This document shows positions 1-64,000 of a stretch of DNA of 64,000 bases, in pieces. The notes beneath the pieces are model-generated. The model saw only the letters and a list, made by a program, of their open reading frames with translations, did not search any database and was not told where the DNA came from. The stretch spans positions 206,395-270,394 of the forward strand of contig CAVQDI010000002.1 of NCBI GenBank assembly GCA_963711235.1, read 5' to 3'. Both the position numbers and the translations under genes were made by a program. Numbering within the stretch: position 1 is the first letter of the stretch; each line of letters starts with the position of its first letter. Source of the DNA: an uncultured beta proteobacterium. Its GTDB lineage: Bacteria > Pseudomonadota > Gammaproteobacteria > Burkholderiales > Casimicrobiaceae.

Positions 1-131
1 CACGTGCGCGGGTGTGCCAGTGCGCTCGACATGCACGAATCAGGAACACGTAGCGATACAATTGTCGCCGCGATCTCGGTCGTCTCCGGAATCTAAGGGG
101 AGACGGCCACCGAACACTGGGAGAGAACACG

Positions 132-575
132 ATGCTAAGGCGCTTTTCGTACACCTTCGCCGGTCTGGTCGCTTTGATTCTGACTGCCGGGCAAGCGTCG
201 GGGCAGCAACCCGGAGCGATGGAGATTCGCCAAGGCGTGATCGAGCAGATCACAGAGGTGCAGTTGCAAAGCAACCACCATCGCGGTGTCGGGGCTATCG
301 TTGGTGGCCTTGGAGGTCTGGGGATAGGCAGCCTGATCGGCGGCGGCACCGGACGGGATGTGGCGATGGTAGCCGGTGCGCTGGGCGGCGCGCTCTTCGG
401 CAATAATCTCCAGAAGAGGTACGATCAGCCGATCCCTGGGCAGCAGATCATCGTCCGCGTCAAGAGCGGCGTGCTGGTCGCGGTGACGCAGCCGGTCGAT
501 CCGAACCTCAGGACCGGCCAGGCTGTGTACATCGAAGGCAGCGGCGAGGGCGCGCGCGTTATCCCGCAACGGTAG
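132..575 (+). CDS. Secreted glycine-zipper (Gly-zipper_2TM / SlyB-like) protein
   Basis: ATG at 132 preceded by GGGAGA. N-terminal signal peptide. Gly-rich stretch GAIVGGLGGLGIGSLIGGGTG...GALGGALFG typical of glycine-zipper outer-membrane proteins. Confidence 0.6.
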   Translation: MLRRFSYTFAGLVALILTAGQASGQQPGAMEIRQGVIEQITEVQLQSNHHRGVGAIVGGLGGLGIGSLIGGGTGRDVAMVAGALGGALFGNNLQKRYDQPIPGQQIIVRVKSGVLVAVTQPVDPNLRTGQAVYIEGSGEGARVIPQR

Positions 576-761
576 CGGGCTAGTCAGTTTACGGGTCGGT
601 GCGACCGCCCTGTTTATGATCCGCGTGTTGCCGGAAATTGGATTTGACGACGGCAAGGGGATCGGAGCAAGAGCCGCAAGCGCATTATTCGGCGCGATGC
701 CAGCTGGCGCGGGCAGCTGGCCTAAGGCAGGCCGAATGGGTCGCGTGCGACCACGCCGCGC

Positions 762-1325
762 CTAGGCCAGGAATTTCTCGATTGGTTGCCAATAGTTGGC
801 TTTCCATCCTGCCGCAAGGTGCTCCCCCTGGCCCTTGGGAAAACCGGCATGGTCAAGGATGACCAGGGTTCCGGAGCCTTGTTCAATGAGCTCGAACTTC
901 ACGATCGAGTAAGCACCAGGCCCCCAGCTGGCCGCGCGCCAGGCTTGAACGATTCGCTCATCGGGCACTAGCTCGAGGTGTCGGCCCACGATGTAGCCGC
1001 CGAAAAGCGTGAACGCATCTCCCGCTTCACGGCCGATCTCCGTGGGTGTCTTCCCGAGCGCTCCGGACTGCATGGCCGCACTGAGCCGCGTAACCTGGTT
1101 GAACTGTTTGCTGTCGGTGAGCGCTTCATAGACACGTTTGCGGCTGGCTTTGAAAGCGGCTTCCTGGTGAATCGATTCGGCGGTGTGAGAAAGCTCCTCC
1201 TCGGTTTCCGCCCGGGCCCGGCCTGAGCCCAGGGTAAAGCCAGCGAGCGCAACGGCAAAACTGACCATTGCCTGCCGCCGCGACGGCGCATTGGCCTGCG
1301 CGGCGAGATCATTTCCATGGTTCAT
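762..1325 (-). CDS. SRPBCC / AHSA1-like domain protein with twin-arginine-type signal
   Basis: Internal ATG at 1325 (MNHGNDL...SRRQAMVSF). C-terminal part (RVYEALTD...IVGRHLELVPDERIVQAWR...GTLVILDHAGFP) resembles the Activator-of-Hsp90-ATPase/SRPBCC fold. The longer track ORF (to 1451) has no support upstream. Confidence 0.6.
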   Translation of the reverse strand: MNHGNDLAAQANAPSRRQAMVSFAVALAGFTLGSGRARAETEEELSHTAESIHQEAAFKASRKRVYEALTDSKQFNQVTRLSAAMQSGALGKTPTEIGREAGDAFTLFGGYIVGRHLELVPDERIVQAWRAASWGPGAYSIVKFELIEQGSGTLVILDHAGFPKGQGEHLAAGWKANYWQPIEKFLA

Positions 1326-1462
1326 CCTTACCTCCACTTTTTGACGGTTACCTGCGGCGCGGACTCGACTCCATACCCTGGACGAGGGTAGGGAAAAGGC
1401 GTAGCGGTATATAATCGCATTTTCGGCGAGAAGTCGTTCGCCGAAGTCCAACGGAGTGTCTC

Positions 1463-2157
1463 ATGCCGTACAAAATCATGCCTTACCTCGCGCGCGGGCT
1501 CCACGTGCTGCTGTTGTTCGCGGCCGTGCAAGGCGTTGCGCTGGCGCAGCGCACCGATCAGCAGGAGCTGGTCGACGCCGCCGACCAGAGCTTGTCGAAC
1601 CTGTTGCGCGACCCGAACATGAGTTGGCTGCAATACAACTTCGATCGCGCCAAGGCGGTGATGATCGCGCCGGTCGTCGTGAAGGCGGGATTCATCTTCG
1701 GCGGCTCTGGCGGTCGCGCGGTGACCCTCGCCCGTGACCCGCACGACCGGCAAGTGGTCCGGGCCCGCGTTCTACACCCTGGCCACGGCAAGCGTCGGCT
1801 TTCAGGCGGGCATCTCGGTATCCGAGGTCGTGACGCTGGTGATGACGGAGAAGGGGCTGAACTCATTGTTGTCGCCGTCGGCGAAGCTGGGCGGCGATGC
1901 GAGCATCACAGCCGGCCCAGTAGGCGTCGGAGCCAGCTCGGCATTGCTTGCCGATTTCATCTCGTTCAGCCGCTCGAAGGGCCTCTACGGCGGCCTCAAC
2001 CTCGATGGGACAGTGGTCGCAATTTCCAACGAATGGAACGGGTATTACTACAAGGAAGAGGGTCTTGCCGCCGGATATCCTGATCCGGTCGACCGTGCAC
2101 AATGCGGGCGCCAACAAGCTGCTGGAGGACGTCGCCCGCGCCGCTGCGGCGAAGTAG
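1463..2157 (+). pseudogene. SYLF/Ysc84 (DUF500) lipid-binding domain protein, interrupted by two +1 frameshifts
   Basis: Family-like sequence runs through three frames. It reads GFIFGGSGGRAVTLARDPH (frame of 1463), then TGKWSGPAFYTLATASVGFQAGIS...GLYGGLNLDGTVVAISNEWNGYYYKE (frame of 1734), then VLPPDILIRSTVHNAGANKLLEDV (frame of 1948). An extra G lies near 1745 and another near 2061. Confidence 0.6.
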
Positions 2158-2217
2158 CGGAAAGCCTTGCGCGCGGCGCGCATGACGGCGGGTAGCCGCG
2201 GGTAATTCATCGGGCAG

Positions 2218-4098
2218 TCATGCCAGCCCAAGGCGTGCCGGAAGCCAGAGGGAGAAGGTCGGCACGAACACCAGCAACAGCAGAACGATAAACAGAAGCG
2301 CAAGGTATTTGAGCATCGGTCGCCACACGTCCTCCAGCCGCGTCTCGGTAATCGCGCAGGTGGCAAACAGGCCGAGCCCGATCGGTGGCGAGAACAGGCC
2401 GAGCCCCATCGCGATGACCATTACCGTTCCGAAATGAAGCGGATGGACGCCTAGTCGCAACGCAATCGGGGCGAGAAGCGGTCCGAAAATGATCAACGCG
2501 GGGGCTCCCTCCAGCACGGCCCCGAAGACGATCATCAGCAGCACCGACACAACGACAAACGCATTGCTGCCAAACTGCTGCCCCAACGCAATCAGCGACG
2601 AAGACAGGTATTGCGGTATCTGCAGAATCGTCAGTGCGTAGGAGACGCTCGATGCGGCGGCGACGATGAACAGGATGCTGCCAGTAATAGACCCCGATTG
2701 CAGAAACAGCCGCAAGACCGACCTCCAGGTCAGCTCGCGAAACGCCAGTCCGCCGACGACGAAGGCGTACACGACCGCGAAGGCCGAAACTTCGGTTGAC
2801 GTCGCGATGCCGGAGGTCACGCCCTTGCCGATCATCAGGATCATGAGCAAACCGACCAATGCTCCACCGAGGAGCTTGACCATCGGCGTACGGGCGTCGA
2901 AAGCCTCGTCCGGATTGATGCGCGTGCCGAAGTAGATTGCCAGGGCGGCCAGCGACAGCGCCAGGACCGCGGCGGGCACGAGCCCTGCCATGAACAGGCC
3001 GCCGATCGAGATATTGGCCACGAAGCCGAAAATGATCAGGTTGACGCAGGGCGGAATGGTTTCCGCCATGACCGCGGTTGCGGCGAGCAGCCCGGCCGCC
3101 GCGTTGGCGTCCTGTCGGGTCTTCCGCACGGCGGGCATGAGGATGCCGCCAACGGCCGCAATGTCTGCGAGCTTCGAGCCTGAGATTCCTGAGAAGAACG
3201 CGGTGGCGGTGATCATGATCAGATTGAGGCCGCCGCGCATTCGGCCAAACACGCGCAGCAAGAGCTCAATTAATCGTGATGACATGCCGTTGGCTTCCAT
3301 GACCAGGCCGGCGAGGACGAAAAACGGGATCGCCAGGAGCACGAAATGATCCATGCCCGCGAGGATCGTCTGGGAATACACCAGCATCGGAAGCGATGGA
3401 TCAGACAGGAAGAAGAGCAGTGACGAAAAAGCGAGCACGAACGCGATCGGCACACCGAGGATGAGCCCACCAAAAAATCCGCCGAACAGCAAGAACCAGG
3501 GCTTGATCTCGTGCTCAGGCAGCATCGCGTTCCAGCCCCAGATCGCAAGCGACGCCGCGACGACCGTGGCGAGTGTGGTCCAGACCGTGCCGCGGGGCCC
3601 CGCCAGTGCGTTGGCAATCCCGAACAGGGTCATGACCAGGCTACCCAAGAGCACCGGAAGCACAAGAATGTTCTGCGGCAGACCGAAGGATGTCGTTTGC
3701 CCTCTTGAATCGGCGAACAGTTCGCAGGAGGAGAGAAAGAGCGCGACAGAAACGCCGACGATGATCCAGTGGCAGAGCTGCACCATCGCGGGATGCCAAT
3801 GCCGCGGTAGGAGCCCGCGCAGGCTGTCGATGCCGACATGGCGCTCCCGGCCTAGGACCGTGGCGGCGCCGAAGAACACCTGCATGACCATCAATGCCCG
3901 CGCGATTTCCTCTGCCCAATCCACCGGATCGCGCAGGAAGTAGCGATAGATTACCGCCACGAAAACGACCAGGACGTCGAGTGCGAGAATCAGTCCGGAC
4001 AGATATTCGATGGCTTGCAGCAGAGCGGTCAATCCGCGGCCGGCCCGACCCGCGCCGCGGAACGGGACATGGTGCGCACCGGCTCCATTGGCGTTCAT
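2218..4098 (-). CDS. TRAP transporter fused small+large permease (DctQ-DctM fusion)
   Basis: N-terminal DctQ-like 4-TM part followed by a long DctM-like polytopic part (LFFLSDPSLPMLVYSQTILAGMDHFVLLAIPFFVLAG...). Start chosen at the ATG at 4098; the upstream part of the ORF is Arg/Gly-rich and unlike the family. Confidence 0.85.
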   Translation of the reverse strand: MNANGAGAHHVPFRGAGRAGRGLTALLQAIEYLSGLILALDVLVVFVAVIYRYFLRDPVDWAEEIARALMVMQVFFGAATVLGRERHVGIDSLRGLLPRHWHPAMVQLCHWIIVGVSVALFLSSCELFADSRGQTTSFGLPQNILVLPVLLGSLVMTLFGIANALAGPRGTVWTTLATVVAASLAIWGWNAMLPEHEIKPWFLLFGGFFGGLILGVPIAFVLAFSSLLFFLSDPSLPMLVYSQTILAGMDHFVLLAIPFFVLAGLVMEANGMSSRLIELLLRVFGRMRGGLNLIMITATAFFSGISGSKLADIAAVGGILMPAVRKTRQDANAAAGLLAATAVMAETIPPCVNLIIFGFVANISIGGLFMAGLVPAAVLALSLAALAIYFGTRINPDEAFDARTPMVKLLGGALVGLLMILMIGKGVTSGIATSTEVSAFAVVYAFVVGGLAFRELTWRSVLRLFLQSGSITGSILFIVAAASSVSYALTILQIPQYLSSSLIALGQQFGSNAFVVVSVLLMIVFGAVLEGAPALIIFGPLLAPIALRLGVHPLHFGTVMVIAMGLGLFSPPIGLGLFATCAITETRLEDVWRPMLKYLALLFIVLLLLVFVPTFSLWLPARLGLA

Positions 4099-4174
4099 GG
4101 GCGACGGCCGCTGCCAATCAGACCGTGGGCCGCGCAACCGGCCGACGCACGCGCCTTGGCCCTGACCGGTTGCC

Positions 4175-5203
4175 TCAGGTGCGCGCCGCCGCGATGGCGT
4201 CAAACATGGGTTGGGTGACGGGGTATTCCTTGATGAACGAGGCCCATACGCGAACTTCCATCTCCTTGCGCACCTGTTCCCGCTCTGCCTTCGCCATCGG
4301 GGTAAAGGTCACGCCGAGACGCATCAGCTCTGCCGTCGCCGCCTTGCCCTTCTCAGCCGCCACGCCGCGCTCGTAGACCGTGGCATCGTTGGCGGCTTTG
4401 AGGAACGCGGCCCGCATATCGGCTGGGACCTTTTCCAGGCCGTGCTTGCCGATGACGCAGACCATCGGGCTGAAAAGGTGTTCGGTCAGCCAGCAATACT
4501 TGACCTGTTCTGCAAACTTGTACTGCAGGACGCTCGCCGCATCGTGTTCGAAGCCGTCGACGACGCCGGTCTGCAGCGCCGTGTAGAGCTCGTTGATGGG
4601 TATGGGCGTCGGGATGGCACCCATAATCTTGAAAGTCTCGATGAATGCAGGCGCCGGCAACACGCGCAACTTGACGCCCTTGAGATCGGCAAGGCCTTTG
4701 ACGGGATTCTTGGTGTACACGCTGCGCGGGCCAAAATGCGATGCCCAGTCGAGCACCGTGCAGCCGGTGCGGTCAAATAGAATTTTGCCGAGCTTCGGGC
4801 CGACGCCACCGTCCAGGGCCTTGAAGGCATGTGGATAGCTGTCAAAGACGTAACCCAGATCGAGCATGCCGAATTCCGGGGCCACCGTGGCCCAGATCGA
4901 GGAGCCCGTGATCATCATGTCGATGGACCCGACCTTGACCTGCTGGACGATGTCCGCTTCCTTGCCCAGCTGGCTGTCAGGGAAGTAACCGAGCTTCACG
5001 CGGTCACCCACGGCGCCCTGCAGGTTGGCGGCAAACCGCTCGTACCATATGTAGTGCGCGGCATTTTGGTCAGCACTCATCGACGAGGAGATGCGCATCG
5101 TGATGGTCGACTGGGCGCGGAGCCGCGTGGACAGGCTGGCGGTCAGGGCCAGCGTTCCAGCCGACGCGGTTGCCAGAAAACTGCGACGGGAAATTGATTT
5201 CAC
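4175..5203 (-). CDS. TRAP transporter substrate-binding protein (DctP family), Tat-type signal
   Basis: GTG at 5203 preceded by AAGGAGAG. SRRSFLATASAG signal. DctP-family motifs (KLGYFPDSQLGKEADIVQQVKVGSIDMMI, LQTGVVDGFEHD). Confidence 0.85.
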   Translation of the reverse strand: MKSISRRSFLATASAGTLALTASLSTRLRAQSTITMRISSSMSADQNAAHYIWYERFAANLQGAVGDRVKLGYFPDSQLGKEADIVQQVKVGSIDMMITGSSIWATVAPEFGMLDLGYVFDSYPHAFKALDGGVGPKLGKILFDRTGCTVLDWASHFGPRSVYTKNPVKGLADLKGVKLRVLPAPAFIETFKIMGAIPTPIPINELYTALQTGVVDGFEHDAASVLQYKFAEQVKYCWLTEHLFSPMVCVIGKHGLEKVPADMRAAFLKAANDATVYERGVAAEKGKAATAELMRLGVTFTPMAKAEREQVRKEMEVRVWASFIKEYPVTQPMFDAIAAART

Positions 5204-5418
5204 GGTCTCTCTCCTTGGCGCAAGCGCGCCACCCATTTTTGATTCCGACGCCGCGCTCTCACCTAATCGGACGACGCGGCGTAAGGCCGGCCACTATACC
5301 GTGGCTTTCGACCGTGCCTGGAAGTGTAGCAGTCCGAGGCGGAGGACAGGCATTTGGCGGCGTCGGCAAGAAAAAGCCCCGGGGTCTCCGGGGCTTCGGC
5401 GGATTGCCTGCCGAGGGG

Positions 5419-5742
5419 CTAGGAGCCGTGATCGGAGTGTTCCCAGTGCCCCTGGTTGAGACGGTAGTGGCCGTTGTGCTCCGACCACGCATAGGGCACG
5501 TAGCGCTCGCCGTGGCGCTCCTTCAGGTATTCGCCCTTCTTCCAGACGTGGCGATGATGATCAGCGTCCCAATCCCAGTAGCCCGGGGCATAGATGTACC
5601 CGGGTCGTACGGGTACGTCTTCGACCACAGCCGCGGGTGGCGCGATGGTGACATCGACATCGACCCTGGCTACGCCCGCTAGCGGGTACGCGAGCAACGA
5701 GCCAGCAAACCCGGCGGCAAGCAAAGTCGTCAATCTGCGCAT
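5419..5742 (-). CDS. Small secreted Trp/His-rich repeat protein (YXWGXW-repeat-like)
   Basis: ATG at 5742 with GGAGG upstream. Signal peptide MRRLTTLLAAGFAGSLLAYPLAG. Repeats YAPGYWDWDADHH / YVPYAWSEHNGHY / NQGHWEH. Confidence 0.5.
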   Translation of the reverse strand: MRRLTTLLAAGFAGSLLAYPLAGVARVDVDVTIAPPAAVVEDVPVRPGYIYAPGYWDWDADHHRHVWKKGEYLKERHGERYVPYAWSEHNGHYRLNQGHWEHSDHGS

Positions 5743-6150
5743 GACAATCCTCCATCTGAAGTCGCGGAGCTTCATGTTGCCGAATGCACGAGGTGACGCC
5801 AATCGGACGCTGGATGTAATTGCTGTAGTCCGATGTAACGCAACCAGCAGACGAAGTCCTACAAGCGCGTGGCTCATCGGCACGGCCACGTCGGGCGGCT
5901 GAGGGATGGGCGGGTACCAACCTGCTTGCCCGACTGAAACGTGCACCGCATGGGATAAGAGACTGGCGGCGGGGCGCATGGGTCTAACCTTCGGCTTCCC
6001 GGAAAAGTCCGCGTCACCAAGCGACCGTTTCGCGTCGCACCCGACGCTCGCGCGCTGGGCATTCCCGCGCAATGCCTGAGATGTCACGGGTCTGTCATGT
6101 CAGCCTGACATTCTCCTTCGTTTTACCCCCTCGACCCACGGAGAAGGAAA

Positions 6151-7825
6151 ATGGCAGAACTGACGATGCCGGGTACGGTTCAACCAGCGAGCGCCAAACC
6201 GAGCCTCGACGGGGGTTTCAACCCACTAACGATAATCATCTTCTGCGGTTTTCTCGCGGCCGGGATGTTGTTCACGGCCTACAGCCTTTACCAGGATGTG
6301 AACGGCGCCGGAACCGGCGTTACGACGTGGGCGCCATTTCTGCTCCTGGGCGTTGCGCTGTTGATAGCCCTTGGCTTCGAGTTCGTCAACGGATTCCACG
6401 ACACGGCGAATGCCGTCGCCACGGTCATTTATACCCACGCTCTGCCTACACCCTTTGCCGTCGTGTGGTCAGGGGCATTCAACTTCCTTGGCGTCTTGCT
6501 TTCGAGTGGCGCCGTAGCCTTCGGCATTATTACCTTGCTCCCGGTGGAGCTAATTTTGCAGGTTGGAACTTCCGCCGGATTTGCGATGGTGTTTGCGCTG
6601 CTCATTGCGGCAATCGTGTGGAATGCCGGCACCTGGTACCTTGGCTTGCCGGCATCGAGCTCACACACGCTGATAGGATCGATCATCGGTGTCGGTCTCG
6701 CCAACCAATTGATGTTCACCGCAAGCGGCACGAGCGGTGTCGACTGGTCGCAGGCTGTATTGGCCAACCAGTTGATGTCGACCGCCAGTGGCACCAGTGG
6801 AGTCGACTGGTCGCAAGCACAAGATCGGCTACTCGTTGTTGCTCTCACCCATAATAGGCTTCGTATTTTCCGCGCTCTTGCTTCTCTGCCTCAAGTTCCT
6901 GGTCAAGAGCAAGGACCTCTATTCGGAGCCCAAGAGCAGCAAACCGCCGCCCGCATGGATCCGCGGTATCCTGATCTTCACCTGTACCGGCGTGTCGTTT
7001 GCCCACGGCTCCAACGACGGCCAGAAGGGCATGGGTCTCATCATGCTGATTCTGATCGGCACGGTGCCGACAGCCTACGCCCTCAACCGAGCACTCCCCG
7101 CAAGCGCCATGGTGGAATTCGCGAAAACCTCCCAGGCTGCTGCCGCCGTGGTCGAAGCGAAGGCAGCGGGCTTCGACATTCTTGGCGACCCCCGGCCGGC
7201 GGTCACCGCCTACGTCGCGCAACACAAGATCAACGAGGGGACCTATCCTTCGCTTGCCGTGCTGATGCGTAACATCGCCAAAGCCGTCGAGCAGTATGGC
7301 ACTTTCGCCAAGGTTCCCGCTGCGGCTGTCGACAACATGCGCAATGACATGTATCTCGCATCGGAGGCAATTCGCTCTCTGATGAAGGATAAGGAAAATG
7401 ATCTGACGCCCACCGACGTAACGGTTCTCGACGCCTACCGGAAGTCGCTCGACAACGCGACCAAATTCATTCCCCTATGGGTGAAGGTCGTGGTGGCCAT
7501 TGCTTTGGGTCTGGGCACGATGGTGGGCTGGAAGCGGATCGTCGTGACGGTCGGCGAGAAGATTGGCAAGACGCACTTGACCTACGCGCAGGGCGCCTCG
7601 GCGGAGCTGGTCGCCGCAGTCACCATCGCCGCGGCCGACATCTACGGACTGCCGGTGTCGACGACCCACGTCCTGGCGTCCGGCGTCGCCGGAACCATGG
7701 CCGCAAACCACTCGGGCCTGCAGATGTCGACGGTGCGCAATCTCATCATGGCGTGGGTGTTGACCCTTCCTTGCGCGATACTTCTTGCTGGTAGCCTGTA
7801 TTTCGTTTTCAGCAAGATTTTCTGA
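6151..7825 (+). pseudogene. pit: PiT-family inorganic phosphate transporter, reading frame broken near 6819
   Basis: PiT motifs on both sides: [37 protein letters not shown], then in the next frame [14 protein letters not shown]...[20 protein letters not shown]...STTHVLASGVAGTM. One surplus nucleotide lies between WSQA and KIGY. This could be a true pseudogene or an assembly indel. Confidence 0.8.
6700..6825 (+). repeat. Imperfect 63-nt in-frame tandem duplication inside the pit gene
   Basis: Units are 6700-6762 and 6763-6825. By hand alignment about 48 of 63 nt are identical. They encode [21 protein letters not shown] and [21 protein letters not shown], with most differences synonymous. Confidence 0.8.
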
Positions 7826-7886
7826 TCAGGCGCCTGACGCCCGCGTCGCCAGCGGCAGAGCTCCAAAGGCGCCTCCTCCGGGGAGG

Positions 7887-8756
7887 CTACCGTCCTAAAT
7901 ATACCGCGGTGATGGATTCGCGGTTATGGCCCAGTTCGCGGCTTATCGTGAGCCTGACCTCGAGGTCGATGGCCTTTTGCGGTGCGCCCAGGTCTCGGGA
8001 CTTGGGGCCTCCACGGGCGGGGCACGCCCATCCGGTCAACTCTTGGTAGCGGGCCTGGGCGTAGCCGTGGCGATGGCCATGAAAAGCACGGATACCAGCC
8101 CGGTCACACTGGTTGTGAAAGTGCCGCAGATAGGCGCGGTAGGTTGAATAACCGGGTGCAACGAGACTCTGCCCTTTGGCGAGCGTCTTGGCTTCCTGGA
8201 GGAGTTGTCGTTGCGCCTCGGTACGGACGGGAATCTCGCGCGCCCGCCCGCCTTTGGTCCAGGAGTCCTTGAGCACGAGCGAGTCGCCGCGATCGGCCCA
8301 GGTTGGAATGATCTTGATCGATTCCTCACGACGCAGGCCGAATGCCGCCTGCAGGCGTAGCGAGATGCGAATGTGCAGATCGCTTACGCGCTCCAGTTGA
8401 TCGGGGTCGAGATCCTTCGCCTTGCTGACGTTGGTGACGAATACCCGATCGGCAATGGCATAGGCCCTATTGCTGCGAGCGACCACGTTTTCCTTGCCGA
8501 TCTTTTGCGCCCACCAGCGCAGCGCCGACATCCGGTTCTTGATGGTTCCCGGAGAGAGGTTTTCTGCGAGCCAGCGTTGGACCAGCTTCTCTACGTGCTT
8601 GGGCTTCAAGCTGTGCGCGTCCATGTGCCGAAAGCCGATCTGTTCGAGCTGGTTCGCGATATGGTCGAGGATGCGTTCCCGATCAGCCTTGGTCGCATAG
8701 CTGCCGTCACGATTGCGTCGGCATAGTTGCTTCAAGGCAAAATTCAAGTTGCGCAT
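7887..8756 (-). CDS. Tyrosine recombinase / integrase (plasmid/island type with N-terminal integrase domain)
   Basis: ATG at 8756 with AGGAGG upstream. C-terminal catalytic-type residues (GLRREE..., HGHRHGYAQ, LGHNRESITAVYLGR). Confidence 0.75.
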   Translation of the reverse strand: MRNLNFALKQLCRRNRDGSYATKADRERILDHIANQLEQIGFRHMDAHSLKPKHVEKLVQRWLAENLSPGTIKNRMSALRWWAQKIGKENVVARSNRAYAIADRVFVTNVSKAKDLDPDQLERVSDLHIRISLRLQAAFGLRREESIKIIPTWADRGDSLVLKDSWTKGGRAREIPVRTEAQRQLLQEAKTLAKGQSLVAPGYSTYRAYLRHFHNQCDRAGIRAFHGHRHGYAQARYQELTGWACPARGGPKSRDLGAPQKAIDLEVRLTISRELGHNRESITAVYLGR

Positions 8757-9684
8757 GAACACCTCCTTGCCGGGCAACCGCAAGGAAGGGCTCCGGCGCA
8801 TCTTCGTGCGCCCATTAGAGTGGACGGTGGCCGTGAGCTGCGCCAGTTCCACGAAGGCGCCGGAGTACGTTTTTTTGCCGCCGCGGTGTGTGTGCCAGTC
8901 AGGTAAGTGTTTCTGCTCGCCTGCGACGCCGCAGCGACTGCAGGGGGAGGATGAGCACGGGACACCACTCCCGTTTTGTGCGGTTGTTGTGCTGCCCGCC
9001 AGCGCCGCACTGCGAATCGGCGTCGCCTTGGCCTTCCTGCGCGGAACGACCCAAGGCGAGGATCGCTAATGCTTGACTCATCGAACGCCGCTGAGGCACG
9101 CTTTTACAAGCGCGGGTAGTCGTTCGCACCGTCGGTTACGGCTGACAGCAAAGCCTGTATTTCGCGGTGATACATAGGCATCATGTTGGGCCTCTGGCGA
9201 AAGATCAACGCTACAGACGCTGTTTGTTCTGCCGACGATCTTGGCGATGGCGGCAGGGCACCGCGTTGTCCAGCGAACTCGGAGCCCTAGCGGGCGCTTT
9301 GCCGCGGCCAACGCCTATGGCGTTTACGCGAGGACGCGCGGGCTCACCGATGCTCGGAACCACGGGCCGGCTCAGGCCGAATCTTACTTGCCTGGGGGGA
9401 GGCCTCTTGCTCTCGAACTGTCGAGTCGCATTCCAGACCGGCAGCGGAGCCACCGACCCAACCACGGTATCTACGGTGCCAGACGCGATCGCGGTTGAAA
9501 ACCCCAAGAACTTCGGAACGAGGGGGCCTTACCTTGGCAGGCAGGGGAACTCTGCCCGCGTCCGCTAAGGAACGGACCTACCAGCTGCCAAGCATCAGCT
9601 GCCTGCTTGGAGGGCATGCATCCCTTTCACACGGGGGCGCTAGCCCGATCGCAGCGCGACGCCAAGGGCGAGCAACCCGTCTGT

Positions 9685-9690
9685 TATAAT
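9685..9690 (+). promoter_or_regulatory. Possible -10 element (TATAAT) for tRNA-Arg
   Basis: Perfect TATAAT 10 nt upstream of the tRNA 5' end. No convincing -35 element. Confidence 0.3.
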
Positions 9691-9699
9691 TAATTCCAC

Positions 9700-9777
9700 G
9701 CGCCCGTAGCTCAGTTGGATTAGAGTACCTGGCTACGAACCAGGGGGTCGTGGGTTCAAATCCTGCCGGGCGCGCCA
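9700..9777 (+). tRNA. tRNA-Arg (anticodon ACG)
   Basis: Cloverleaf readable by eye: acceptor GCGCCCG/CGGGCGC, anticodon stem CCTGG/CCAGG with loop CTACGAA, T-loop GGTTCAAATCC, encoded CCA. Confidence 0.9.
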
Positions 9778-9778
9778 A
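9732..9778 (+). repeat. att core copy 1 (3' half of tRNA-Arg)
   Basis: GCTACGAACCAGGGGGTCGTGGGTTCAAATCCTGCCGGGCGCGCCA recurs identically at 21715-21761 and 25135-25181. Confidence 0.9.
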
Positions 9779-9798
9779 TATTCAAGCACTTAGCCAGT

Positions 9799-9841
9799 CT
9801 GCGCGACTGGCTTTTTGCTTCTGCGCGACTCCTGCGCGACC
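9799..9841 (+). promoter_or_regulatory. Arm-type repeat array (3 x CTGCGCGAC), left end of island 1
   Basis: Copies start at 9799, 9821 and 9832 (spacing 22 and 11 nt). The same motif and spacing occur at 21579-21621. Confidence 0.6.
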
Positions 9842-9855
9842 TTTTTTCTCACGAA

Positions 9856-10989
9856 TCACCTGTTGGCCACGCGTAAGAGCGTGATGCTTGGCGTGCCCTT
9901 GGCGGCGCAAATCCGATTCGTCGCTGCAATGAGCTCGCCAATCTCCGCGGCGGAGTAATGCGTGGTGATGTCGCCGTTCTTGTGCCCAAGGAGGAGCTTG
10001 CGGGTTTCGAGGCTTACTCCCGCGGACCTTAGTCGGCGCCCATACGTGTGCTTCAAATCGTGCACGCGCACTTGGGCAAAGGTCGGCGGGCAAGGCCGGC
10101 CGAGCAGCGCCGCGTACTCCTTCGCCGCCTCGCGGCGGGCGCGTTGCCACGCGGTATTGTTCATCCGGCCGACTTGCCTGCCTTCGTACGCGAACACATG
10201 CGTCGGATGTTGGCCACGGCGTGCCTCGATAACGGCACGGGCCGTTTCGTTCAGCACGACCAGACGATCTTCTGCATTCTTCACGTGATCTCCTGGAACG
10301 ATGAAGACGGTAGCGTCCAGCTCTGGCACGTTCTGCTCCCACGCCCATTGCAATGCACACACTTCACTTTCTCGGGTGCCAGTGTTTACTTTGAACAGCG
10401 CCATTTCCGCCAAATGCTTCGGTAACCACGAGAACAGCAATCGCTGCTCGTCCCACGCCAAAGGGTACGGCGCTCGCGCGTGAGGATTCTTCGGCATCTC
10501 CAGCAACGGCGGCGCGATCGGTAGCCACGGCTGATTGTCCTCGGTGCGCCACTTCCTTGCCGCCAGGTGCAGAATGTGCCGGACGACTTCGAGCGTTCGC
10601 TTCACCGTCGTCGGACTCACGCTATCGACTTCTAAGCGATGCTTTCTGAACGCGACTAGTTCCGGCGTGTCGTTATGAATCGCGATCAGATCGAGATTGC
10701 CGAGCCACGCCTCGACTAGCCCGATGTGATAGGCGTCGGTCTCGATGCTCCGCTTTGCCGCCTTCTCATTCAGGTATCGGACGCATGCTTTGCCGAAAGT
10801 TCGGCGAGTAGCGCTCTCGCGCTTCGCTTCTTCTTCGGCCTCCGCGATCCTCTTGCGGAGATCGTCTTCGGCAACCGCGAGGGTGACCCGTCCGAGCCTG
10901 GCGTAGATTCGCACCCCTCGATGAACCTTGTTGATGATTCTGTTTCCTCCGGCGTCGATAACGATGCCGGACGTTCTTGAGCGTCCCAT
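9856..10989 (-). CDS. int: Tyrosine-type site-specific integrase
   Basis: ATG at 10989 with AAGGAG upstream. Phage-integrase C-terminal motifs (VHDLKHTYGRRLRSAGVSLETRKLLLGHKNGDITTHYSAAE). Lies directly next to the tRNA 3' end. Confidence 0.9.
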   Translation of the reverse strand: MGRSRTSGIVIDAGGNRIINKVHRGVRIYARLGRVTLAVAEDDLRKRIAEAEEEAKRESATRRTFGKACVRYLNEKAAKRSIETDAYHIGLVEAWLGNLDLIAIHNDTPELVAFRKHRLEVDSVSPTTVKRTLEVVRHILHLAARKWRTEDNQPWLPIAPPLLEMPKNPHARAPYPLAWDEQRLLFSWLPKHLAEMALFKVNTGTRESEVCALQWAWEQNVPELDATVFIVPGDHVKNAEDRLVVLNETARAVIEARRGQHPTHVFAYEGRQVGRMNNTAWQRARREAAKEYAALLGRPCPPTFAQVRVHDLKHTYGRRLRSAGVSLETRKLLLGHKNGDITTHYSAAEIGELIAATNRICAAKGTPSITLLRVANR

Positions 10990-11267
10990 GTTTGAACTCC
11001 TTTCTCGGCGGGACGCCCGGCGCGTGCCTTATGGTGATCCACCCAGGCGTCAAGATCAAGCCGATCGAAAGCGACTCCTGCTGCGCCCATTGGAATCTCA
11101 ATGAGGTATGGCCGTATATCGCGTTCGAAGATCGTCGCCCCTACGCCAAGATAGGCCGCTGCCTGGGCAGGGCGAAGTAGCCGGGAGAGAAGAATAGCCA
11201 ACACTTCGCTACGTCCTAAGAAATCAATGCGCGCATGCGCAAACGCGTAGATTTCCTGATCGAGCAT
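10770..11267 (-). CDS. Excisionase/AlpA-like helix-turn-helix protein (3' boundary uncertain)
   Basis: LLRPAQAAAYLGVGATIFERDIRPYLIEIPMGAAGVAFDRLDLDAWV matches the HTH_17/Xis pattern directly upstream of int. The first in-frame stop is 220 nt inside int, so the true end is doubtful. Confidence 0.45.
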   Translation of the reverse strand: MLDQEIYAFAHARIDFLGRSEVLAILLSRLLRPAQAAAYLGVGATIFERDIRPYLIEIPMGAAGVAFDRLDLDAWVDHHKARAGRPAEKGVQTWDAQERPASLSTPEETESSTRFIEGCESTPGSDGSPSRLPKTISARGSRRPKKKRSARALLAELSAKHASDT

Positions 11268-11603
11268 GGCTTTGCGCAACGTGATGGCGACCGCGTGTCG
11301 GTTCCGCCGAGTCTGGTGACGGCACTGCGACGACGCGATCTTGAAGCCGTAGCCAACGCGTTGGTGGCCGAGACAGGCTTGGTTCACCGCCCGCTTGTCG
11401 ACGGTGAACGCGTGACAGGCGTCTATCGGCGGATTGTGGTCGCTGCAAGCGGACGCTTTGCGATGCTGGATGACGACCTTGGCTTTAGCCTGGTGCCTTG
11501 GCGTCCGGTCCTTGAGCAACGCATCGGCCAGCAGATGAGTGCGACGCTATACGGTGATCAGGTTACATGGAGTTTTAGCCGTCAGCGAGGTCTGTCGAGA
11601 TAG
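11235..11603 (+). pseudogene. C-terminal fragment of a DUF3363-type relaxase-associated protein
   Basis: RRRDLEAVANALVAETGLVHRPLVDGERVTGVYRRIVVAASGRFAMLDDDLGFSLVPWRPVLEQRIGQ resembles the conserved C-terminus of DUF3363 proteins of integrative/conjugative elements. No N-terminal part is present. Confidence 0.55.
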
Positions 11604-11706
11604 TCCACCATTGCATCTGCAGCGATTGCGAACAGACTGGCCGCTGTAATTTGCCGTCGTTTGGCGTTTCGCCAACTTGCCGCGAAGCAGACGCGCATTG
11701 ATTTAG

Positions 11707-11865
11707 ATGGCGAAAACCCGGGCCCATCTGAAGCGATCGACCAAAAGCATCTCGCTACGGCTGTCTGTGCACACGCTTGATCGGATCAAAGCTGCCGCGA
11801 ATGAATGGGACGCCCCATATCAGTCCCTGATTAGGGTATGGCTAGAGGACAAACTTTCCGTGTGA
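11707..11865 (+). CDS. Short CopG/BrnA-like antitoxin C-terminal domain ORF (52 aa, not in the ORF track)
   Basis: MAKTRAHLKRSTKSISLRLSVHTLDRIKAAANEWDAPYQSLIRVWLEDKLSV. The pattern K-x-ISLRL...A...PYQSLI..WL is that of CopG-type antitoxins. A TAG lies immediately upstream, so it is probably truncated. Confidence 0.4.
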   Translation: MAKTRAHLKRSTKSISLRLSVHTLDRIKAAANEWDAPYQSLIRVWLEDKLSV

Positions 11866-12246
11866 GCGCGTCTGCCACGGGACGCAACGCGGTGAAGCAC
11901 GCATGGAGTCGCAAGGATCTCGACAACTTGCCGTCGACCGCGTTGACAGCTACTCTTTCGTACACTAATTTCGAGGTCTAACTTGTGCAAGGCAAGCGAT
12001 CCGGTTCCGGGAGATCGCATCTCATCGCACACCGGTGCTGTGCTGTATTCATGGCTCCTGCAGAAGGCCACAGAAAATTGTTTAAGCCGAACCGCGGTGG
12101 CGTCAACGACGCGCGGAAGGCATTCCTTCCGCCTTAGCAATCGACAACTGGTGGCGACGTGCATTAGGGTTCAAAGGAGGGGGCAATATGCGTAGTCTTC
12201 GTGTCTTCGCAGCAGCGTCGCTGCTGGCCAGAGGACGATCCCAACG

Positions 12247-14571
12247 TTGATCGCGCTTGTGCGTTATCATCGAATCAAAGGACCGAGGGTCCGAGTTGCG
12301 GTGTCAGCGATCCAGGTGGGCGCGTTCCGGCCGACCTCCCCAACCACATTTCGAGGATCAGCCATACGCCTTGCATCACTTCTCGTGGCGTGCTGTTTCC
12401 TGGTCGCGCCATCGCCGACGGGGGCGCAGACCAGGAACGTCCTGGTGCTTTTCTCCAACAATCGCCTGCTTCCCGCCAACATCGAGGTCGATCGCGGTTT
12501 GCGGGAAGACGTCGCGAGTTCGACAGCTCGAAACGTCGCGTTCTTCGCGGAGTTTCTCGATCAGCCCGCCTTCAGCGGTCAAGTATACGAACAAACTGTC
12601 ATCTCCTACTTGCATGACAAATACCTCGCCCGTCCGCCGGCGACTATCGTCGTCACCGGCGAGTTCGCGCTCGAATTCCTGCTTCGCAATCGTGCCCGCT
12701 TGTTCCCTGACGTACCGCTGGTCTTCGTCCCAGTCGACAGGTCCTTCGCGCAGTCGATCCAGCCGTTGCCCGCCGACGTCGTGGTCGTCCCGGTCGAGTA
12801 CGACTATTTGGGCACCATTCAACTTGCGTTGCGCTTGCATCCGCACACCCGGCGGCTGGTAGTGGTGACTGGCACCAGTGATTGGGATCGGAATTGGGAA
12901 TCTGACTTGCGTGTCGGACTCGCCCGCCTGAAGGTTGCTCCGACAGTCGAGTTCATCGCAGGCCTGTCTACCGACGCCGTGGTGAAGCGACTGAGTGAGC
13001 TGGGGCACGGCGACGTGGTGTTTACGCCCGGTTACTTCAGGGACGGCGCGGACCAAATATTCGCGCCACGCGATTCTGTCGCACTCATGGTGGCCGCATC
13101 GGGTGCGCCTATCTATGGGCCGTTTAGCACCTTCATCGGCGCCGGCATCGTAGGCGGACGCATGCCGACCTACATCGATATGGGACGGCAGGCGGCGAGA
13201 TTCGTCAATAGCCTGCTCGACGGTGCCCCGCCCGCAACGCTCCGCTTGCCGGCGAGCATTCCGGCGCAAGTGCAGATCGACTGGCGACAGGTGCAGAAGT
13301 GGAACATTGCCGTGGACGATATTTCGGATGACGCCATCGTATATTTCAGGGAGCCGACGTTCTGGGAGGCGCATCGCATCCAGGCGGTTATCATTGTGGC
13401 GGTGATCCTCCTCCAGGCCGCGCTGATCGCCGCGCTTCTCGTCGAGCGGCGATTGCGCCAGCGGACGGCATCTGCGCTGGAGGAAACCGAAAAGCGCATG
13501 ACTCTAGCAACGCAAGCTGCGCGACTGTCAACGTGGATGTGGGAGATCGCCCGCGACCGAATTTGGATATTCCCGGCATCGCAGCAGCCTGGAGGCCGCT
13601 CAGGCGAATCGCCGGCAACGCAGGAAGACGCGCTGAAGACCGTGCATCCGGCGGACCGCGCGGAGGTTGAGCGGGCGATACGCCAGACGGTCGCGGAGAA
13701 CGCCGAACTCTATATCGAATACCGCGTGGTAGATCCTAACGGCGACGTGCGCTGGATCGCGGCACGTGGGCGGCCAGAGAAGGGTCATAAACAGCGAATC
13801 CTCGGCGTGGCTGCCGATGTCACCGAGCGCAAGGTCGCAGAATTGCAGGCTGCGAAAGACCGCGCGGAACTGCAGCATTTGACTCGCGTGTCCCTGCTGG
13901 GGCAGCTTTCCGCCTCCATTGCCCATCAGCTGAACCAGCCACTCTCGGCAATACTCGGCAACGCCGAAGCCGCGCAGAAGATGCTTGGGCGCGATAAAGT
14001 CGATCTCGCGGAGTTGCGGGAAATCTGCAACGACATCGTCAGCGAGGACCACCGCGCGTCGCAGGTCATTCGCCGGCTGGGCGATCTTTACAAACGCGGC
14101 GGCGCGAAGATGGAGCCGGTCGATCTGAACGAACTGGTTGGCGAGACGCTCGATCTTGTACGCAACGAATTGCTTACTCGCAACATCACAGTGGCCACCG
14201 AGTTCGCATCGGTGCTGCCCACCATCGAGGGTGGCAGGGTTCAGCTGCAGCAGGTCCTGCTCAATCTCATCCTGAACGCTGCCGAAGCGATGAGCGAGAC
14301 CGTCATGGAGCAACGTAAGGTTACAATACGCACACACGTAACCCCCACCGTCGTGAAGTTGTACGTTGTCGATCATGGGCCCGGCATCGCCGCGGATGGC
14401 CTAAGGCACCTGTTCGATGCATTCTGGACTACCAAGGCCGGAGGGATGGGCATGGGCCTCGCGCTTTGCCAATCCATTGTTGCTGCGCATCGAGGCAGCA
14501 TTACGGCGGCGAACAACGTGGACGGTGGTGCCACATTTTGCGTAGCCTTGCCGATAAGGCAAAACCCATGA
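12247..14571 (+). CDS. Sensor histidine kinase with periplasmic ABC-substrate-binding-like domain, PAS, HisKA and HATPase domains
   Basis: TTG start in the track (true start uncertain). Has a TM helix, a PAS-like region (ELYIEYRVVDPNGDVRWIAARG), an H-box SASIAHQLNQPLSAI, and N/G boxes LLNLILNAAEA and DHGPGI...GMGMGLALC. Confidence 0.85.
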   Translation: MIALVRYHRIKGPRVRVAVSAIQVGAFRPTSPTTFRGSAIRLASLLVACCFLVAPSPTGAQTRNVLVLFSNNRLLPANIEVDRGLREDVASSTARNVAFFAEFLDQPAFSGQVYEQTVISYLHDKYLARPPATIVVTGEFALEFLLRNRARLFPDVPLVFVPVDRSFAQSIQPLPADVVVVPVEYDYLGTIQLALRLHPHTRRLVVVTGTSDWDRNWESDLRVGLARLKVAPTVEFIAGLSTDAVVKRLSELGHGDVVFTPGYFRDGADQIFAPRDSVALMVAASGAPIYGPFSTFIGAGIVGGRMPTYIDMGRQAARFVNSLLDGAPPATLRLPASIPAQVQIDWRQVQKWNIAVDDISDDAIVYFREPTFWEAHRIQAVIIVAVILLQAALIAALLVERRLRQRTASALEETEKRMTLATQAARLSTWMWEIARDRIWIFPASQQPGGRSGESPATQEDALKTVHPADRAEVERAIRQTVAENAELYIEYRVVDPNGDVRWIAARGRPEKGHKQRILGVAADVTERKVAELQAAKDRAELQHLTRVSLLGQLSASIAHQLNQPLSAILGNAEAAQKMLGRDKVDLAELREICNDIVSEDHRASQVIRRLGDLYKRGGAKMEPVDLNELVGETLDLVRNELLTRNITVATEFASVLPTIEGGRVQLQQVLLNLILNAAEAMSETVMEQRKVTIRTHVTPTVVKLYVVDHGPGIAADGLRHLFDAFWTTKAGGMGMGLALCQSIVAAHRGSITAANNVDGGATFCVALPIRQNP

Positions 14572-15254
14572 GCGAGACCGCCGCGACGAAGACCATCTTC
14601 CTGGTCGACGACGACCCGGGGGTGTTGAAGGCCCTTTCGCGCGTACTTCGGGAAGACGGCTGGCGCGTCGAGACATTCGAGTCCGCTGAAGCGTTTCTCG
14701 CCCGTTCGGATTTGGATTCGCCCGGATGCCTCGTGCTCGACGTGACCATGCCCGGCCTCGATGGGCTCGAGTTGCAACGTAGACTGACCGAAGGACGGCA
14801 TCTGTTGCCGATCGTCTTTGTCACAGGGAACGGCAACATCCCGATGTCGGTACGGGCGATCAAGGCCGGCGCCACGGATTTCCTCACCAAGCCGGTGAAG
14901 GGTGAGGCGCTGGTAGCTGCTGTGCGGGCGGCGATCGACCAGGACGCGTCGGTGCGTCAGGCGCGGGCCAATACCGCGGAGCTTCGGCAACGCTTTGCCA
15001 GTCTGACACCGCGCGAGCACGAGGTGCTTGAGGCGTTGGCGGCGGGGAAGCTCAACAAGCAGATCGCCGCAGACCTTGGCATCGTCGAGCAGACGGTCAA
15101 ATTCCATCGCGCCCGCATCATGGAGCGGATGCAGGCAAGAACCATCGCCGAACTGATGCACGTCGCGGCACGGCTCGGAATCGGCGCCACGGCGCCGCCA
15201 GCCGATCGGACACCATCCTCAGTCGATCCCTCACATCAATGGCCGCGATCCTAG
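14568..15254 (+). CDS. FixJ/LuxR-family response regulator
   Basis: ATG overlaps the kinase stop (ATGA). Receiver domain (IFLVDDDPGV...LVLDVTMPGLDG...TKP) plus LuxR HTH (LTPREHEVLEALAAGKLNKQIAADLGIVEQTVKFHRARIM). Confidence 0.9.
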   Translation: MSETAATKTIFLVDDDPGVLKALSRVLREDGWRVETFESAEAFLARSDLDSPGCLVLDVTMPGLDGLELQRRLTEGRHLLPIVFVTGNGNIPMSVRAIKAGATDFLTKPVKGEALVAAVRAAIDQDASVRQARANTAELRQRFASLTPREHEVLEALAAGKLNKQIAADLGIVEQTVKFHRARIMERMQARTIAELMHVAARLGIGATAPPADRTPSSVDPSHQWPRS

Positions 15255-15322
15255 CTCAGGTCGTAGGCCACTAGCCCAAAGAATAGTTCCGAACCGGGCT
15301 CCAACACCGTAGTGTTCGGCAG

Positions 15323-15712
15323 GTGACAAGTGTCGATCCCTGTATCGCCGTGGTCGACGACGAGGCGTCCGTTCGCACCATGCTCGGACGCTTGTTGCGT
15401 TTGGCCGACTACCAAGTTGCCGCTTTTGCGGGCGGCGAGGAGTTTCTGGCTTCGCTCGCGGAATCGCGGCCTGACTGCGTGATTCTCGACGTGCACATGC
15501 CCGGCCTCTCCGGGTTCGACGTGCAGTCGCGGCTGCGCGCGGCGCACATTCATGTTCCCGTCGTCTTCATTACCGCGAGCGACGATCTTGCGCTCGGTCG
15601 GACAGCCGAGGAGGCAGGAGGCGTGCGGCTGCTCCGTAAACCTTTCTCCAACGACGAGCTGCTCGATGCAATTGGCATCGCACTCCGTGGCAAGCCGAGC
15701 TTGGCGCCATAA
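15323..15712 (+). CDS. Single-domain response regulator (CheY-like receiver)
   Basis: GTG start. IAVVDDEASV...VILDVHMPGLSGFD...VVFITASDD...LRKPF. Confidence 0.8.
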   Translation: MTSVDPCIAVVDDEASVRTMLGRLLRLADYQVAAFAGGEEFLASLAESRPDCVILDVHMPGLSGFDVQSRLRAAHIHVPVVFITASDDLALGRTAEEAGGVRLLRKPFSNDELLDAIGIALRGKPSLAP

Positions 15713-15860
15713 AAGTGTCACATTGCTGCTGAACCGTTGCCTATACCAAAAGCTAGTGTTCAAGACCCGATTAGATCTGTACAAAACAACACGGTGTGCT
15801 GACCGCACCGGCACGGGCGCGCCGTATGGCGCCCTAAACTCTGCACATGGGAGTCACGAC

Positions 15861-17570
15861 ATGAATTTGCGAAAGCTTTTCTCCGTGTCCATTGCCACTC
15901 TGGCGCTCGCGCTGTCCGCGGCGACACCGGGGCTGGCGCAGCAGAAGCCCAATATCCTTTTCATCATGGGTGATGACATCGGCTGGATGCAGCCAAGCAT
16001 CTATCATCAAGGATTGATGGTCGGCGAAACGCCCAATATCGACCGCATCGGGTACGAGGGCGCCAAGTTCATGACCTATTACGCTGAGCAAAGCTGCACT
16101 GCGGGGCGCAACGCCTTCTTCACCGGCATGCATCCACTGCGCACCGGCATGATCCCGCCGCAATTGCCCGGCAGCCCGTCCTACCTGCGGCCCGGAACGC
16201 CGGCGCTGGCGAAGTTTCTGCGCGACCTCGGCTACAACACGGGCGAGTTCGGCAAGAATCACTTGGGGGACCACACCCAGGCACTGCCGACCGCGCACGG
16301 CTTCCAGGAATACTGGGGCTACTTGTACCACCTGGACGCGATGCAGGGCGTCAGCTTCCCCGACATCAACAAGAGTCCGCTGGTGCAAAGCATCGTACCG
16401 CCGTGCAAGAACACGCCGGTCCGCGGGCTCTCCGACCCTCCCGGTGCGGTAGATCAGAAGACCACGCTCTGCATGATGCCCCCGCGGCCGGTGATCTGGT
16501 GCACGTCCTCCGACGGCACGGAAGCCAACCAGACGTGCAAGGACGAGGGCCCGTTGACGCTAGAGCGATCGAAGACCGTGGACGAGGAGATTTCGGCCAA
16601 AGTGATCGATTTCCTCGAGCGCAACGATCCCAAGAAGACCGGGAAGCCCTTCTTCGTCTGGTACAACCCGGCGCGGATGCATGTCACGACGGTGCTGTCG
16701 GACAAGTACATGGCCATGGTGGGTGAGCCGGGCGGCAAGGACTGGGGCGTAAATGAAGCCGGCATGAAGCAGATGGACGACAACATTGGCTACGTCCTGA
16801 AGAAGCTGGAGGACATGGGTCAGCTCGACAACACGATCGTGGTCTTCACCACCGACAATGGCGCCGAAGTGATCACGTTCCCCGACGGTGGCAACACGCC
16901 CTTCAAGGGCGGGAAGCTGACGACCTGGGAAGGCGGCATGCGGGCTCCGCTGGTCATCCGCTGGCCCGGCCACATCAAGCCGCATACGGTCCTGAGCGAC
17001 ATCTTTGCGTCCCTTGACTGGCTGCCCACGTTTGTCGATATCGCCGGTGGCCCGAAGGGCGACGAGCTGAAGAAGCAGATCGAGGCTGGAAGGTATCCCG
17101 GGATCGTGAAAACGACTCTCGACGGCGTCGACCAGCGCGACTACCTAGAAGGCAAGTCAGCCAAGTCGGCGCGCGACACGTTCTTCTACTACACCGGCGC
17201 CACGCCGTCGGCGGTGCGGTACAAGAACTGGAAAATCTACTTCTCGATGGCGGGGCCGGGTCCGACTGGCGGGCTCACAGGGGCAGAAACCTATCATTGG
17301 CCCCTGGTCGATAATATCAAACGCGACCCCTTCGAGGGGTCGGTCGGTCCCGAATCGAAGACTCTATTCGGCCAGGCGGGTTCGCTTGCGGGGCCAGTCA
17401 CCGCATATATTTACGACTGGAACGTCATTCCGGTCGGACAGTGGCTATGGCTGAAAGAACTTGAATCCTATGTGGCGTACCCCCCCATGCAGGACCCGGA
17501 GAGCTACAACCTGACCCAGGTCCTCCAGCAGATCAAGGAGCAACGCGCGATCAGTCACGCCGGTGACTAA
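15861..17570 (+). CDS. Arylsulfatase (sulfatase family), secreted
   Basis: ATG at 15861 after GGGAG. Signal peptide. NILFIMGDDIGW and the active-site region SCTAGRNAFFTGMHPLRTG (Cys-type formylglycine motif with Ala in place of Pro). TTDNGAE and GGKLTTWEGG. Confidence 0.85.
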   Translation: MNLRKLFSVSIATLALALSAATPGLAQQKPNILFIMGDDIGWMQPSIYHQGLMVGETPNIDRIGYEGAKFMTYYAEQSCTAGRNAFFTGMHPLRTGMIPPQLPGSPSYLRPGTPALAKFLRDLGYNTGEFGKNHLGDHTQALPTAHGFQEYWGYLYHLDAMQGVSFPDINKSPLVQSIVPPCKNTPVRGLSDPPGAVDQKTTLCMMPPRPVIWCTSSDGTEANQTCKDEGPLTLERSKTVDEEISAKVIDFLERNDPKKTGKPFFVWYNPARMHVTTVLSDKYMAMVGEPGGKDWGVNEAGMKQMDDNIGYVLKKLEDMGQLDNTIVVFTTDNGAEVITFPDGGNTPFKGGKLTTWEGGMRAPLVIRWPGHIKPHTVLSDIFASLDWLPTFVDIAGGPKGDELKKQIEAGRYPGIVKTTLDGVDQRDYLEGKSAKSARDTFFYYTGATPSAVRYKNWKIYFSMAGPGPTGGLTGAETYHWPLVDNIKRDPFEGSVGPESKTLFGQAGSLAGPVTAYIYDWNVIPVGQWLWLKELESYVAYPPMQDPESYNLTQVLQQIKEQRAISHAGD

Positions 17571-17644
17571 GACGTTAGGAGTTATCGGTGACTAGGCGGG
17601 CGGCCCGAAGGGGCCGCCCGGTTTCCGATTCGCAAAGGACGCCA

Positions 17645-17818
17645 ATGAAACTGGGTCCCTTGTTTTCAGCGTTAGTTCGTTTTCTTGCACTGCGTGCCCT
17701 GCTCGAGTTAGGCGCGCCCGCACAGTCCCGGACCGACCCGTTGCCCTCGTGGAAGCAGGGCTGGATCGTAATTAGCATGAAGGACGACTGGAAGCAGGTC
17801 TTCTCGTTCGAGCAATGA
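17645..17818 (+). pseudogene. Mini-ORF left by an internal deletion of a secreted HAD-like hydrolase gene
   Basis: Signal peptide + AQSRTDPLPSW (family N-terminus) joined directly to KQGWIVISMKDDWKQVFSFEQ (family C-terminus). About 300 residues appear to be missing. Confidence 0.45.
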
Positions 17819-17975
17819 TGCTATCCAGCCCGCTGGAATTCCTGTCCGTTATTGCTGCCCCCCCTGCGCGCATCAATCATCTTGATCGCGCTTACCCGGG
17901 ATCCGAAACTGAGCGTCGACCTTGGGAGACCGTTCATGAGGCATATCGTTAAGGTGTCACTCGTTGGAGGCTAAC

Positions 17976-18548
17976 ATGAAGAAGCTCTTTACCATCGCGG
18001 GCACCCTTCTTGTTACGGGCGTGGTTGTAGCGGGATTGCTCTACGTCACATTCCCGGTGCCGATGACGACCTACGGCGGTATGGGCCTCAACTACCTCAA
18101 GACGCTATCGACGCCGACAGGCACGGTGAGTACGGAGAAGAATCCGGCCTACAAGGCGCCTGTCTCCGGTGTGCCGTCGCCTCCCCTGGTCGATGCCGCA
18201 TGGCCAAACGCAGCGCCCGGTGATTGGCCCAGTTACAACAGGACGCCGACCTCACAGCGTTACTCGCCGCTCGCCCAGATCAATACCAAGAACGTTGGCG
18301 GCCTGAAGGTCTTGTGCACCTACGACCTCCACACGATCACTGCCTTTGAATCCGGATTGATCATGGTGGACAACGCCTTGATCGGCACCACCGAGTTCGA
18401 GGTTTTCTCGATCATTCCCGCCACTTGCGCCGAGAACTGGCGCACGCACGTGGATTCCGCCGGATCGCTCCTGCCAGCCAACCGCGGCCGGAGCAGTGGG
18501 TTCGGGGGTGGTGGTTTCCGCGGTGGTGGGTTCGGGGGACGGCGCTGA
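17976..18548 (+). pseudogene. N-terminal fragment of a membrane-bound PQQ-dependent dehydrogenase
   Basis: ATG with GGAGG upstream, and an N-terminal TM helix. DWPSYNRTPTSQRYSPLAQINTKNVGGLKVLCTYD is the start of a quinoprotein beta-propeller. It ends after about 170 aa in an unrelated Gly/Arg tail (GFGGGGFRGGGFGGRR). Confidence 0.55.
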
Positions 18549-18670
18549 TTGAATACCGCGAAGGCCCGGAAGAACGATGCTGACGGGCGGTTGGTCCTAG
18601 CCATACGTCTTTTCAGAGCGGGACGGAAGGCTCTTCTTTGGGGAATTCGTTGCACTCAAGAGGAAACGAC

Positions 18671-19294
18671 ATGAAAGCATACATTGCGATGTTCGCTGTA
18701 GCCATGTGTCTCCCTTCGCCGCCGATTCTGGCCCAAGAGTTTTCTTGGGATCCGCTGAAGGACGTGCAGGAAGCGTTCCCCGCAGGCGTACCCAACGAAG
18801 CCAAGATCCTCCAGGCGCGTCTGCAGGTGCGGGAAATGGCGCAGGACGCATTGGCTTCGCTGTACGAAAACTCGCCCGGCGCTCGCCACGCCATCGAGAG
18901 GTCGGCGGGCTATGCGGTATTCAGCACGTTTGGTCTCAAACTCTTCTTCGCTGGGGGCACCAGCGGCAAGGGCATGGTCGTCAACCAGCGCACCGAACGC
19001 GATACCTTCATGAAGATGGTACAGGTCGAGGGCGGCCTGGGATTCGGGGTCAACAAGAACCGGCTAATCTTTGTCTTCACCAATGAGCCCGCCCTACGCA
19101 ACTTCATCGATCAAGGTTGGCAATTCGGAGGCCAAGCCAACGCGTCTGCGATGGCCGGCGGCCAGGGCAGCATGTTTAGTGGCGCCGCTTCGGTAGCCCC
19201 CGGCGTTTACGTATATCAACTGACACAAACGGGGCTCTCGGCCTCGATCACTGTGTCGGGTACGAAGTTCTTCACGGACCCCGACCTGAACTGA
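18671..19294 (+). CDS. Secreted SYLF/Ysc84-like domain protein
   Basis: ATG at 18671. Signal peptide. AGYAVFSTFGLKLFFAGGTSGKGMVVNQ...GGLGFGVNKNRLIFVFTNEPAL...GGQANASAMAGG. Confidence 0.5.
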   Translation: MKAYIAMFAVAMCLPSPPILAQEFSWDPLKDVQEAFPAGVPNEAKILQARLQVREMAQDALASLYENSPGARHAIERSAGYAVFSTFGLKLFFAGGTSGKGMVVNQRTERDTFMKMVQVEGGLGFGVNKNRLIFVFTNEPALRNFIDQGWQFGGQANASAMAGGQGSMFSGAASVAPGVYVYQLTQTGLSASITVSGTKFFTDPDLN

Positions 19295-19499
19295 GCCCCG
19301 TGATACGATCATCGACGGGCTTGCGGATCGACGGTCGCAATCGCGAGCGCATTGAAATGATGAAAGTGGTTGTCGTAATGTTAGGACATTGCTGCGACTG
19401 CGGCCATTTGACCTGACAAATCTTCGGGCAAGAGGACACTAGTTCGCGATATCTTGTTCCCCGCGGCGATTCCTCGCCCCCCTTTAGAGTCAGAAAATC

Positions 19500-20696
19500 G
19501 TGCTCATTGGACACCCGATATTTTGGCTGCTAGTCGCTTCCGTGGTGGCGCCGCTGCTGGCCGAGATTCCAATCGGCTTCAAAGTGCCGGTCGTGGTCCT
19601 CGAAGTCGTGCTCGGAATTGTTATCGGCCCCCACGTCTTCAAATTGGTGCAGTTCGAGGGTTTCGTAGTGACGATGTTCACGATTGCCATGGCCGTGACG
19701 CTGTTCATGGCAGGGATGGAGCTCGACTTCAGCGAAATCAAGGGACGCCCCCTGACCTTGGCAGTCGGCGGCTGGAGTATTTCGGTACTGTTGGGGATCA
19801 CCGTTGTGGGACTCCTCCATGTCATCCCGCGGGTGGACGCACCGCTTATGGTCACGCTGGCGCTATGTACGACGGGACTTGGCGTGCTGGTCCCTGTCTT
19901 TCGCGACGGAGGTCAACTCGAGACCGCGTTCGGCCGTCTCTTCTTGGCTGCCGGCACGCTGGGCGAGGTGGGCCCCATTGTCGCGATGTCGTTGTTACTG
20001 TCAAAGGATTACAGCACTTGGCAAGAGGTTGCTTTCCTGGCGGCCTTCCTTGCAATTGTCGGTGTAGCGATTGTCGTCGGCATGAGCACACGTCCGCCGA
20101 AGCTGCTGGCACTGCTCAGTCGGCACATGCATGCGAGTACGCAATTGCCCGTACGCGTCTCGTTGCTGATGGTGGCTGCCTTGTTCTTGCTGGCGGAGGA
20201 ATTCGGCTTCGAGAGTATCCTCGGAGCGTTCGCGGCGGGTATGGTCGTGGGCCAAGCCACCCGCGGCGAGGACGGTAAATTGTTGCGCGAGAAAATTGAG
20301 GCGGTCTCGTTCGGCTGGTTTTATCCGTTCTTCTTCGTCGGCGCTGGCATCAAGTTCGACATCGTAGCGCTCGGCCGCGATCTCACCACCATGCTGCTGG
20401 TTCCGGCGTTCGCGCTGTTATTCTTGGTTATCCGAGGCGCACCGGTGTTCCTTTATCGCGCTGAGATCTCGAAGGCGCAGGAACTGGCCTTCGCGCTATC
20501 TTCGGCCGTCCCATCGCTGTCCATAATCGTGGTTATCACCGAGATTGGGGTTCGGGCGAAGACGATGAGCTCGGATGTCGCGGCTGCTTTGATCGGCGCT
20601 GCGCTGCTTTCTGTCCTGCTGTTTCCGACAATTGCAGGTGTGATCCTACAAAGAATCGCCGCGCCGCAGATTCATACGCGAGTCGGCGCGTCATAA
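19500..20696 (+). CDS. Cation:proton antiporter (CPA family, Na+/H+ exchanger-like)
   Basis: GTG start. About 12 predicted TM helices. VVLEVVLGIVIGPHV and LGAFAAGMVVGQ motifs typical of Kef/Nha-type CPA2 exchangers. Confidence 0.8.
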   Translation: MLIGHPIFWLLVASVVAPLLAEIPIGFKVPVVVLEVVLGIVIGPHVFKLVQFEGFVVTMFTIAMAVTLFMAGMELDFSEIKGRPLTLAVGGWSISVLLGITVVGLLHVIPRVDAPLMVTLALCTTGLGVLVPVFRDGGQLETAFGRLFLAAGTLGEVGPIVAMSLLLSKDYSTWQEVAFLAAFLAIVGVAIVVGMSTRPPKLLALLSRHMHASTQLPVRVSLLMVAALFLLAEEFGFESILGAFAAGMVVGQATRGEDGKLLREKIEAVSFGWFYPFFFVGAGIKFDIVALGRDLTTMLLVPAFALLFLVIRGAPVFLYRAEISKAQELAFALSSAVPSLSIIVVITEIGVRAKTMSSDVAAALIGAALLSVLLFPTIAGVILQRIAAPQIHTRVGAS

Positions 20697-20731
20697 CCGG
20701 GCGATTCAGGGATCGGCTGCTACAGGGCTGG

Positions 20732-21163
20732 TCACAGGCGGCCAGCATCCTTTGCTTCGAGGATGGCAGCCTGAAGCGCTCTCTTGACCTTCTGGTCCTT
20801 GATGTTGAGCACGCCGCGCTTGGGATGCTCGCCAAAACGTCGGTTTGGCGAGGCTGCGAACCATTCGGTGTCGAACGACAGCCGCACCGTGTTGCCGAGA
20901 TCGAATTTCGTGTCGCGGTCGAGCCCCGCCTTCTGGTCTGCCGCGCGGATTGTAAACTCGCCAGCGTAGCGCTTCTCGACGCCCTGCGACGTTCCATAGG
21001 CAACCCGCACAATCGAGGCTTCTTTGCGCTCCGGGTCCTCTTCGACCTCCACGACAAGTGCGGGCCTGTCCTTTGGCCCAGGTACCCCGACTTCGCCTTC
21101 CGGAAACCGGCACTGAACAATGTCACCGGCCTTCGGTCTTGGCGCCCAAGGGCGCGGGCTCAT
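20732..21163 (-). CDS. PemK/MazF-like toxin-fold protein
   Basis: PKAGDIVQCRFPEGE...KDRPALVVEV follows the PemK pattern (GD-I-x-x-x-FP...RPalVv). Overlaps the upstream small gene by 4 nt. Confidence 0.5.
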   Translation of the reverse strand: MSPRPWAPRPKAGDIVQCRFPEGEVGVPGPKDRPALVVEVEEDPERKEASIVRVAYGTSQGVEKRYAGEFTIRAADQKAGLDRDTKFDLGNTVRLSFDTEWFAASPNRRFGEHPKRGVLNIKDQKVKRALQAAILEAKDAGRL

Positions 21164-21435
21164 TTCAGCAGGCTGCTCAGGGTCCGGCCCTTGCGCTTCG
21201 GCTCGTGCCTGCGGATCGCGGCGAGCTGCGCCTTGGTCAGCGGCGGATAGCCTTCTTCGGATTCGCCGCGCAGGGCATCCTCGCGTAGTCTGGCAAGCGC
21301 GAAGTGCACAGCCTGGGTTTCGGAAAATCCAAGAGCCTTGGCGATCCTGCGCATGGTCACACGGCTAACTGTGGTCAGCGTGTCAACCTTGAAGTTGAGC
21401 AATAACGCCTCTTTCCTCGTTGCATTGTTGGTCAT
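21160..21435 (-). CDS. Putative antitoxin partner of the PemK-like protein
   Basis: 91-aa ORF whose stop overlaps the toxin start (ATGA). No recognisable domain by eye. Confidence 0.4.
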   Translation of the reverse strand: MTNNATRKEALLLNFKVDTLTTVSRVTMRRIAKALGFSETQAVHFALARLREDALRGESEEGYPPLTKAQLAAIRRHEPKRKGRTLSSLLK

Positions 21436-21578
21436 GGAGTCGATGCCGTGGTTGTCATATATAAAAAGTATATATGAAAGCTGGCACGAGTTTCAAGGAC
21501 AAGATCGCCATTTTTCCTGGCACCCACGAAGCCGGACCTTCTGGGGCCGTGGCAAATCCGGCAATGCCGGTCGACATG

Positions 21579-21621
21579 CTGCGCGACTTTTGAAACCGGG
21601 GTGCGCGACTATTGCGCGACT
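21579..21621 (+). promoter_or_regulatory. Arm-type repeat array (3 x TGCGCGACT), right end of island 1
   Basis: Copies start at 21579, 21601 and 21612. The 22/11-nt spacing and orientation are identical to 9799-9841. Confidence 0.6.
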
Positions 21622-21714
21622 TTTCGCGTGAAGGATGTGGAACCATAGGGGCGAAAACTAGCGCGCCGGGCGTTCGCCACTAATTAAATCAATTGCTTAG
21701 AAGCCTTAAATCGC

Positions 21715-21761
21715 GCTACGAACCAGGGGGTCGTGGGTTCAAATCCTGCCGGGCGCGCCAA
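21715..21761 (+). repeat. att core copy 2 (47-nt duplicate of the tRNA-Arg 3' half)
   Basis: Exact match to 9732-9778; there is no 5' half of a tRNA upstream. Confidence 0.9.
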
Positions 21762-21819
21762 AAAATCAAGGGCTTGCAGAAACGCGGGCCCTTTTCTTTT
21801 CCGGCGTTGCGTGACTTTT

Positions 21820-22023
21820 TCACGCAACTGCCCGCAGAAGTGTCATCGCTGGCGTGCTTCGGGTGGCATTGATTCGGTTCACCGCCTCCAGGAGCTCGGC
21901 AATTTCCGCGGCCGAGTAGTGCGTGGTTACGCTCCCGTTGTGGTGTCCCAGCAAAACCTGCCGCGTCTCAAAGCTCACTCCGGCCGCTCGCAGTCGACGG
22001 CCGAACGTATGCTTCAAGTCGAC
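21820..22023 (-). pseudogene. C-terminal fragment of a tyrosine integrase (paralogue of int at 9856-10989)
   Basis: VDLKHTFGRRLRAAGVSFETRQVLLGHHNGSVTTHYSAAEIAELLEAVNRI aligns with the last ~69 residues of the island-1 integrase. Upstream residues are unrelated. Confidence 0.7.
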
Positions 22024-22024
22024 A

Positions 22025-22180
22025 CTCGCCAGTGGGCGCTTCGCAATGCTCGACGACGGCATGGGATTCAGCCTCGTGCCTTGGGCGCCAGTCATTGACA
22101 ACCGACTTGGTCAGTCGATCGCGGCCGTGATGCGTGGTGGCAGCGCCCATTGGGAGATTGGCAAGCAATTATCTCGATAG
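22025..22180 (+). pseudogene. C-terminal fragment of a DUF3363-type protein
   Basis: LASGRFAMLDDGMGFSLVPWAPVIDNRLGQSIAAVMRGGSAHWEIG parallels 11445-11603 of island 1. It abuts the integrase fragment at about 22024. Confidence 0.55.
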
Positions 22181-22468
22181 GGGAATCGCTGTCAGTCCAA
22201 GGCCCACGCAGCATGGCATGTCGCGCAAGCGAAGTACCGAGCCCATACTGAGAAAACGCAGCCATCCTCAATTCGGCCGAGTTCGAACAGCAGACGGTCA
22301 GCTTGGTCATCCAAATTAATCGCATGCAGTCGTTCGCATCGCTTGCTTAACGATTGCTGCCAAGAAAGCTTCTTACTTGACTTCGATTCTTGGGACAGTA
22401 AAATGCCGTGCCCGAGCGCCGAATGGCTTCTGCGGGAAGCGCAGCAAGAAGCTCGATCTCGATCAGTT

Positions 22469-23974
22469 ATGGAGAGAACCGTGAACTTCAGAATACTTCT
22501 ACGGGTAGTGTGCCTTGCGGTCCTGGCGGCAGTCCTGATTGGTTGCCAGAAGACGGACACCGCTGTCGAAAAGGCGGCGACTGACGTAAAGGACAAGGCT
22601 GTCGCGGATGCGAAGGCAGCCGAGGCGCTTGTGAAGGAGAAGGAGGCGCAGGACACCGGCATCGAAGCCTACATCTATGCCTATCCGTTGGTCACTATGG
22701 AGCTGACGCGGCGCGTGTCGACCAACGTAGCGGCGCCCGAGGGCAGCAAGGCGCCGATGGGCCAGCTCGCCAAGCTGCGCGGGTATCCGGCGGTTGATGA
22801 CCATACGGTGACCGCGCCGAATGCGGATACGCTCTACACCGTCGCGTGGCTCGATGTGTCCAAGGAGCCTTGGATTGTCAGCGCGCCCGACATGAACGGG
22901 CGCTTCTTCCTGCTGCCGATGCTGGACGGCTGGACGACGGTATTCGCCGATCCCGGCAAGCGCACCACGGGTACTGGCGCGCAGAAGTTCGCCATCACCG
23001 GCCCGGGTTGGACGGGACCACTTCCGGCGGGGGTCAAGGAGTACAAGTCGCCGACAGGCATAGTGTGGCTGCTTGGCCGCCTCTATTGCACTGGCACGCC
23101 AGAGGACTACAAGGCGGTGCACGCGCTGCAGGACAAGATGACGGTCGTGCCGCTGTCCGCGTACGGCAAATCCTATGCGCCGACGCCGGGAACCGTCGAT
23201 CCAGGCGTCGACATGAAGACGTCAATCCGCGACCAGGTTAACGCGATGGACGCCGCGTCATATTTCAAGCTGTTCGCAGAGCTGCTCAAGACTAATCCCC
23301 CGGTCGCCGAGGACGCGCCGATGGTGGCAACGCTTGCCAAGATCGGGATAGTGCCCGGCCAGGACTTCGATGTGTCCAAGATAGACCCAGCTGTCGCTAA
23401 GGGCCTTGCGGGCGTTCCCAAGCCCGCACAGGACAAGATCATAGTTTGGCTGAAGGAGGGGATCGTTGCCGGCGACCTGAAAATCACCGACGGCTGGTTC
23501 TTCTCGACCAAGGTAGGTATCTATGGCACCGCCTATCGTATGCGGGCACTGGCCACATGGATCGGGCTCGGCGCAAATCGTCCGCAGGATGCGGTCTACC
23601 CCACCTCCGAAGGGCCGGACATTGTCAAGAAGTACAGCGGCGCGAATAAGTATGTCATGCACTTCAACAAAGGTGAGTTGCCACCGGTCAACGGCTTCTG
23701 GTCGCTGACGATGTATGACGCCAACTACTTCTTCGTGCCGAATCCGATCAACCGTTACACGGTGAGCCAGCGCAACAAGCTCAAAGCTAACCCGGACGGA
23801 TCGGTCGATATCTACGTCCAGAACGAATCCCCCGGCAAGGGCAAGGAACAGAACTGGCTGCCGGCGCCGAAGGACCAGTTCATTCTCATGATGCGCCTGT
23901 ACTGGCCCAAGGAAAGGCCGCCATCCATTCTCGATGGCAGCTGGAAGGTTCCGCAGGTCAAAGAGGTCAGCTGA
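22469..23974 (+). CDS. DUF1254/DUF1214 domain lipoprotein
   Basis: ATG at 22469. Lipobox LIGC. IEAYIYAYPLVTMELTRR...NADTLYTVAWLDVSKEPWIVSAPDMNGRFFLLPMLDGWT (DUF1254) and C-terminal MMRLYWPKERPPSILDGSWKVPQVKEV (DUF1214). Confidence 0.8.
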   Translation: MERTVNFRILLRVVCLAVLAAVLIGCQKTDTAVEKAATDVKDKAVADAKAAEALVKEKEAQDTGIEAYIYAYPLVTMELTRRVSTNVAAPEGSKAPMGQLAKLRGYPAVDDHTVTAPNADTLYTVAWLDVSKEPWIVSAPDMNGRFFLLPMLDGWTTVFADPGKRTTGTGAQKFAITGPGWTGPLPAGVKEYKSPTGIVWLLGRLYCTGTPEDYKAVHALQDKMTVVPLSAYGKSYAPTPGTVDPGVDMKTSIRDQVNAMDAASYFKLFAELLKTNPPVAEDAPMVATLAKIGIVPGQDFDVSKIDPAVAKGLAGVPKPAQDKIIVWLKEGIVAGDLKITDGWFFSTKVGIYGTAYRMRALATWIGLGANRPQDAVYPTSEGPDIVKKYSGANKYVMHFNKGELPPVNGFWSLTMYDANYFFVPNPINRYTVSQRNKLKANPDGSVDIYVQNESPGKGKEQNWLPAPKDQFILMMRLYWPKERPPSILDGSWKVPQVKEVS

Positions 23975-24061
23975 AAGCGACGGCCTGAGACGGGGAAGCG
24001 GCGATCAGTCGAATGCGGGCGTCGTGTTTTCTTGTGCCAATGAGAATTGGAAGATCCGACC

Positions 24062-24877
24062 ATGAAGCGTATCCGACCAATTGGCTATGCCCTAAGCGTA
24101 GCGGTGACGCTCGCTGGCGCATCGCTACCAGCGCGCGCCGACCTAAGTGCGGAAGAACTCGCCAAGCTGGCACAGAATCCGGTCGCCAACCTGATCAGCG
24201 TGCCGTTTCAGTACAACGCCAACCTCAACTACGGGCCAGAGAAGGACACGCAGAGCATTCTCAATATCCAACCGGTCATTCCGTTCGAATTGAACAAGGA
24301 CTGGAACCTGATCACGCGTACCATCCTCCCGGTCATCTGGCAGCCGGGACTCGCGCCCGGCGACAGCAGCACCAGCGGCATTGGTGGAACGCAGTTTTCG
24401 GCGTTCTTTTCGCCGTCCAATGCCGAGGGCACGATCTGGGGTGCTGGACCGATTGCACAAATCCCAACGACAACGAACACCAAGCTTGGCTCCGATCGCT
24501 GGGGACTTGGGCCAACGTTTGTCGTCCTGAGGCTGGAAAAGGGCGACCCATGGGTTTACGGTTTCCTTGTCAACAATGTCTGGTCCGTCGGCAGCGGCGC
24601 CGGCGGCTCCTACAACAGTTTCCTGCTGCAGCCGTTCGTGAACTATAACTTCGAGGGCGGCACCTATCTTTCTTCGGCGCCGATCCTGACCGCCAATTGG
24701 AAGGCCAGCGGCAGCAACGTGTGGACGGTGCCGCTCGGGATCGCCCTGGGGCACATCTTCCACCTGGGCAAGCTTCCCGTGAACGCGCAGATCGGCAGCT
24801 ATTACAACGTGGTCAAGCCCGACTTTGGCTCGAACTGGCAGATTCGCGCGCAGGTTCAGCTGATGTTTCCGAAGTAG
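24062..24877 (+). CDS. Outer-membrane beta-barrel protein (MetA-pathway/phenol-degradation-like transporter family)
   Basis: ATG at 24062. Signal peptide ending ARA. NPVANLISVPFQYN motif, alternating beta-strand pattern, and a C-terminal QVQLMFPK. Confidence 0.55.
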   Translation: MKRIRPIGYALSVAVTLAGASLPARADLSAEELAKLAQNPVANLISVPFQYNANLNYGPEKDTQSILNIQPVIPFELNKDWNLITRTILPVIWQPGLAPGDSSTSGIGGTQFSAFFSPSNAEGTIWGAGPIAQIPTTTNTKLGSDRWGLGPTFVVLRLEKGDPWVYGFLVNNVWSVGSGAGGSYNSFLLQPFVNYNFEGGTYLSSAPILTANWKASGSNVWTVPLGIALGHIFHLGKLPVNAQIGSYYNVVKPDFGSNWQIRAQVQLMFPK

Positions 24878-25022
24878 TCTGGTTAAAGCAATAGACGCGG
24901 CGACAACGGTTAGCTGACACGGACTGCAGCGTTTGAGCTTCTGCTTCCACAATATCGAACGTAGCTTTTGGAGGCTCGACGGACCGCTTTGGGCCGCACC
25001 AGCCGATGATGAGCGTAATGCG

Positions 25023-25043
25023 GTGCGTGACTTTTGCGTGACT
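25023..25043 (+). promoter_or_regulatory. Arm-type repeats (2 x TGCGTGACTTT), right end of island 2
   Basis: Copies lie 11 nt apart. A related single copy at 21807-21816 lies at the left end. Confidence 0.45.
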
Positions 25044-25134
25044 TTGGTGTGCGTCAATGGACTCTCGTATACAAATTCAGTGGAGCGATCAGCCGCAAGT
25101 CGTTGATTAATGAAAGCCGCTGGTATCTACAAAA

Positions 25135-25181
25135 GGCTACGAACCAGGGGGTCGTGGGTTCAAATCCTGCCGGGCGCGCCA
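25135..25181 (+). repeat. att core copy 3 (duplicate of the tRNA-Arg 3' half)
   Basis: Exact match to 9732-9778 minus the last base, plus one extra 5' base of the tRNA. Confidence 0.9.
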
Positions 25182-25200
25182 CCAATTCGTGTTACACATC

Positions 25201-25242
25201 AGGAGGTTGCGACGAAACCGTCGCGACCTCCTTACTTTTGTT
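25201..25242 (+). terminator. Rho-independent terminator, probably the ancestral tRNA-Arg terminator
   Basis: Perfect 14-bp stem AGGAGGTTGCGACG / CGTCGCGACCTCCT with loop AAAC, followed by TACTTTTGTT. Lies 20 nt after att copy 3. Confidence 0.6.
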
Positions 25243-26982
25243 ACGCAGCATCCCGTGAGATTCCCGTAAATACCATTCCGTAACGATACCGCTCCAGCGC
25301 GCCCCACGCTCGGTTCTCTCTGCCCATACCAACCGGATGACAGGGGCGAGTCCTGAACAGGATGCTGCGGTCAGGCGTGGGCACGAAGGCTTTTGTCAAC
25401 GGAGTCTGGCGCTGATGGACATGGTTGCATACGACCTCGGGGCCGCAATGTTGCGCTTTCGCCGTGAATATTCACATCCGCATTAAAATTGCTTGCACCC
25501 TCTTTGCACTCAGGACTAATCTCTAATCAACTCGTTCGATTGAGCGCAGCGTCGCTCCCGAAACTCATGTACTGCATGCTACCGATCCTCAGCTTGGGAC
25601 TCGCTGCCCAGGTGCCCGGCTTGTTCTGTGGCGGGAGCATCAACGGTTTCGAGCAGCGGGCGTCGGCGCAAGCCGGCCCGGCTACGACAAAGTAATTCCA
25701 CCCGACCGGAAGACATTCCGCCGGGTGAGTCAGCGGAACTGTCGGAAGGTCGTATTCCTTCCCCTTTTCGACAACTTCCGCCTTGGTTCGTGTGGTGATC
25801 GCCTTGGTACGCGCGTACTCGCGCGGGGGCGTGACGAAAGGAGGGCAGACGCTATGGCGCGCACGACGAACAGCCAACGGGCAACCACGCGGCGTGGGGC
25901 CTCGCGCATCCGGACAGACGCGCAACCGATGAGCGGCAGTTTGCTCTCCGGTCGCGGCTCCGCAGCCTTGCTCCTTTCCGCGCCGCGGCGCGGTAATGCC
26001 GGCATCGGCTGCCTGCAAATTCCTTGCCGAGCTTTCGCCGCTGGGACCAATCGATAAGCGAATCGATTCCTCCCGAGCGCAGGCCCGGCGGCCGAGAGAT
26101 GACGGCGTCGGGCTTTTTGTTTTCCAGCGCCAGACAATTACCTTGACAACGAGGGGCCGAAAATGAAACGCGCAAACATGGAATTCGCAAGACCGCACGG
26201 GTTTCGGGAATTCGAGTTCGTGTGGGCAGGGCCCGATGGAGCGTATTGGCACGCTGTAGACGGTATGGTGGTCCGCGTCGCCGCGGCAGAGCGCGGGCGG
26301 GCACGCGAAGCCGAAGCGTTGGATACGTCTCTGTCAAGGTACGAGATTGGGCGCGGGGATGCTGGTGTGCGCTCAATCGGTTCTGCGCGCGCCGAGAAGT
26401 CGCATGGGCGTGGCGGCTTTGCGTGTGGGCGCAACGCGCCTGGTTCGTGATTCACGTCGTGCAGTGGTTTTGGTGAGAAGTCTTGCGGCGCAAGTCGTCA
26501 AGGCGCAGTGCTGTCACCAGTAGCGGCAACCCGGCGGAGCAATCCGCCGGGGCCGTGCGAGGTGCGCGGCAGCGCGACCCGAAAAGCGCGGCAACGCAAT
26601 GCCACGCCAATCGCCACCGCAAGGCGTCGACTCTACTGTTCTCCGACGGTCGTGAGTGACTCCGGGCGGCTTCGGTGCGGCCATTCGGCCGGCATGGGGG
26701 ACTGCCAGTCATCAACCCTTCTCGGTCATACGTCCGACGAAGCCGACCGTTCGCATCGCCGCGGGAGCGGCCATTCAGTCGCGGCTCGTTAACTGGTGCT
26801 CGAGTACGATTTCGCCAGGCGCACCCTGGAGTGGGCGGCGGAATGTGCCGCCAAGAACCGCTACAAGGAGCGGGCGCTGGCCCGGCCCGGACCGAAGAGC
26901 AGGCGAAGAAAATCGGACGGACACAATTTCCGATTCAGTAAATCACCCTGTGCGGCCTGGATGAGCGAAGTGTCCGTCCCAG

Positions 26983-27450
26983 TTATTTCGCCAGCCGCCT
27001 CAGGTGCAGCACGAGCTGCCAGATCTGTTCGTCGGTCAGCTTTCGGTGGGATGGCATTGATGTGTCCGGCGACCCGAATCTGATGATCCAGAACAGTTGC
27101 CCATCGGGTATGTCATTGACGGTCCTGGCGCAGGCGAAATTGCGCGGAGGAGGACTGAATTGCGTTGCAAGAGGCCCGTTGCCCTCGCCTCGGTCCCCGT
27201 GACAGATCGCGCAACCCGAGTCGCCAGCTTTGCCCAGGTACAAGTGCTCCCCGGCACCGAGGTTGCCGGCGTCGGGCTGAAGCGGATTCGTGCGCGAGTA
27301 GTAGTCCTCGGGAGCTTTGCCCGTGAAGCGGGGCTGGGGGCATTGGGCGGCGGGCGGCGCGGCCTGCACCGGCAGGACGGTCGCGGCGAGCGCCACCAGC
27401 GCCGCCCAGCGCCACCCGAAGCTTACTGATGCGAGTGCCCATGTAGCCAT
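26983..27450 (-). CDS. Monohaem c-type cytochrome, secreted
   Basis: ATG at 27450 with GGAGGA upstream. Signal peptide. CAICH haem motif. Distal ...SMPSH... region. Confidence 0.75.
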   Translation of the reverse strand: MATWALASVSFGWRWAALVALAATVLPVQAAPPAAQCPQPRFTGKAPEDYYSRTNPLQPDAGNLGAGEHLYLGKAGDSGCAICHGDRGEGNGPLATQFSPPPRNFACARTVNDIPDGQLFWIIRFGSPDTSMPSHRKLTDEQIWQLVLHLRRLAK

Positions 27451-27779
27451 CTGTATTTCCTCCAGAATCTCGCGGGCGGTATCGCCAGCGCGCTGGCGCG
27501 TCCGGTCCGATACCGCGATTGCTCTACCAGTGTGAAAGAGAGGGGGCGAGCTTGCAACTACCCGGGGTGGCGGATTTCCGGACGCGGTTGCGCTTCCGGG
27601 CACCACGTACGCCGTCGTCAATGGCGGTGATTGCGGCTGCCCTGTTCGCGGTTTCGCCGTACCTCATTGCCAAAGAACGGAATGCTTGCAACCGAGGCGG
27701 GGTCCATATATTCCAGTTGGGCCAACGGGGGCGACCGGCTGCCCCACGCGCTGCCGCAAAGCTGAAGGTCAGCGTGCGC

Positions 27780-27980
27780 TCAACGCCCGCCACGGGAAAA
27801 CAGATCCTCCATATTCGGCGCAGAAACCAACGGATATTGATTTGGATCCGCTTGCGCCATCATCAGAGCATTCTCATCCGAAAGCCTATACCACAGCGCG
27901 GAAGCAAGTCCCAACAGCGCTAGCATAACGACCAAAACGCAGACGCGAATGGTCGATTTCGTTCTCTCGCGGTGAGCCAT
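27780..27980 (-). CDS. Small single-TM membrane protein, unknown function
   Basis: ATG at 27980 with AGGAGG upstream. One hydrophobic helix (IRVCVLVVMLALLGLASALWY). Confidence 0.35.
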   Translation of the reverse strand: MAHRERTKSTIRVCVLVVMLALLGLASALWYRLSDENALMMAQADPNQYPLVSAPNMEDLFSRGGR

Positions 27981-28589
27981 AGCCTACCTCCTGACTTCAC
28001 CTACTTTCGCACGGACTATCGCTTGTTTAAATGTTGCGACGATAAAGTCCTTAACGTATTGACATTGGTCAAAACGCTTAGTGATATTTGCCCTAATTCC
28101 CTGATAACCGTTTCACTACGATGTGCCTTAATCGCCGTGGCGACGCCCGAGGGACAGGCTTGGCGACGAAACGGTACAAGCGGGTGCGGAGGCGACCGGT
28201 TGTGGCCGACGGAAAGCAGAAATTCTTGCGCCCCCTTGACAAGGGAAGCCATATCAGTCCTTCGGGCCAGAAGCGGACAGCCACGTATTCCCGCAATGCG
28301 GACGCTCGTGCCTACAAATCGCCGATGGCGGTCCGGTGGCCCGCGATCGCGTCGCGCTTGCTGATTGCGCCGTCGAGCTCGGCCGCGTTGTCTCGCATCG
28401 CCGGGGTTACCACGTGCCCTGCAATTCCTCCGCCGGCGTGATCTTAAGTTGCCCGTGCAACTCCTTGATGCGCTTCTCGACCTCCATATTGCGATTGGCT
28501 CTGGCTTCGTCATCGCCGGTGTTGCGTCGCCCTCCCCGCCGGTACGGTTAGTGGCAAGCGCGGAGGTGTTTGCCATCGCGATTGCCATC

Positions 28590-29759
<1,170 letters not shown>

Positions 29760-31093
29760 TTATCTCTCCAGGTATGAATCGCAAAATGACCGCGCGCTCG
29801 CGCACGTGCAGTAGACCCACGGCTCAAGGCTTCCGCTCCGCGCGGCCCAGTGCCAGGTGGTAAATCGCCCCCGAACCGAAATCCTGATACCGGGACTTGC
29901 AGACACTCTGTACGCAATGCTTTATTCTGGACTTATGACAAGGGGGCAACGTTGTCACAGATCAAACAACGTCGAGAGGGTTTTGGCTCGGTTGGGTCAG
30001 TTCGGCCAAGACCACGCGGTCGAGAATTCTCCTCAATATCTCACCCGAGGTGGAACCGGCGCGCCAACCCAATCAACGCTTGGCCGATCAACAAGATAGC
30101 GATTGTGGCGAGCAATGACGGCAACCGCTTCGCGGCTGGGAGCCGGTATTGGACTACCAGTAGCTGCCTAACCAACCGGACGCCTCGCCGACGGCGCGGG
30201 CTTGGTGTTCGCTCAACGCCGGTTAGGGGTTCGCTAGATGATCCAAGGCGCCTGGGGCCAGGCACCTTGGCTCGTTACCAGGGTCAGTCGAGCTTTGCTC
30301 CTGCCGATCGCACGATCGGCCGATTTGCATGAGTCCGCTTGATTCGACGGCTAGGCTGCGCTGCGGACACATTCCGAGTCCGCCGGCGATTACCTGCGAC
30401 GAGCGCTGGACCCGCTGTTCCAGAAGGAAGTCATCACGATGGAGGAGTACAACCTTCGCCGCGGGCTTTTCAAGCGCCACGTCAAGCGCTTCTACTACGC
30501 GTGCCGAAGGTTCGACGAAGGCCTGCGCGGGAGAATGGATGCACGCGAGGCTGCCACCGCCAACGCCGACGCGAGGAACAAGGGCCATAGCACTGCAGAA
30601 GTTAAGTCGAACGGCGCAGGGGCGACCACAGTACCCGATGGCACCGCTCCACAACCTGGCCGGCGGAAGGAGCGGCAACGGTCGGAGCTCAAGGTCACCG
30701 CTGTAGAGAGCCCCGAGCAAGTGGCTAGTGCCGTCGGTTAAAAAGTCCGCACCCGCGGCTCGATCGCGAATCTCCTGCATGCCGCATTGCCGTATTCTTA
30801 GCTGTGCGTTGGCTCCGTCGTGAGCCACTCGCTCGGGCAGGGCATGCACATCGCCCGCAACGAATCGATGCTGCTCTCCCGCGGTGACGACAGCGAGGGA
30901 TTGCCTGCAACGGCTGAGCGCCTGTTCCGTAAAGCAGGATGGCCAGGCGATCTCGGTGTCGGGCGGCGAAGTCACGGTGGGTTAGCGATGCAGGCAATGG
31001 TCACGGCCTTGCCTGTTCGAGGTTCTCATGGGCACCGGCCCTGCGCCTCGTCAATTCGATCATGTCGCGCCGGTGTGCCGAGTCGTGCACGCC

Positions 31094-31972
31094 TCAAGAA
31101 TGCTGCGGCTCTGTTTCGATGGGCTCGATGTGAATGGTGACGTGCGAGCGGGGCAGCTGCTCGATCAGCGCCACCTCGATGCGGTCGCAGAGTGCGTGGG
31201 CATCAGCGACACGTGTCGTGCCCGGGACCAGCAGGTGGAATTCCAAGAACCGCTGTGCACCCGCCTTGCGCGTGCGCAGCGCGTGGAAGCTCGTATATGG
31301 CGGAAGCGCTTCGCGAATGATCGCCTCGGCGTGTTGGACTTCAACCGGGGGCAACGCGGCGTCCATCAAGCCGTCAGCCGAGCGCTTGAGCAAGCCGAAA
31401 CCGGTGTGCACGATATACACTGCCACCGCGATCGCCAACAGCGGGTCCAGGATAGACCACGCCGGCGCGAACATCACGACCGTGAGCCCGCTGACGACGC
31501 CGACCGTGGTCCAGACGTCCGACAGCAGGTGCCTGGCATCGGCCTCTATCGTGATGCTGTCGTGGCTGCGTGCCACCCTGAGCATAACGCGAGCCGTCGC
31601 GTAGTTGATCCCGGCGGCGAGCAGCGCGATGGCGATTCCAGGGGCCAGCGCCGCAAGTGGCTGCGGATCGTGCATTCGGCGAAGCGCGGCGTAGACGATC
31701 GCAACGGCAGCAACCACGATCAGAGCACCCTCGACCCCGCTGGAGAAATACTCGGCCTTGTCGTGACCGTAACGATGTTTCTCGTCGGCGGGGTGCGATG
31801 CGATTGTGAGCGCGCCCAACGCCACCGCGCCGGCGGCGAGATTGACCAGCGCTTCCATCGCGTCGGACCATAGGCTCACCGACCCGGTCAGCAAGTAAGC
31901 GCCGAACTTAAGCCCGAGCGTCACAAGCGACGTGGCAATCGACAACATCGCCATGCGACGTACAGCGCGCAT
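31094..31972 (-). CDS. Cation diffusion facilitator (CDF) family metal efflux transporter
   Basis: Six TM helices. SVSLWSDAMEALVNL and HLLSDVWTTVGVV motifs. C-terminal cytoplasmic domain. Confidence 0.85.
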   Translation of the reverse strand: MRAVRRMAMLSIATSLVTLGLKFGAYLLTGSVSLWSDAMEALVNLAAGAVALGALTIASHPADEKHRYGHDKAEYFSSGVEGALIVVAAVAIVYAALRRMHDPQPLAALAPGIAIALLAAGINYATARVMLRVARSHDSITIEADARHLLSDVWTTVGVVSGLTVVMFAPAWSILDPLLAIAVAVYIVHTGFGLLKRSADGLMDAALPPVEVQHAEAIIREALPPYTSFHALRTRKAGAQRFLEFHLLVPGTTRVADAHALCDRIEVALIEQLPRSHVTIHIEPIETEPQHS

Positions 31973-31978
31973 ATTGCT

Positions 31979-32221
31979 TCAGCGCCGTGCGGCGCAGCAC
32001 TCAAACGAGTTCACTTCGCCCAGCATACGCCAGAGCCTTTGGATTGCATCGAGTAGTATTCGCGTTGCCGTGCAGTCATCCTCGTTGTATTTGAGCAATC
32101 GCCTGCGAAGACTGTTGAGTCGTTCGTCGCCTACCAAGGCGGTGGATTGAGCGTGATGCAGCAGGGCGCCCCGTGGTCGAAGGTCGATGACTTCGCCGGA
32201 CGATGCATGTTGGGTAGTCAT
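31979..32221 (-). pseudogene. Chimeric remnant ORF (cupin N-terminus fused to a RecB/RNaseH-like nuclease C-terminus)
   Basis: HASSGEVIDLRPRGALL...TALVGDERL resembles the start of small cupins. LLKYNEDDCTATRILLDAIQRLW resembles the YNEDDC-AT C-terminal motif of RecB-like nucleases. Confidence 0.3.
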
Positions 32222-32861
32222 AATGATTCCCGCGTGGGAACGGGCCTATCCGGGTTTGCCGTCGAGTCGTGGTCGCGTCAACACCGGCCAATAGCGAATC
32301 GCATACAGGGCAAACGCGCTCGACCAGCATATTGCCGAGGCGATGCTTTTCCAGACCCGTAACGCTCGCGTCGATCGCGATAATCTGCTCAAGATCCCCG
32401 CGCCGCGCAGGTGGGTCATAAGGTTCGCGACTAAAAGGCGTGGTCGCCCGAGATCTGGCGCCGGCTGACAGTCACCCGAGGTGCCGCACGAGGACGATTC
32501 TCCCGAATTCCGGGACGCGCGTACCGACGCGACCGCGTCAAGCAGCGACGAGCAAGCCTCCGAGCAGTGGTTGATCGTCAAGCGGCCCTTAGAGTTACGT
32601 CCGATTACGTCAACGAGGCTTACTTAGAGACCCACAAGCAGCAGCGCAGACGACGCCGCAGCTGCACAAGAATGGGGAAGCCAAGTCGCTCGAGCCCGAT
32701 CTGGCATCCCCAGCATAAATTAGAAGCGCCACTGAACCGCCACTCCCAGGCCCTGGCAGCTCTGAGGACCGGGCGCGAAGGCGCTCGCGCGTTGCCGCAG
32801 AATGGGATTCCGAATGCCGGGATTCGGTCGCAGCCTTGCTGCGAATCTTGGTACTGAATCG

Positions 32862-33185
32862 TCAGGCCTTCTTGACCCAGGCATTACACCAGCCGTTGGC
32901 GCTGACCAGCTTGCCTCCGAACGCGCTGCATGGACCATTGGCGGCGCCCGGTTGTCCCGAATACAAGGCGCAGTTTGAGCACGTCGCGGTCTTGTCCTTG
33001 CGGTTGGCTGCCTTGGTGGCGTCGATCTTGTAGCCCAGCGCCGTGGCCGTCGGATCCGATTCGCTTAGGGTGTCGACCGCCTCGGCTGCCCCGCTGAACA
33101 GCGCAGCCGCGAGTGGTGCGGCAGCGAGACCGGCGACACCGATCTTGATGAAGCGTCGGCGGTTTGACGACATGTGCGTGGTCAT
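32862..33185 (-). CDS. High-potential iron-sulfur protein (HiPIP), Tat-exported
   Basis: ATG at 33185 with GAGGAG upstream. Tat signal (NRRRFIK). Four Cys in the HiPIP pattern (CSNCALY...GPCSAFGGKLVSANGWCNAW). Confidence 0.85.
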   Translation of the reverse strand: MTTHMSSNRRRFIKIGVAGLAAAPLAAALFSGAAEAVDTLSESDPTATALGYKIDATKAANRKDKTATCSNCALYSGQPGAANGPCSAFGGKLVSANGWCNAWVKKA

Positions 33186-33527
33186 GGTGATCTCCTCGGG
33201 TTGGCGATGCGTGTGCCGGTCAGCAGCAGCATCTTGGCAATAGCTGGCGTGTTTGTCGAGCACCGGCCTGGGCATTGGGGCAGGATTCCACGAGGCCGAA
33301 CTTGACCCGCAGTATCGCTTGATGCGGAGGAGAGGCACCCAGACTATCGAGAACTGCCTGCTCAGCCTAAAGGGAGATGGGTGAACTGGAACGCCAAGCG
33401 TTGAGTCGCATGCTGTAAGCGATCTGCCGGCCTCGACATTGGGCGCAGCTCGTGCTGTTCAGCGCCGGCTTTTGGACTTACACTAGACATCCCCTAGTAA
33501 GGCGCGCCTTCGCTGCTTGCCTGCCTG

Positions 33528-34295
33528 ATGACGATCCCTGCCCGCGACCCACTGCCGGCTGCCGCGACGCCGCCGGCCGTGATTTCGATCCGCGACCTGA
33601 GGACATACTGCAGCAACTGCAGCATGCGGCAGTTATGTCTGCCCGTGGGGCTCGATCCGGACCTGTTGCAGGAACTCGACCGCCTGGTTAAGAACCGAGT
33701 GCGGCTCAAGAAGGGGGACGCGCTTTACCGCGCGGGAGATACTTTCTCGGCGCTCTACGCAATTCGCATGGGCTCGTGCAAAACGACGGTGCTGTCCGAG
33801 GACGGCCGCGAGCAGGTGGCGGGCTACCACATGCAGGGCGATGTGCTCGGCATGGACGGCATCGGCACAGAGCGCTATGGTTGTGAGGCAGTTGCGCTGG
33901 AAGACACCGAATGTTGCGTCTTGCCTTTTGGGGAACTCGAGAATCTCACGCACAGCGCCGCGCCTCTGCAACATAACCTGTACCAGTTTCTGTCGCGGGA
34001 GATCGCGCGTGGCCAAAACACAATGCTGCTGCTGGGCAACATGCGGGCCGAAGAACGGCTGGCTGCATTTCTGCTCAACCTGTCGCAGCGCTATCGGGAG
34101 CGTGGCTACTCGTCGACCGAATTCGTGCTGCGCATGTCCCGGCAGGAGATTGGCAGCTATATCGGCATGAAGCTCGAAACAGTGAGCCGGCTGTTTTCCC
34201 GCTTTCAGCAGGAGGGCCTGATCCAGGTCCAGGGCCGCTCCGTCAAACTGCTCGACATTACGACCCTCAAGCAACTCCTTGGCCAGCGCTGCTAG
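33528..34295 (+). CDS. fnr: FNR-type oxygen-sensing Crp/Fnr transcription regulator
   Basis: N-terminal Cys cluster CSNCSMRQLC plus a central Cys. cNMP-like fold. DNA-recognition helix LETVSRLFSRF carries the E--SR signature that reads TTGAT half-sites. Confidence 0.85.
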   Translation: MTIPARDPLPAAATPPAVISIRDLRTYCSNCSMRQLCLPVGLDPDLLQELDRLVKNRVRLKKGDALYRAGDTFSALYAIRMGSCKTTVLSEDGREQVAGYHMQGDVLGMDGIGTERYGCEAVALEDTECCVLPFGELENLTHSAAPLQHNLYQFLSREIARGQNTMLLLGNMRAEERLAAFLLNLSQRYRERGYSSTEFVLRMSRQEIGSYIGMKLETVSRLFSRFQQEGLIQVQGRSVKLLDITTLKQLLGQRC

Positions 34296-34547
34296 CCGCC
34301 TGCAGCCGTCGCGGAAGCGGCGAGGTTTACCATCAACTGTCTCATCCGCAGGCGCGGGCATCGTGGTCGTGCCGTTCTTCGGTGTCACGCCTCCTCAGCG
34401 GACTGCCGAGAGAATAGCCGTCAAGGTACGGATGCCCTGAGCACGGCACCCCAGTGACCAGTATAAACGCAAGCGGTCTTACCAGCTTGCGCGACAGGCC
34501 GATTCAACCCATGGGCGATTGCGGGGCCTGCCTTGAATGGACCCGGT

Positions 34548-34561
34548 TTGATCTAGATCAG
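34548..34561. promoter_or_regulatory. FNR-type box TTGATCTAGATCAG
   Basis: 9/10 match to TTGAT-N4-ATCAA, about 120 nt upstream of the Cyc2-like gene. Confidence 0.55.
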
Positions 34562-34680
34562 GAATGCCACAGTGAAACGCAATTACCGTACGCGGGTCAC
34601 ACGTCGGCTTTGCGCCGGCCCCAAGGGAGATGGCAACCCAACCGGGCTTGCGCGGCCAAGCCAAAAGAAGGAGTGCTGCG

Positions 34681-36129
34681 ATGGATTGCCGAGGTGCAAG
34701 AATAATAGCGAGATCGGCCGGCCTCACACTGCTGGCAGCGACGTTCGCGCTGCTGCTGTTTCTGGCGCTGCTCAGCCCGGCGCAGGCAGTTCCGGCCTTT
34801 GCGCGACAGACCGGGCAAGAGTGCGTTGCCTGTCACGTCAGCTTTCCCGAGCTCACGCCGTACGGTCGCTATTTCAAGCTGACCGGCTACACCATCGGCA
34901 AGACCTTTTTTTCGTCGGAAGGCTTCAACTATGTGCCGATAGCGGTCATGGCGCAGGCATCCATCACCAATATCCAGAACAATAACCAGACGGATCCCAC
35001 CACCGGCCAGACGACGACGCTGGTCCCGCGCAACAACGGCCTGGTGTTCTGCTGTACGAGTGTGTTCTTCGCCACCAAGTTCACCGACTGGTTCGGCATG
35101 ATGGGCCAGTGGACCTACAACAACCTGGCGACGTCGGCCGACGGCACGCTCGGTGGCCACTCCAGCATGGACAACACCGACCTTCGCGCCACCTACAAGT
35201 ACAGCAGTGTGGGTGCGGCGGAGCCGGACTGGATCTTCGGGGCGACGATCAACAACAACCCGACGGTGCAGGACGTCTGGAACAGCACCCCGGCATGGGG
35301 CTTCCCGTACACAGCTGCTCCGCTCGCGATTACTCCGTCGGCCAAGGCGCAGATCTACAACTCGCTGGCGCAACAGGTTGCCGGCCTGGGCGCCTACGCC
35401 TTCTGGCAGAAGACCATCTACGCTGAGGTTTCCTTCTATCGCACCGCCAACGGCGCGTTCTCCGTCTTAAGCGAGGGGCTGCCCGTGGGCATCGATGGCG
35501 GGGTGGCCGCGCTCAAAGGCTACAACCCCTACTGGCGTCTCGCCTACAACAAGGAATGGGGTCCGAACTCGCTGATGGTCGGCACCTATGGGATGTTCCT
35601 GGACCGTTATCCGGACAACCTGATGCAGTCGACCCCGACGGACCGCTACAAGGACGCTGCCGTCGATGCGCAATACCAGTACATCACCGATCCGCACACC
35701 TTTACGGCGCAGCTTAACTACGTCTACGAAAAGCAGAACTACAACGCGAGCTATCCATCTGTCGTAGCGACCGGCGCAGGCATCGGCGCCGGGCCCGCAC
35801 CGGCGAATCCTAGCGATACGCTGCGCCAGTTCCTGGGCAAGGCGACCTATTACTACAATCGGCAGTATGGCGGGACCATCGCATATTTCTCGACAACCGG
35901 CAGTTCGGACAGCGGGCTGTACGGAACCGACGCCAACGGCAATCCGAATACGCCGAACAGCAACGGCTTCATCTTCGAGCTCGATTACCTGCCGATTCAG
36001 AATATCCGGATCATGTTCCAGTACACCGCATACAACAAGTTCGACGGGGCGTCGACCAATTACGACGGCAACGGCCGCAACGCGCACGACAACAACACCG
36101 CGTTCTTCAACGTATGGGTGGCGTTTTGA
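34681..36129 (+). CDS. Fused monohaem cytochrome c - outer-membrane beta-barrel (Cyc2-like cytochrome-porin)
   Basis: ATG at 34681 after AAGGAG. Signal peptide ending AQA. A single CVACH about 12 residues after the cleavage site. About 430 residues of Tyr/Gly/Asn-rich alternating strands, ending in the OMP beta-signal FFNVWVAF. Confidence 0.6.
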   Translation: MDCRGARIIARSAGLTLLAATFALLLFLALLSPAQAVPAFARQTGQECVACHVSFPELTPYGRYFKLTGYTIGKTFFSSEGFNYVPIAVMAQASITNIQNNNQTDPTTGQTTTLVPRNNGLVFCCTSVFFATKFTDWFGMMGQWTYNNLATSADGTLGGHSSMDNTDLRATYKYSSVGAAEPDWIFGATINNNPTVQDVWNSTPAWGFPYTAAPLAITPSAKAQIYNSLAQQVAGLGAYAFWQKTIYAEVSFYRTANGAFSVLSEGLPVGIDGGVAALKGYNPYWRLAYNKEWGPNSLMVGTYGMFLDRYPDNLMQSTPTDRYKDAAVDAQYQYITDPHTFTAQLNYVYEKQNYNASYPSVVATGAGIGAGPAPANPSDTLRQFLGKATYYYNRQYGGTIAYFSTTGSSDSGLYGTDANGNPNTPNSNGFIFELDYLPIQNIRIMFQYTAYNKFDGASTNYDGNGRNAHDNNTAFFNVWVAF

Positions 36130-36202
36130 GCGGACATGAAGCAGCCGCTTCGACGCGGCGCGGCCGGCTCGTCACCGCCATGACCAATTGGGAGACTGGG
36201 CT

Positions 36203-36826
36203 ATGAAGCGCACCACACACGTGACACTCGCGGCAATGCTCCTGACGGGCACGTTTACCGCAGCAGATGCCCAGGACAACGCGGCGGTGGTTCAGAAGGC
36301 GGCGGAGGAGAAGGCCGTCAATCTCTGCTCGACCTGCCATGGGCCACGCGGGATCAGCACTTCTCCGGAATTCCCGATCCTCGCCGCCCAGCGCCAGGGC
36401 TATCTGGTGGCGCAGATCAACGCCTTCCGGCACAAGACCCGGAGCGAGAAAGACGCCCACGATTTCATGTGGGGGATCGCAGGCAATCTCGACGAGTCGA
36501 TCATTGAAGGCATCGCGGCGTATTACGCCGCCCAGCCGCCGGCCCCGGGCCACAGTGATGACCCGGCGCTCGTCGCCAAGGGCAAGGAGTTCTTCGACAA
36601 GGGTGTCCCGGAGCGCGGAATCCCGGCCTGCCAGGTCTGCCACGGCCCCGATGCGTTGGGCAAGGCGGACTTTCCGCGCCTCGCGGGCCAGCATGCCAAG
36701 TACATCGTCAAGCAGCTCAATTACATCCAGGCGCTGGTTCGGGCTGCGCCGGTGATGCACGGTATCGTCAAGGATCTCACTCCAGACGAAATCCAGGCTG
36801 TTGCGGCCTACGTGCAATCGAAATAG
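36203..36826 (+). CDS. Dihaem cytochrome c4-type protein
   Basis: ATG at 36203 after GGAGA. Signal peptide. Two CxxCH motifs (CSTCH, CQVCH), each followed by a Met-containing distal region (FMWG, VMHG). Confidence 0.8.
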   Translation: MKRTTHVTLAAMLLTGTFTAADAQDNAAVVQKAAEEKAVNLCSTCHGPRGISTSPEFPILAAQRQGYLVAQINAFRHKTRSEKDAHDFMWGIAGNLDESIIEGIAAYYAAQPPAPGHSDDPALVAKGKEFFDKGVPERGIPACQVCHGPDALGKADFPRLAGQHAKYIVKQLNYIQALVRAAPVMHGIVKDLTPDEIQAVAAYVQSK

Positions 36827-36829
36827 CTT

Positions 36830-37090
36830 GCTCTCTGCACTGGTGGACCGGCTGCAGCTTGGCTGGCCGTTTGTGTTGGACCGGCGAGCATCGTCGCTGG
36901 CCGCCGGATTGCGAAGCGTAGGGAGTCGAAGAATCGAGCTTCGGGCCAATATGGCTGGTCATCTCCTTCCGCGACATGCGTAGCACGAATTCAGTCGGCG
37001 CGTAGCCGCGCTCGTGATACCGCGACCAATGCCACCAATTCAATGCCGACATGGTAGCCAAACAGAAAGAGTTCATGAGACCAAAACAGC
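36830..37090 (-). pseudogene. Fragment of a second fnr-like gene
   Basis: RYHERGYAPTEFVLRMSRKEMTSHIGPKLD parallels RYRERGYSSTEFVLRMSRQEIGSYIGMKLE of the intact Fnr. Flanking residues are out of frame or unrelated. Confidence 0.5.
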
Positions 37091-37209
37091 AACAATTTCT
37101 CGCCAAGGCGGCGACTTGCATCGATTGTCACGAGGGCGCTGCCCATTCCGCGCTCGATGAATGACTGCTCGAGAAGCGATACGCGCTCGAGGGCGCATGA
37201 TAGACGATT

Positions 37210-37779
37210 CTAGCGCGTGACCGCCTTCGCCGTTCGCGCCTTGCGCGCGATCTGGCGACGGAGCGCGGCATACCTTTCCTCCCCGTTTTCGCCGAACAAG
37301 GGGTCGTCGACGTGCCGTATTGCGGCATCAATCGAAGCCCAGTCCCCGCTGCGCAAAAGCTTGGCTGCCAGAGGAAGCATCGCAGTTTCCTCCGTCTGCA
37401 TATGCTTGCGGAAATCCGCGACGTAGGCCCGGCCGGGCGTCTCGACATGCTCGCGCGACGTGATCGACCCGTTGACGATGTCGTCCAGAGCGCGGACCAA
37501 CGCGTTTCCGTCTTCCTTCAGACGTGCGTGCTGCTCGCTCAGTTCGTCGACGATTGGACGGGCGTTGACCGCGCGCTCCTTGATCCTTGCAAACGCCAGA
37601 TCCTCCTTGGGATGATGCGACACGTCGGGGTAATGCGTCATGTAGAACATGATGTCCAGCATCAATTCGTAGTCGGGCGACTCGCCCTTGTGAAAGAGGT
37701 CGAACTGACCGTCCAGAAGGTCGAGTAACGTCGCGAAATTGACGTGTTCCGTGTGCCAGAGGGCGATGGAGTCGGACAT
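37210..37779 (-). CDS. Hemerythrin-like (HHE cation-binding) domain protein
   Basis: WHTEHVNFATLLDLL..., HHPKEDLAF, and HMQTEETAMLPLA. Paralogous to 44108-44695. Confidence 0.75.
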   Translation of the reverse strand: MSDSIALWHTEHVNFATLLDLLDGQFDLFHKGESPDYELMLDIMFYMTHYPDVSHHPKEDLAFARIKERAVNARPIVDELSEQHARLKEDGNALVRALDDIVNGSITSREHVETPGRAYVADFRKHMQTEETAMLPLAAKLLRSGDWASIDAAIRHVDDPLFGENGEERYAALRRQIARKARTAKAVTR

Positions 37780-38341
37780 GGCTACCTCCCTATTGGAATG
37801 CTTCGGGACGCCGCATCATCTCGGGCAAATTCGCATCGTTCGGGTCACACGCGGCCTGCCCGGATGGACGATCGATACCGGGCAACTTCCGGTCGCCTCG
37901 ACTAGCTGCGCGTAGGTGCTGCTTGTGATATACGCGATAATATGCCTGCTTGTTTTCATTGTACGCGAACATCTGTTGTTGATGCCGGGGCAATCGTTGC
38001 AGCTCGTGTAGCGCAGGGCCCGTAGACGCTTCCATAGGAGGACTTTTTGGGCCCGACTCGGGACCCGCAGTCCGCGCGGTCGCCACGCTGGAACCGCCCG
38101 GCGAAACGACTCGGGCGCCCTGCGCGCTCGTCGCGCACCTTGCGCTCGCGCGCGAGCACGCGCTTGGCACGCGAGTGTGGATGCCTCCGACCGGGGCGCG
38201 GTTGAGCAGGGCTTGGTAGGGCTCGTCACCTTAACGCTCGATCCTTGTCTTGTCCATATCCGGTTCAGTACTTGACCATCTCGCTGCGTAGCTCGGCGCA
38301 GAACCCGAGCGACTGTACACCACCTTCGCGGCCGACGCCGG

Positions 38342-38830
38342 CAGTCTACCGTAGGGTTCCAGAAATACGCGCTTTTCCCGCGGTTGACGGTTGAGCAGGG
38401 TATCGCCTTGTGTCTAGAGATGAAGAAAGTGCCTAAGACGGCGCGGCACGAAATTGTCGCCCGCCACGTCGCGTTCGTGGGATTGCTGGGCTTCGAGCGA
38501 CGCTATCCGCATCAGCTCTCCGCCGCGACGAAACAGCGGGTGTCCATCGCCCGTGCGCTGACAGTTGATTGGCGGTACTGCTAATGGACGAGCCGTTCGC
38601 CGTGCGCGATGCGCAGAACCGCGCCCGCGTGCAGGGGGAGATGGGGCGGCTTGCTGGCCACCGGCGATCCTCAGCTGCGCAAAACAATGGTGCTTGTCAC
38701 GCACAGCATCGAGAAGGCGATGCTGCTGTCCAATCGGTCGTCGTCCCGACCCGACGGCCAAGTCGGGTCAAGGCCAACATCCAGATCGACCTGCCGCGAC
38801 TACGGCGGGAAACCGAAGCAAGCTACTAGC
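38342..38830 (+). pseudogene. ABC transporter ATP-binding protein (nitrate/sulfonate/taurine type), multiply frameshifted and lacking its N-terminus
   Basis: Family sequence alternates between two frames: FQKYALFPRLTVEQ...YPHQLSAATKQRVSIARAL, then LLMDEPFAVRDAQNR, then TMVLVTHSIEKAMLLSNR, then VVVPTRRPSRV...IDLPRLR. Confidence 0.65.
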
Positions 38831-38930
38831 CGCTCCGTTCACGCGGGCTGCCTCCGCTCGACGGTAACTGGCCATGAAAAAAAGCCGTTCTATTTGCCGC
38901 AAATCAATACGCCTCGCTAGCACTTGTTGT

Positions 38931-38944
38931 TTGATTGCAATCGA
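38931..38944. promoter_or_regulatory. FNR-type box TTGATTGCAATCGA
   Basis: 9/10 match to consensus. A weaker one (TTGCCGCAAATCAA) lies at 38894-38907. About 300 nt upstream of the CBS gene. Confidence 0.35.
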
Positions 38945-39246
38945 CGCAGGACGTCAATGCACCCTATTCTCGCAAGAATGTCTCCTTTTTCTATCGGAGC
39001 GGGTGTTGTGCGCGGCGATCTCGTGGCTCGACGGAATCGCCGCGATGGCCCAGGGCGGTGTTCACGACCCGTGTCAGAACCACTGGTCGATGCTCAGGCG
39101 CGCCCGTTGAGAGGGCCTAGCGCTTGTATTTATGGCCGTGCTGATCTCGAGTCTGAAATAGTGTGCCCGCCGTCACGATGGCGGCGTTGTTTCCGGGAAC
39201 CGGAAGGGTAGCCTCGAGCCATTCCACGGCATGGGAGGATGCGTGC

Positions 39247-39687
39247 ATGTTGAATGAACCTATTCGAAACATCATGGAGCGGAAGAAGGTTCTTACCGCT
39301 CCGTCGAATACCAGTGTCAGTACGGCGGCTAAACTGATGGCAAAGAACAAAGTCAGTGCGGTCATGGTCGTCGAAAACAAACGCCTGGTGGGCATTTTTA
39401 CCGAGCGGGATGCCGTATTTCGCGTCATCGCCAAAAACTGTGATGTTGAGACCACCCTGCTGGTCGATGTAATGACGACGGCGCCTAAGACTGTCACGCC
39501 AGACGAGTCATTTGGATATGCGTTGCTCCTGATGCAAGAGAATGGCTTCCGTCACGTACCGGTAGTTGAAAATGGCGAGCTCATCGGAATTGTCTCTGCG
39601 CGCAACGCCCTGGATCCCGAATTGGAGGAGTTTGAATCTGAAGCGCGACGGCGCAAATGCATCCGTCGGCAGTCCAAAGGTGTGTAG
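39247..39687 (+). CDS. CBS domain pair protein
   Basis: ATG at 39247 after GGGAGG. Two CBS repeats (IMERKKVLTAPSNTSV...AVMVVENKRLVGIFTERD; VMTTAPKTVTPDES...HVPVVENGELIGIVSARN). Confidence 0.8.
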   Translation: MLNEPIRNIMERKKVLTAPSNTSVSTAAKLMAKNKVSAVMVVENKRLVGIFTERDAVFRVIAKNCDVETTLLVDVMTTAPKTVTPDESFGYALLLMQENGFRHVPVVENGELIGIVSARNALDPELEEFESEARRRKCIRRQSKGV

Positions 39688-40188
39688 TCGGGCACCACGT
39701 CTCGTAATCAGCCTGTGTCTGGTCTGGCCGCATTTCGGCCTAATGAGGAACGACCCAGCTGGACATTCGCGCCGGTCCAAATTTCTCACGTCCAGTGGTC
39801 TCAACACCAAACCCATCAGTGCGCCAAAAATCCGTCCGCTGTTAATCCTGCGTCGCCAGGCTGGCAATCCAGTCGACGATGGTCAGCGGCAGCTTGCGCG
39901 GCGACCGCCAAGGGATGGTGGGCAGGAATCTAGAGGCGTGAAGGTCCTCCAGCGAGGACGCCCCTGCGCAGCAGGCGACGAACCCGCCGCTGGTACGCGG
40001 CGACCACCTGGGTCAGTTCAAGACCAACGCGGCCGGGCGGTGCGTAACGCCCGGGAAAGTGTTAGGTTTGTTGTCGCGGGTCGCGAACGACTGCTATTGC
40101 GCAGTCCGTAAGTCCGCAACGGATCGTGACGCGCCCGTCGAATTGGATTCAAGGGTAGCAGATCGGCCGGGTAGACTGACCTTTTCTC

Positions 40189-41955
40189 GTGGTTGATGTT
40201 CTTACAACTCGTGAACGCGGAGCACTGACTGGTATGAGGCGTAGCGTCACGACGACCTCGCCGCCCCGCCAACTCAAGGCGGTTACCGTTGCTGCGCTCC
40301 GTACATTGGCGACCCGCTTCGGCGGCGCGGACGATGCCCGTCGCTTCGCGCTGCTGCGCGCGGCCGCAGCTGCAGCGCTTGGCGATATGAAGGTACTGCT
40401 CGCCTATCACGATGTGCTGCTCTTCCTTCTGGCATATCCAGCCACGGCGGCGATGCGTTCACTCGCGGCTCTCGAGCTCACCCGGGTCGCTGCGGTGGCG
40501 CGATACATCGACGCGCACGGTCCCGCGCGGGCACGCGCTGGGCTGCGTGGCAGCGGCATCGCGTGGTCGGCAATCAGCATCGCCTACGGCTATCCGATCG
40601 CCCGTTGGCTGGTGTCCCGCTTTCCGAGATGTGTCGATATCGATTCGTTCGGTGAGCGCGGCGCGCTCCTCGCGGAATGGTTGCGCCCTGGTTTACCTCC
40701 GGCCGAATTCGAGCTCCTCGCGTCCGGCGAGGAATCGCCGGAGGCGCTGCTCGACGCCGGCACGACAGGATGGCGCGGCAGTCGGCTTTCCTGGCTGGTC
40801 GCGCAATTCGAGCGCCTGCCATGTGATCCCGCGTTGCGCGAGTCGCTCTACGACAGCCTCGAACTGTTCGTCTTGCTGAACCCGCGCGACGCGCCGATCT
40901 CACGCACGTTCGTGCGCGGATTGCCTGCCCAAGCGTTCTATCATCGCGGCCCGCTCTTGCGCAGCGTCGATGCCGATCGGCTGATCGCGGCTGCCCTGCC
41001 TCGGGCACGCCGCCTTGGGCGTGGCGCCTGCCAGCATCTGGTCGATGCCGGACGTGGCGTTCTGGCGGTACTCGGTCGTGAGACCGATCCGATCGCCCAT
41101 GCTGACGTTGCGCGGACGCGCCACTACCGCCTTGGGCGCGGTGTCGACATAGCGCTGTATTCGGCTATCCCTGCGCAACGCAGCGCACTCGATTCGCATA
41201 TCGGCTACGTGTTGTTCAAGAACAGTGTCCCGATCGGCTACGGCGGCGGTTGGCCGTTCCTCGGCACCTGCAAGATCGGCATCAACATCTTTGCGCCGTT
41301 TCGAAACGGCGAGTCCGCGTTTCTGATGGCCTCCGTCCTGCGCGTGTACGCCCAGCTGTTCGCGGTGGAGCGGTTTGTCGTGGAACCCTATCAATTCGGC
41401 GCCGGCAACCGTGAGGGCCTTGAATCAGGCGCCTTCTGGTTCTACTTTCGTTTGGGCTTCCGGCCCGTCAAACCCGCGCTGCGCGTGGTCGCGCTGGAGG
41501 AATTCGAGCGAATGAAGCGAAATCCGGGGTACCGCACGCCGTTGTCTGTCCTGCGGCGCTTCGCCCGCTCCGATCTCGAGCGGCCCGTAGTCTGTGGCGC
41601 TCGCGACGCCTGCGATCCGGCTGCGCTGAGTCAGGCGGTGACGACGTGGATAGCGTCACGGTTCCATGGGCGGCGCGATCGCGCGGAAACGGCAGCGCTG
41701 CGTCGCGTGGCTGCGGCGCTGGGGTTAGCGGATGCCGGTGCCTGGAACGACGACGAGCGCAGGGCGTTGCGCGCCATGGCGCCGGTCCTTGCTCAGATCA
41801 AAGACCTTCGCGCGTGGGCTGCGCCGGACAAGCGCCGCCTGGTCGCGCTGATCCGCGCTAAGGGCGGCAACGAGTACCGCCATTTCGCGTTGATGGCGGA
41901 TTTCGCGCGTCTGCGCAACGGATTGAACGTAGTCGCCGAAAACTCAGCGCCGTAA
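40189..41955 (+). CDS. Large hypothetical protein with a GNAT-like core in its second half
   Basis: Long uninterrupted ORF with coding-like composition. GYVLFKNSVPIGYGGGWPF...FVVEPYQFGAGNREGLESGAFWFYFRLGFRP resembles an acetyltransferase-fold segment. Start uncertain (GTG at 40189 or ATG at 40234). Confidence 0.55.
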   Translation: MVDVLTTRERGALTGMRRSVTTTSPPRQLKAVTVAALRTLATRFGGADDARRFALLRAAAAAALGDMKVLLAYHDVLLFLLAYPATAAMRSLAALELTRVAAVARYIDAHGPARARAGLRGSGIAWSAISIAYGYPIARWLVSRFPRCVDIDSFGERGALLAEWLRPGLPPAEFELLASGEESPEALLDAGTTGWRGSRLSWLVAQFERLPCDPALRESLYDSLELFVLLNPRDAPISRTFVRGLPAQAFYHRGPLLRSVDADRLIAAALPRARRLGRGACQHLVDAGRGVLAVLGRETDPIAHADVARTRHYRLGRGVDIALYSAIPAQRSALDSHIGYVLFKNSVPIGYGGGWPFLGTCKIGINIFAPFRNGESAFLMASVLRVYAQLFAVERFVVEPYQFGAGNREGLESGAFWFYFRLGFRPVKPALRVVALEEFERMKRNPGYRTPLSVLRRFARSDLERPVVCGARDACDPAALSQAVTTWIASRFHGRRDRAETAALRRVAAALGLADAGAWNDDERRALRAMAPVLAQIKDLRAWAAPDKRRLVALIRAKGGNEYRHFALMADFARLRNGLNVVAENSAP

Positions 41956-42059
41956 ACAATTGATCTTACGCTTTCCCGACGAACAATCAGAGCTTTCTAG
42001 TTCGTCCGTTCTTGGTCCGCTTTGCGACGGCGGTCCGAAGGTCGGCTCGCGCCAGTTGC

Positions 42060-42137
42060 AGATTCCGTCTCTACTACCCGAAGCAGGCGATTTTCGACAA
42101 GAGCTGGAAGCACAATGACATCGAGAAGGTCAAGTGA
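42060..42137 (+). pseudogene. Isolated C-terminal tail of a DUF1214-family gene
   Basis: RFRLYYPKQAIFDKSWKHNDIEKVK* parallels MMRLYWPKERPPSILDGSWKVPQVKEV of 22469-23974. Nothing family-like lies upstream. Confidence 0.4.
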
Positions 42138-42561
42138 TCACTGATGACCAGCTAACCGGCTGACCGTCCGCTTCAGCGCCATCGAACGTCGGTTATCGAG
42201 AAGGTCGGCGGACCGTTCATTCTGGCTCGATATGTTTGGACGGACAAACAAAACCAAGTCGAAAAATCCCGTGCTATGCGTGATGCCGCGATTTCGAGGT
42301 TGTCATGTCGCACAATCCTATTTTTCAAAGCGGCATCGAGAGCTCGCGCTGGCATGATCGAGTTTTTGCGCAGCACAAGACCCAGAAGCCTTTGGTTTGA
42401 ATCGCGGCCCGCCACCCAGTCGGTAAGAGTCAGGGTGAATGGGAATCATGTTCAATTGGAATCGAATCAATCTGGCCTTTCGGAGGCTGACATGTATTTC
42501 GAACGAACTTTGGACCGAGACACGTGCGTCTTTGCCATTCCGGGCGATTCCCTGCGCCGGC

Positions 42562-42575
42562 TTGATCTAGCTCAA
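42562..42575. promoter_or_regulatory. FNR-type box TTGATCTAGCTCAA
   Basis: 9/10 match, 35-48 nt upstream of the hemN start codon. Confidence 0.5.
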
Positions 42576-42609
42576 GGTCAAGGCCGGGGTCGGCTGGCAC
42601 GATGCTGGC

Positions 42610-44004
42610 ATGGTTTACTCCGCAGCGAGCACGGGCGTCTCATTTGACCCGGATCTAATCCGCAAGTACGACCGCCTTGGCCCACGCTACACCTCCTATC
42701 CAACGGCAGATCGTTTTACCGAAGCGTTTACCGCCGACGATCTGGTTGACGCGCTCTTCAACCGCCAAACCGCCGGAGCGCCGTTGTCGCTGTACGTGCA
42801 CCTGCCGTTTTGCGATACGGTTTGTTACTACTGCGCCTGCAACAAGGTCCTCACCAAGGACCATAGTCGCTCGGCGAAGTACATCCGCTACCTTGGGAAG
42901 GAGGTCGCCATCCTGTCGGCGCTGGTCAGTCCCGAATCGCCAGTCAAGCAGCTGCACTGGGGCGGAGGCACGCCGACGTTTCTGTCAGCGGACGAGATGA
43001 GGCTATTGATGCGCGTCCTGCACGAAAACTTTAGCTTCGACGAGGACGCCGAGCTCGCAATCGAAATCGACCCGCGCAAGGCAAGTCACGCGACCGTTGG
43101 GTTGCTGGCCGAACTGGGCTTTAACCGGATGAGTGTAGGTGTCCAGGATTTCGACTCTGACGTGCAAAGAGCGGTGAACCGCCTCCAAAGCGAGGCCGAA
43201 ACGCTTATCGTCATGGACGCGGCGCGGGCGAACGGCTTCCGCTCAATCAACGTTGATCTAATCTATGGTCTGCCGCGTCAAACAGTACCCGGCTTCTGCA
43301 GAACGCTCGACCAAGTGATCGGGGCGGCACCAGAACGGATCGCACTGTACAGCTACGCCCACGTCCCGCACTTATTCAAGCCGCAGCGGCAGATCAGCGA
43401 AGCCGAATTGCCAACCTCGGACGCCAAGCTTGCGCTCCTCGAGCTGGCGATTGACAAGCTGACGGCTGCGGGTTACGTCTACATTGGCATGGACCATTTC
43501 GCTAAGCCCCATGATGAGCTCGCTGTGGCGCAGCGGCAGGGGAAATTGCACCGCAATTTCCAAGGCTACTCGACCAATGCCGATTGCGATTTACTATCGA
43601 TCGGTATTTCGGCGATCGGCAAGACCGGCACAACTTATAGCCAGAACCTGCGCACTCTGGATGAGTATTACGGCCGGCTCGACGCCGACGCGTTACCGTG
43701 TTTTCGCGGCTGGCGGCTTTCCGCCGACGATCTGTTGCGGCGCGATGTTATCCATGCGCTTATGTCCCACTTCACTGTATCATTCGAGCGAGTCGAAGCC
43801 GTGCATGCGATCGCGTTCAACGAGTATTTCACAGCAGAGCTGAAGGAACTTGAACACCTGGTCGATGACGGATTGATCGAAATCGCGTCAGATACGATCA
43901 TCGTGACGCGGCGCGGCCGGCTTCTGGTCCGTTCCATAGCGATGATATTCGACCGCCATCTGCGCCTGCAGCGCGAGCAGGCACGCTATTCGCGCTTGAT
44001 CTGA
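42610..44004 (+). CDS. hemN: Oxygen-independent coproporphyrinogen III oxidase (radical SAM)
   Basis: RYTSYPTADRF, SLYVHLPFCDTVCYYCACN (CxxxCxxC), GGGTPTFL, and a HemN C-terminal domain. 464 aa. Confidence 0.9.
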   Translation: MVYSAASTGVSFDPDLIRKYDRLGPRYTSYPTADRFTEAFTADDLVDALFNRQTAGAPLSLYVHLPFCDTVCYYCACNKVLTKDHSRSAKYIRYLGKEVAILSALVSPESPVKQLHWGGGTPTFLSADEMRLLMRVLHENFSFDEDAELAIEIDPRKASHATVGLLAELGFNRMSVGVQDFDSDVQRAVNRLQSEAETLIVMDAARANGFRSINVDLIYGLPRQTVPGFCRTLDQVIGAAPERIALYSYAHVPHLFKPQRQISEAELPTSDAKLALLELAIDKLTAAGYVYIGMDHFAKPHDELAVAQRQGKLHRNFQGYSTNADCDLLSIGISAIGKTGTTYSQNLRTLDEYYGRLDADALPCFRGWRLSADDLLRRDVIHALMSHFTVSFERVEAVHAIAFNEYFTAELKELEHLVDDGLIEIASDTIIVTRRGRLLVRSIAMIFDRHLRLQREQARYSRLI

Positions 44005-44049
44005 TCGCTCTCGGCGTTTGGTAGGGGTCTCGGCTCCCTTGGCTTAACA

Positions 44050-44063
44050 TTGATCTGAGTCAG
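44050..44063. promoter_or_regulatory. FNR-type box TTGATCTGAGTCAG
   Basis: 8/10 match, 45-58 nt upstream of the hemerythrin gene start. Confidence 0.4.
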
Positions 44064-44107
44064 GTCCGGAGCCCTGGCGTCGCGGATGCATGTGGGAAGG
44101 GACAGCT

Positions 44108-44695
44108 ATGCAGTCACTTCGCATCATCAAAGACGAACATCGCTCGCTGGCAGCGGTCTTGCACGGCATGCTTTACTTGGTTCACGAGATCCGCGACCGG
44201 GGCGCCAAGCCAAATTTTGCCTTGCTTGGGGCGATGATCTATTACATCGACACGGTTCCGGAACGATTCCACCACCCCAAGGAGGATCAGTACCTGTTTT
44301 GGCTATTGCGCATTCGCCACCCGGATGCGGCGCCGCTGCTTGACCGGCTGAAGTCGGAGCACCAGGCGGGCGCCGAAAGGATACGCACGCTGGAGCAGGC
44401 CTTGATGCGGTACCAGCACGGCGGCGCGGCCGAATTCTTCAACTTCATGGCGGCGGTGGAAGCCTATGCAGCCTTCCACTGGGATCACATGCAAACCGAG
44501 GAAAATGACGTCCTGCCGCTGGCAGAGAAGCATCTCACCGTCGGCGATTGGCAAGCGATCGATGCGGCATTTCTCGGTCACACCGATCCGATGGTCGGCG
44601 TCGACGCAGGAGTCAAGTACGACACGCTGTTCCGTCGCATCGTCAACCTGGCGCCGCCGCCGATCGGCGTGGGACCCGCGAGCGAGCGCGAGTGA
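44108..44695 (+). CDS. Hemerythrin-like domain protein
   Basis: ATG at 44108. IKDEHRSLAAVLHG, FHHPKEDQYLF, and HMQTEENDVLPLAEK. Confidence 0.75.
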   Translation: MQSLRIIKDEHRSLAAVLHGMLYLVHEIRDRGAKPNFALLGAMIYYIDTVPERFHHPKEDQYLFWLLRIRHPDAAPLLDRLKSEHQAGAERIRTLEQALMRYQHGGAAEFFNFMAAVEAYAAFHWDHMQTEENDVLPLAEKHLTVGDWQAIDAAFLGHTDPMVGVDAGVKYDTLFRRIVNLAPPPIGVGPASERE

Positions 44696-45346
44696 CTGGC
44701 GGCTCGACCGGATGCGCAGGTTGCAACGGCGTCGGCATTGACACGAGTAGCTCGGCATCGGCAACGATTACATGCGGCATTGAAGCTCTGATTTACGTAC
44801 TGCCTAACGGCCATCGCGGCCAGTAGACGCATCTATCTGCTCGAACTCACGGCCACCGAACAAACCTGGATGAGCCTCGGTCTCGTGGGACTATCCGCAG
44901 GACCGCATGACGGCGCTGAAAGCCCAGGTGCAGGAAGTGGGCGACCTAGCACCGGTGGCGCAGGCGCAGTTGCTGGCGGGATCGCGCGTGCGAGCTTCGA
45001 GTAATCCCGTGGCCCGAGAATTGGCGACCCGGCTGGGGTTGCTTAGTCAATACCAACCCACCATAGGGAGCAAGGTTGGCTTGGGCGATCTAAGTATCTT
45101 TTCTTGAGTTGTTCTCGTATTTCCCGGGCACGGAGGATCTCCTCCGGCGATGCGATCACCGGTGCGACAAGACTGGGATCGCTGGCGAGAGCCTTAGTCC
45201 TAGGAAACTGGTTCGGATCCGTTCCGGGCCATTGCCCCTGGACGCTGCGCGCCGGCATCTCCGATCCACCCTCCGTGTCGACGGCTTCATCCCGCGTCGG
45301 CGGAGCGGCGGTCGGACCCTCGCTCGAAGCTGCCAGGTCACCGGGG

Positions 45347-46162
45347 CTACGCGGGTGCATGCCAGCCTGCGTCCGCCCACAACTCGCCGCTCACCGCCGA
45401 GTTGGCGAGCATGAAGCAGATCGCATCGGCAATTTCCTCGGGGCGAATCAACCGGCTCAATTGGGTGAAAGGTAATATGTGCTTGCTGATGTAGTCATCA
45501 CCCATTGCGCGCACCATAGGCGTGTCGGTGAACCCCGGGTGGATAAGTCCGCAGCGAACGCCGTAGAAAACCGCCTCCTTCATAATCGTCGCGGCCGCTC
45601 CCTCGAGGCCAGCCTTGGCGCTGGCGTAGGAGATCTGGCCACGGTTGCCCTGCGAGGAAACCGAGCCGATGAACACGATGGCCCCTTGCATGCCCTCCGA
45701 CGGCTGCCAACGCGTGAGGCCGCAGGCGGCGCGGTTCTCGGCGATGCGTCCGATCATCTCGAGCGCCCAGTAGACCGGCGCCACGAGGTTCACATCAATG
45801 ACCTGCTTGAACCGATCCGCCGCATAAATCCGTGCTTTGCCTGTGATCTTGTCGACACGGACGGCAAGATCGTCGCGCGTGATGCCGGCGGCCGGCACGC
45901 ACATGGTGACGGTGTCGAACTGGCTACTGATGGAATCGAAAACCGAAGCGCGAAACGCCTCGTCGGTCGTATCGCCCCGGTAAGGGTAGGCGATCTGCCA
46001 GTCGGCCTTCGCGTTGACTTCAGCGGCGACGCCATCGATGCTCTCGCCTATATCCACAAGCGCCATCGCGCGGACGTTGCGGCGCGCCAATTCAAACGCA
46101 ACGGCCCGTCCAATGCCGCTGGCCGCACCCGTGATTACCGCAACTTTTCCTGGAAACTCCAT
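45347..46162 (-). CDS. Short-chain dehydrogenase/reductase (SDR)
   Basis: ATG at 46162 with AGGAG upstream. TGAASGIGRA NAD(P)-binding motif. Catalytic YASAKAG. PGFTDTPM. Confidence 0.85.
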   Translation of the reverse strand: MEFPGKVAVITGAASGIGRAVAFELARRNVRAMALVDIGESIDGVAAEVNAKADWQIAYPYRGDTTDEAFRASVFDSISSQFDTVTMCVPAAGITRDDLAVRVDKITGKARIYAADRFKQVIDVNLVAPVYWALEMIGRIAENRAACGLTRWQPSEGMQGAIVFIGSVSSQGNRGQISYASAKAGLEGAAATIMKEAVFYGVRCGLIHPGFTDTPMVRAMGDDYISKHILPFTQLSRLIRPEEIADAICFMLANSAVSGELWADAGWHAPA

Positions 46163-46228
46163 GGAGGCTCCTGACGCATTTTGCTGCACCGCAATACGAA
46201 AGCCTATAGCCAAGCCGTATTTGCGCGG

Positions 46229-46242
46229 TTGATGTAACTCAA
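46229..46242. promoter_or_regulatory. FNR-type box TTGATGTAACTCAA
   Basis: 9/10 match in the divergent SDR/dsbB intergenic region, 67 nt from the SDR start. Confidence 0.4.
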
Positions 46243-46462
46243 GGAAACTCCAACGACGCTCGTTGGTACACAGCAGAGATAGGCGAGCGTCGCAAGCTAT
46301 TGATTTAACATATAGCGCCAGGCAAGACCCCCAACGTTCAACGGGACGCCGTTCGCGCCACTCACCGCGTCGTGAACCAGCAATTCAGATCGGGCGCGGG
46401 CGTGGCCAAATTCCCTTGGGTTGCTACCAGGCCCCCTGGGGGCCGCATTGCTTGCCGATCTT

Positions 46463-46972
46463 ATGAATAAGCTTTCGCGTGCGCTGACCTGTCCTGCCCA
46501 AATTTCCATCTTGCTTGGCGTCACCTGCACCGGTCTTGTCGGTGCAAGCTTCTTTGTCCAGCATATACTGGGGATCGAACCGTGCCCGTTGTGCATCATC
46601 CAACGGCTTACGTATCTTGGCCTGATACCCGTTTTCTTTGCCGCCGCCGTGGCGCGCCCCCAGGGACGAGTTCGGCGGGTTCTCCTTTGGACGGCGGCGA
46701 TCCTGACCCTGGAAGGACTCGGGGTCGCCGGCTATCAGACGTACCTGCAGCTTTTTCCGGCGCCAATCGTCGCGTCTTGCAGTGCCGGCCTGGCCTACAT
46801 GCTGGACACCATGGCGGTCAGCGAAGTACTGACCCAACTGCTGCATGCCACGGGAGACTGTTCCGATACGTCCTTCAAGATCTTGGGACTTACGCTGGCG
46901 CAAGCGTCGCTTGTCATTTTCCTGGGCTTCGCCCTGCTCCTGGGCACGTTATTGCGGCGGCGGCCAACCTAA
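46463..46972 (+). CDS. dsbB: Disulfide bond formation protein B
   Basis: ATG at 46463. Four TM helices. First periplasmic loop CPLC and a second Cys pair (SC...GDC). Confidence 0.8.
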   Translation: MNKLSRALTCPAQISILLGVTCTGLVGASFFVQHILGIEPCPLCIIQRLTYLGLIPVFFAAAVARPQGRVRRVLLWTAAILTLEGLGVAGYQTYLQLFPAPIVASCSAGLAYMLDTMAVSEVLTQLLHATGDCSDTSFKILGLTLAQASLVIFLGFALLLGTLLRRRPT

Positions 46973-47114
46973 AACAGTACACTCCCGTTGGGGCACGAGT
47001 GATCACTCGCTTGGGGATGGACTCGATCGTCGTATGCGCGCGCCTCCCGAGCTAGAGCATTTGGCGACGGCAAAGAACGAGCGACTCACATCGGTTTGAC
47101 GCGCCAGCCCGGGA

Positions 47115-47444
47115 TCAGTAACCCGACGACCCCTGAAATGCCACCGGCCTGTCCGGCACCGGAAAACGGTAGTAGAGATCGTTCAGATAGCGGGTGACAG
47201 CGAGGATGTCCTCGTCGCTCCAGGCGAGGCCCGTGTTCATCTGCCATCGAAATACTTGCTTCCTGAGACTTGCCCAGTCTGTCGCCAGCCTCTTGTCGCG
47301 CCAATGCACCTGTGCGCTATGGCAACCGATGCAATGGGTGGAATAGAGGAGCTCGCCGCGGGAGCTGTCCGGCGCTGGCTGGGCCGCAACCGCAATTGCG
47401 CCAGCGGTGCAGGCGGCCATTAGCCCCAATGTCAGTCGTCGCAT
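47115..47444 (-). CDS. Small monohaem c-type cytochrome, secreted
   Basis: Signal peptide MRRLTLGLMAACTAGAIAVAA. A single CIGCH. Last gene of the minus-strand string. Confidence 0.75.
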   Translation of the reverse strand: MRRLTLGLMAACTAGAIAVAAQPAPDSSRGELLYSTHCIGCHSAQVHWRDKRLATDWASLRKQVFRWQMNTGLAWSDEDILAVTRYLNDLYYRFPVPDRPVAFQGSSGY

Positions 47445-47543
47445 CGCAACCGATCAGCGGCCTCCCGGGCCCGCGACAGCTTCGCTACGACGGGTAAGTA
47501 TTCCATCACGGCAGCTTGAGTATTGGGGTTTCTGGCGCGGGGG

Positions 47544-48506
47544 TCAACCGTCGTTCTTAACCATCGGCCATGTCTCATTGGCGTGCTTCAGCAGCGCAGG
47601 ATTGCTGCGGCAGCGGGTGATGAATTCGCGCACCTCCGGCGCATGCCAGGCGTCGCGATAGGCCCGCCACGCATCCTCGAGCGAATCGCGGCGCAGGTCG
47701 GCGGCGGCGAAAGGGAGCGCATTGAGCAGCTTGACCTTGCCGTTGGGCACGACCAGGAGCATCGCCTGCGGTCGCTCGAGCCGCGTTTCCATCTCCGCAA
47801 GAATGTCCCAAGGATAGATCAAAAGGGCCATTCCGGGGCCGATCGACGCGGCGCGTTCTCTCAGCGCGGTAACCGCGGCGCGCCACTCCTCGCTGCTGCA
47901 TGCAATGCGCTGCCAGGCGCCAGCGGCGCGGCCGATGCGCATGAGCGGGCCGGTCACGAATGCGCTGCAGCCGAGCGTTGCCGCCAGATCGAACGCGGCG
48001 ACAATCTCGTGCAGATTAAAGCGGGTGGGAACGAACACCAATTGCGGTGCAAGACCGCGCGCGACCAATCGCTCGATGGCGGCGACCGCCGCGGCGAAGC
48101 TCGATCCCGGTCGCACGCGTTCATGCGTCGCCGCCGTCGCTCCATCGACCGAAATCTGGATGCATTCGACGCCGAGCGCCGAGAGCCGATCGGCCGCGGA
48201 ATCGTCGATGTGGCTGCCGTCGGTCTCGATCTTGAGCGCGATGCCGGCCGCGCCGAGCAGCTCCAGCAGATCCCAGCAATGCGGTACACCCAGCGGCTCG
48301 CCACCACCGAAGGCAACGTAGGCGACGCCGAACGCCGCGATGCGACGCGCAAGGTCGATCGCTTCGTCACGGGGAAGCTCATCGTGCCATGCCTTATCGG
48401 GACCGGACTCCTCGCAGCAGGTGATGCAGCGCGCGGCGCAGCGGTTGGTCAGCTGCCAGGCAAGAAAAAGGGGCGCCCGGTAGTCTTCGACCGAGCGCCC
48501 CGGCAT
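47544..48506 (-). CDS. Radical SAM enzyme, PqqE-like core, paralogue 3
   Basis: LFLAWQLTNRCAARCITCC (CxxxCxxC), GGGEP, and IETDG. The C-terminal part is homologous to a SPASM/twitch region (VVPNGKVKLLNALPFAAADLRRDSLEDAW) but has no auxiliary-cluster cysteines. Confidence 0.85.
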   Translation of the reverse strand: MPGRSVEDYRAPLFLAWQLTNRCAARCITCCEESGPDKAWHDELPRDEAIDLARRIAAFGVAYVAFGGGEPLGVPHCWDLLELLGAAGIALKIETDGSHIDDSAADRLSALGVECIQISVDGATAATHERVRPGSSFAAAVAAIERLVARGLAPQLVFVPTRFNLHEIVAAFDLAATLGCSAFVTGPLMRIGRAAGAWQRIACSSEEWRAAVTALRERAASIGPGMALLIYPWDILAEMETRLERPQAMLLVVPNGKVKLLNALPFAAADLRRDSLEDAWRAYRDAWHAPEVREFITRCRSNPALLKHANETWPMVKNDG

Positions 48507-48525
48507 TGCGGAAGTTTTAGGTATT

Positions 48526-48681
48526 TCAGGTGAAGCGGATGTACGGCTGAGCCATCACCTGCTCGGAAATGTCCTCGAGCTTGGGCGTTTCCCACGCGAG
48601 CTTTTGCGCCGGCTGCACCGTATCGGTCTTGCGTTCATCGCCGGTCTTAGCGGCTTCGATCGTCAGGTTCATCTCGCTCAT
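48526..48681 (-). CDS. 51-aa PqqA-like candidate precursor peptide (not in the ORF track)
   Basis: ATG at 48681 with GGAGGG 4-9 nt upstream; stop TGA at 48526-48528. Lies 10 nt after the stop of the upstream rSAM gene and 19 nt before the start of the next. Translation: MSEMNLTIEAAKTGDERKTDTVQPAQKLAWETPKLEDISEQVMAQPYIRFT. Confidence 0.6.
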   Translation of the reverse strand: MSEMNLTIEAAKTGDERKTDTVQPAQKLAWETPKLEDISEQVMAQPYIRFT

Positions 48682-48691
48682 TTTCCCTCCG

Positions 48692-49654
48692 TCAGGTCAC
48701 ACCCGGGACCACGGACAACAACTGCCAACTGTTGGCTTGCGCGTGACGCGAGGGGTCGGCGACCGCGCGCTCTGCTGCCATTAGCACTGTATCACTTCGC
48801 CAGGCGTTGCGGTAGGCCTCCCAGGCCTCCATTAGTGTATGGCGGCGCAAGTCAGCACAGATCTGCGGCAGCGCGGCGGCGACCTTGACCCAGCCGTTGG
48901 GTAGCACGAGCAGGGTTGCCGGCGGCGTTTGGAGACTGCCGCGCAGGCCTTCCTCGAGATCGAACGGAAGATGGCATAACTCCAATTGACCCTCCAGGAG
49001 CCGGCCCATGCGTCGCAACAGGCGGCGAAACGCCCGGTACTGCGCATCGGTGGGCTCGAGCTTGTCCCACAGCCGTGCGGCAGTGCCGATGCGCATAAGC
49101 CGCCCGGTATTGACGCGGAAGGCACCAAGCGCCCGTGCCCGCTCGATGACCGGCCCAGCCTCGTGAATGTTGAGCCGGGTCGGCGCAAAGGTGATCTCGA
49201 GCGGCAGCCCGGCCGCGCGAGCGGCACGGCAGGCCGCATGGGCTTTGGCGAGCGACGCGCCTGGCCGCTGGCCCTCGTAGACCTGCTGCGTGTCGCCGTC
49301 GAGGCTGATCTGCATCGAGCGGATGGGCAGGCGGGCGAGCCGAGCGGCGAGTTCGGCATCGAAGCGCTGCCCGTTGGTCTCGATCTTGAGCTGAACGCCC
49401 GCCCGCCCGAGTGCCTCGGCCAAGGCAACGAAGTGAGGCACCACCAAAGGTTCACCGCCACACAGCATCACATAGGGCACTTCGTTGCGGGCAATCTCAT
49501 CGGCCAGCCGCAGCGCCTCGCCGACGTCGAGTTCATCCCGCAGCCGCTTGCCTGGCGCCGACTCGGTACAGCAATGCAGGCAGCACAGGTCGCAGTCCCG
49601 CGTGATTTGCCACGAGACGAACAGCGGCGCGCATAGCTGATCGATTCGGTTCAT
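48692..49654 (-). CDS. Radical SAM enzyme, PqqE-like core, paralogue 2
   Basis: LFVSWQITRDCDLCCLHCC, CGGEP, and IETNG. C-terminal LVLPNGWVKVAAALPQICADLRRHTLMEAW. The start ATG overlaps the stop of the prenyltransferase gene (ATGA). Confidence 0.85.
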   Translation of the reverse strand: MNRIDQLCAPLFVSWQITRDCDLCCLHCCTESAPGKRLRDELDVGEALRLADEIARNEVPYVMLCGGEPLVVPHFVALAEALGRAGVQLKIETNGQRFDAELAARLARLPIRSMQISLDGDTQQVYEGQRPGASLAKAHAACRAARAAGLPLEITFAPTRLNIHEAGPVIERARALGAFRVNTGRLMRIGTAARLWDKLEPTDAQYRAFRRLLRRMGRLLEGQLELCHLPFDLEEGLRGSLQTPPATLLVLPNGWVKVAAALPQICADLRRHTLMEAWEAYRNAWRSDTVLMAAERAVADPSRHAQANSWQLLSVVPGVT

Positions 49655-50601
49655 AAGCGCAACGGGTGCAACGCATGCACCAGGACGCCGGCCGTAAAAA
49701 GCCCGACGCAGACAAGATAGCAGCCGACGATGCTGCGCATCGCGGGAACGAAGGCACGCGGCGTTTCGTAGCTGTGCAGCGCAGAGCGGCCGCTGGCCAC
49801 GAGCAGCGGTAGTGCCAGCAAGCCGGCTAGGCAGCTAACGGGAAAGATGCCGCTTGCTACACCGGCCAGCACGACCAGCAACCCGGCTGCCGCAAGGCCG
49901 ACATACAGCCAAACCGCGCGCCGGCGGCCGAGCCGTACGACAAGATTGCGCTTGCCGACCAATCGATCCTGGTGGTAATCCGGAATCGCGTTGACGACCG
50001 CGAGTGCCATGATCAAGCATCCCGGCACCAACGACGCGAGGAATGCACCCCAAGACAGGGCCTGGGTATGCAGGTAGAGACTGCCCAGGACCAGCCAGGG
50101 CCCGTACGACAGGGCGATGACCAGCTCACCCAGACCGCGATAGGCCCAACGTATCGGAGGCGCCACATAGAAGATCGCCGCCATGCCACCTAGCAGCGCG
50201 AAGGCAAGGATCGGCCAACCGCCGCGAACGGCCAGGTAAACGCCAATGGCCAGAGCGCCCGCAAAGGCTACTATCCCGAGCAAGAGTACCCCGCCAGACA
50301 TCGGCGGCAGGTCTGCAGGATTGAACACGCGGTCGGTCCCCATGCGTGAATCGAAATACTCGTTGAACGCCTCGACGCCGATGACCGCAAGGACCACGCC
50401 GCCGAATCCGCTCCAGAAGACAGCTGCGTCGAACGCACCCTCGGTGCCGTAGGCCCACGCCGCTCCGAGCAGGTAGGGCAAGACGCCGGCATAGAGGAAA
50501 AAACGATAGCGCACCATGCTGCAGACGGTGAGCAGCCGGCGCAGCGCCGACCGGTCGACGGCGGCCCGGTCGGCGGACACAGGGGTCAGAGATAGACCCA
50601 T
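49651..50601 (-). CDS. UbiA/MenA-family integral-membrane aromatic prenyltransferase
   Basis: About 8-9 TM helices. First Asp-rich motif NEYFDSRMGTD and second motif DYHQDRLVGKRNLVVRLG (MenA-like N-x3-D-x3-G-x-D / D-x3-D-x2-GK). Start is either the ATG at 50601 (16-nt overlap with the upstream gene) or the ATG at 50517. Confidence 0.8.
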   Translation of the reverse strand: MGLSLTPVSADRAAVDRSALRRLLTVCSMVRYRFFLYAGVLPYLLGAAWAYGTEGAFDAAVFWSGFGGVVLAVIGVEAFNEYFDSRMGTDRVFNPADLPPMSGGVLLLGIVAFAGALAIGVYLAVRGGWPILAFALLGGMAAIFYVAPPIRWAYRGLGELVIALSYGPWLVLGSLYLHTQALSWGAFLASLVPGCLIMALAVVNAIPDYHQDRLVGKRNLVVRLGRRRAVWLYVGLAAAGLLVVLAGVASGIFPVSCLAGLLALPLLVASGRSALHSYETPRAFVPAMRSIVGCYLVCVGLFTAGVLVHALHPLRL

Positions 50602-51587
50602 TGGTGCAGCATCCTGGTCTGTCCCGGATCGGCGGCCAGATCGTTGACGAATTGCGCCACGCGCGGATCGTGCCACGCGCGCCGGAAGTTCGCCCAGATT
50701 TCCGGCAACGACTGGTGGCGAAAATCTCCGCACACGAACGGCAGGGCGTTGATGAGCTTGACCAGTCCGTTGGGGAGCACGATCAGCAGCGCAGCCGGGT
50801 GCTGGAGGCGGTAGCGCAGCTCCTCGAGCAGGCCGGCCTCGTGAAAATAGACGCGCATCCGGCCGCGGTACTCCTCGGTCTTTTCGCGCAGGATGTCGAA
50901 GAAAGCATCGTATCGCTCGTCCGACAACGCAAGGTGCCGCCATGCTTTCACGGCATTGCCGGTGAACATCGTACGGCCGGTATAGAAGCTGTACGCGCCC
51001 AGCCCGTAGGCCAGATCGACGACTGCGCCGATTTCATGGGCGTTAAATCGAGCCGGCGAAAAGTTGATTTCGACGGGGACGCCTGCATCGCGCAGGTTGC
51101 GAAGCCCCTCGACCGTCCGGTCGAAATTTCCGCGTACGCGCATGCGGTTAAAAGTCTGGCCCGACGCACCGTCGAGACTCACCTGCACCGCTTTGACGCC
51201 GAGCGCTTTCATGCGCTCACAGTTTTCGGCGGTCAGATAGTGGCCGTTCGTCTCGACCTTGAGCTGCGCACCGCGCGTGCAGACGTACTCCACCATTTTG
51301 AAGAACAGGGGGTGAAGCATCGGTTCTCCGCCAGAAAACGACAGGTAGGGGACTTCGTGGTCCATCAGCTGATCGAGGACGGCGAACATCTGCGCCTCGT
51401 CGAGTTCGTCGCGGAACGCCTTGCCGGGACCGCTCTCCTCGATGCAATGCAGGCAAGCGAGGTTGCACTCATTGGTGATCTGCCAGGCGACGTAGAGCGG
51501 CGCGGCGAGGTCCTCCGAGCAGGCGTAGGTCGAGGTCGTCGCCGGGATTGCGAACTCGGGTCCGGTATCCGTTGCTAATATTGTCAC
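50586..51587 (-). CDS. Radical SAM enzyme, PqqE-like core, paralogue 1
   Basis: GTG at 51587 with GAGGG upstream. LYVAWQITNECNLACLHC, SGGEP, and VETNG. C-terminal LIVLPNGLVKLINALPFVCGDFRHQSLPEIW. Confidence 0.85.
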   Translation of the reverse strand: MTILATDTGPEFAIPATTSTYACSEDLAAPLYVAWQITNECNLACLHCIEESGPGKAFRDELDEAQMFAVLDQLMDHEVPYLSFSGGEPMLHPLFFKMVEYVCTRGAQLKVETNGHYLTAENCERMKALGVKAVQVSLDGASGQTFNRMRVRGNFDRTVEGLRNLRDAGVPVEINFSPARFNAHEIGAVVDLAYGLGAYSFYTGRTMFTGNAVKAWRHLALSDERYDAFFDILREKTEEYRGRMRVYFHEAGLLEELRYRLQHPAALLIVLPNGLVKLINALPFVCGDFRHQSLPEIWANFRRAWHDPRVAQFVNDLAADPGQTRMLHQWVYL

Positions 51588-51591
51588 GCCC

Positions 51592-51843
51592 TCAACCCTC
51601 GACGAGGCTTCTCTGCCGCAGCTCCGCGATGAACGCGACGACTTCGCGCTCGATCACGTCGGTACTGTCGTTAAAGCGCTCCTTCAGTCGCGTGGCGATC
51701 TCGTGCTCGTCGTGGCCTGCTTCGATCTCGCGCACGACCGCCATGGCCGTCGGATTGAGCGTAAAGACCTTCTCCGAGCGCGTCTCGAAGAGGACGCCGC
51801 CAAATTTCTCCTCGCGTAACTTGACGAATTTTGCGAGCCGCAT
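51592..51843 (-). CDS. PqqD-family peptide-binding (RRE-type) chaperone
   Basis: FGGVLFETRSEKVFTLNPTAMAVVREIEAGHDEHEIATRLKERFNDSTDVIEREVVAFIAELRQRSLV fits the PqqD pattern. Start is the ATG at 51843, or possibly 51897. Confidence 0.7.
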   Translation of the reverse strand: MRLAKFVKLREEKFGGVLFETRSEKVFTLNPTAMAVVREIEAGHDEHEIATRLKERFNDSTDVIEREVVAFIAELRQRSLVEG

Positions 51844-51940
51844 ACTGGTTGGGCCGAAAGAACTGCAGTTTATCTGCAAAGTGGGTCGGAGTAGCATAGC
51901 CGCGGAAAAAGCGGCCGTTCGTCGATTCGACCCACCGGAC

Positions 51941-53236
51941 CTAGGGCGACGGCCCCATCATACCCATTTTCTGTGGCAGCCAGGTCGACAGCGTCGGCCA
52001 GTAGGTGACGATGACCAGGAACACGAGCATGGTGACGAGCCACGGGATGACCGCTCTCGTCAACCGGGTGATGCCAACGCGCGAAATCCCCGAAGCCACG
52101 TACAGGTTCAGGCCGACCGGCGGATGGCAAAGCCCGACCTCCATGTTGACATCGATCAGGATGCCGAGATGCACCGGATTGATCCCGAGCGTCATCGCCG
52201 CGGGGTAAAGAATCGGCGCCATGATGAGGATGACGGAAGACGGGTCCATGAAATTGCCGGCGATGAGCAACAGCAGGTTGGCCAGCAACAGGAACCCCAC
52301 CCAGCCCAGATCCTTGGCAATAATCCAGTCCGCCAGGGCATGCGGAATGTTCTCGTTGGTCAGTATGAAGGAGAACAGCGCCGCATTAGTGATGATATAG
52401 AGCAGCATCGCGCTCATGTTCGCTGAAGTCAGCAGCACCTTGCGCATGTCCCGAAGCGGCATGGCCTTATAGATGAAGACCGACACGAAGAAAGAGTAGA
52501 CTGCGGCCATCGCGGCCGCTTCGGTGGCCGTGAACAGCCCCGAGTAGATGCCGCCGATGATAATGACGACCAACATCAGGCCCCAGACACTCTCGCGAAA
52601 TAATTTCCAGCGAGTAACCCAGCTTTCCCTTGGCATCCGCGGGTAACCGCGCTTCTTCGCGATGTACCAGGTGACAAAACAAAGCATCGTGGTCAGCATG
52701 ATCCCCGGCAGGAGTCCTGCGACGAATAGCGCGCCGATCGACGTATTGGTGGCGATTGCGTAGATGACCTTGGGGATCGACGGCAGCATGAGAATGCCGA
52801 GCGAACCTGCTACCGTGATCACCGCTGCGCCGAATTCCATCGGGAAGCCGCGCTTGACCATCTCCGGCAGGACGATGGATCCGATGGCCACGACCGTGGC
52901 GACACTCGAACCGCAAACCAGCGCAAACATGGCGCAGGCCACGATGCCTGCCAGCGCGAGTCCGCCGTGCCAATGGCCGACCATGGAGGCGGCGAAATTG
53001 ATCATCCGCCGCGCCACGCCACCGTGGGTAAGGAAAGTGCCCGCCAGGATGAAGAACGGGATCGCCATGATCTCGAACCGCTCGATGCCGGTAAACAGCT
53101 TCAACGCGACCGACTCGATCGGCACCTGGGTCATGGTGAACACGAAAGTCAACACCGTGAGCCCCAGCGCGATGGAGATGGGCATGCCGGTGAGCATGAG
53201 CGCGATCAACAGGCCAAAAATGATGGCGGACGTCAT
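51941..53236 (-). CDS. dctM: TRAP C4-dicarboxylate transporter large permease
   Basis: 431 aa, about 12 TM helices. MPISIALGLT..., IPFFILAGTFLTHGGVARRMI, and PPVGLNLYVASGI. Confidence 0.9.
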   Translation of the reverse strand: MTSAIIFGLLIALMLTGMPISIALGLTVLTFVFTMTQVPIESVALKLFTGIERFEIMAIPFFILAGTFLTHGGVARRMINFAASMVGHWHGGLALAGIVACAMFALVCGSSVATVVAIGSIVLPEMVKRGFPMEFGAAVITVAGSLGILMLPSIPKVIYAIATNTSIGALFVAGLLPGIMLTTMLCFVTWYIAKKRGYPRMPRESWVTRWKLFRESVWGLMLVVIIIGGIYSGLFTATEAAAMAAVYSFFVSVFIYKAMPLRDMRKVLLTSANMSAMLLYIITNAALFSFILTNENIPHALADWIIAKDLGWVGFLLLANLLLLIAGNFMDPSSVILIMAPILYPAAMTLGINPVHLGILIDVNMEVGLCHPPVGLNLYVASGISRVGITRLTRAVIPWLVTMLVFLVIVTYWPTLSTWLPQKMGMMGPSP

Positions 53237-53239
53237 CGC

Positions 53240-53860
53240 TCAACGCTTCTCGGAAGGCGTTGCGGGGTGAAGGTTGTCTTCCACCGCCATGCCGATCGGC
53301 AGGATGTCCTTGTCGGAGATTCTCTCGACGCCCGCCACGTCGGTGGGATCGTGATGGGGCAACTCACCGGTGCGGCGGAAGTTCCACGCGACTTGAAGAA
53401 AGCGAAAACACATCAATCCCGACCCACAGGGAATGGCAAGGTAGACCAGCCACATGGGCAACTCCATGTCGGGCGAGGTCTGGTTGGTGTGGGCCAGCTG
53501 CCAGACGAAGCTGGCACCGAACGCGGCCACCACGCCTGTAAACAGAGCTCCTGCGAACAAACCGAAGAAGATGCACTTTCGGCGGGCGCTCTCGGGCAGG
53601 TGATTGATCACCACGTCCACACCGACGTGGACGCCAGTGCGCACGCCGTAAGCGGCGCCGAACTTGGCCATCCACACGAACATGTAGATGCATGCTTCCT
53701 GCGCCCACGAGAGATTGAGCGCGAGCAGCCAATCCTGCACCACGGGAATCGGCAAACCCGCCGCGTAGCGGTGGATGACAGCCACGAAGATGATCAACGT
53801 CGCACCACCCATGAGCAGGGCGATTAGCCACTCCTCCAGATGGTCAAGGAGCTTCAGCAT
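53240..53860 (-). CDS. dctQ: TRAP transporter small permease
   Basis: ATG at 53860. Four TM helices. LEEWLIALLMGGATLIIFVAVIHRY. Stop lies 3 nt before the dctM start. Confidence 0.85.
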   Translation of the reverse strand: MLKLLDHLEEWLIALLMGGATLIIFVAVIHRYAAGLPIPVVQDWLLALNLSWAQEACIYMFVWMAKFGAAYGVRTGVHVGVDVVINHLPESARRKCIFFGLFAGALFTGVVAAFGASFVWQLAHTNQTSPDMELPMWLVYLAIPCGSGLMCFRFLQVAWNFRRTGELPHHDPTDVAGVERISDKDILPIGMAVEDNLHPATPSEKR

Positions 53861-53899
53861 GCCGCCTGTCCCGGGTTTGTCGACTGGTCTTGTCCCACG

Positions 53900-53927
53900 C
53901 AAAAAAAGCCGCTGCGGGCCGCAGCGG
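53900..53927 (-). terminator. Intra-operon rho-independent terminator/attenuator after dctP
   Basis: On the minus strand: GCCGCTGC-GGCCC-GCAGCGGC (8-bp GC stem) followed by TTTTTTT. Confidence 0.5.
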
Positions 53928-53983
53928 CGTTGGTTGCGTCCAGCCGCACCCGTGCCTCCCGCGCGTGGCTCGGTCAGGGCGCC

Positions 53984-54991
53984 TCAGGGCTTGAAGCCGG
54001 TTTCCTTGTAAACAGACTGGATCAGATCTTTGCCGATACGGATTTCCTGGTCACGATGTACCGGCACCAGCGCTTTTTTCCACGTGGCTTTCTGTTCGGG
54101 CGTGAGGGTGATAATCTCGGTCTTACCGGAAGCGTTTACCGCCGCGAGCGCCTTGTCGTTCTCTTCCTTGGCGATGTCGTTAGCGAATTTGGTCGCATCT
54201 TTCATTGCGCCTTCGAGCGTTGCGCGGGTATCGGCAGGCAATCCTTCCCAGAACTTCTTGTTGACGATCACCGCGTATTCGAGCACACCGTGATCGGTCA
54301 TCGTTAGATGCTTCTGCACTTCGTTCATCTTCTGCGTGTAAAAGTTCGATGGCGGATTCTCCGTTCCATCGACGACACCGGTTTGCAGCGCCTGATAGAC
54401 CTCGGAGAATGCCATCACCTGCGGAATTCCCCCCAGAGCGCGAATTTCGGAGTCGAGTACTTTCGACGATTGGATGCGCATCTTCAAACCCTTGACGTCG
54501 CCGGGAAGACGCAGCGGTTTGTTCGCACTGAAGTCCTTGAAGCCGTTGTCCCAATACGCAAGACCGACGATCCCCTTGGATTCAAGCTTCTGGAACAGGG
54601 CTTTACCTACCGGGCCTTCCGTGACCTTGTGTAGCTCCGCAACGTCATCGAAGAGGTAAGGCAGATCAAATACCTCAAATTCGCGTGCACCCAACGGCCC
54701 GAATTTCGCCACCGAGGGTGCCAGCATCTGTACCGCGCCAAGCTGTAGCGCATCGACTTCCTCGCCATCCTTGTAGAGCGTGCTGTTGGGGTACACCTCG
54801 ACCTTGACCCGGCCCTTGGTGCGCTCTTCCGCGAGTTTCTTGAAATACTCGGCACCCTTGCCTTTCGGCGTATCGACGGCAACGACGTGGCTGAACTTGA
54901 TGATGATCGGCTGCTGTGCGGGTGCCCCGAACGCAATCGCTAAACTAGCCAGCGCGACAATTAGTGATGCAAACTTCGTTGCGACCTTCAT
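53984..54991 (-). CDS. dctP: TRAP C4-dicarboxylate-binding periplasmic protein
   Basis: ATG at 54991 with GGAGGAG upstream. Signal peptide. IIKFSHVVAVDTPKGKGAEYFKKLAEERTKGRVKVEVYPNSTLY...LQLGAVQMLAPSVAKF closely follows canonical DctP. Confidence 0.9.
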   Translation of the reverse strand: MKVATKFASLIVALASLAIAFGAPAQQPIIIKFSHVVAVDTPKGKGAEYFKKLAEERTKGRVKVEVYPNSTLYKDGEEVDALQLGAVQMLAPSVAKFGPLGAREFEVFDLPYLFDDVAELHKVTEGPVGKALFQKLESKGIVGLAYWDNGFKDFSANKPLRLPGDVKGLKMRIQSSKVLDSEIRALGGIPQVMAFSEVYQALQTGVVDGTENPPSNFYTQKMNEVQKHLTMTDHGVLEYAVIVNKKFWEGLPADTRATLEGAMKDATKFANDIAKEENDKALAAVNASGKTEIITLTPEQKATWKKALVPVHRDQEIRIGKDLIQSVYKETGFKP

Positions 54992-55022
54992 GTCTCCTCC
55001 ACATAGGGTGCAAAAAGACCTG

Positions 55023-55796
55023 CTATTTCCAGCCAATGCTCACCATCTTGCGACGCATGAAGGCGATCTGCGTTGCGAGCGGCAACTCCTTCGGGCAGAC
55101 ATCGTGGCAAGCGAGCAAGGACATGCAACCGAAAACGCCGCTGTCGTCGCCGACGAGTTCATAGAAATCTGCGTCGCTGCGCGTGTCGCGCGGATCGAGC
55201 CGGAAGCGGGCGATCTTGTTCAGCCCGACCGCGCCGACAAAATCGTCGCGCATGCGCGCGGTGCCGCAACCGGCGACACAACACCCGCATTCGATGCAAC
55301 GATCAAGCTCGTAGATCTTCTGCGCCAGTTCCGGCTCCATGCGTTCCTCGAGCCGGGAAAGGTCCACCTCTTTCTGCCGCGTGTGCACCCAGGCCTGCAG
55401 CCGCTCGCTCATCGCTCGCATCCACTTGCCGGTGTTCACCGAAAGGTCGGCGATCAATTCGAAGACCGGCAGGGGCGCCAGCGTGATCTCCGGCGCCAGG
55501 TTCTGCGTCAGCGTACGGCAGGCGAGCCCTGGGCGCCCATTGATCAGCATGCCGCAGCTGCCGCATATCCCGGCGCGACAGACGAAGTCAAATTGCAGGG
55601 ACGCGTCCTGCTTTTCGCGGATTTCGTTGAGCGCGATGAACAGCGTCATCCCCTCTGCCTCTTCGAGTTCGTAGGCCTGCATGCGCGGAACACTGCCTCG
55701 CTCCTGCGGGTTGTAGCGCAGGACGCTGATCCGCACCTTGCGGTGCGGTCGTTCAGGCGGCACCGGCGGGGATGGCATCGCGGTGGCTTCGGTCAT
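55023..55796 (-). CDS. frdB: Fumarate reductase / succinate dehydrogenase iron-sulfur subunit
   Basis: Cys clusters [32 protein letters not shown] and CHDVCP. The start overlaps the frdA stop (ATGA). Confidence 0.9.
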
Positions 55797-57811
55797 GTCG
55801 CGCCCGATCGTTGCTGGCCTGCGGGGGACGGTGCCAGCGGCTCGTCGATGCGCTCGTTGGGTCCGCGGAAGCGTTCGGGCATTAGCGCCGCGTACGGCAT
55901 CAGGGCCTCCTGTATGACCGTGCGGCTGGCGCTGGCAAGCCGGGTCCTGATCGCCTCCACCTCCGCGGCGCGACGCGCCGTGTCGGGATGATCGACGTAA
56001 TCCTTCGCGCCGTACCCGCGCCACCCCGGCGGCAGCTCCATCTGCATCACGTCGAGCGATTCGCGCGCAAGCGTCGGCAGCACGTCGTCGGCGTTCTTCC
56101 ACGTTGCCAGCGTGCGATTCAGCCATTCGGCGTCGTTGCGCCGCGGATAGTCGTGGCGGAAATGCGCGCCCCGGCTCTCGGTCCGGGTCAGCGCGCCGTA
56201 GGCCACGCACAGCGCCAGTCGCAACATCTTCTGCACCCGGTAGGCGGAGACGAGCTCGGGATTCGGGCCACTTGCGGTCGAGCGCAGACCGATCTTCTGA
56301 CTGCGCTGCAGCAGCGACTGCAGCTCCTCGACTGCGGCGGCGAGCTCCTCGCCAGCGCGGAAGATGCCGACCTTGGCCGTCATGATCTCCTGCATTCGTA
56401 CCCGCAGCGCGTTGGCTTCTTCCCCGCCCCGGTTACCGGCGAGCGCGTCGAGCTTGGCCTGCTCGTGTTCCAGGAACTCGCGGATCAGGCCCGTGGAGAA
56501 TTGCAGGTTGCCCTCGGGACGAGCACAGAAGTCGGCTATGAACTCACCCACGATCATGCCGCCGACGACGGTTTCCGCGACCGAGTTTCCTCCCAGGCGG
56601 TTAAAGCCGTGCAGGTCCCAGCAGGCGGCTTCGCCGGCTGCGTAGAGTCCCTTGAGCGTCGGGCTGCCACCGGTGTGGTCGGTCCGGATCCCACCCATCG
56701 TGTAATGCTGTGCCGGCCGCACCGGTATCCAATCCTTTATCGGGTCGATGCCAAGGAAATAGTGGCAGATCTCCTTCACTTCGCGCAGGTTGCTGTCGAT
56801 GTGTTTGGCCCCGAGCAGGGTAATGTCGAGCCAGAGATGCTCGCCGAAGCGCGACTTCACGCCCGCGCCTCGCCGGATGTGCTCTTCCATGCGCCGGGAT
56901 ACCACGTCGCGCGACGCGAGTTCCTTTTTCTCCGGCTCGTAGTCGGGCATGAAGCGCTTTCCCGCAGCGTCGCGCAGCAACCCACCGTCCCCACGGCAAC
57001 CTTCGGTGACCAGAATGCACGCAGGAAAGATCGCCGTCGGGTGAAACTGGATGGCCTCCATGTTGGCCACCGCCGCCACGCCTGTCTCCAGCGCCAGCGC
57101 CGTGCCGGTACCCTCGCAGATGACGGCGTTGGTCGTCGCACGATAAAGACGGCCCGCGCCGCCGCTCGCAATGGCGGTCGCCTTGGAGACGTAGGCGACC
57201 AGTTCCCCGGTCACGAGGTTACGGACCACTGCGCCGTAGCAGCGAGATCCGTCATGAATCAGCGCCAGGGCCTCCATGCGCTCGTGCACGGTGATCGCGT
57301 TGGCGATTGCCTGGTCGCTCATCGCGTACAGCATGGCGTGGCCCGTGCCGTCGGAAACGTAGCAGGCGCGCCATTTCTTGGTGCCACCGAAGTCGCGTTG
57401 CATCACCAGTCCGTGCGCTTCGTCGCGCTCGGTGATCGTGACCTTCTGGCCGTTGATGATCACCTGCCGGTCACCTTTCTGCACGCGGCTCCACGGCACG
57501 CCCCAGGCGGCAAGCTCGCGCACGGCCTTGGGCGCCGTGTCGACGAACATGCGCACGACGCGCTGATCGGCGCCCCAGTCGCTGCCGCGCACAGTGTCTT
57601 CGAAATGCACGTCCTCGTTGTCACCCATCGCTTTGACGACGTTGCCCAGGCTCGCTTGCATGCCGCCCTGCGCCGCTGCAGAGTGCGATCGCTTGGGCGG
57701 GACGAGCGATAGGATGATGACGTCCTGGCCACGGCGTTTGGCGCCGATGCCGATCCGCAGCCCCGCGAGGCCACCGCCGATCACCAGCACGTCGGTGTAG
57801 ATCACGTTCAT
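55793..57811 (-). CDS. frdA: Fumarate reductase / succinate dehydrogenase flavoprotein subunit
   Basis: [22 protein letters not shown] (covalent-FAD His region), QFHPT, RGEGG-like CRGDGG, and HYTMGG. 672 aa. Confidence 0.9.
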
Positions 57812-58614
57812 CGGGGGCCTCCCACCGCCCCCCCGGCGGCGGGCTGGGGTGACGGTGCCTGCCGCGCAGCCGGCACGTAATGCTCGCCATAGTGGTCACG
57901 GTGCTCGATGCCGATCTTGATATAGGCCGCCAGAGTCGCCACGCCCAGGACCAGGAAAAAGCCCGTCAGCGCCCATTTGGCGAGCTTGAGCCGACGCCGC
58001 AGCGCATTCGCATCGCCGCCTCCGAACCAACCCCATTTTACGGCCAGGCGGTACAGGCCAATCCCGCCGTGCACCTCGACGGTCAGCAGCAGCACAATGT
58101 ACAGCGGCCAGAAGTGTTCGCTCCAGACCCGATCGGCCGATTCGAACGGCCCGATGCGGTCGGGCCGGGTAAGCATGATGTAGAGGTGGACCGAGGCCAG
58201 AAAGAACAGGGCGAAGCCGGTGACGACCTGCCAAAACCAAAGCGTTGTGTCTTCGTGCCGCAGCATCCGCATGTGACCGCGAAAGGTGCTGAACTGACGG
58301 TAGTTAATCGGGAATTTGCGCACCGCCAGCAGGGCGTGCGCTACCACCAGCGCGATGACCAGCGCGACCACGGTCGAGACAATTCCCGGATAGGACCGAC
58401 CGAAGACGAAATAGCCTTCGAAGAATTTCGTAACCATCCACATAACGTCCTTGCCAAGCAGGATCGACGAGACGAAGGCCATATGCGCCCACATGAAAAG
58501 CGCCAGCAGGAGACCCGAGGCGCTCTGCGCCAGGTCAAGTCTCGCCGGCCAATGGCTGCGCCGGGCAGGGTCGGTCAGACCGACGCCGGCGATCAGCGGG
58601 CCGCTATGTTCCAT
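57808..58614 (-). CDS. frdC: Fumarate reductase dihaem cytochrome b membrane subunit (single-subunit, Wolinella/B-type anchor)
   Basis: ATG at 58614 with AAGGAAG upstream. Five TM helices with conserved His residues. Stop overlaps the frdA start (ATGA). Confidence 0.8.
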
Positions 58615-58751
58615 CGCGTACTTCCTTTCCCGGCGTGGTCGACGCCGCGCTCGTTTCCGGGCCCGTCGTCCCGGCTGACCGGCCCCGTCCGCGGGCCGGA
58701 GCGGTCGTCATGGCTAGGGCCTGAAGCTAGCGCGCGGTTCGTTGGCGAGTG

Positions 58752-58765
58752 TTGACCTGCGTCAA
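58752..58765. promoter_or_regulatory. FNR/Dnr-type palindrome TTGACCTGCGTCAA
   Basis: Perfect inverted repeat, 8/10 to TTGAT-N4-ATCAA. Lies in the divergent intergenic region between frdC (138 nt away) and the oxidoreductase operon (106 nt away). Confidence 0.5.
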
Positions 58766-58870
58766 CATAAATTTCGGCAATACGGGGAGAATTCCTGGGT
58801 CGGGAGCAGGTTATTTCCCCAACCAATGAGCCGCCGGGTGCTTGCGGCGAACGCCAAAGCGCAAACAGGC

Positions 58871-59449
58871 ATGTTCCAGATCCGGATTCACGGTCGTGGC
58901 GGTCAGGGCGTGGTATCGGGCGCCGAAATGCTATCCGTCGCGGCATTTCTCGAAGGGCATTATGCCCAGGCGTTTCCCAGCTTCGGGTCGGAGCGCATGG
59001 GGGCGCCCGTAATGGCCTTCTGCCGCATCGACGACAAGGAGATCCGCTTGCGCGAACCGGTGCTGGAACCCGAGGCGCTGATCGTGCAGGACCCGACATT
59101 GCTGCATCAGGTCGACCTGTTCAGCGGCCTCCAGGCGCGTGGCTACATCCTGATCAACTCGACGCGCAGCTTCGAAGAGCTCGGGCTCGGCGCGTTCGCG
59201 CGGGGCGTCGGGCGTTATCGCCTGTGCTCGCTCCCGGCCACCGAGCTGGCACTCAAGCACGTGGGCCGCTCGGTGCCGAACGCGGCGCTTCTCGGCGGTT
59301 TTGCCGCGGTCACCGGGCGGATCGCGCTGGCGTCGGTCATCGCCGCCATCCGCCAGAAGTTTCCTGCCGCGGTGGCGGAGAAGAACGCCGCCGCGGCCAC
59401 GGAAGCGTTCGAGTTTGCCGCTAAAGCGAAGGACACGATCGATGCTTAA
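58871..59449 (+). CDS. 2-oxoacid:ferredoxin oxidoreductase gamma subunit
   Basis: MFQIRIHGRGGQGVVSGAEMLSVAAF...FPSFGSERMGAPV. Confidence 0.85.
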   Translation: MFQIRIHGRGGQGVVSGAEMLSVAAFLEGHYAQAFPSFGSERMGAPVMAFCRIDDKEIRLREPVLEPEALIVQDPTLLHQVDLFSGLQARGYILINSTRSFEELGLGAFARGVGRYRLCSLPATELALKHVGRSVPNAALLGGFAAVTGRIALASVIAAIRQKFPAAVAEKNAAAATEAFEFAAKAKDTIDA

Positions 59450-60695
59450 GCAGACGGAAGGGTCGCGCGCGGTTGCTGAGGCCATCGCGCTCTGCCGGCC
59501 GCAGGTGATCTGCGCTTATCCCATCACGCCACAGACGCATATCGTCGAGGCGCTCGGCGAGATGGTCAAGACGGAAGAGCTGGCCAAGTGTGAGTTCATC
59601 AACGTCGAGTCCGAATTTGCCGCACTATCGGTTGCCATTGGCGCTTCGGCGGCGGGGGTGCGCACTTATACCGCGACCAGCAGCCAAGGCCTGCTGTTCA
59701 TGGCCGAGGCCGTGTACAACGCCGCCGGACTCGGGCTCCCGATCGTGATGACCATCGGCAATCGGGCCATCGGGGCGCCGATCAATATCTGGAATGATCA
59801 CTCCGATAGCATGTCGATGCGCGATGCCGGCTGGATCCAACTCTACGCCGAGACCAACCAGGAAGCGCTCGATCTGCACATTCAGGCGTTCCGCCTCGCC
59901 GAGGCACTGTCCTGTCCGGTGATGGTGTGCATGGACGGCTTCATCCTCACCCATGCCTATGACCGCGTGGACTTGCCGACGCAGCAGGAAGTCGATGCGT
60001 TCCTGCCGCCTTACGAGCCGCGGCAAATGCTTGACCCGGCCGATCCGGTGAGCATCGGCGCGATGGTCGGGCCAGAAGCATTCACCGAAGTGCGCTACCT
60101 GTCGCATCACAAGCAGCTGCGCGCGCTGGGCCTGATTCCGGAGCTGGCCGCCGCATTCCAAAAACAGTTCGGCCGCGAGTCGGGTGGGCTCATCCGGCCC
60201 TACCGCAGCGAAGACGCCGAGACGATCGTGGTCGCGCTCGGCTCGGTCAACGGCACCGTGCAGGAAGTCGTCGATGAAATGCGTGCGGACGGTTCGCGCA
60301 TCGGTTCGGTTTCCATTTGTTCCTTCCGTCCATTTCCGCTCGCTGTCTTGCGTGACGCATTGCAGCACGCCAAGCGCGTGGTCGTGCTGGAAAAGTGTCT
60401 GGCAGTGGGCCTGGGCGGCATTGTTTCCGACGGGGTACGCAAGTCCTTGTCCGGCATCGTACTCAACGGCTACACCGTCATCGCCGGCCTTGGCGGGCGC
60501 GCAATCACGCGAGCGTCACTGAGGCGGCTGTTCGAAGACGCCGAGCGGGACGAGCTCGAACAGGTCACTTTTTTGGACTTGAACGCGGACGTGGTCAGCC
60601 ACGAGCTGGAACGCGAGAGCAAGATGCGCCGCTCCGGACCCACTGCGGAAGCGATCCTGCGCCGCATCGGCACGGTTGCGTCACGGATCGGTTGA
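59442..60695 (+). CDS. 2-oxoacid:ferredoxin oxidoreductase alpha subunit
   Basis: GSRAVAEAIALCRPQVICAYPITPQTHIVE...ESEFAALSVAIGASAAGVRTYTATSSQGL. The start overlaps the gamma subunit stop. Confidence 0.9.
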   Translation: MLKQTEGSRAVAEAIALCRPQVICAYPITPQTHIVEALGEMVKTEELAKCEFINVESEFAALSVAIGASAAGVRTYTATSSQGLLFMAEAVYNAAGLGLPIVMTIGNRAIGAPINIWNDHSDSMSMRDAGWIQLYAETNQEALDLHIQAFRLAEALSCPVMVCMDGFILTHAYDRVDLPTQQEVDAFLPPYEPRQMLDPADPVSIGAMVGPEAFTEVRYLSHHKQLRALGLIPELAAAFQKQFGRESGGLIRPYRSEDAETIVVALGSVNGTVQEVVDEMRADGSRIGSVSICSFRPFPLAVLRDALQHAKRVVVLEKCLAVGLGGIVSDGVRKSLSGIVLNGYTVIAGLGGRAITRASLRRLFEDAERDELEQVTFLDLNADVVSHELERESKMRRSGPTAEAILRRIGTVASRIG

Positions 60696-60711
60696 ACCTG
60701 GAGGAAGTGCC

Positions 60712-61707
60712 GTGCAAGAGCAAGAGCAGCAGATCAAGTTCTATCAGACCGGCACCTTTACCGTCGGCAACCGTCTGCTTGCGGACGATCAGCGCTCGGT
60801 GCAGGCGGACATGCATCGCACGAACTCGCTCAATTCCGGCCATCGCGCCTGCCAAGGCTGCGGCGAAGCCCTGGGCGCGCGCTATGCCATCGATGCGGCA
60901 ATGCAGGCGACCGGCAACCAGCTGATCGCGGTCAACGCGACCGGATGCCTGGAAGTCTTTTCCACGCCCTATCCCGAGACTTCGTGGCAGATTCCCTGGA
61001 TTCACTCGTTGTTCGGCAACGCAGCCGCGGTCGCGTCGGGCGTCGCGGCGGCGCAGCGGGCGCTGGGTCGTACCGACGTACGGGTCATCGCGCAGGGTGG
61101 TGACGGGGGCACGACGGACATTGGTTTCGGCGGCCTGTCCGGTATGTTCGAACGCAACGACGACGTGCTCTATATCTGCTATGACAACGAGGCGTACATG
61201 AACACCGGCGTGCAGCGCTCGAGCGCGACGCCCCCGGCGGCGCGCACGGCCACAACCCCCGCGATGGGACACTCTCCCGGCAACGTCTTCGGCACCGGCA
61301 AGAACGTGCCCCGCATCGCGATGGCGCACGGCATTCCTTACGTCGCGACGGCGAGCGTCTCCAATCTGCGCGACCTAGAGCGCAAGGTCCGGTACGCGAT
61401 GGGAATACGCGGCGCGCGCTACATCCATATCTTCGTGCCCTGTCCCCTCGGCTGGGGCTCGGCGCCGGAAGACACCATCAGGATCGCCCGCCTGGCGGTC
61501 GAGACCGGCCTGTTTCCGCTGTTCGAGGCACAGGACGGGAAAGTCACGGCGAGTACCCCGATTCGACACAAGGTTCCCGTGACCGAATATCTCAAGCTGC
61601 AGAAGCGCTATGCGCATCTGTTCGGAAAGGCGCCGGACCTCGAACGCATCGCACGAATCCAGATGATGGCCGATCGCAATATCGCCGAGTTTGGCTTGCT
61701 GCAATAG
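60712..61707 (+). CDS. 2-oxoacid:ferredoxin oxidoreductase beta (TPP-binding) subunit
   Basis: GTG at 60712, 8 nt after GGAGG. CQGCGEALG, GGDGGTTDIGFGGL, and YICYDNEAYMNTGVQ. Confidence 0.9.
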   Translation: MQEQEQQIKFYQTGTFTVGNRLLADDQRSVQADMHRTNSLNSGHRACQGCGEALGARYAIDAAMQATGNQLIAVNATGCLEVFSTPYPETSWQIPWIHSLFGNAAAVASGVAAAQRALGRTDVRVIAQGGDGGTTDIGFGGLSGMFERNDDVLYICYDNEAYMNTGVQRSSATPPAARTATTPAMGHSPGNVFGTGKNVPRIAMAHGIPYVATASVSNLRDLERKVRYAMGIRGARYIHIFVPCPLGWGSAPEDTIRIARLAVETGLFPLFEAQDGKVTASTPIRHKVPVTEYLKLQKRYAHLFGKAPDLERIARIQMMADRNIAEFGLLQ

Positions 61708-61719
61708 CAGCATCGATCC

Positions 61720-63348
61720 ATGGACAAGCCGTACGCAATCACCCTCGACGTCGGCTCGAGCCTGGCCAACAAGACCGGCGCGTGGCGAACCAACCGGCCC
61801 CTGTATGTCGATCGCCTGCCGCCGTGCAACCACGCTTGCCCTGCCGGCGAAAACATCCAGGGCTGGCTCTATCACGCCGAGTCGGGCGACTACGAAGCGG
61901 CCTGGCGAGTGCTGACGGAGGACAATCCGTTGCCGGCAATCATGGGCCGCGTCTGTTATCACCCGTGCGAGAGCTCGTGCAACCGTGGCCAAGTCGATGA
62001 GCCGGTAGGCATCAACTCGGTCGAGCGCTTTCTAGGCGACGAAGCCCTGAGACGGGGCTGGAAGTTCGCTGCACCCAAGACCGAGAGCGGCAAACGCGTG
62101 CTCATTGTCGGCGCGGGACCCTCCGGATTATCCGCGGCCTATCACCTGCGGCGCTTCGGCCACAGGGTCAAGATCGTCGAGGCTGGTCCGCTGGCCGGCG
62201 GGATGATGCGCTTTGGCATTCCCAAGTACCGGCTGCCGCGCGATGTACTCGACGGCGAAGTGCAACGCATCCTCGACCTGGGTGTCGAACTGGAACTGAA
62301 CTCGAAGGTCACGAGCATCGTCGACACGATGCGCGCCGGCAACTTCGACGCGGCGTTCCTCGCCGTAGGCGCGCATATCGCCAAGCGCGCATACATCCCT
62401 GCGGGCGAGGCCGCGCACATGCTCGATGCCGTATCGGTCCTGCGCAGCATGGAGGGTGAGGCAAAGCCGATGCTGGGCCGCCGCGTTGTGGTCTACGGCG
62501 GCGGCAACACCGCGCTCGACGTCGCGCGCACGGCGAAGCGCCTGGGTGCCACCGAAGCAATCATCGTCTACCGGCGCACGCGCGAGAAGATGCCGGCCCA
62601 CGACTTTGAAATCGAAGAGGCGCTGCAGGAGGGCGTGTTGATCAAGTGGCTGTCGACCATCAAGAACATGGCCGATGAGGGCACATTGACGGTCGAAAAG
62701 ATGGCACTCGACGCCACCGGCTTCCCCCAGCCGACCGGAGAATTCGAGACCCTTGAGGCCGACTCGCTGGTGCTCGCCCTGGGCCAGGACGTGGATCTAT
62801 CACTGCTCGACGGCGTGCCAGGACTCGCCATCAAAGACGGCACCGTTCAAGTCGGGCGCAACATGATGACCGGCTACGCGGGAATTTTCGCCGGTGGCGA
62901 CATGGTGCCGTCGGAACGCACGGTCACCGTCGGGGTCGGTCACGGCAAAAAGGCGGCACGCCATATCGACGCCTGGCTCTCCGGCCGCAGTTACGAACCG
63001 GCCCCCAAGCACGAGCTGGCTACTTTCGACAAGCTCAACCCCTGGTATTACAGCGATGCGCCCAAGACCGTGCGTCCATTGCTCGAGCTTGCCCGCCGCA
63101 CCTCCACTTTTGAGGAGGTCGTAGGCGGTCTCACCGAAGACAATGCGTTATTTGAAGCGCGTCGCTGTCTCTCTTGCGGCAATTGTTTTGAGTGCGACAA
63201 CTGCTACGGGGTCTGTCCCGACAATGCGGTAATCAAACTCGGACCAGGCAAGCGATTCGAGTTTAATTTCGACTATTGCAAGGGCTGCGGGATCTGTGTC
63301 TCCGAATGTCCGTGTGGCGCGATCAAAATGGTTCCCGAGACCAATTGA
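61720..63348 (+). CDS. GltD-like NAD(P)H flavoprotein fused to a 2x[4Fe-4S] ferredoxin (PorD-like) domain
   Basis: N-terminal Cys cluster region (CNHACPAGENIQ, CYHPCESSC). VLIVGAGPSGLSAA and VVVYGGGNTALD dinucleotide folds. C-terminal CLSCGNCFECDNCYGVCP ... CKGCGICVSECPCGA. Confidence 0.85.
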   Translation: MDKPYAITLDVGSSLANKTGAWRTNRPLYVDRLPPCNHACPAGENIQGWLYHAESGDYEAAWRVLTEDNPLPAIMGRVCYHPCESSCNRGQVDEPVGINSVERFLGDEALRRGWKFAAPKTESGKRVLIVGAGPSGLSAAYHLRRFGHRVKIVEAGPLAGGMMRFGIPKYRLPRDVLDGEVQRILDLGVELELNSKVTSIVDTMRAGNFDAAFLAVGAHIAKRAYIPAGEAAHMLDAVSVLRSMEGEAKPMLGRRVVVYGGGNTALDVARTAKRLGATEAIIVYRRTREKMPAHDFEIEEALQEGVLIKWLSTIKNMADEGTLTVEKMALDATGFPQPTGEFETLEADSLVLALGQDVDLSLLDGVPGLAIKDGTVQVGRNMMTGYAGIFAGGDMVPSERTVTVGVGHGKKAARHIDAWLSGRSYEPAPKHELATFDKLNPWYYSDAPKTVRPLLELARRTSTFEEVVGGLTEDNALFEARRCLSCGNCFECDNCYGVCPDNAVIKLGPGKRFEFNFDYCKGCGICVSECPCGAIKMVPETN

Positions 63349-63351
63349 TAA

Positions 63352-64000
<649 letters not shown>

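Follow-up and report, generated by a model that had tools for sequence, protein, structure and literature searches.

We examined a cytochrome locus within a 64,000-nt stretch of a contig from an uncultured Casimicrobiaceae bacterium (the window). Two adjacent genes, for a Cyc2-like cytochrome-porin and a cytochrome c4, lie there with the following features.

32862-33185, minus strand: high-potential iron-sulfur protein (HiPIP), 107 aa (Pfam HIPIP, 8.6e-21)
33528-34295, plus strand: fnr, oxygen-sensing Crp/Fnr-family transcription activator, 255 aa (NCBIfam, Pfam)
34548-34561, plus strand: FNR box TTGATCTAGATCAG, 9/10 match to the consensus TTGAT-N4-ATCAA
34681-36129, plus strand: Cyc2-family fused monohaem cytochrome-porin, 482 aa (sequence features, family criteria, model, alignments)
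34681-34788, plus strand: its signal peptide, residues 1-36, predicted cleavage between AQA(36) and V(37)
34786-34812, plus strand: motif AVPAFARQT, before the haem site
34822-34836, plus strand: haem site CVACH, residues 48-52, the sole CxxCH of the protein
34846-34854, plus strand: PEL, after the haem site
Residues ~87-481 of the same protein, plus strand: beta-barrel of ~16 strands (predicted model)
36103-36126, plus strand: C-terminal FFNVWVAF
36203-36826, plus strand: periplasmic dihaem cytochrome c4, Cyc1 homologue, 207 aa, Sec signal (Pfam Cytochrom_C)
36326-36340, plus strand: c4 haem site CSTCH
36629-36643, plus strand: c4 haem site CQVCH
36848-36876, plus strand: hairpin resembling a terminator, its tail containing T, downstream of c4 (consensus scan)
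36930-37052, minus strand: second fnr, a relic of 41 codons (tblastn, 54% identical to Fnr residues 178-218)
37210-37779, minus strand: hemerythrin-domain protein, 189 aa (Pfam Hemerythrin, 2e-09)

The cyc2-like ATG lies 8 nt downstream of an AAGGAG ribosome-binding site (34667-34672). A first-pass annotation of the sequence had described the product as a Cyc2-type cytochrome-porin with a signal peptide, exactly one CVACH and a C-terminal FFNVWVAF, and all three are present. The CVACH is 12 residues past the predicted signal-peptidase site, and a similar hydrophobic or aromatic C-terminus occurs in all full-length relatives. Published criteria for Cyc2 are a minimum length of 365 aa, one CXXCH only, AXPXFAR[Q/K][T/Y] and PXL four residues past the haem site (PMC8406198). 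The 482-aa protein has each of them (AVPAFARQT, PEL, one CVACH and a length above 365 aa). Similarity to Cyc2, the absence of which would have refuted the annotation, was significant. The protein aligned over its full length with Cyc2 from the rus operon of Acidithiobacillus locus L089 (31% identity, E 3e-46), a reference with the order cyc2-cyc1-ORF-coxB-coxA...rusticyanin. Its N-terminal domain matched Zetaproteobacterial Cyc2 in hhalign (probability 98.2%, E 4e-14); this set comprised proteins that carry the Cyc2PV-1 haem peptide and are related to biochemically validated Cyc2PV-1. Judged by its sequence, the protein is a clear Cyc2 homologue.

The AlphaFold (AF2) model, of moderate confidence (pLDDT 61.9) and with a poorly modelled haem domain, contains about 16 long strands, consistent with the barrel that had been proposed. 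Its Foldseek matches were 16-strand porins, including OprP (2O4V) and OprO (4RJW), with probability 1.0, and both were templates for Cyc2PV-1 (PMC8406198). Cyc2PV-1 of Mariprofundus ferrooxydans (Cluster 1) resembles the window protein in its signal peptide, lone haem, family motif and OprO/OprP-like porin fold of 16 strands, a fold that in the window protein is predicted from the model. Over 39 residues, the N-terminal domain of the window protein shares 51% identity with a protein closely related to Cyc2PV-1. However, the likeness to Zetaproteobacterial Cyc2 covers N-terminal sequence only (about 114 columns), the barrel being unalignable by sequence, and relative to Cyc2PV-1 and Cluster 1 there is a one-residue difference in spacing after CH. 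The window protein probably carries a covalently attached haem and resides in the outer membrane.

The c4 ATG (36203) is exactly 73 nt past the cyc2-like stop codon, and the product has the two CxxCH sites expected of the dihaem c4 that had been noted at this distance. It shares 39% identity with the rus-operon Cyc1 of Acidithiobacillus (E 5e-47), which bears out the proposed cyc2-cyc1 order. Its top PDB match, ahead of other c4 structures, was 1H1O (1e-32), which we take to be A. ferrooxidans cytochrome c4. A c4 gene lies directly 3' of the cyc2-like gene in all 80 related loci, from Beta- and Gammaproteobacteria. The hairpin after c4 is weak evidence for the probable end of a bicistronic operon.

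The neighbouring genes upstream were also as first annotated. The HiPIP has a twin-arginine (Tat) motif, NRRRFIK, and four cluster cysteines (C69, C72, C86 and C100), and its top PDB matches are the HiPIPs 1HPI and 1HLQ. The fnr gene is intact; its product scores 232.9 bits against NCBIfam NF008365 Fnr (cut-off 228), matches Pfam cNMP_binding, HTH_Crp_2 and Crp, and has N-terminal cysteines spaced C28-x2-C31-x5-C37 plus a central cysteine. The first-pass annotation had joined these two genes with cyc2 and c4 into a four-part module. The cyc2-c4 linkage stands, but the other two are occasional neighbours: the HiPIP adjoins the pair in 4/80 related loci, there always near and on the same strand (in L014, a 70%-identical HiPIP lies 66 nt upstream), and an Fnr homologue occurs within 6 kb in 9/80. 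In L005, L048 and L063, an intact fnr lies 3' of c4 on the opposite strand. The closest relative, L001, keeps neither adjacency. The conserved unit is cyc2-c4 only, and the adjacency of HiPIP and fnr is lineage-specific. The HiPIP is thus an accessory part, possibly a periplasmic electron carrier.

The FNR box ends 120 nt and is centred 126.5 nt before the cyc2-like ATG, in agreement with the earlier description. The window contains four such boxes (0.97 expected; 1/100 shuffles reached four), so that the box is weakly significant from the window alone. The other three all lie between called ORFs, one of them just 5' of hemN. Conservation across related loci places the box far beyond chance. 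An FNR-type box with at most one mismatch is present in the 400 nt that precede the cyc2-like gene in 43/79 related loci, and none was found there in 36/79. In these loci, 49 boxes fall in 31.6 kb of upstream sequence and 48 in 914.5 kb elsewhere, a 30-fold enrichment. Because the box is both kept and enriched, low-oxygen control appears to be a conserved feature, and the cyc2-c4 pair is apparently turned on at low oxygen. This strengthens the induction that had been suggested from the single box. The position of the box resembles that in experimentally Fnr-dependent promoters of Herbaspirillum seropedicae, c4 cytochromes are Fnr-activated in a betaproteobacterium, and they are proposed donors to cbb3 oxidases (PMC3759049).

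The window protein and the rus-operon Cyc2 both contain A-x-P-x-FARQTG-x2-C-x2-CH-x3-P-x-LTP-x-GR-x-FKL, and their identity of about 30% is at the level reported within Cluster 3 (26-35%; Fig. S7, PMC8406198). The gene order cyc2-cyc1 is common to both loci. However, the Acidithiobacillus operon (cyc2-cyc1-cup-coxBACD-rus) continues with cup, coxBACD and rusticyanin, whereas the window pair is followed by the fnr relic and the hemerythrin gene. No cox or rusticyanin genes lie 3' of the pair in the window, and the locus is therefore not a rus operon. Unlike the window gene, Acidithiobacillus cyc2 has no FNR box upstream. The rus-operon host is an acidophile, whereas the window host is a neutrophilic soil betaproteobacterium; it also differs from the neutrophilic iron oxidisers with Cluster 1 Cyc2, which are obligate lithoautotrophs.

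The window protein is 49-57% identical to proteins from Dyella, Rhodanobacter and other Rhodanobacteraceae and about 50% identical to those of Caballeronia and Ralstonia solanacearum. By these similarities it belongs to a clade of Cyc2 homologues from bacteria not known to oxidise iron. Such homologues in Burkholderiales and Rhodanobacteraceae are already known and abundant, and those of Rhodanobacteraceae, Burkholderiales, Ralstonia, Bradyrhizobium and other bacteria have been linked to Acidithiobacillus Cyc2 (PMC10654088, PMC8406198, PMC5566968). We found no literature report of conserved FNR boxes or strict cyc2-c4 pairing in this clade. The family is a large one, with members already recorded from many bacteria that are not recognised iron oxidisers.

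We interpret the two genes as probably an FNR-controlled, outer-membrane-to-periplasm electron conduit of the Cyc2 type that oxidises Fe(II). The Cyc2 and Cyc1 homology, the family motifs, the porin-like fold, the strict cyc2-c4 linkage and the conserved FNR box support this, and nearby genes for anaerobic functions fit it as well. When oxygen drops, [4Fe-4S]-FNR, encoded just upstream, would bind TTGAT-N4-ATCAG ~126 nt ahead of the start codon, switching transcription on. The 482-aa product would be exported by Sec, receive one haem c at CVACH and form a roughly 16-strand barrel in the outer membrane, with the small N-terminal haem domain at the periplasmic mouth. Soluble Fe(II) would be the likely substrate, oxidised in the pore by this haem. 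The electron would presumably flow inwards to the dihaem c4, and possibly also to the Tat-exported HiPIP, and from there to a high-affinity terminal oxidase or denitrification enzymes encoded elsewhere. Genes for a terminal oxidase, rusticyanin, bc1/ACIII or carbon fixation were not found linked to the pair. The benefit could be energy gain or Fe(II) detoxification.

FNR activation would suit electron export equally well. The conserved FNR control implies induction without oxygen, and anaerobic or fermentative functions are encoded nearby (hemN, a fumarate-reductase-type flavoprotein and a 2-oxoacid:ferredoxin oxidoreductase). Most related proteins come from soil MAGs and from heterotrophs that are not recognised iron oxidisers (Dyella, Rhodanobacter, Ralstonia, Caballeronia). 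The pair could act as an anoxic outlet from periplasmic cytochromes to Fe(III) in soluble or chelated form, to humics or to further extracellular acceptors, aiding redox balancing or anaerobic survival instead of Fe(II) oxidation. We regard this as unlikely. Cytochromes c4 and HiPIPs have high midpoint potentials, which fit transfer from Fe(II) to an oxidase and make them poor donors to Fe(III) minerals. Other extracellular electron-transfer roles of Cyc2 in non-iron-oxidisers are left open by the literature (PMC5566968), but all functionally characterised Cyc2 proteins, one representative per phylogenetic cluster, are Fe(II) oxidases, and one haem set behind a narrow pore cannot reach solid acceptors (PMC8406198).

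The size of the family (3628 clusters at 50% identity, E<=1e-3) would fit another reading, in which the pair has no part in iron respiration and the likeness to Cyc2 is one of shared architecture only. The porin could then, for example, be induced by hypoxia and either protect the periplasm or use its haem to oxidise or sense a different small reductant, such as Mn(II), Cu(I), sulfide or a reduced organic compound. The family occurs in many organisms never seen oxidising iron, many of the taxa that carry Cyc2 oxidise sulfur (PMC12442345), and iron-specific genes are absent among the linked genes. However, a Cyc1-type c4 accompanies the gene without exception (80/80 loci), which speaks for a path that feeds electrons into the respiratory cytochrome pool, and the AVPAFARQT-type haem-domain motif, present throughout the family, is kept in common with proven iron oxidases. 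The recurrence of a HiPIP beside these genes also has parallels in the Bradyrhizobium Cyc2 cluster and in PioABC (PMC5566968, PMC10654088). We consider a role outside iron respiration improbable.

The Bradyrhizobium cyc2 is reported to cluster with HiPIP and Cyc1/CycA1 homologues (PMC5566968), whereas the window HiPIP is divergent, beyond fnr and outside the operon. PioABC and MtoAB are also outer-membrane porin and cytochrome systems that take electrons from Fe(II), and PioC is itself a HiPIP. In anoxia, pioABC is under the FNR-family regulator FixK (PMC3050613, PMC10654088). In these systems, however, the porin has 26 strands and is separate from the cytochrome, a decahaem protein (PMC8406198), whereas the window protein is a single fusion that has about 16 strands and one haem.

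Among the remaining neighbours, homologues of the hemerythrin-domain protein are occasional, occurring near the pair in 8/80 loci. Broken ABC-ATPase-like ORFs were read by eye at about 38384-38920. Together with the fnr fragment they flank the pair as relics, and the genes could be decaying or silent remnants of a rearranged region, without function. This is very improbable. Both reading frames are intact: signal peptides, haem sites and a ribosome-binding site are in place, and third-position GC is high (0.80-0.81). The Cyc2-like protein is 90% identical to the intact homologue in its nearest relative, L001. In a 45-sequence alignment, mean column identity is 76% and many columns are invariant.

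The Cyc2-like gene at 34681-36129 and the c4 gene that follows it (the pair) are preceded by an FNR box, fnr and a HiPIP gene.

Features of the cyc2 region
32862-33185 (-): HiPIP gene, with a Pfam HIPIP match (8.6e-21), an NRRRFIK Tat motif, four cysteines and HiPIP matches in the PDB
33528-34295: fnr, 5' of the Cyc2-like gene, scoring 232.9 bits with NF008365 against a cut-off of 228
34548-34561: FNR box TTGATCTAGATCAG, 9 of 10 consensus positions, ending 120 nt before the Cyc2-like ATG
34681-36129 (+): Cyc2-like ORF (ORF map and sequence), ATG at 34681, stop at 36127-36129, AAGGAG 8 nt 5' of the ATG
36203-36826 (+): c4 gene, ATG at 36203, 73 nt 3' of the Cyc2-like gene, 207 aa, signal peptide, two CxxCH motifs

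Keffer et al. 2021 define the Cyc2 fused cytochrome-porin by a signal peptide, a length of at least 365 aa and one CXXCH (PMC8406198). Their further criteria are AXPXFAR[Q/K][T/Y] before the CXXCH, PXL four residues after it, and a 16-strand porin (PMC8406198). At 482 aa, the window protein exceeds this length. Read from the sequence, it opens with a typical Sec signal, MDCRGARIIARSAG-LTLLAATFALLLFLALL-SPAQA with cleavage before VP, in which the n-region is basic, the core is hydrophobic and the AQA site ends at residue 36. The first-pass annotation had described exactly one CxxCH soon after the cleavage site and an aromatic C-terminus, and both are present in the translated ORF (CVACH at residues 48-52; FFNVWVAF). 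The haem motif is preceded by A36-V-P-A-F-A-R-Q-T44 and GQE and followed by VSF and PEL. This arrangement (AVPAFARQT-GQE-CVACH-VSF-PEL) agrees with all published Cyc2 sequence criteria, and the Cyc2 of the Acidithiobacillus rus operon has the same motif spacing (ALPSFARQTGWSCAACH).

The protein belongs to a very large family, although no Pfam or NCBIfam model matched it and a PDB sequence search gave chance matches only. Its relatives number more than 7,475 in a word-indexed search and, in a profile search (E ≤ 1e-3), form 3,628 clusters at 50% identity. Among the best 150 of these 3,628 clusters, every full-length representative has a single CxxCH, and in most of them A-x-P-x-F-A-R-Q-T-G or a near variant lies ahead of it. 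The names attached to ten distant representatives of the family were uninformative.

We compared the protein with established Cyc2 proteins, and the similarity is within the blastp threshold set for it (E ≤ 1e-5). The haem peptide of Cyc2PV-1, the validated Cyc2 of Mariprofundus ferrooxydans, was taken from the mass-spectrometry table of the Cyc2PV-1 paper and back-translated to a degenerate DNA pattern, with which metagenome contigs were scanned. The pattern recovered Zetaproteobacterial-type Cyc2 genes, one of them near PV-1 across several other published peptides; a 60-aa query assembled from published Cyc2PV-1 peptides gave no candidate. Profile-profile comparison aligned the window family with Zetaproteobacterial Cyc2 over the N-terminal 114 columns (hhalign probability 98.2%, E 4e-14), and BLASTP of the window protein gave 51% identity over 39 residues (E 3e-11). 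Similarity limited to the N-terminus is the pattern described between Cyc2 clusters (PMC5566968).

The c4 gene provided a route to the rus operon. Its predicted product has a signal peptide, a Pfam Cytochrom_C match and two haem motifs (CSTCH and CQVCH), and its best PDB match is 1H1O (E 1e-32), which we take to be the A. ferrooxidans cytochrome c4, product of cyc1. The closest matches of the 1H1O sequence are Acidithiobacillus cytochromes, consistent with this identity. From the 1H1O sequence we went to Cyc1 matches and to the contigs encoding them, and on these Acidithiobacillus contigs the rus operon is complete (a 485-aa gene, cyc1, an ORF, coxB, coxA and onwards to rusticyanin). The 485-aa rus-operon Cyc2 matches the window protein from the signal peptide to the last residue (31% identity, E 3e-46), and the rus-operon Cyc1 matches the window c4 (39% identity, E 5e-47). 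The pair is therefore homologous, in order, to cyc2-cyc1. By these comparisons the 482-aa protein is a member of the Cyc2 family, and the c4 is predicted to be a Cyc1-type periplasmic dihaem cytochrome with two class I domains, each with a CXXCH. A dihaem c4-type cytochrome at this position, and Cyc2 similarity itself, had been claimed earlier, and both claims held. The search of plasmid and chromid records also gave a hit on an A. ferrooxidans plasmid (H14); its score equals that of a plasmid copy from Acidiphilium, and we rejected it as the rus-operon Cyc2.

Cluster 3 Cyc2 proteins are reported to share about 30% identity with one another (PMC8406198, Fig. S7), and a published sequence network connects the Cyc2 of Acidithiobacillus with homologues in Rhodanobacteraceae and Burkholderiales (PMC10654088). 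Because of this link and the 31% identity to the Acidithiobacillus protein, the window Cyc2 most likely belongs to Cluster 3. The likeness to the rus operon that the first-pass annotation had drawn stands for the cyc2-cyc1 order only. No cup, coxBACD or rusticyanin was found 3' of the c4 gene or in the Pfam scan of window ORFs; the pair is thus not part of a rus operon, in contrast to the Acidithiobacillus contigs (L088-L090) that carry one.

The predicted fold agrees with the proposed beta-barrel. An AlphaFold2 model built from 45 homologues, of moderate confidence (pLDDT 61.9, pTM 0.66), places 16 long strands within residues 87-481; pLDDT in these strands is mostly 70-86. Foldseek matched it with probability 1.0 to the 16-strand porins DcaP, OmpF, OprP and OprO (target-normalised TM 0.45-0.62), two of which, OprP and OprO, are the templates reported for Cyc2PV-1 (PMC8406198). 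Modelled without its cofactor, the haem domain came out poorly, as would be expected. The model thus predicts a C-terminal porin-like beta-barrel of about 16 strands. The protein differs from the MtoAB, PioAB and MtrAB complexes, which consist of a separate 26-strand porin and a decahaem cytochrome, in that its one haem and its strands, about 16 of them, belong to the same polypeptide, and we do not place it among them.

A scan of one genome per species yielded 80 related loci. They are mainly from soil betaproteobacterial MAGs (Casimicrobiaceae; closest relative 90% identity) and also from Rhodanobacteraceae, among them isolates of Dyella and Rhodanobacter. Further homologues, about 50% identical, come from plasmid and chromid records of Caballeronia and Ralstonia solanacearum.

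Neighbours of the Cyc2-like gene in the related loci
c4 directly 3': 80 of 80
response regulator: 12 of 80
fnr homologue within 6 kb: 9 of 80
hemerythrin: 8 of 80
HiPIP: 4 of 80

The c4 gene is present at every locus, against 9 for fnr and 4 for HiPIP, and therefore the conserved unit has two genes, not four; no conserved neighbour was found beyond c4 across the 80 loci. The first-pass annotation had read HiPIP, fnr, cyc2 and c4 as one module. All four elements are present in the window, but as a conserved four-gene module the reading is rejected by this synteny.

The HiPIP gene product has the fold, four cluster cysteines and Tat signal expected of a HiPIP, in line with the Tat-exported HiPIP predicted beside the module. 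In the four HiPIP-bearing loci the gene is always near the pair and on the same strand; in one of them (L014) a 70%-identical HiPIP lies 66 nt 5' of the pair. A cyc2-HiPIP-cyc1 cluster is on record in Bradyrhizobium (PMC5566968). A functional link of the HiPIP to the pair is plausible but optional. In a Pseudolysobacter MAG (L059, 4982-5684), the HiPIP gene 5' of cyc2 has two FNR-type boxes of its own besides a perfect FNR-type box before cyc2, and in that lineage HiPIP may be co-regulated with the pair.

A 41-codon fnr relic (36930-37052, minus strand), 54% identical to Fnr residues 178-218, lies directly 3' of the c4 gene. An intact fnr occupies this place, on the opposite strand, in three related loci (L005, L048 and L063). 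Together, the relic and these intact copies suggest an older cyc2-c4-fnr layout. Two hemerythrin-domain paralogues, 34% identical, were also seen, one by the pair (37210-37779, minus strand) and one directly after hemN (44090-44695, plus strand); they may be oxygen-, NO- or iron-sensing accessories.

The fnr gene 5' of the pair appears intact, as had been noted. Its predicted product scores above the NCBIfam Fnr cut-off and has C28, C31, C37 and a central C119, and by this profile and these [4Fe-4S] ligands it classifies as FNR. The FNR box (consensus TTGAT-N4-ATCAA) reported about 120 nt before the Cyc2-like gene was confirmed, with nine of ten positions. No FNR box with up to 2 mismatches lies 5' of the window HiPIP or fnr. 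A promoter scan showed no sigma-70 consensus promoter; this is what an activator-dependent promoter would be expected to give, and we attach no weight to it. The window holds four FNR boxes against about one expected, which is weak evidence for the cyc2 box alone. The other three, each with one mismatch, are all intergenic.

Further FNR-type boxes in the window
38931-38944: before the CBS-domain gene (39163)
42562-42575: immediately 5' of hemN (42610)
46229-46242: between the SDR gene and dsbB

hemN is a classic FNR target, and these boxes together with fnr suggest a local cluster of FNR-regulon genes.

The comparative evidence for the cyc2 box is much stronger than the window box alone. We counted boxes with at most 1 mismatch within 400 nt 5' of the mature N-terminus in 79 related loci, and 43 of them have a box upstream of the Cyc2-like gene, with a median box-centre position of -196. 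The 31.6 kb of upstream sequence contain 49 boxes and the remaining 914.5 kb contain 48, a 30-fold enrichment. The inner four bases and exact positions of the boxes vary, and the loci span two proteobacterial classes; therefore, the pattern is not just a matter of one inherited sequence. No such box is present in the rus promoter region of Acidithiobacillus. In the betaproteobacterium Herbaspirillum seropedicae, experimentally Fnr-dependent promoters have similar box-to-start distances; Fnr there also activates c-type cytochromes, and c4 was proposed to feed the cbb3 oxidase (PMC3759049). No paper linking Cyc2 with FNR or Anr was among the top-ranked full-text search results; the nearest precedent is FixK control of pioABC (PMC3050613).

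The best-supported reading of these sequence data is a putative FNR-activated bicistronic operon for an outer-membrane monohaem cytochrome-porin and a periplasmic dihaem c4. Through a short conduit, the two proteins would link the outside of the cell with the cytochrome pool of the periplasm. We infer the substrate, direction of electron flow and physiological pay-off of this conduit. By homology with tested Cyc2 proteins, soluble Fe(II) would be oxidised in the pore, and electrons would pass to c4 and perhaps to HiPIP; their final acceptor, encoded elsewhere, would be a high-affinity oxidase or the enzymes of denitrification. The main rival is that the Cyc2-c4 conduit exports electrons; this would also fit, and both FNR induction and the anaerobic character of the neighbouring genes are compatible with it.

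For the putative FNR-activated cyc2-c4 operon, a wider role is possible if doubtful: a hypoxia-specific extracellular electron conduit of heterotrophs and denitrifiers that are widespread in soil and rhizosphere (Casimicrobiaceae, Rhodanobacteraceae, Ralstonia, Caballeronia), giving enzymatic Fe(II) oxidation with oxygen traces or nitrate, or a reversible iron redox outlet. If true, much soil Fe(II) oxidation would be done by organisms not counted as iron oxidisers, and the long-disputed enzymatic basis of nitrate-dependent Fe(II) oxidation would become genetically testable in tractable isolates. Among candidate marker genes for iron oxidation by bacteria, cyc2 is the main one, and most Cyc2 homologues occur in bacteria never shown to oxidise iron. 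Those of Burkholderia, Ralstonia, the Xanthomonas group, Rhodanobacter and Bradyrhizobium are already described, their function acknowledged as untested (PMC8406198, PMC10654088, PMC5566968). One more Cyc2 member adds little; the comparative result is more useful. Two modest details are new for the clade of the window protein: the strict pairing with c4 and the conservation of the FNR box. A cyc2 always paired with a Cyc1-type c4 and usually behind an FNR box predicts FNR-dependent low-oxygen induction, which could be addressed in relatives that can be cultured (Dyella, Rhodanobacter and Ralstonia, for example). The same result also cautions that not every Cyc2 match in soil metagenomes represents lithotrophic iron oxidation.

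Other features of the window were recorded alongside. The 3' 47 nt of a tRNA-Arg(ACG) gene (9700-9777) recur as exact copies at 21715-21761 and 25135-25181. Next to the tRNA is a tyrosine integrase gene (9856-10989, minus strand), and an integrase fragment (21820-22101) follows the second repeat. The region 9700-25181 looks like two tandem genomic islands inserted at tRNA-Arg, with genes for a PAS histidine kinase, a sulfatase and a DUF1254/DUF1214 protein. Neither island includes the cyc2 module, and an island origin for it was rejected, as the att repeats end at 25181, 7.7 kb leftward. Short overlapping ORFs in different frames at 38384-38920 have, by eye, ABC-transporter ATPase-like motifs (e.g. 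QLSAATKQRVSIARAL and LVTHSIEKAMLLSNR) and are probably a frameshifted pseudogene. A 588-aa ORF at 40189-41955 (plus strand) has a good coding signal (third-position GC 0.74) and no Pfam family. Three radical-SAM genes (47544-48506, 48692-49654 and 50586-51587) and a small ORF (51592-51897) lie on the minus strand at 47115-51897, beside a 109-aa protein (47115-47444, minus strand) that has a single CxxCH and matches no Pfam family; together they may be a cluster for peptide maturation or for a cofactor. The stretch 55793-63348 encodes a fumarate-reductase/succinate-dehydrogenase flavoprotein and a cytochrome b subunit and, after them, a 2-oxoacid:ferredoxin oxidoreductase (POR_N, TPP_enzyme_C) and an Fe-S flavoprotein, a gene content that fits a facultatively anaerobic lifestyle.

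Follow-up and report, generated by a model that had tools for sequence, protein, structure and literature searches.

Organisation of the locus

The window, a stretch of 64,000 nucleotides from an uncultured beta proteobacterium (GCA_963711235.1, CAVQDI010000002.1:206395-270394), encodes on its minus strand (47544-51843) six coupled genes, for a PqqD-like protein, a radical SAM enzyme (rSAM1), a MenA-like UbiA protein, a second radical SAM enzyme (rSAM2), a peptide of 51 codons and a third radical SAM enzyme (rSAM3) (Table 1). The intergenic gaps are, in this order, +4, -16, -4, +10 and +19 nt, the overlap of the UbiA and rSAM2 genes being an ATGA at 49651-49654, and the start of the UbiA protein at MGLSL agrees with an independent gene call. 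The initial annotation had described a cluster of seven minus-strand genes with gaps of -16 to +19 nt among the first six. All seven open reading frames and the gap sizes were recovered, but the conserved unit comprises six genes only. The seventh, 99 nt beyond rSAM3, codes for a small CxxCH protein that scores 21.0 bits with PF00034 in Pfam (cut-off 21.3); it is found near the cluster in 3 of 80 loci only and was rejected as a member. No exporter, protease or immunity gene is encoded in the cluster.

Table 1. Features of the cluster and of the genes upstream of it (positions in the window)
Feature	Position	Strand	Remarks
frdC	57808-58614	-	Fumarate reductase subunit; NF010072/NF006383/NF010071 set, above cut-off
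frdA	55793-57811	-	Fumarate reductase flavoprotein; NCBIfam above cut-off
frdB	about 55023-55796	-	Fumarate reductase Fe-S subunit; NCBIfam above cut-off
dctP	53984-55036	-	TIGR00787/TIGR00786 pair (dctP, dctM), above cut-off
dctQ	53240-53902	-	Lies between dctP and dctM; 22 loci have homologous ORFs upstream of their cluster; no family match
dctM	51941-53236	-	TIGR00787/TIGR00786 pair (dctP, dctM), above cut-off
PqqD-family peptide chaperone (RRE)	51592-51843	-	83 aa; alternative ORF start 51897
rSAM1, radical SAM enzyme	50586-51587	-	PF04055; orthologue of the lone rSAM of the four-gene module
MenA/UBIAD1-like UbiA-family membrane polyprenyltransferase	49651-50601	-	PF01040; 316 aa
rSAM2, paralogous radical SAM enzyme	48692-49654	-	PF04055; add-on of the six-gene version
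Precursor peptide gene	48526-48681	-	51 aa; 22-residue conserved tail 48529-48594; core AQPYIRFT 48529-48552
GC-rich hairpin and T-run	48460-48501	-	12 bp stem; terminator- or attenuator-like
rSAM3, paralogous radical SAM enzyme	47544-48506	-	PF04055; add-on of the six-gene version
Small CxxCH protein (putative monohaem cytochrome c)	47115-47444	-	Borderline in Pfam; outside the conserved system

The precursor peptide

The small ORF is a genuine and extremely conserved gene. Its ATG is preceded by a GGAGG Shine-Dalgarno sequence and its product consists of a variable leader followed by the invariant tail W-E-T-P-K-L-E-D-V-S-E-Q-V-M-A-Q-P-Y-I-R-F-T. Pairwise comparison of the last 8 codons in 76 distinct DNA versions gives 8537 synonymous and 0 non-synonymous differences, so the hidden ORF of the initial annotation is real and its protein sequence is subject to strong purifying selection. 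Clustered at 90% identity, the homologous peptides fall into 549 groups, and at 50% into 97. One and the same core is shared by Proteobacteria, Elusimicrobia, Armatimonadetes, Omnitrophica and a Nitrososphaerales archaeon, with its Tyr replaced by Phe in several lineages including the archaeal one. The combination of a hypervariable leader with an invariant core is the classic pattern of RiPP or cofactor precursors, which argues that the peptide is a substrate.

The peptide had been called PqqA-like. This holds for the leader half, which has the motif W-x-x-P-x-[LF]-x-D-[VL] and a weak similarity to PqqA (hhalign P=0.011; TIGR02107 E=0.013-0.035), but the PqqA models remain below their cut-offs (14-15 bits against 20 for TIGR02107).

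Enzymes of the cluster

The chaperone belongs to the PqqD family (PF05402, E=7.6e-14 in Pfam), and all NCBIfam equivalogs of PqqD type score under their cut-offs with it. A PqqD/RRE gene and the conserved peptide are present in every version of the cluster examined.

All three radical SAM proteins match PF04055 in Pfam (E=1e-20 to 2e-22) and have an invariant CX3CX2C motif, which is 100% conserved in rSAM1. A SPASM domain was recognised in none of the three, either as a Pfam match (PF13186) or by its 7-Cys motif. Among its best 120 homologues rSAM1 retains 76-92% identity; its AF2 model (pLDDT 83.6) has SkfB, PqqE, BlsE and SuiB as best folds. The nearest sequences and folds of the radical SAM proteins are those of the peptide maturases SkfB, PqqE and SuiB. 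rSAM2 is about 40% identical to rSAM1 and has additional conserved cysteines at positions 29, 65, 142, 227 and 266. SPASM enzymes that cross-link peptides typically have auxiliary clusters, which the radical SAM enzymes here lack; this counts against the pathway proposed below.

The UbiA protein (PF01040, E=4e-25 in Pfam) has DHNA polyprenyltransferase models as its best NCBIfam matches, all below cut-off. In the alignment with UBIAD1 (8djk) both Asp-rich motifs are matched; conservation of NEYFDxRxGTD and IPDxHQDxLVGKRNL is 95% or higher. Its gene always adjoins, and mostly overlaps, that of rSAM1. In Elusimicrobia (5 loci), in the locus L091 and in Omnitrophica (L093) the cluster is coupled to a polyprenyl-diphosphate synthase gene. 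The residues ahead of the first DDxxD are known to set the product length of such synthases, and those of the cluster-linked enzymes are small, as in long-chain synthases. This coupling in three lineages lends independent support to prenylation. The earlier assignment of a membrane prenyltransferase embedded in the operon is upheld.

Distribution and the minimal module

The six-gene order, with the PqqD-like gene first, is kept in 69 of 80 related genome loci of Beta-, Gamma- and Alphaproteobacteria and Elusimicrobia, which answers the question of the initial annotation whether gene set and small ORF co-occur in other genomes. A four-gene form comprising the peptide, PqqD, one radical SAM enzyme and UbiA has been identified in Armatimonadetes, Omnitrophica and a Nitrososphaerales archaeon and often adjoins a long-chain polyprenyl-diphosphate synthase gene. 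In the neighbour-joining tree the lone radical SAM enzymes of the four-gene modules group with rSAM1, while rSAM2 and rSAM3 each form a separate clade. Versions with one, two and three radical SAM genes are all found, and one locus (L057) is without rSAM2. The three radical SAM enzymes reported for the window are therefore present but are not the defining state, the ancestral module having one. On balance we regard the cluster of the window as an expanded six-gene form of a widespread and undescribed RiPP-type pathway with a four-gene core.

Genomic neighbourhood

Upstream of the cluster and in the same direction (51941-58614, minus strand) lie frdCAB and dctPQM. The models NF010072, NF006383 and NF010071, for the cytochrome b, flavoprotein and Fe-S subunits of fumarate reductase, are above cut-off in the window. 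This fumarate reductase adjoining the cluster is of the Wolinella type, in a betaproteobacterium; menaquinol is normally the electron donor of such enzymes. Also encoded in the region are hemN, hemerythrins, a 2-oxoacid:ferredoxin oxidoreductase and a regulator of the CRP/FNR family. In raw counts over the 80 loci that ignore kinship, taken within 8 kb of the cluster, NapC/NirT is found in 27, an MtrA-like decahaem cytochrome in 23, FrdA in 21 and MtrB/PioB in 15. The NapC/NirT, Mtr-like and FrdA neighbours lie on either side of the cluster at varying distances. In other phyla DoxD (L091) and Rnf/Nqr genes (L094) adjoin it. There is no universal neighbour, and non-respiratory settings also occur, with pentose-phosphate genes and SOD (L083) or ribosomal proteins (L086). 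The neighbouring genes are suggestive only, as a hint of a membrane redox cofactor.

Comparison with known systems

The operon matches no described pathway. Every NCBIfam match of the cluster proteins is far below its cut-off and a literature search for this architecture found no paper, which bears out the initial annotation on this point. Its analogy with PQQ and mycofactocin, in which a peptide, a PqqD partner and radical SAM enzymes act together, is also supported.

With the PQQ pathway the cluster shares a small precursor peptide with the leader motif given above, a stand-alone PqqD-family chaperone and a PqqE-like radical SAM fold. Counted from the conserved Trp onward, both peptides are 22 residues long, with an aromatic residue followed by Ile four residues before the C-terminus. 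In contrast to PqqA, the Glu of E-x3-Y is Met (or Thr) here and Phe can take the place of the Tyr. The cut-offs of the PqqA and PqqE equivalog models are not reached, the SPASM cysteines are absent, no gene of the cluster corresponds to PqqB, PqqC or PqqF, and PQQ pathways have no membrane polyprenyltransferase.

The likeness to mycofactocin lies in the logic of a peptide-derived cofactor with chemistry at a C-terminal core. MftC is the first or second NCBIfam match of the three radical SAM enzymes and MftB matches the chaperone, but neither model attains its cut-off (111-122 bits against 265 for MftC, 24.6 against 33 for MftB). The mycofactocin core ends in Val-Tyr, whereas here it is AQP[Y/F]IRFT; MftD, MftE and MftF have no counterpart in the cluster, which has a UbiA prenyltransferase and radical SAM enzymes without auxiliary-cluster cysteines.

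Of the solved structures, the nearest in sequence (E=2e-23) and in fold (Foldseek E=2.6e-17, TM 0.69) is SkfB, a peptide-modifying radical SAM enzyme with a twitch domain that matures the sporulation killing factor. It has an N-terminal RRE and an auxiliary cluster and forms a thioether from Cys to C-alpha, whereas here the core is without Cys and the RRE stands alone as a protein.

MenA and UBIAD1 are the best family matches and UBIAD1 the sole PDB sequence match of the UbiA protein, with both Asp-rich motifs conserved and aligned and with long-chain polyprenyl-diphosphate synthases linked to the cluster. The UbiA protein, however, falls well short of all MenA equivalog cut-offs (106 against 264; 68 against 102), its gene sits in a peptide-maturation operon and DHNA-forming genes are not adjacent.

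The futalosine pathway also joins radical SAM enzymes (MqnE and MqnC) to a UbiA-family prenyl transfer and yields a membrane quinone without oxygen. Its substrates are chorismate-derived small molecules, with neither a peptide nor a PqqD protein, and no Mqn model is among the best 25 NCBIfam matches of any of the radical SAM enzymes here.

Proposed pathway and alternatives

The ribosome would make a peptide of 29-53 residues. The PqqD protein may bind the leader motif W-x-[TK]-P-x-[LMI]-x-[DE]-V, which is like the N-terminal half of PqqA, and offer the invariant C-terminal core A-Q-P-[Y/F]-I-R-F-T to rSAM1. rSAM1, and in the window also rSAM2 and rSAM3, would modify the core by radical chemistry, most likely through a C-C cross-link or some other functionalisation of C-H bonds on or close to the aromatic residues, by comparison with SkfB, PqqE and SuiB. 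The membrane UbiA enzyme could then move a long polyprenyl chain from polyprenyl diphosphate to the modified peptide, whole or in part, so that the product becomes membrane-anchored. We consider it likely that the peptide is the substrate and that the product is prenylated; the operon thus probably yields a lipid-anchored, peptide-derived molecule.

The product is expected to stay in the cell in a conserved, housekeeping-type role, since the cluster encodes no exporter, protease or immunity gene and the core is unchanged from Bacteria to Archaea. The most plausible such role would be that of a redox cofactor or electron carrier in anaerobic or microaerobic respiratory chains. A membrane redox cofactor is possible from the neighbourhood, and the operon, which spans archaea to proteobacteria, may possibly make a new respiratory cofactor. 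That the product is a quinone-like respiratory carrier is put forward tentatively. The initial annotation had speculated that the Tyr-containing peptide is processed into an aromatic or quinone-like head group; the occurrence of Phe in place of the Tyr in several lineages weakens this idea and argues against a phenol-derived quinone, and also against a direct electrophilic attack of the prenyl group on that ring. As no peptidase is present in the cluster, a small head group could be released only by an unlinked protease.

These points would suit a lipidated peptide that is kept whole, has its polyprenyl chain on the C-terminal Thr, the carboxylate or the Arg, and acts in the membrane as a structural component, regulator or assembly factor with no redox chemistry of its own. 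The Tyr/Phe interchange makes the phenol dispensable, 22 residues are conserved and not only a short core, and enzymes of the UbiA superfamily also make esters and ethers (chlorophyll synthase, DGGGP synthase), so the acceptor could be the C-terminal Thr or carboxylate in place of an aromatic ring. We nevertheless think this unlikely, as the UbiA protein is nearest to the aromatic prenyltransferases MenA and UBIAD1, the linked genes include synthases of long, quinone-type polyprenyl chains and respiratory modules that depend on quinones, and the radical SAM steps would have no obvious purpose.

An oxygen-independent route to a known quinone, menaquinone or a compound like demethylmenaquinone, in which the radical SAM enzymes build the ring as MqnE and MqnC do and the small ORF is a scaffold or accessory, would account for the MenA-like prenyltransferase, the linked long-chain synthases and the adjoining Wolinella-type fumarate reductase. 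It is improbable, because in the NCBIfam comparison the likeness to Men or Mqn enzymes stops at the radical SAM core, the presence of a PqqD partner and of an invariant peptide implies that the chemistry takes place on a peptide, and a chorismate-handling enzyme is absent. Thaumarchaeota already carry futalosine-pathway genes (PMC3914697), so menaquinone in that group can be explained without the cluster.

Slightly less probable still is an ordinary secondary metabolite, a secreted or antimicrobial prenylated peptide. Peptide, RRE and radical SAM enzyme are typical of RiPP natural products, but the cores of bioactive RiPPs tend to diversify, and this one is invariant in Bacteria and Archaea with zero non-synonymous change; exporter, leader peptidase and immunity gene are absent, and a long polyprenyl tail would hold the product in the producer.

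Modification of haem or tetrapyrroles by NirJ/AhbC/AhbD-type enzymes, which the initial annotation had named among the results that would overturn its reading, together with a haem-O-synthase-like prenyltransferase, is largely refuted: AhbD and NirJ are among the top NCBIfam matches (E about 1e-36 to 1e-20) and hemN and cytochrome genes lie nearby, but the matches (74-124 bits against cut-offs of 500-650, at most a quarter) nearly all span only the generic N-terminal radical SAM core, those to MftC, SkfB and PqqE are as good or better, the PqqD gene and conserved peptide are always there, the UbiA protein matches MenA and not haem O synthase models, and hemN and cytochrome c are not conserved neighbours.

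Hairpin downstream of the peptide gene

A hairpin lies directly 3' of the peptide gene, overlaps the opening codons of rSAM3 and is found in nearly all loci. In 35 of 71 loci its stability exceeds that of synonymous recodings at the 5% level. The Gly codon of this region is GGG in 64 of 74 cases, against a background of 13%, and 81% of the hairpin cells are paired, against 41-58% in shifted registers. Compensatory changes are seen at the pairs 22-45, 25-42 and 27-40.

Organisation of the gene cluster

The window encodes an unnamed system that represents a widely distributed new family within the peptide-derived (RiPP-like) pathways. Its six closely packed genes (listed below) code for a PqqD-like chaperone, three radical-SAM paralogues (rSAM1, rSAM2 and rSAM3), a MenA-like membrane prenyltransferase of the UbiA type and a small peptide. 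The ORF listing agrees with the seven minus-strand genes described in the initial annotation. Pfam confirms the PqqD and UbiA domains, and the Radical_SAM domain is found in three of the proteins with E-values of 1e-20 to 2e-22. The intergenic gaps, in cluster order, are +4, -16, -4 (an ATGA overlap), +10 and +19 nt, followed by +99 nt before the gene of the CxxCH protein. The ORF of the UbiA-like gene spans 49651-50943, but its true start lies at 50601, where a separate gene prediction for a metagenomic contig of identical sequence also places it. No promoter candidate above shuffle expectation and no known RNA family were found by a promoter scan and by an Rfam scan of the cluster respectively.

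Features of the window discussed in the text
Feature	Position	Strand	Remarks
2-oxoacid:ferredoxin oxidoreductase (POR_N/PFOR_II), Fe-S/FAD oxidoreductase, further ORF	59301-64000	+	divergent from frdCAB; the second is like glutamate synthase small subunit
frdC, frdA, frdB fumarate reductase	55023-58614	-	NF010072, NF006383, NF010071, above cut-off
dctP, dctQ, dctM TRAP transporter	51941-55036	-	dctQ without family match, named by position
PqqD-like gene	51592-51843	-	ORF listing; alternative start 51897; PqqD Pfam E=7.6e-14
rSAM1	50586-51587	-	ORF listing; Radical_SAM Pfam
UbiA-like gene	49651-50601	-	316 aa (MGLSL...); UbiA Pfam E=4e-25
rSAM2	48692-49654	-	ORF listing; Radical_SAM Pfam
Peptide gene	48526-48681	-	51 codons; ORF listing
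Hairpin	48501-48460	-	12 bp, GC-rich, with T-run
rSAM3	47544-48506	-	ORF listing; Radical_SAM Pfam
CxxCH protein	47115-47444	-	109 aa; cytochrome Pfam match borderline only
FNR-box-like sites	34548, 38931, 42562, 46229		TTGAT-N4-ATCAA, one mismatch
Hemerythrin-like paralogues	44090-44695, 37210-37779		34% identity
Long ORFs	34630-36129, 40189-41955		499 aa, 588 aa
CRP/FNR-family regulator gene	33528-34295
Phage-integrase-family gene	9856-10989	-
tRNA gene	9700-9774	+

Distribution and conservation of gene order

When one genome of each GTDB species was scanned, 162 relatives of rSAM1 were found, of which the best 80 loci were fetched. The labels of these best 80 of 162 loci include Casimicrobiaceae, Usitatibacter, Burkholderiales and 'Caldimonas' MAGs, Gammaproteobacteria such as Steroidobacteraceae, the genera Acidocella, Acidiphilium and Acidisphaera, and Elusimicrobia; one complete genome is among them (CP019169, Betaproteobacteria bacterium GR16-43, locus L048), and rSAM1 is 67-87% identical across their phyla. 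The order PqqD-rSAM1-UbiA-rSAM2-peptide-rSAM3, mapped by tblastn, is conserved in 69 of the 80, and the loci without the full order are mostly truncated at contig ends. A locus of Steroidobacteraceae (L057, 8957-10232) has the peptide gene straight after UbiA and truly lacks rSAM2, and is a natural version with two radical-SAM genes. The co-occurrence of the gene set with a conserved small ORF in other genomes, which the initial annotation had suggested looking for, is thus observed. The cytochrome c gene, counted there as the seventh member of the cluster, adjoins it in only 3 of these 80 loci and is therefore placed outside the system. Clustering of the flanking ORFs has not revealed any universal partner such as a dedicated dehydrogenase, protease or exporter.

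The probable precursor peptide and the adjoining hairpin

The peptide gene, whose ATG is preceded by GGAGG, encodes a putative precursor with a hypervariable N-terminal leader and a tail, W-E-T-P-K-L-E-D-V-S-E-Q-V-M-A-Q-P-Y-I-R-F-T, that is nearly invariant among the extracted peptides. When 76 distinct DNA versions of the gene are compared in pairs, the last eight codons (AQPYIRFT) differ synonymously 8537 times and never non-synonymously. The small ORF hidden in the cluster, proposed in the initial annotation, is on this codon evidence judged to be a real gene under extraordinary constraint. The peptide forms 549 clusters at 90% identity, every one annotated as 'hypothetical', and 97 clusters at 50% identity were obtained when 1.84 billion proteins were searched with an HMM without filters. 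The divergent representatives retain M-A-Q-P-Y-I-R-F-T and one group carries M-A-Q-P-F-I-R-F-T. Three classes of Proteobacteria share virtually the same nine-residue core with Elusimicrobia, Armatimonadetes, Omnitrophica and a Nitrososphaerales archaeon, and such near-identity between an archaeon and several bacterial phyla speaks for a conserved role in the cell that has so far gone unannotated.

A conserved, terminator-like hairpin, situated right after the stop codon of the peptide gene and overlapping the first codons of rSAM3, is present at the same position in nearly all six-gene loci (L002-L080). In most loci its stability exceeds that of synonymous recodings (median z of -1.8; 35 of 71 at the 5% level), and for the Gly encoded in the stem 64 of 74 loci use GGG, a codon that accounts for 13% of the Gly codons elsewhere in rSAM3. 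In-register pairing is seen in 81% of the cells compared to 41-58% for shifted registers, with compensatory changes at three pairs; Elusimicrobia keep the stem with the register shifted by one base. The hairpin looks like an attenuator or a transcript-stabilising element beside the precursor gene.

A minimal four-gene module

The loci of the Phe variants and of distant UbiA homologues contain a self-contained unit comprising the peptide, PqqD, one radical-SAM enzyme and UbiA. Such units are flanked by unrelated genes in L083, adjoin Rnf/Nqr genes in L094 and are also encoded in Armatimonadetes (L089) and Omnitrophica (L093). The unit of L086, with the peptide MMKGKKEWKKPVLVDVTGKVMAQPFIRFT, lies on a Nitrososphaerales contig with archaeal ribosomal protein genes on either side. 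The six-gene order is seen again in L092. In a neighbour-joining tree, constructed without bootstrap, the single radical-SAM enzymes cluster with rSAM1, and rSAM2 and rSAM3 fall in separate clades. Since the single enzymes group with rSAM1, the window appears to carry an expanded version with an added block of rSAM2, peptide gene and rSAM3, and the four-gene module, present also in Archaea, is on this tree the probable ancestral form. With only four genes, the minimal versions lend themselves to reconstitution in a heterologous host, which makes the pathway directly testable.

Relationship to named families

Membership in named families was judged against the curated cut-offs of NCBIfam and Pfam for all seven proteins, and none of them matches any equivalog above its cut-off. 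Identity of the radical-SAM enzymes with the haem-modifying NirJ, AhbC or AhbD is rejected, as the scores are far below the cut-offs (79-124 bits for AhbD, cut-off 500; about 73-121 bits for NirJ-type models, cut-offs 500-650) and nearly all these matches are confined to about residues 13-230 rather than the full length. Matches of the radical-SAM enzymes to nearly all of the other NCBIfam models likewise span only the N-terminal core of ~200 residues. The UbiA protein is not a MenA equivalog, with 106 bits for NF004751 (cut-off 264) and 68 for TIGR00751 (cut-off 102); it belongs to the UbiA superfamily with 88.9 bits for PF01040 (cut-off 34.2). Membership in the mycofactocin pathway is rejected because the scores for MftC (TIGR03962, 111-122 bits, cut-off 265) and, in the chaperone, for MftB (TIGR03967, 24.6 bits, cut-off 33) are under the cut-off and no match to an MftA-type peptide model and no MftD/E/F-type genes are found in the cluster.

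With regard to the PQQ pathway, the chaperone has a PqqD domain (52 bits, Pfam cut-off 23.4), which scores 37.2 bits with the PQQ-specific equivalog TIGR03859 (cut-off 46), and the PqqE model TIGR02109 gives 79, 64 and 56 bits for the three radical-SAM enzymes (cut-off 381). Neither PqqB nor PqqC occurs among the six cluster genes, the recurrent neighbours or the inspected locus contexts. The PqqA models PF08042 and TIGR02107 do not match the window peptide and three variants even at E<=10, and the PqqA of K. pneumoniae, used as positive control, scores 36.7 and 44.8 bits. At family thresholds, membership of the peptide in the PqqA family is rejected.

A sub-threshold similarity to PqqA is confined to the leader half. 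Lys-rich variants such as WKKPEFEDVSLKVMAQPYIRFT match TIGR02107 with E=0.013-0.035 (14-15 bits, cut-off 20) at model positions 1-11 only. In a profile-profile comparison AWETPKLEDV is aligned with MWKKPAFIDL (P=0.011), one of the PqqA sequences used being validated by the K. pneumoniae control. As in PqqA, 22 residues extend from the Trp to the C-terminus and an aromatic residue followed by Ile occupies the same place. PqqE is known to cross-link a Glu of PqqA, whereas in the peptide this Glu of E-x3-Y is replaced by Met or Thr. From these alignments we conclude that the recognition half is PqqA-like and the core different; the description of the peptide as PqqA-like in the initial annotation is therefore apt for the first half alone.

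No NCBIfam model matches the peptide or the CxxCH protein. The cluster has the genetic features of a RiPP-type system: a gene for a putative precursor that is divided into leader and core, one for an RRE protein, and candidate modifying enzymes. Homologues across a collection of 5.8 billion proteins bear only the generic names 'hypothetical protein', 'radical SAM protein' or 'prenyltransferase', and full-text searching of the literature, including the core QPYIRFT, gave no description of the system. With all NCBIfam scores under the cut-off and the literature silent, the earlier view that the architecture corresponds to no named system stands.

Radical-SAM enzymes and prenyltransferase

The CX3CX2C motif is present in 100% of the sequences of all three paralogues. 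There is no PF13186 (SPASM) match in any of them and the 7-Cys motif is absent; one, five and three extra conserved Cys are seen in rSAM1, rSAM2 and rSAM3 respectively, none arranged as CX2CX5CX3C. The C-terminal 'LPNGxVKxxxALP' segment looks like a remnant of the SPASM/twitch hairpin devoid of cysteines. The AlphaFold model of rSAM1 (pLDDT 83.6) is nearest in fold to SkfB (E=2.6e-17), followed by PqqE, BlsE and SuiB. The majority of these four mature peptides, and the sequence search agrees with these matches. Motif and fold thus correspond to the SPASM/twitch peptide-maturase branch, and the auxiliary Fe-S cysteines are lacking.

UBIAD1 is the sole solved structure related by sequence to the UbiA protein. 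Both Asp-rich motifs align, and they are >=95% conserved in 75 orthologues. Translational coupling of the cluster to a polyprenyl-diphosphate synthase gene (PF00348) is seen in five loci of Elusimicrobia (e.g. L074, 6552-7496), in L091 (2537-3514, a lineage without assignment, with DoxD alongside) and in the Omnitrophica locus L093 (7368-7983). Their best NCBIfam matches include solanesyl-, heptaprenyl- and octaprenyl-PP synthases. Small residues ahead of the first DDxxD mark long-chain synthases such as the makers of quinone tails, and as such residues are found in the coupled synthases (HNASLLHDD, HTATLVHDD) they are assigned to the long-chain type by this rule. The PqqD protein of Elusimicrobia has an N-terminal extension of ~65 aa. 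We found no report in the literature of a RiPP pathway that includes a membrane polyprenyltransferase of the UbiA family, and prenyl transfer to a peptide by such an enzyme would be a new reaction.

Association with respiratory genes

In the window, frdC-frdA-frdB, dctP-dctQ-dctM and the cluster follow one another in the same direction, with the cluster furthest downstream. The presence of Wolinella-type frdCAB next to the cluster is notable in a betaproteobacterium; fumarate reductases of this type normally use menaquinol. Nearby in the window are also genes for 2-oxoacid:ferredoxin oxidoreductase, hemN, a CRP/FNR-family regulator, two hemerythrins and DsbB. Within 8 kb of the cluster, in the best 80 of 162 loci, NapC/NirT is found in 27, MtrA-like decahaem cytochrome in 23, FrdA in 21, MtrB/PioB in 15 and [NiFe] hydrogenase in 2, on either side and at varying distances. 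In L048 (12276-15981), and also in L038, L062, L066 and others, the cluster adjoins genes of an extracellular electron-transfer conduit made up of a tetrahaem cytochrome (NapC/NirT), a porin (MtrB/PioB) and a decahaem cytochrome (MtrA-like). Fumarate reductase, NapC/NirT, Mtr-type and hydrogenase modules exchange electrons with membrane quinones. The associations suggest a role of the cluster in anaerobic electron transport. Several contexts of the four-gene module are unrelated to respiration and no neighbour is universal.

Proposed pathway and function

The evidence best supports a pathway of the RiPP type. PqqD would recognise the peptide, the radical-SAM enzyme or enzymes would modify it, and the MenA-like enzyme would join the modified peptide to a long polyprenyl chain; the prenylated product would stay in the membrane. 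A cofactor-like rather than antibiotic function fits, since Bacteria and Archaea share an invariant core, the cluster lacks exporter, protease and immunity genes, and it is linked to polyprenyl synthases. The peptide and prenylation logic of the initial annotation is supported by the conserved peptide, PqqD, the radical-SAM enzymes and the linkage to the synthases; its idea of a Tyr-derived quinone is weakened because Phe variants of the core exist. The chain could equally well be attached to the C-terminal Thr through an ester or ether bond, since chlorophyll synthase and DGGGP synthase, which are UbiA-family enzymes, form bonds of this kind. That the cluster supplies menaquinone to Thaumarchaeota is rejected, as futalosine genes are listed there (Zhi et al. 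2014, PMC3914697).

A further proposal, tentative and in our estimate rather unlikely, is that the product could join PQQ and mycofactocin as a third kind of redox cofactor derived from a ribosomal peptide, and would be the first of them to reside in the membrane, as a new quinone-like electron carrier made independently of O2. The radical-SAM chemistry would cut its head group out of the invariant A-Q-P-[Y/F]-I-R-F-T tail, and the head group would carry a long polyprenyl chain. The carrier would serve low-potential modules such as Wolinella-type fumarate reductase, NapC/NirT and Mtr-like conduits, Rnf/Nqr and DoxD, and its presence in Archaea and Bacteria would stem from great age or lateral spread. 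To our knowledge only a handful of cofactors derive from ribosomal peptides. If the product is indeed an electron carrier, microbial bioenergetics would gain a further lipid-soluble cofactor, which might explain how betaproteobacteria of the ubiquinone type operate a menaquinol-type fumarate reductase and Mtr/NapC conduits under anoxia.

Other features of the window

Four FNR-box-like sites were found compared to one expected. None of them lies upstream of the PqqD gene, and an FNR box as control site of the operon is rejected; the site at 42562 is 35 nt upstream of hemN. Relatives of the two hemerythrin-like paralogues occur near the cluster in 10 loci. Two long ORFs without a Pfam match at E<=1e-5 have a good GC3 coding signal. 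The tRNA gene followed by the phage-integrase-family gene may mark the edge of an integrated element.

Follow-up and report, generated by a model that had tools for sequence, protein, structure and literature searches.

Few cofactors are known to be cut from ribosomal peptides; the best known, PQQ and mycofactocin, each gave rise to a field of its own. The mycofactocin system was first predicted from genomes as a peptide-derived redox cofactor system; the cassette described here is likewise predicted from genomes. In prenylated RiPPs, Tyr and Trp are the usual isoprenoid acceptors. For the PQQ system, the leader of the precursor PqqA was reported to bind PqqD (PMC10906245).

In the window (the whole 64-kb stretch of DNA analysed here) and in Burkholderiales/Casimicrobiaceae MAGs, a cassette was found in the order PqqD–rSAM1–UbiA/MenA-like prenyltransferase–rSAM2–peptide–rSAM3, hereinafter referred to as type A (Table 1). 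This order was kept in nearly all of 80 genome loci. A second architecture with one rSAM, peptide–PqqD–rSAM–UbiA (type B), was identified in Planctomycetota and others, and its enzymes shared about 43% identity with those of type A. The minimal set common to both types therefore consists of the peptide, PqqD, one rSAM and the prenyltransferase, and a cassette of four genes makes the idea directly testable. The gene for the prenyltransferase, an obligatory partner in the cassette, was located inside or directly behind the rSAM genes in both architectures; in one locus with a Phe variant of the peptide, on a 4.6-kb contig, no adjoining UbiA gene was seen (L165). Some cassettes, such as that of L167, had only housekeeping genes around them. 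The cassette contained what is expected around a RiPP precursor, namely a small ORF with a recognition motif and a core, an RRE protein and a modifying enzyme. As judged from profile scores, none of its parts, including the predicted peptide, reached the cut-off of a curated family (NCBIfam equivalogs; PF08042).

Table 1. Features of the cassette and its surroundings (positions within the 64-kb window).
Feature	Position	Strand	Remarks
Small cytochrome c-like protein (CIGCH)	47115..47444	-	Downstream of the cassette; found in 1 of 80 genome loci (L002)
rSAM-3, radical SAM enzyme, 320 aa	47544..48506	-	CxxxCxxC; no conserved C-terminal Cys
Terminator-like hairpin and U-run	48460..48501	-	12-bp stem (48501-48470), 10 G-C pairs
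Precursor peptide gene (putative), 51 codons	48526..48681	-	ATG 48681-48679, TGA 48528-48526; homologues and codon table
Residues 40-51, EQVMAQPYIRFT, core	48529..48564	-	M43-T51 invariant, stop always next
Residues 30-39, WETPKLEDIS, PqqA-like recognition motif W-x-[TK]-P-x-[LMI]-E-[DE]-[VI]-S	48565..48594	-	Conservation; partial match to PF08042
Residues 1-29, variable N-terminal region	48595..48681	-	Sequence unconstrained; length 29 ± 1 in three-rSAM lineages
Shine-Dalgarno-like GGAGGG	48685..48690	-	3 nt from the ATG, abuts the rSAM-2 stop; read from the sequence
rSAM-2, radical SAM enzyme, 320 aa	48692..49654	-	CxxxCxxC; one conserved C-terminal Cys
UbiA-superfamily MenA/UBIAD1-like membrane prenyltransferase	49651..50592	-	PF01040; nearest to MenA families and UBIAD1
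rSAM-1, radical SAM enzyme, 333 aa	50586..51587	-	Between PqqD and UbiA, the place of the one rSAM in type B
PqqD-family protein (RiPP recognition element, peptide chaperone)	51592..51897	-	PF05402, 52.2 bits
dctPQM, TRAP dicarboxylate transporter	51941..55036	-	Between frd and the cassette; context, not a conserved part
frdCAB, Wolinella-type fumarate reductase (cytochrome b, flavoprotein and Fe-S subunits)	55023..58614	-	Co-oriented, upstream of the cassette; recurrent neighbour

The initial annotation had proposed that a 51-codon minus-strand ORF hidden between rSAM-2 and rSAM-3 encodes a precursor-type peptide used by the adjoining rSAM enzymes and the PqqD-like protein, and conservation and the fixed cassette now support this proposal. 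The ATG, the stop and the translation (MSEMNLTIEAAKTGDERKTDTVQPAQKLAWETPKLEDISEQVMAQPYIRFT, 51 aa) were identical in our reading, and the GGAGGG spanned positions -9 to -4 relative to the first base of the start codon. The ORF filled the intergenic gap as described, with 10 nt from the end of rSAM-2 to the ATG and 19 nt from the stop to the start of rSAM-3. A lack of conservation next to rSAM genes had been named as an observation that would speak against the gene; instead, the ORF was conserved in several hundred homologues that kept the cassette setting. Homologues formed 549 clusters at 90% identity, and among the 120 best of these clusters the length was exactly 51 aa in 110. Peptide loci were confirmed in species-representative genomes (138) and in metagenomes (>556), and members of the family came from two or more phyla and from hundreds of metagenomic lineages. 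When the search was started from the enzymes, the peptide was found beside the rSAM homologues on both distinct type B contigs, and an ORF that matched in size and position was present in both type A cases, one of which was translated, the other being a 50-aa call between rSAM-2 and rSAM-3.

The codon table was compiled from 156 distinct core DNAs. W30, P33, S39 and M43-T51 (MAQPYIRFT) were without change in this table, in which Ala, Pro and Thr were each encoded by four synonymous codons, Ser39 by five and Arg49 by all six. Since the variation was only synonymous, it reflects purifying selection on the protein, and the ORF is therefore translated. At the level of sequence, conservation is the decisive evidence that the predicted 51-codon ORF is a real gene. 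A chance ORF in GC-rich DNA was ruled out by conservation together with the codon analysis. A conserved RNA element in place of a peptide was also rejected because the synonymous sites of the ORF varied freely; an Rfam search gave no match at the peptide ORF.

Three regions were distinguished in the peptide. Of the N-terminal extension pointed out earlier, the presence of 29 residues before W30 was reproduced, although these residues were unconstrained and varied freely across homologues. The reported spacing W-x2-P-x3-[DE]-[IL]-x8-Y was formed by W30, P33, D37, I38 and Y47. This pattern occurred once in the six frames of the window, against 0.04 matches expected from 100 shuffles, which is weak evidence taken alone because the pattern was chosen after the fact. 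The invariant C-terminus MAQP[YF]IRFT-COOH, rather than the W-P-Y frame, is the true family signature. Tyr47 was replaced by Phe in 4 of 97 representatives, all of them distant. Residue 40 was the sole core position that partitioned perfectly with architecture: all 107 three-rSAM loci had Glu40, and the 38 one-rSAM loci had Gly or Ala without exception (26 and 24 unique cores, respectively), so that Glu40 occurred only where rSAM-2 and rSAM-3 exist. This correlation may have its source in a single evolutionary split. In one-rSAM lineages, E40 and Q41 were changed to Gly and Lys/Arg. Position 32 (Thr or Lys) was discarded as a marker of architecture because its correlation, unlike that of residue 40, was imperfect. 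Further, the [YF]-I-R of the core fitted, by eye alone, the aromatic-x-x cyclophane motif of triceptides ([YF]-x-R); no NCBIfam peptide-maturase model was at cut-off, and SPASM cysteines were absent from the cassette rSAMs.

The peptide was compared with PqqA, with which an analogy had been drawn. The leader part W-x2-P-x3-[DE]-[ILV] indeed resembled PqqA, but the peptide is no member of the PqqA family PF08042 (12.6 bits vs. a gathering score of 21.1). This family was the sole Pfam family touched by the 23-residue C-terminal peptide (E = 0.15); residues 1-10 of that peptide were aligned with the leader (PqqD-binding) half of the profile, positions 1-10 of 19. The full 51-mer gave no match in the Pfam search, and the PF08042 model was touched by 2 of 29 distant members. 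By this analogy, the PqqD-like chaperone may bind at the motif of residues 30-39. Other features shared with the PQQ system were the small precursor, a Tyr 17 residues past the Trp, a free-standing PqqD-family partner, an rSAM fold near that of PqqE, and a core constant between species, as expected of a cofactor. The initial annotation had argued that PQQ cannot be formed through the canonical Glu-x3-Tyr link, and this holds: the residue four positions before the Tyr was Met43, with E40, Q41 and Q45 near, and Met43 was invariant in all 156 DNA versions. The only comparable Glu, Glu40, lies seven positions before the Tyr and was missing in type B, and the Tyr itself may be Phe. In contrast to the PQQ system, PqqF was absent from the cassette, the rSAMs were without SPASM cysteines and a MenA-like prenyltransferase was obligatory; no PqqB or PqqC domains were identified in any annotated cassette locus. 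A true PqqA/PQQ operon was rejected on the basis of the PF08042 and PqqE scores.

The cassette rSAMs scored 75-81 bits against PF04055, and the CxxxCxxC motif was kept in at least 99% of the members of each of four groups (rSAM-1, rSAM-2, rSAM-3 and type B rSAM). In most type B loci, rSAM-1 was the tblastn best match to the type B rSAM. No Pfam match to the SPASM domain (PF13186) was obtained for the cassette rSAMs of either type. One conserved C-terminal Cys was present in rSAM-1, rSAM-2 and type B rSAM, and none at that position in rSAM-3; because at most one such Cys was conserved, these enzymes are unlikely to carry an auxiliary cluster of the twitch or SPASM kind. In the AlphaFold (AF2) model of rSAM-1 (pLDDT 88), the nearest PDB folds were SkfB (TM 0.71) and then PqqE, and SkfB was the best match in sequence and fold (6efn, E = 2e-23). 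Among the NCBIfam models, rSAM-2 and rSAM-3 matched MftC best, while rSAM-1 matched AhbD (124 bits) and MftC (122 bits) about equally. The rSAMs were well under the cut-offs of TIGR03962 (MftC; 111-122 vs. 265 bits) and TIGR02109 (PqqE; 56-79 vs. 381 bits). Mycofactocin, SynChlorMet, GeoRSP, NirJ/AhbD and other curated rSAM systems were rejected, all scores being far under the cut-offs. The PqqD-family protein exceeded the PF05402 threshold (52.2 vs. 23.4) and was below the PqqD equivalog TIGR03859 (37.2 vs. 46) and the MftB equivalog TIGR03967 (24.6 vs. 33).

The enzymes resembled SkfB and the twitch/SPASM maturases of the SuiB, CteB and StrB type in fold and in the RRE-dependent radical chemistry on a peptide, here predicted, but the RRE was a separate protein and the enzymes were only 310-340 aa. 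Like mycofactocin, the system had an invariant C-terminal core ending the protein, a PqqD-like chaperone, and MftC as the top match of rSAM-2 and rSAM-3. It differed in that the C-terminal Gly-Val-Tyr of MftA was absent, the tail being IRFT; MftD, MftE and MftF were not part of the cassette; the product would be prenylated, not glycosylated; and the partners would be membrane respiratory complexes, not nicotinoprotein dehydrogenases. The peptide might also stay unmodified and act as a small protein, perhaps a subunit with a regulatory or accessory function in the rSAM or respiratory enzymes; the invariant tail could then be a protein-protein interaction motif, and the PqqD-like protein no more than a binding partner. 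Such a role is extremely improbable, as the peptide always co-occurred with the RRE protein and with catalytically intact rSAMs, and Thr51 was strictly the last residue, which is typical of substrates such as MftA.

The prenyltransferase was assigned to PF01040 (88.8 vs. 34.2 bits), and both Asp-rich motifs, FNEYFDSRMGTD and IPDYHQDRLVGKRNL, were read by eye in its translation (patterns N-x3-D-x3-G-x-D and D-x3-D-x3-G-K). Its open frame extends to 50943, with the true start probably near 50583-50592. It shared with MenA, UBIAD1 and UbiA the family domain, these motifs, a polyprenyl diphosphate synthase adjoining in type B and quinone-using neighbours. It was different from them in being below every MenA cut-off (NF004751, 107.5 vs. 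264; TIGR00751, 69.7 vs. 102.15), in being embedded in a peptide-maturation cassette, and in having no men, mqn or ubi head-group genes near. Given that its best family matches were MenA models and that the operon neighbours use menaquinone-type quinones, the enzyme might simply serve as the MenA of an ordinary menaquinone pathway in this organism, and the peptide, PqqD and rSAMs, which would do no more than share its operon, would make a soluble peptide-derived cofactor. We regard this as very unlikely: the UbiA gene was placed between rSAM-1 and rSAM-2, or right after the single rSAM, in two architectures as diverged as types A and B, the scores were far under the MenA cut-offs, and no other men or mqn gene was present in any cassette locus annotated. 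Compared with the prenylated RiPPs of the cyanobactin F-family (ABBA) and ComX/ComQ, a ribosomal peptide would here also bear an isoprenoid, but theirs are soluble ABBA-fold or polyprenyl-synthase-like enzymes with short prenyls and secreted products, whereas the present enzyme was of the integral-membrane UbiA type with a long-chain synthase adjoining. No UbiA-family enzyme is known to act on a ribosomal peptide.

Genes for anaerobic respiration were recurrent neighbours of the cassette. All three subunits of FrdCAB in the window were above the NCBIfam equivalog cut-offs, and 24 of the 62 long type A loci encoded FrdA at a distance of at most 10 kb. A NapC/NirT/TorC-like tetrahaem cytochrome was a further neighbour of type A cassettes, encoded immediately upstream in 16 of 51 loci. 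Among seven long type B loci, an Rnf/Nqr complex was present in all and a polyprenyl synthase in six. In one locus, NrfD/molybdopterin oxidoreductase genes came after the cassette (L163). The partners of fumarate reductase are low-potential quinones (PMC11707229). Because the enzyme set adjoins anaerobic respiratory enzymes, a peptide-derived, lipid-anchored cofactor is possible; the Frd adjacency, limited to only about 40% of type A loci, counts against the respiratory cofactor reading. The cytochrome c-like protein downstream of rSAM-3 was probably not a member of the system, judging by its detection in a single genome locus. No protease, exporter, immunity gene, hydroxylase or methyltransferase was found among the conserved neighbours of the cassette loci.

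These neighbours also bear on whether the product is an ordinary secreted RiPP, that is, an antimicrobial or signalling lipopeptide with a prenyl group for bioactivity and not for respiration. PqqD with an rSAM is a common RiPP cluster layout, and SkfB, the closest fold, is a killing-factor maturase. The probability of this explanation is nevertheless low, since the core stayed the same between Burkholderiales and Planctomycetota and only the leader drifted, the reverse of antibiotic RiPPs; exporter, leader protease and immunity gene were not conserved, and respiratory and anaerobic-regulon genes were the neighbours.

With modest confidence, we favour the reading that the peptide is the ribosomal precursor in an undescribed maturation cassette leading to a polyprenylated, peptide-derived membrane cofactor that works with quinone-dependent anaerobic respiration. 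We infer this function from gene association. The peptide mRNA would be translated from its own Shine-Dalgarno site, and the PqqD-family protein would bind the W30-S39 motif and offer the C-terminal core. The rSAM in the PqqD-rSAM-UbiA position common to every cassette (rSAM-1) would then carry out radical chemistry on the tail M-A-Q-P-[Y/F]-I-R-F-T-COOH, and rSAM-2 and rSAM-3 may add steps involving or requiring Glu40 in three-rSAM lineages. The MenA/UBIAD1-like enzyme would subsequently polyprenylate the modified peptide or a fragment thereof. Tyr47, a para-substituted phenol like 4-hydroxybenzoate, may be the most natural acceptor; the Phe in 4 of 97 representatives argues against strictly phenol-dependent chemistry, at least in those lineages. 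The product would be held in the cytoplasmic membrane and may act as a lipid-anchored redox cofactor or as a low-potential quinone surrogate for quinone-dependent anaerobic respiratory enzymes. Supplying a bulk quinone pool from a 51-aa precursor that is used stoichiometrically would be expensive for the cell, which counts against this reading.

Only tentatively can the product be specified further: it would join PQQ and mycofactocin as a third kind of redox cofactor derived from a ribosomal peptide, and would be the first with a lipid anchor. The polyprenylated peptide or head group would possibly be a low-potential membrane electron carrier. In ubiquinone-type Betaproteobacteria it would serve Wolinella-type fumarate reductase and quinol dehydrogenases of the NapC/NirT type, and in anaerobic Planctomycetota it would serve complexes of the Rnf/Nqr type. 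A related and rather unlikely alternative is a small excised cofactor resembling PQQ or mycofactocin: one to three core residues (e.g., Tyr47 and a neighbour) would be cross-linked by the rSAMs and cut out by a housekeeping protease, and the aromatic head group would be polyprenylated to give a new isoprenoid quinone from a ribosomal peptide. The MftC matches of rSAM-2 and rSAM-3, the nearly equal AhbD and MftC scores of rSAM-1 and the second-best fold match to PqqE are in line with it, and a small aromatic acceptor is normal for a MenA/UBIAD1-like enzyme; a polyprenyl synthase adjoins, and the partner enzymes use quinones. On the other hand, 9-13 consecutive residues were invariant across phyla, seemingly beyond what recognition of a two-residue head group needs, Phe variants of Tyr47 exist, and the neighbourhood lacked a conserved protease, hydroxylase or methyltransferase.

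A search of a literature library on motif strings returned no paper mentioning the peptide motif. Likewise, among the papers listed, there was no report joining UbiA to RiPP and PqqD or to a peptide-derived quinone, no relevant report of a precursor peptide with UbiA and polyprenyl, and none joining PqqD to MenA. The family has a near-frozen core of 9-13 residues tied to a membrane prenyltransferase and quinone-dependent anaerobic respiration. A lipid-anchored electron carrier, if true, would mean that a respiratory 'quinone' can be made by a new route that starts at the ribosome. Were the product a prenylated electron carrier, the operation of a menaquinol-type fumarate reductase in ubiquinone-type Betaproteobacteria would be explained, and a UbiA-family enzyme acting on a ribosomal peptide would be a new reaction, together with a new class of SPASM-less peptide rSAMs.

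In addition, the hairpin listed in Table 1 lies 25 nt past the peptide stop, within codons 2-16 of rSAM-3. It was present in 92 of 109 type A loci, with compensatory changes at three pairs, and the T-rich P-L-F-L codons were found in rSAM-3 only. The hairpin and its U-run probably end or stabilise part of the transcripts, which would result in more peptide message than rSAM-3 message.

The peptide ORF lay 10 nt past the stop codon of the radical SAM gene rSAM-2 and 19 nt ahead of the ATG of rSAM-3, filling the gap between these genes as proposed in the initial annotation. The start codon, GGAGGG motif, stop codon, and translation given there were all re-read identically from the window sequence. 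The PqqA-like spacing reported for the product (W30, P33, D37, I38, and Y47) was also confirmed, as was the presence of Met43, instead of the PQQ glutamate, four residues before the Tyr. A six-frame reading of the window gave a single occurrence of the pattern W-x2-P-x3-[DE]-[ILV]-x8-Y, where shuffles predict 0.04, but its rarity alone is weak evidence because the pattern was picked post hoc.

Features of the peptide cassette in the window
Feature	Position	Strand	Remark
PqqD-family protein	51592-51897	minus	co-oriented with peptide; PF05402
rSAM-1	50586-51587	minus	co-oriented with peptide
UbiA-superfamily prenyltransferase	about 49651-50592	minus	best matches are MenA models
rSAM-2	48692-49654	minus	
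GGAGGG	-9 to -4 before peptide ATG	minus	read from sequence
Peptide ORF	48526-48681	minus	ATG at 48681, 51 codons, TGA stop 48528-48526
Terminator-like hairpin and U-run	48460-48501	minus	25 nt past peptide stop, within rSAM-3 codons 2-16
rSAM-3	47544-48506	minus	

A search of 5.8 billion proteins yielded 549 peptide clusters, and the length was exactly 51 aa in 110 of the best 120 of these. With a profile, 97 more diverged members were recovered from 1.84 billion representatives, and scans of 185,579 species genomes and of metagenomes gave 138 and more than 556 confirmed loci, respectively. Among homologues, residues 1-29 varied almost freely, whereas the last 22 residues were nearly fixed. 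Across 156 distinct core DNA versions, no amino-acid change was found at W30, S39, or M43-A-Q-P-Y-I-R-F-T51, whereas four codons each were used for Ala44, Pro46, and Thr51, five for Ser39, and six for Arg49; Thr51 always directly preceded the stop codon. Fixed amino acids encoded by varied synonymous codons indicate selection on the protein and not on RNA, and the peptide ORF is a real gene.

The consensus of the distant members was W-x-K-P-x-[LI]-E-D-V-S-G-[KR]-[VI]-M-A-Q-P-[YF]-I-R-F-T; it carries G-[KR], and E40 and Q41 are thus not conserved across the whole family. Phe replaced Tyr47 in four distant representatives (P0212, P0213, P0215, and P0216) and, among the peptide-bearing loci of the scans (L-numbers), in L165, L166, and L081. 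The cassettes of L165 and L081 adjoined a FecCD/periplasmic-binding-protein ABC transporter, with no UbiA gene seen on the short contig. A separate three-rSAM clade with the core VSERVMAQPYIRFT (metagenome loci L083, L088, L102, L104, L115, L131, and L157) had enzymes 51-66% identical to those of the window and retained the hairpin, the stem of which differed in sequence.

The six-gene order of the window (PqqD-rSAM1-UbiA-rSAM2-peptide-rSAM3; type A) was found again in nearly all of 80 genome loci, at 60-98% identity, in MAGs labelled Casimicrobiaceae, Burkholderiales, Steroidobacteraceae, Gammaproteobacteria, and, in one case, Limimonas. Distant peptides occurred in a second architecture, peptide-PqqD-rSAM-UbiA (type B), whose single rSAM was ~43% identical to rSAM-1. 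The peptide, PqqD, one rSAM, and the prenyltransferase are shared by both architectures and therefore form the conserved minimum. Enzyme-first searches detected a small ORF where it was expected in all of the distinct contigs inspected: two of two for type B, labelled Planctomycetota (matches also included Phycisphaerales and Sedimentisphaerales), and two of two for type A, one by translation and the other as a gene call of 50 aa flanked by rSAM-2 and rSAM-3. We regard it as probable, with good confidence, that the peptide is the precursor or substrate of the PqqD/rSAM/UbiA cassette; a competing reading is a small protein that stays unmodified.

Peptide length was nearly always 51 aa in the three-rSAM lineages despite the free variation of residues 1-29, and 36-59 aa in the one-rSAM lineages; the constancy in the former hints at a constraint on spacer length. 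Six genome loci (L009, L020, L024, L028, L044, and L073) were second, partial or degenerate cassettes with rSAM-2 and rSAM-3 fragments or no enzyme genes, each with an intact peptide gene, which may serve as extra precursor copies. L009 and L028 lay directly past frdCAB, and the genomes of L009, L024, and L028 also contained full cassettes (L006, L027, and L017). Betaproteobacterial-type cassettes were also present on contigs of MAGs labelled Streptomycetaceae and Bordetella parapertussis (L026 and L052), labels that are probably binning or labelling errors.

Glu occupied residue 40 in each of the 107 three-rSAM loci that could be assessed, and the 38 one-rSAM loci all had Gly or Ala there; no other position among residues 31-51 had non-overlapping residue sets between the architectures (26 vs 24 unique cores). 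This partition suggests that Glu40 is a target or a requirement of rSAM-2 and rSAM-3, although it could also be left over from one split in evolution.

None of the cassette genes in the window reached an NCBIfam cut-off, and the peptide had no NCBIfam match. The best rSAM matches (MftC, AhbD, and NirJ) scored 111-124 bits against cut-offs of 265-650, and the PqqE model gave 56-79 bits (cut-off 381). The three rSAMs were 39-42% identical to one another and 36-44% to the type B enzymes. In all four rSAM groups, CxxxCxxC was kept in at least 99% of members and no match to the SPASM Pfam domain was found; the C-terminal part held at most one conserved Cys, absent at that position in rSAM-3. The nearest fold to the AlphaFold model of rSAM-1 (pLDDT 88) was SkfB (TM 0.71), followed by PqqE, and both were among its few PDB matches by sequence (SkfB, E = 2e-23). 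The PqqD-like protein was nearest to the lasso-peptide RRE TfuB1 and PqqD.

The prenyltransferase scored 107 bits against the MenA model (cut-off 264), both Asp-rich motifs were readable, and UBIAD1 was its sole PDB relative by sequence. There is roughly an even chance that the peptide, or a fragment of it, is the substrate of this enzyme; a rival explanation is an unrelated MenA with no tie to the peptide beyond the common operon. Its open frame (49651-50943, minus strand) extends 350 nt inside rSAM-1, and homologue alignments and 310-aa gene calls suggest a true start near 50583-50592, overlapping the rSAM-1 stop.

The proposed analogy with PqqA held for the leader half only. PF08042 was the only Pfam family touched by the 23-residue C-terminal peptide, at 12.6 bits (E = 0.15), below the gathering score of 21.1, and only over profile positions 1-10; two of 29 distant members touched it. 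In PqqA, the N-terminal leader binds PqqD, and Glu16 and Tyr20 are the cross-linked residues (PMC10906245). Since the match is confined to the part that corresponds to the PqqD-binding leader, the likeness is best read as a common PqqD-binding leader motif, with no evidence for common core chemistry.

In the hairpin after the peptide gene, 10 of the 12 base pairs of the stem were G-C and UUUUUCUU came next; the minimum free energy was -28.2 kcal/mol (z = -2.5). A hairpin of -12 kcal/mol or lower followed by a U-run was found in 92 of 109 type A loci vs 7 of 51 type B loci. In a gapless alignment of 82 sequences, tested with 500 shuffles, pairing was 85% of cells vs 78% in shuffled sequences and the covariation score was 0.183 vs 0.089, neither value being attained by any shuffle. 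Compensatory changes were present at three pairs, and partners shifted by 1-3 columns gave only 45-64% pairing. The U-run codons (P-L-F-L) were T-rich in rSAM-3 only (6.1 of 12 bases vs 4.1 and 4.6 in the paralogues). The inferred function of the hairpin is likely partial termination, 3'-end stabilisation, or damped rSAM-3 translation, any of which would result in a surplus of precursor message.

In 24 of the 62 long type A loci, FrdA was encoded no more than 10 kb away. FrdC, FrdA, and FrdB of the window scored above the NCBIfam equivalog cut-offs of the fumarate reductase type that has one cytochrome b subunit. Fumarate reductase is expected to use low-potential quinones, and Pseudomonadota have repeatedly gained such quinones (PMC11707229). 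A NapC/NirT/TorC-like tetrahaem cytochrome lay just upstream of the cassette in 16 of 51 type A loci; further recurrent neighbours were 2-oxoacid:ferredoxin oxidoreductase, malic enzyme, FNR/Crp regulators, hemerythrin, and HemN. In all seven long type B loci, six genes encoded an Rnf/Nqr-type complex whose first subunit resembled RnfC and whose last resembled NqrF. Six of these loci had a polyprenyl diphosphate synthase directly past UbiA, and genes for a histidine kinase and a response regulator usually came next. In L116, L151, L162, and L163, this hybrid complex comprised the RnfC-like subunit (RnfC_N, Complex1_51K, 4Fe-4S), RnfD/NqrB, an FMN-binding subunit, two Rnf-Nqr membrane subunits, and the NqrF-like subunit (2Fe-2S, FAD, NAD). 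L163 (type B) also encoded an NrfD/4Fe-4S/molybdopterin oxidoreductase. A secreted lipopeptide has been considered as a rival product; no recurrent protease, exporter, or immunity gene was found among the annotated neighbours of either cassette type.

The best-supported model is a RiPP-type pathway, in which PqqD would bind W30-S39, rSAM-1 would modify the invariant tail, rSAM-2 and rSAM-3 would carry out Glu40-linked steps, and the MenA-like enzyme would add a polyprenyl chain. Tyr47, a para-substituted phenol, would be the most natural prenyl acceptor, but the Phe47 variants argue against it as a universal one; a rival that is itself a variant of the prenylated-product idea is an excised small-molecule head group. 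The product of this pathway may be active in the membrane alongside quinone-dependent enzymes, and its identity as a redox carrier is put forward only tentatively, as somewhat unlikely.

In the literature searched, the peptide motif occurred in no paper, and none of the papers listed by combined-term searches had UbiA or PqqD together with peptide-maturation terms; no curated model (NCBIfam cut-offs; Pfam for the peptide) covers the cassette parts at family level. A peptide-derived product made via a PqqD chaperone and rSAM enzymes is already known in kind; the obligatory UbiA-type prenyltransferase in a peptide-maturation cassette, the SPASM-less rSAM clade, the frozen MAQP[YF]IRFT terminus, and the respiratory context are new.

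The window was also rich in genes of anaerobic life (33528-34295, 37210-37779, 42610-44695, and 58742-63348), including those for a regulator of the FNR type whose N-terminal part carries a Cys cluster, HemN, two proteins with hemerythrin domains, a set of 2-oxoacid:ferredoxin oxidoreductase subunits, and an Fe-S flavoprotein resembling glutamate synthase; several of these genes were found again near the cassette in other genomes. The only Rfam match at the gathering threshold in the window was a tRNA gene (9700-9774, plus strand).
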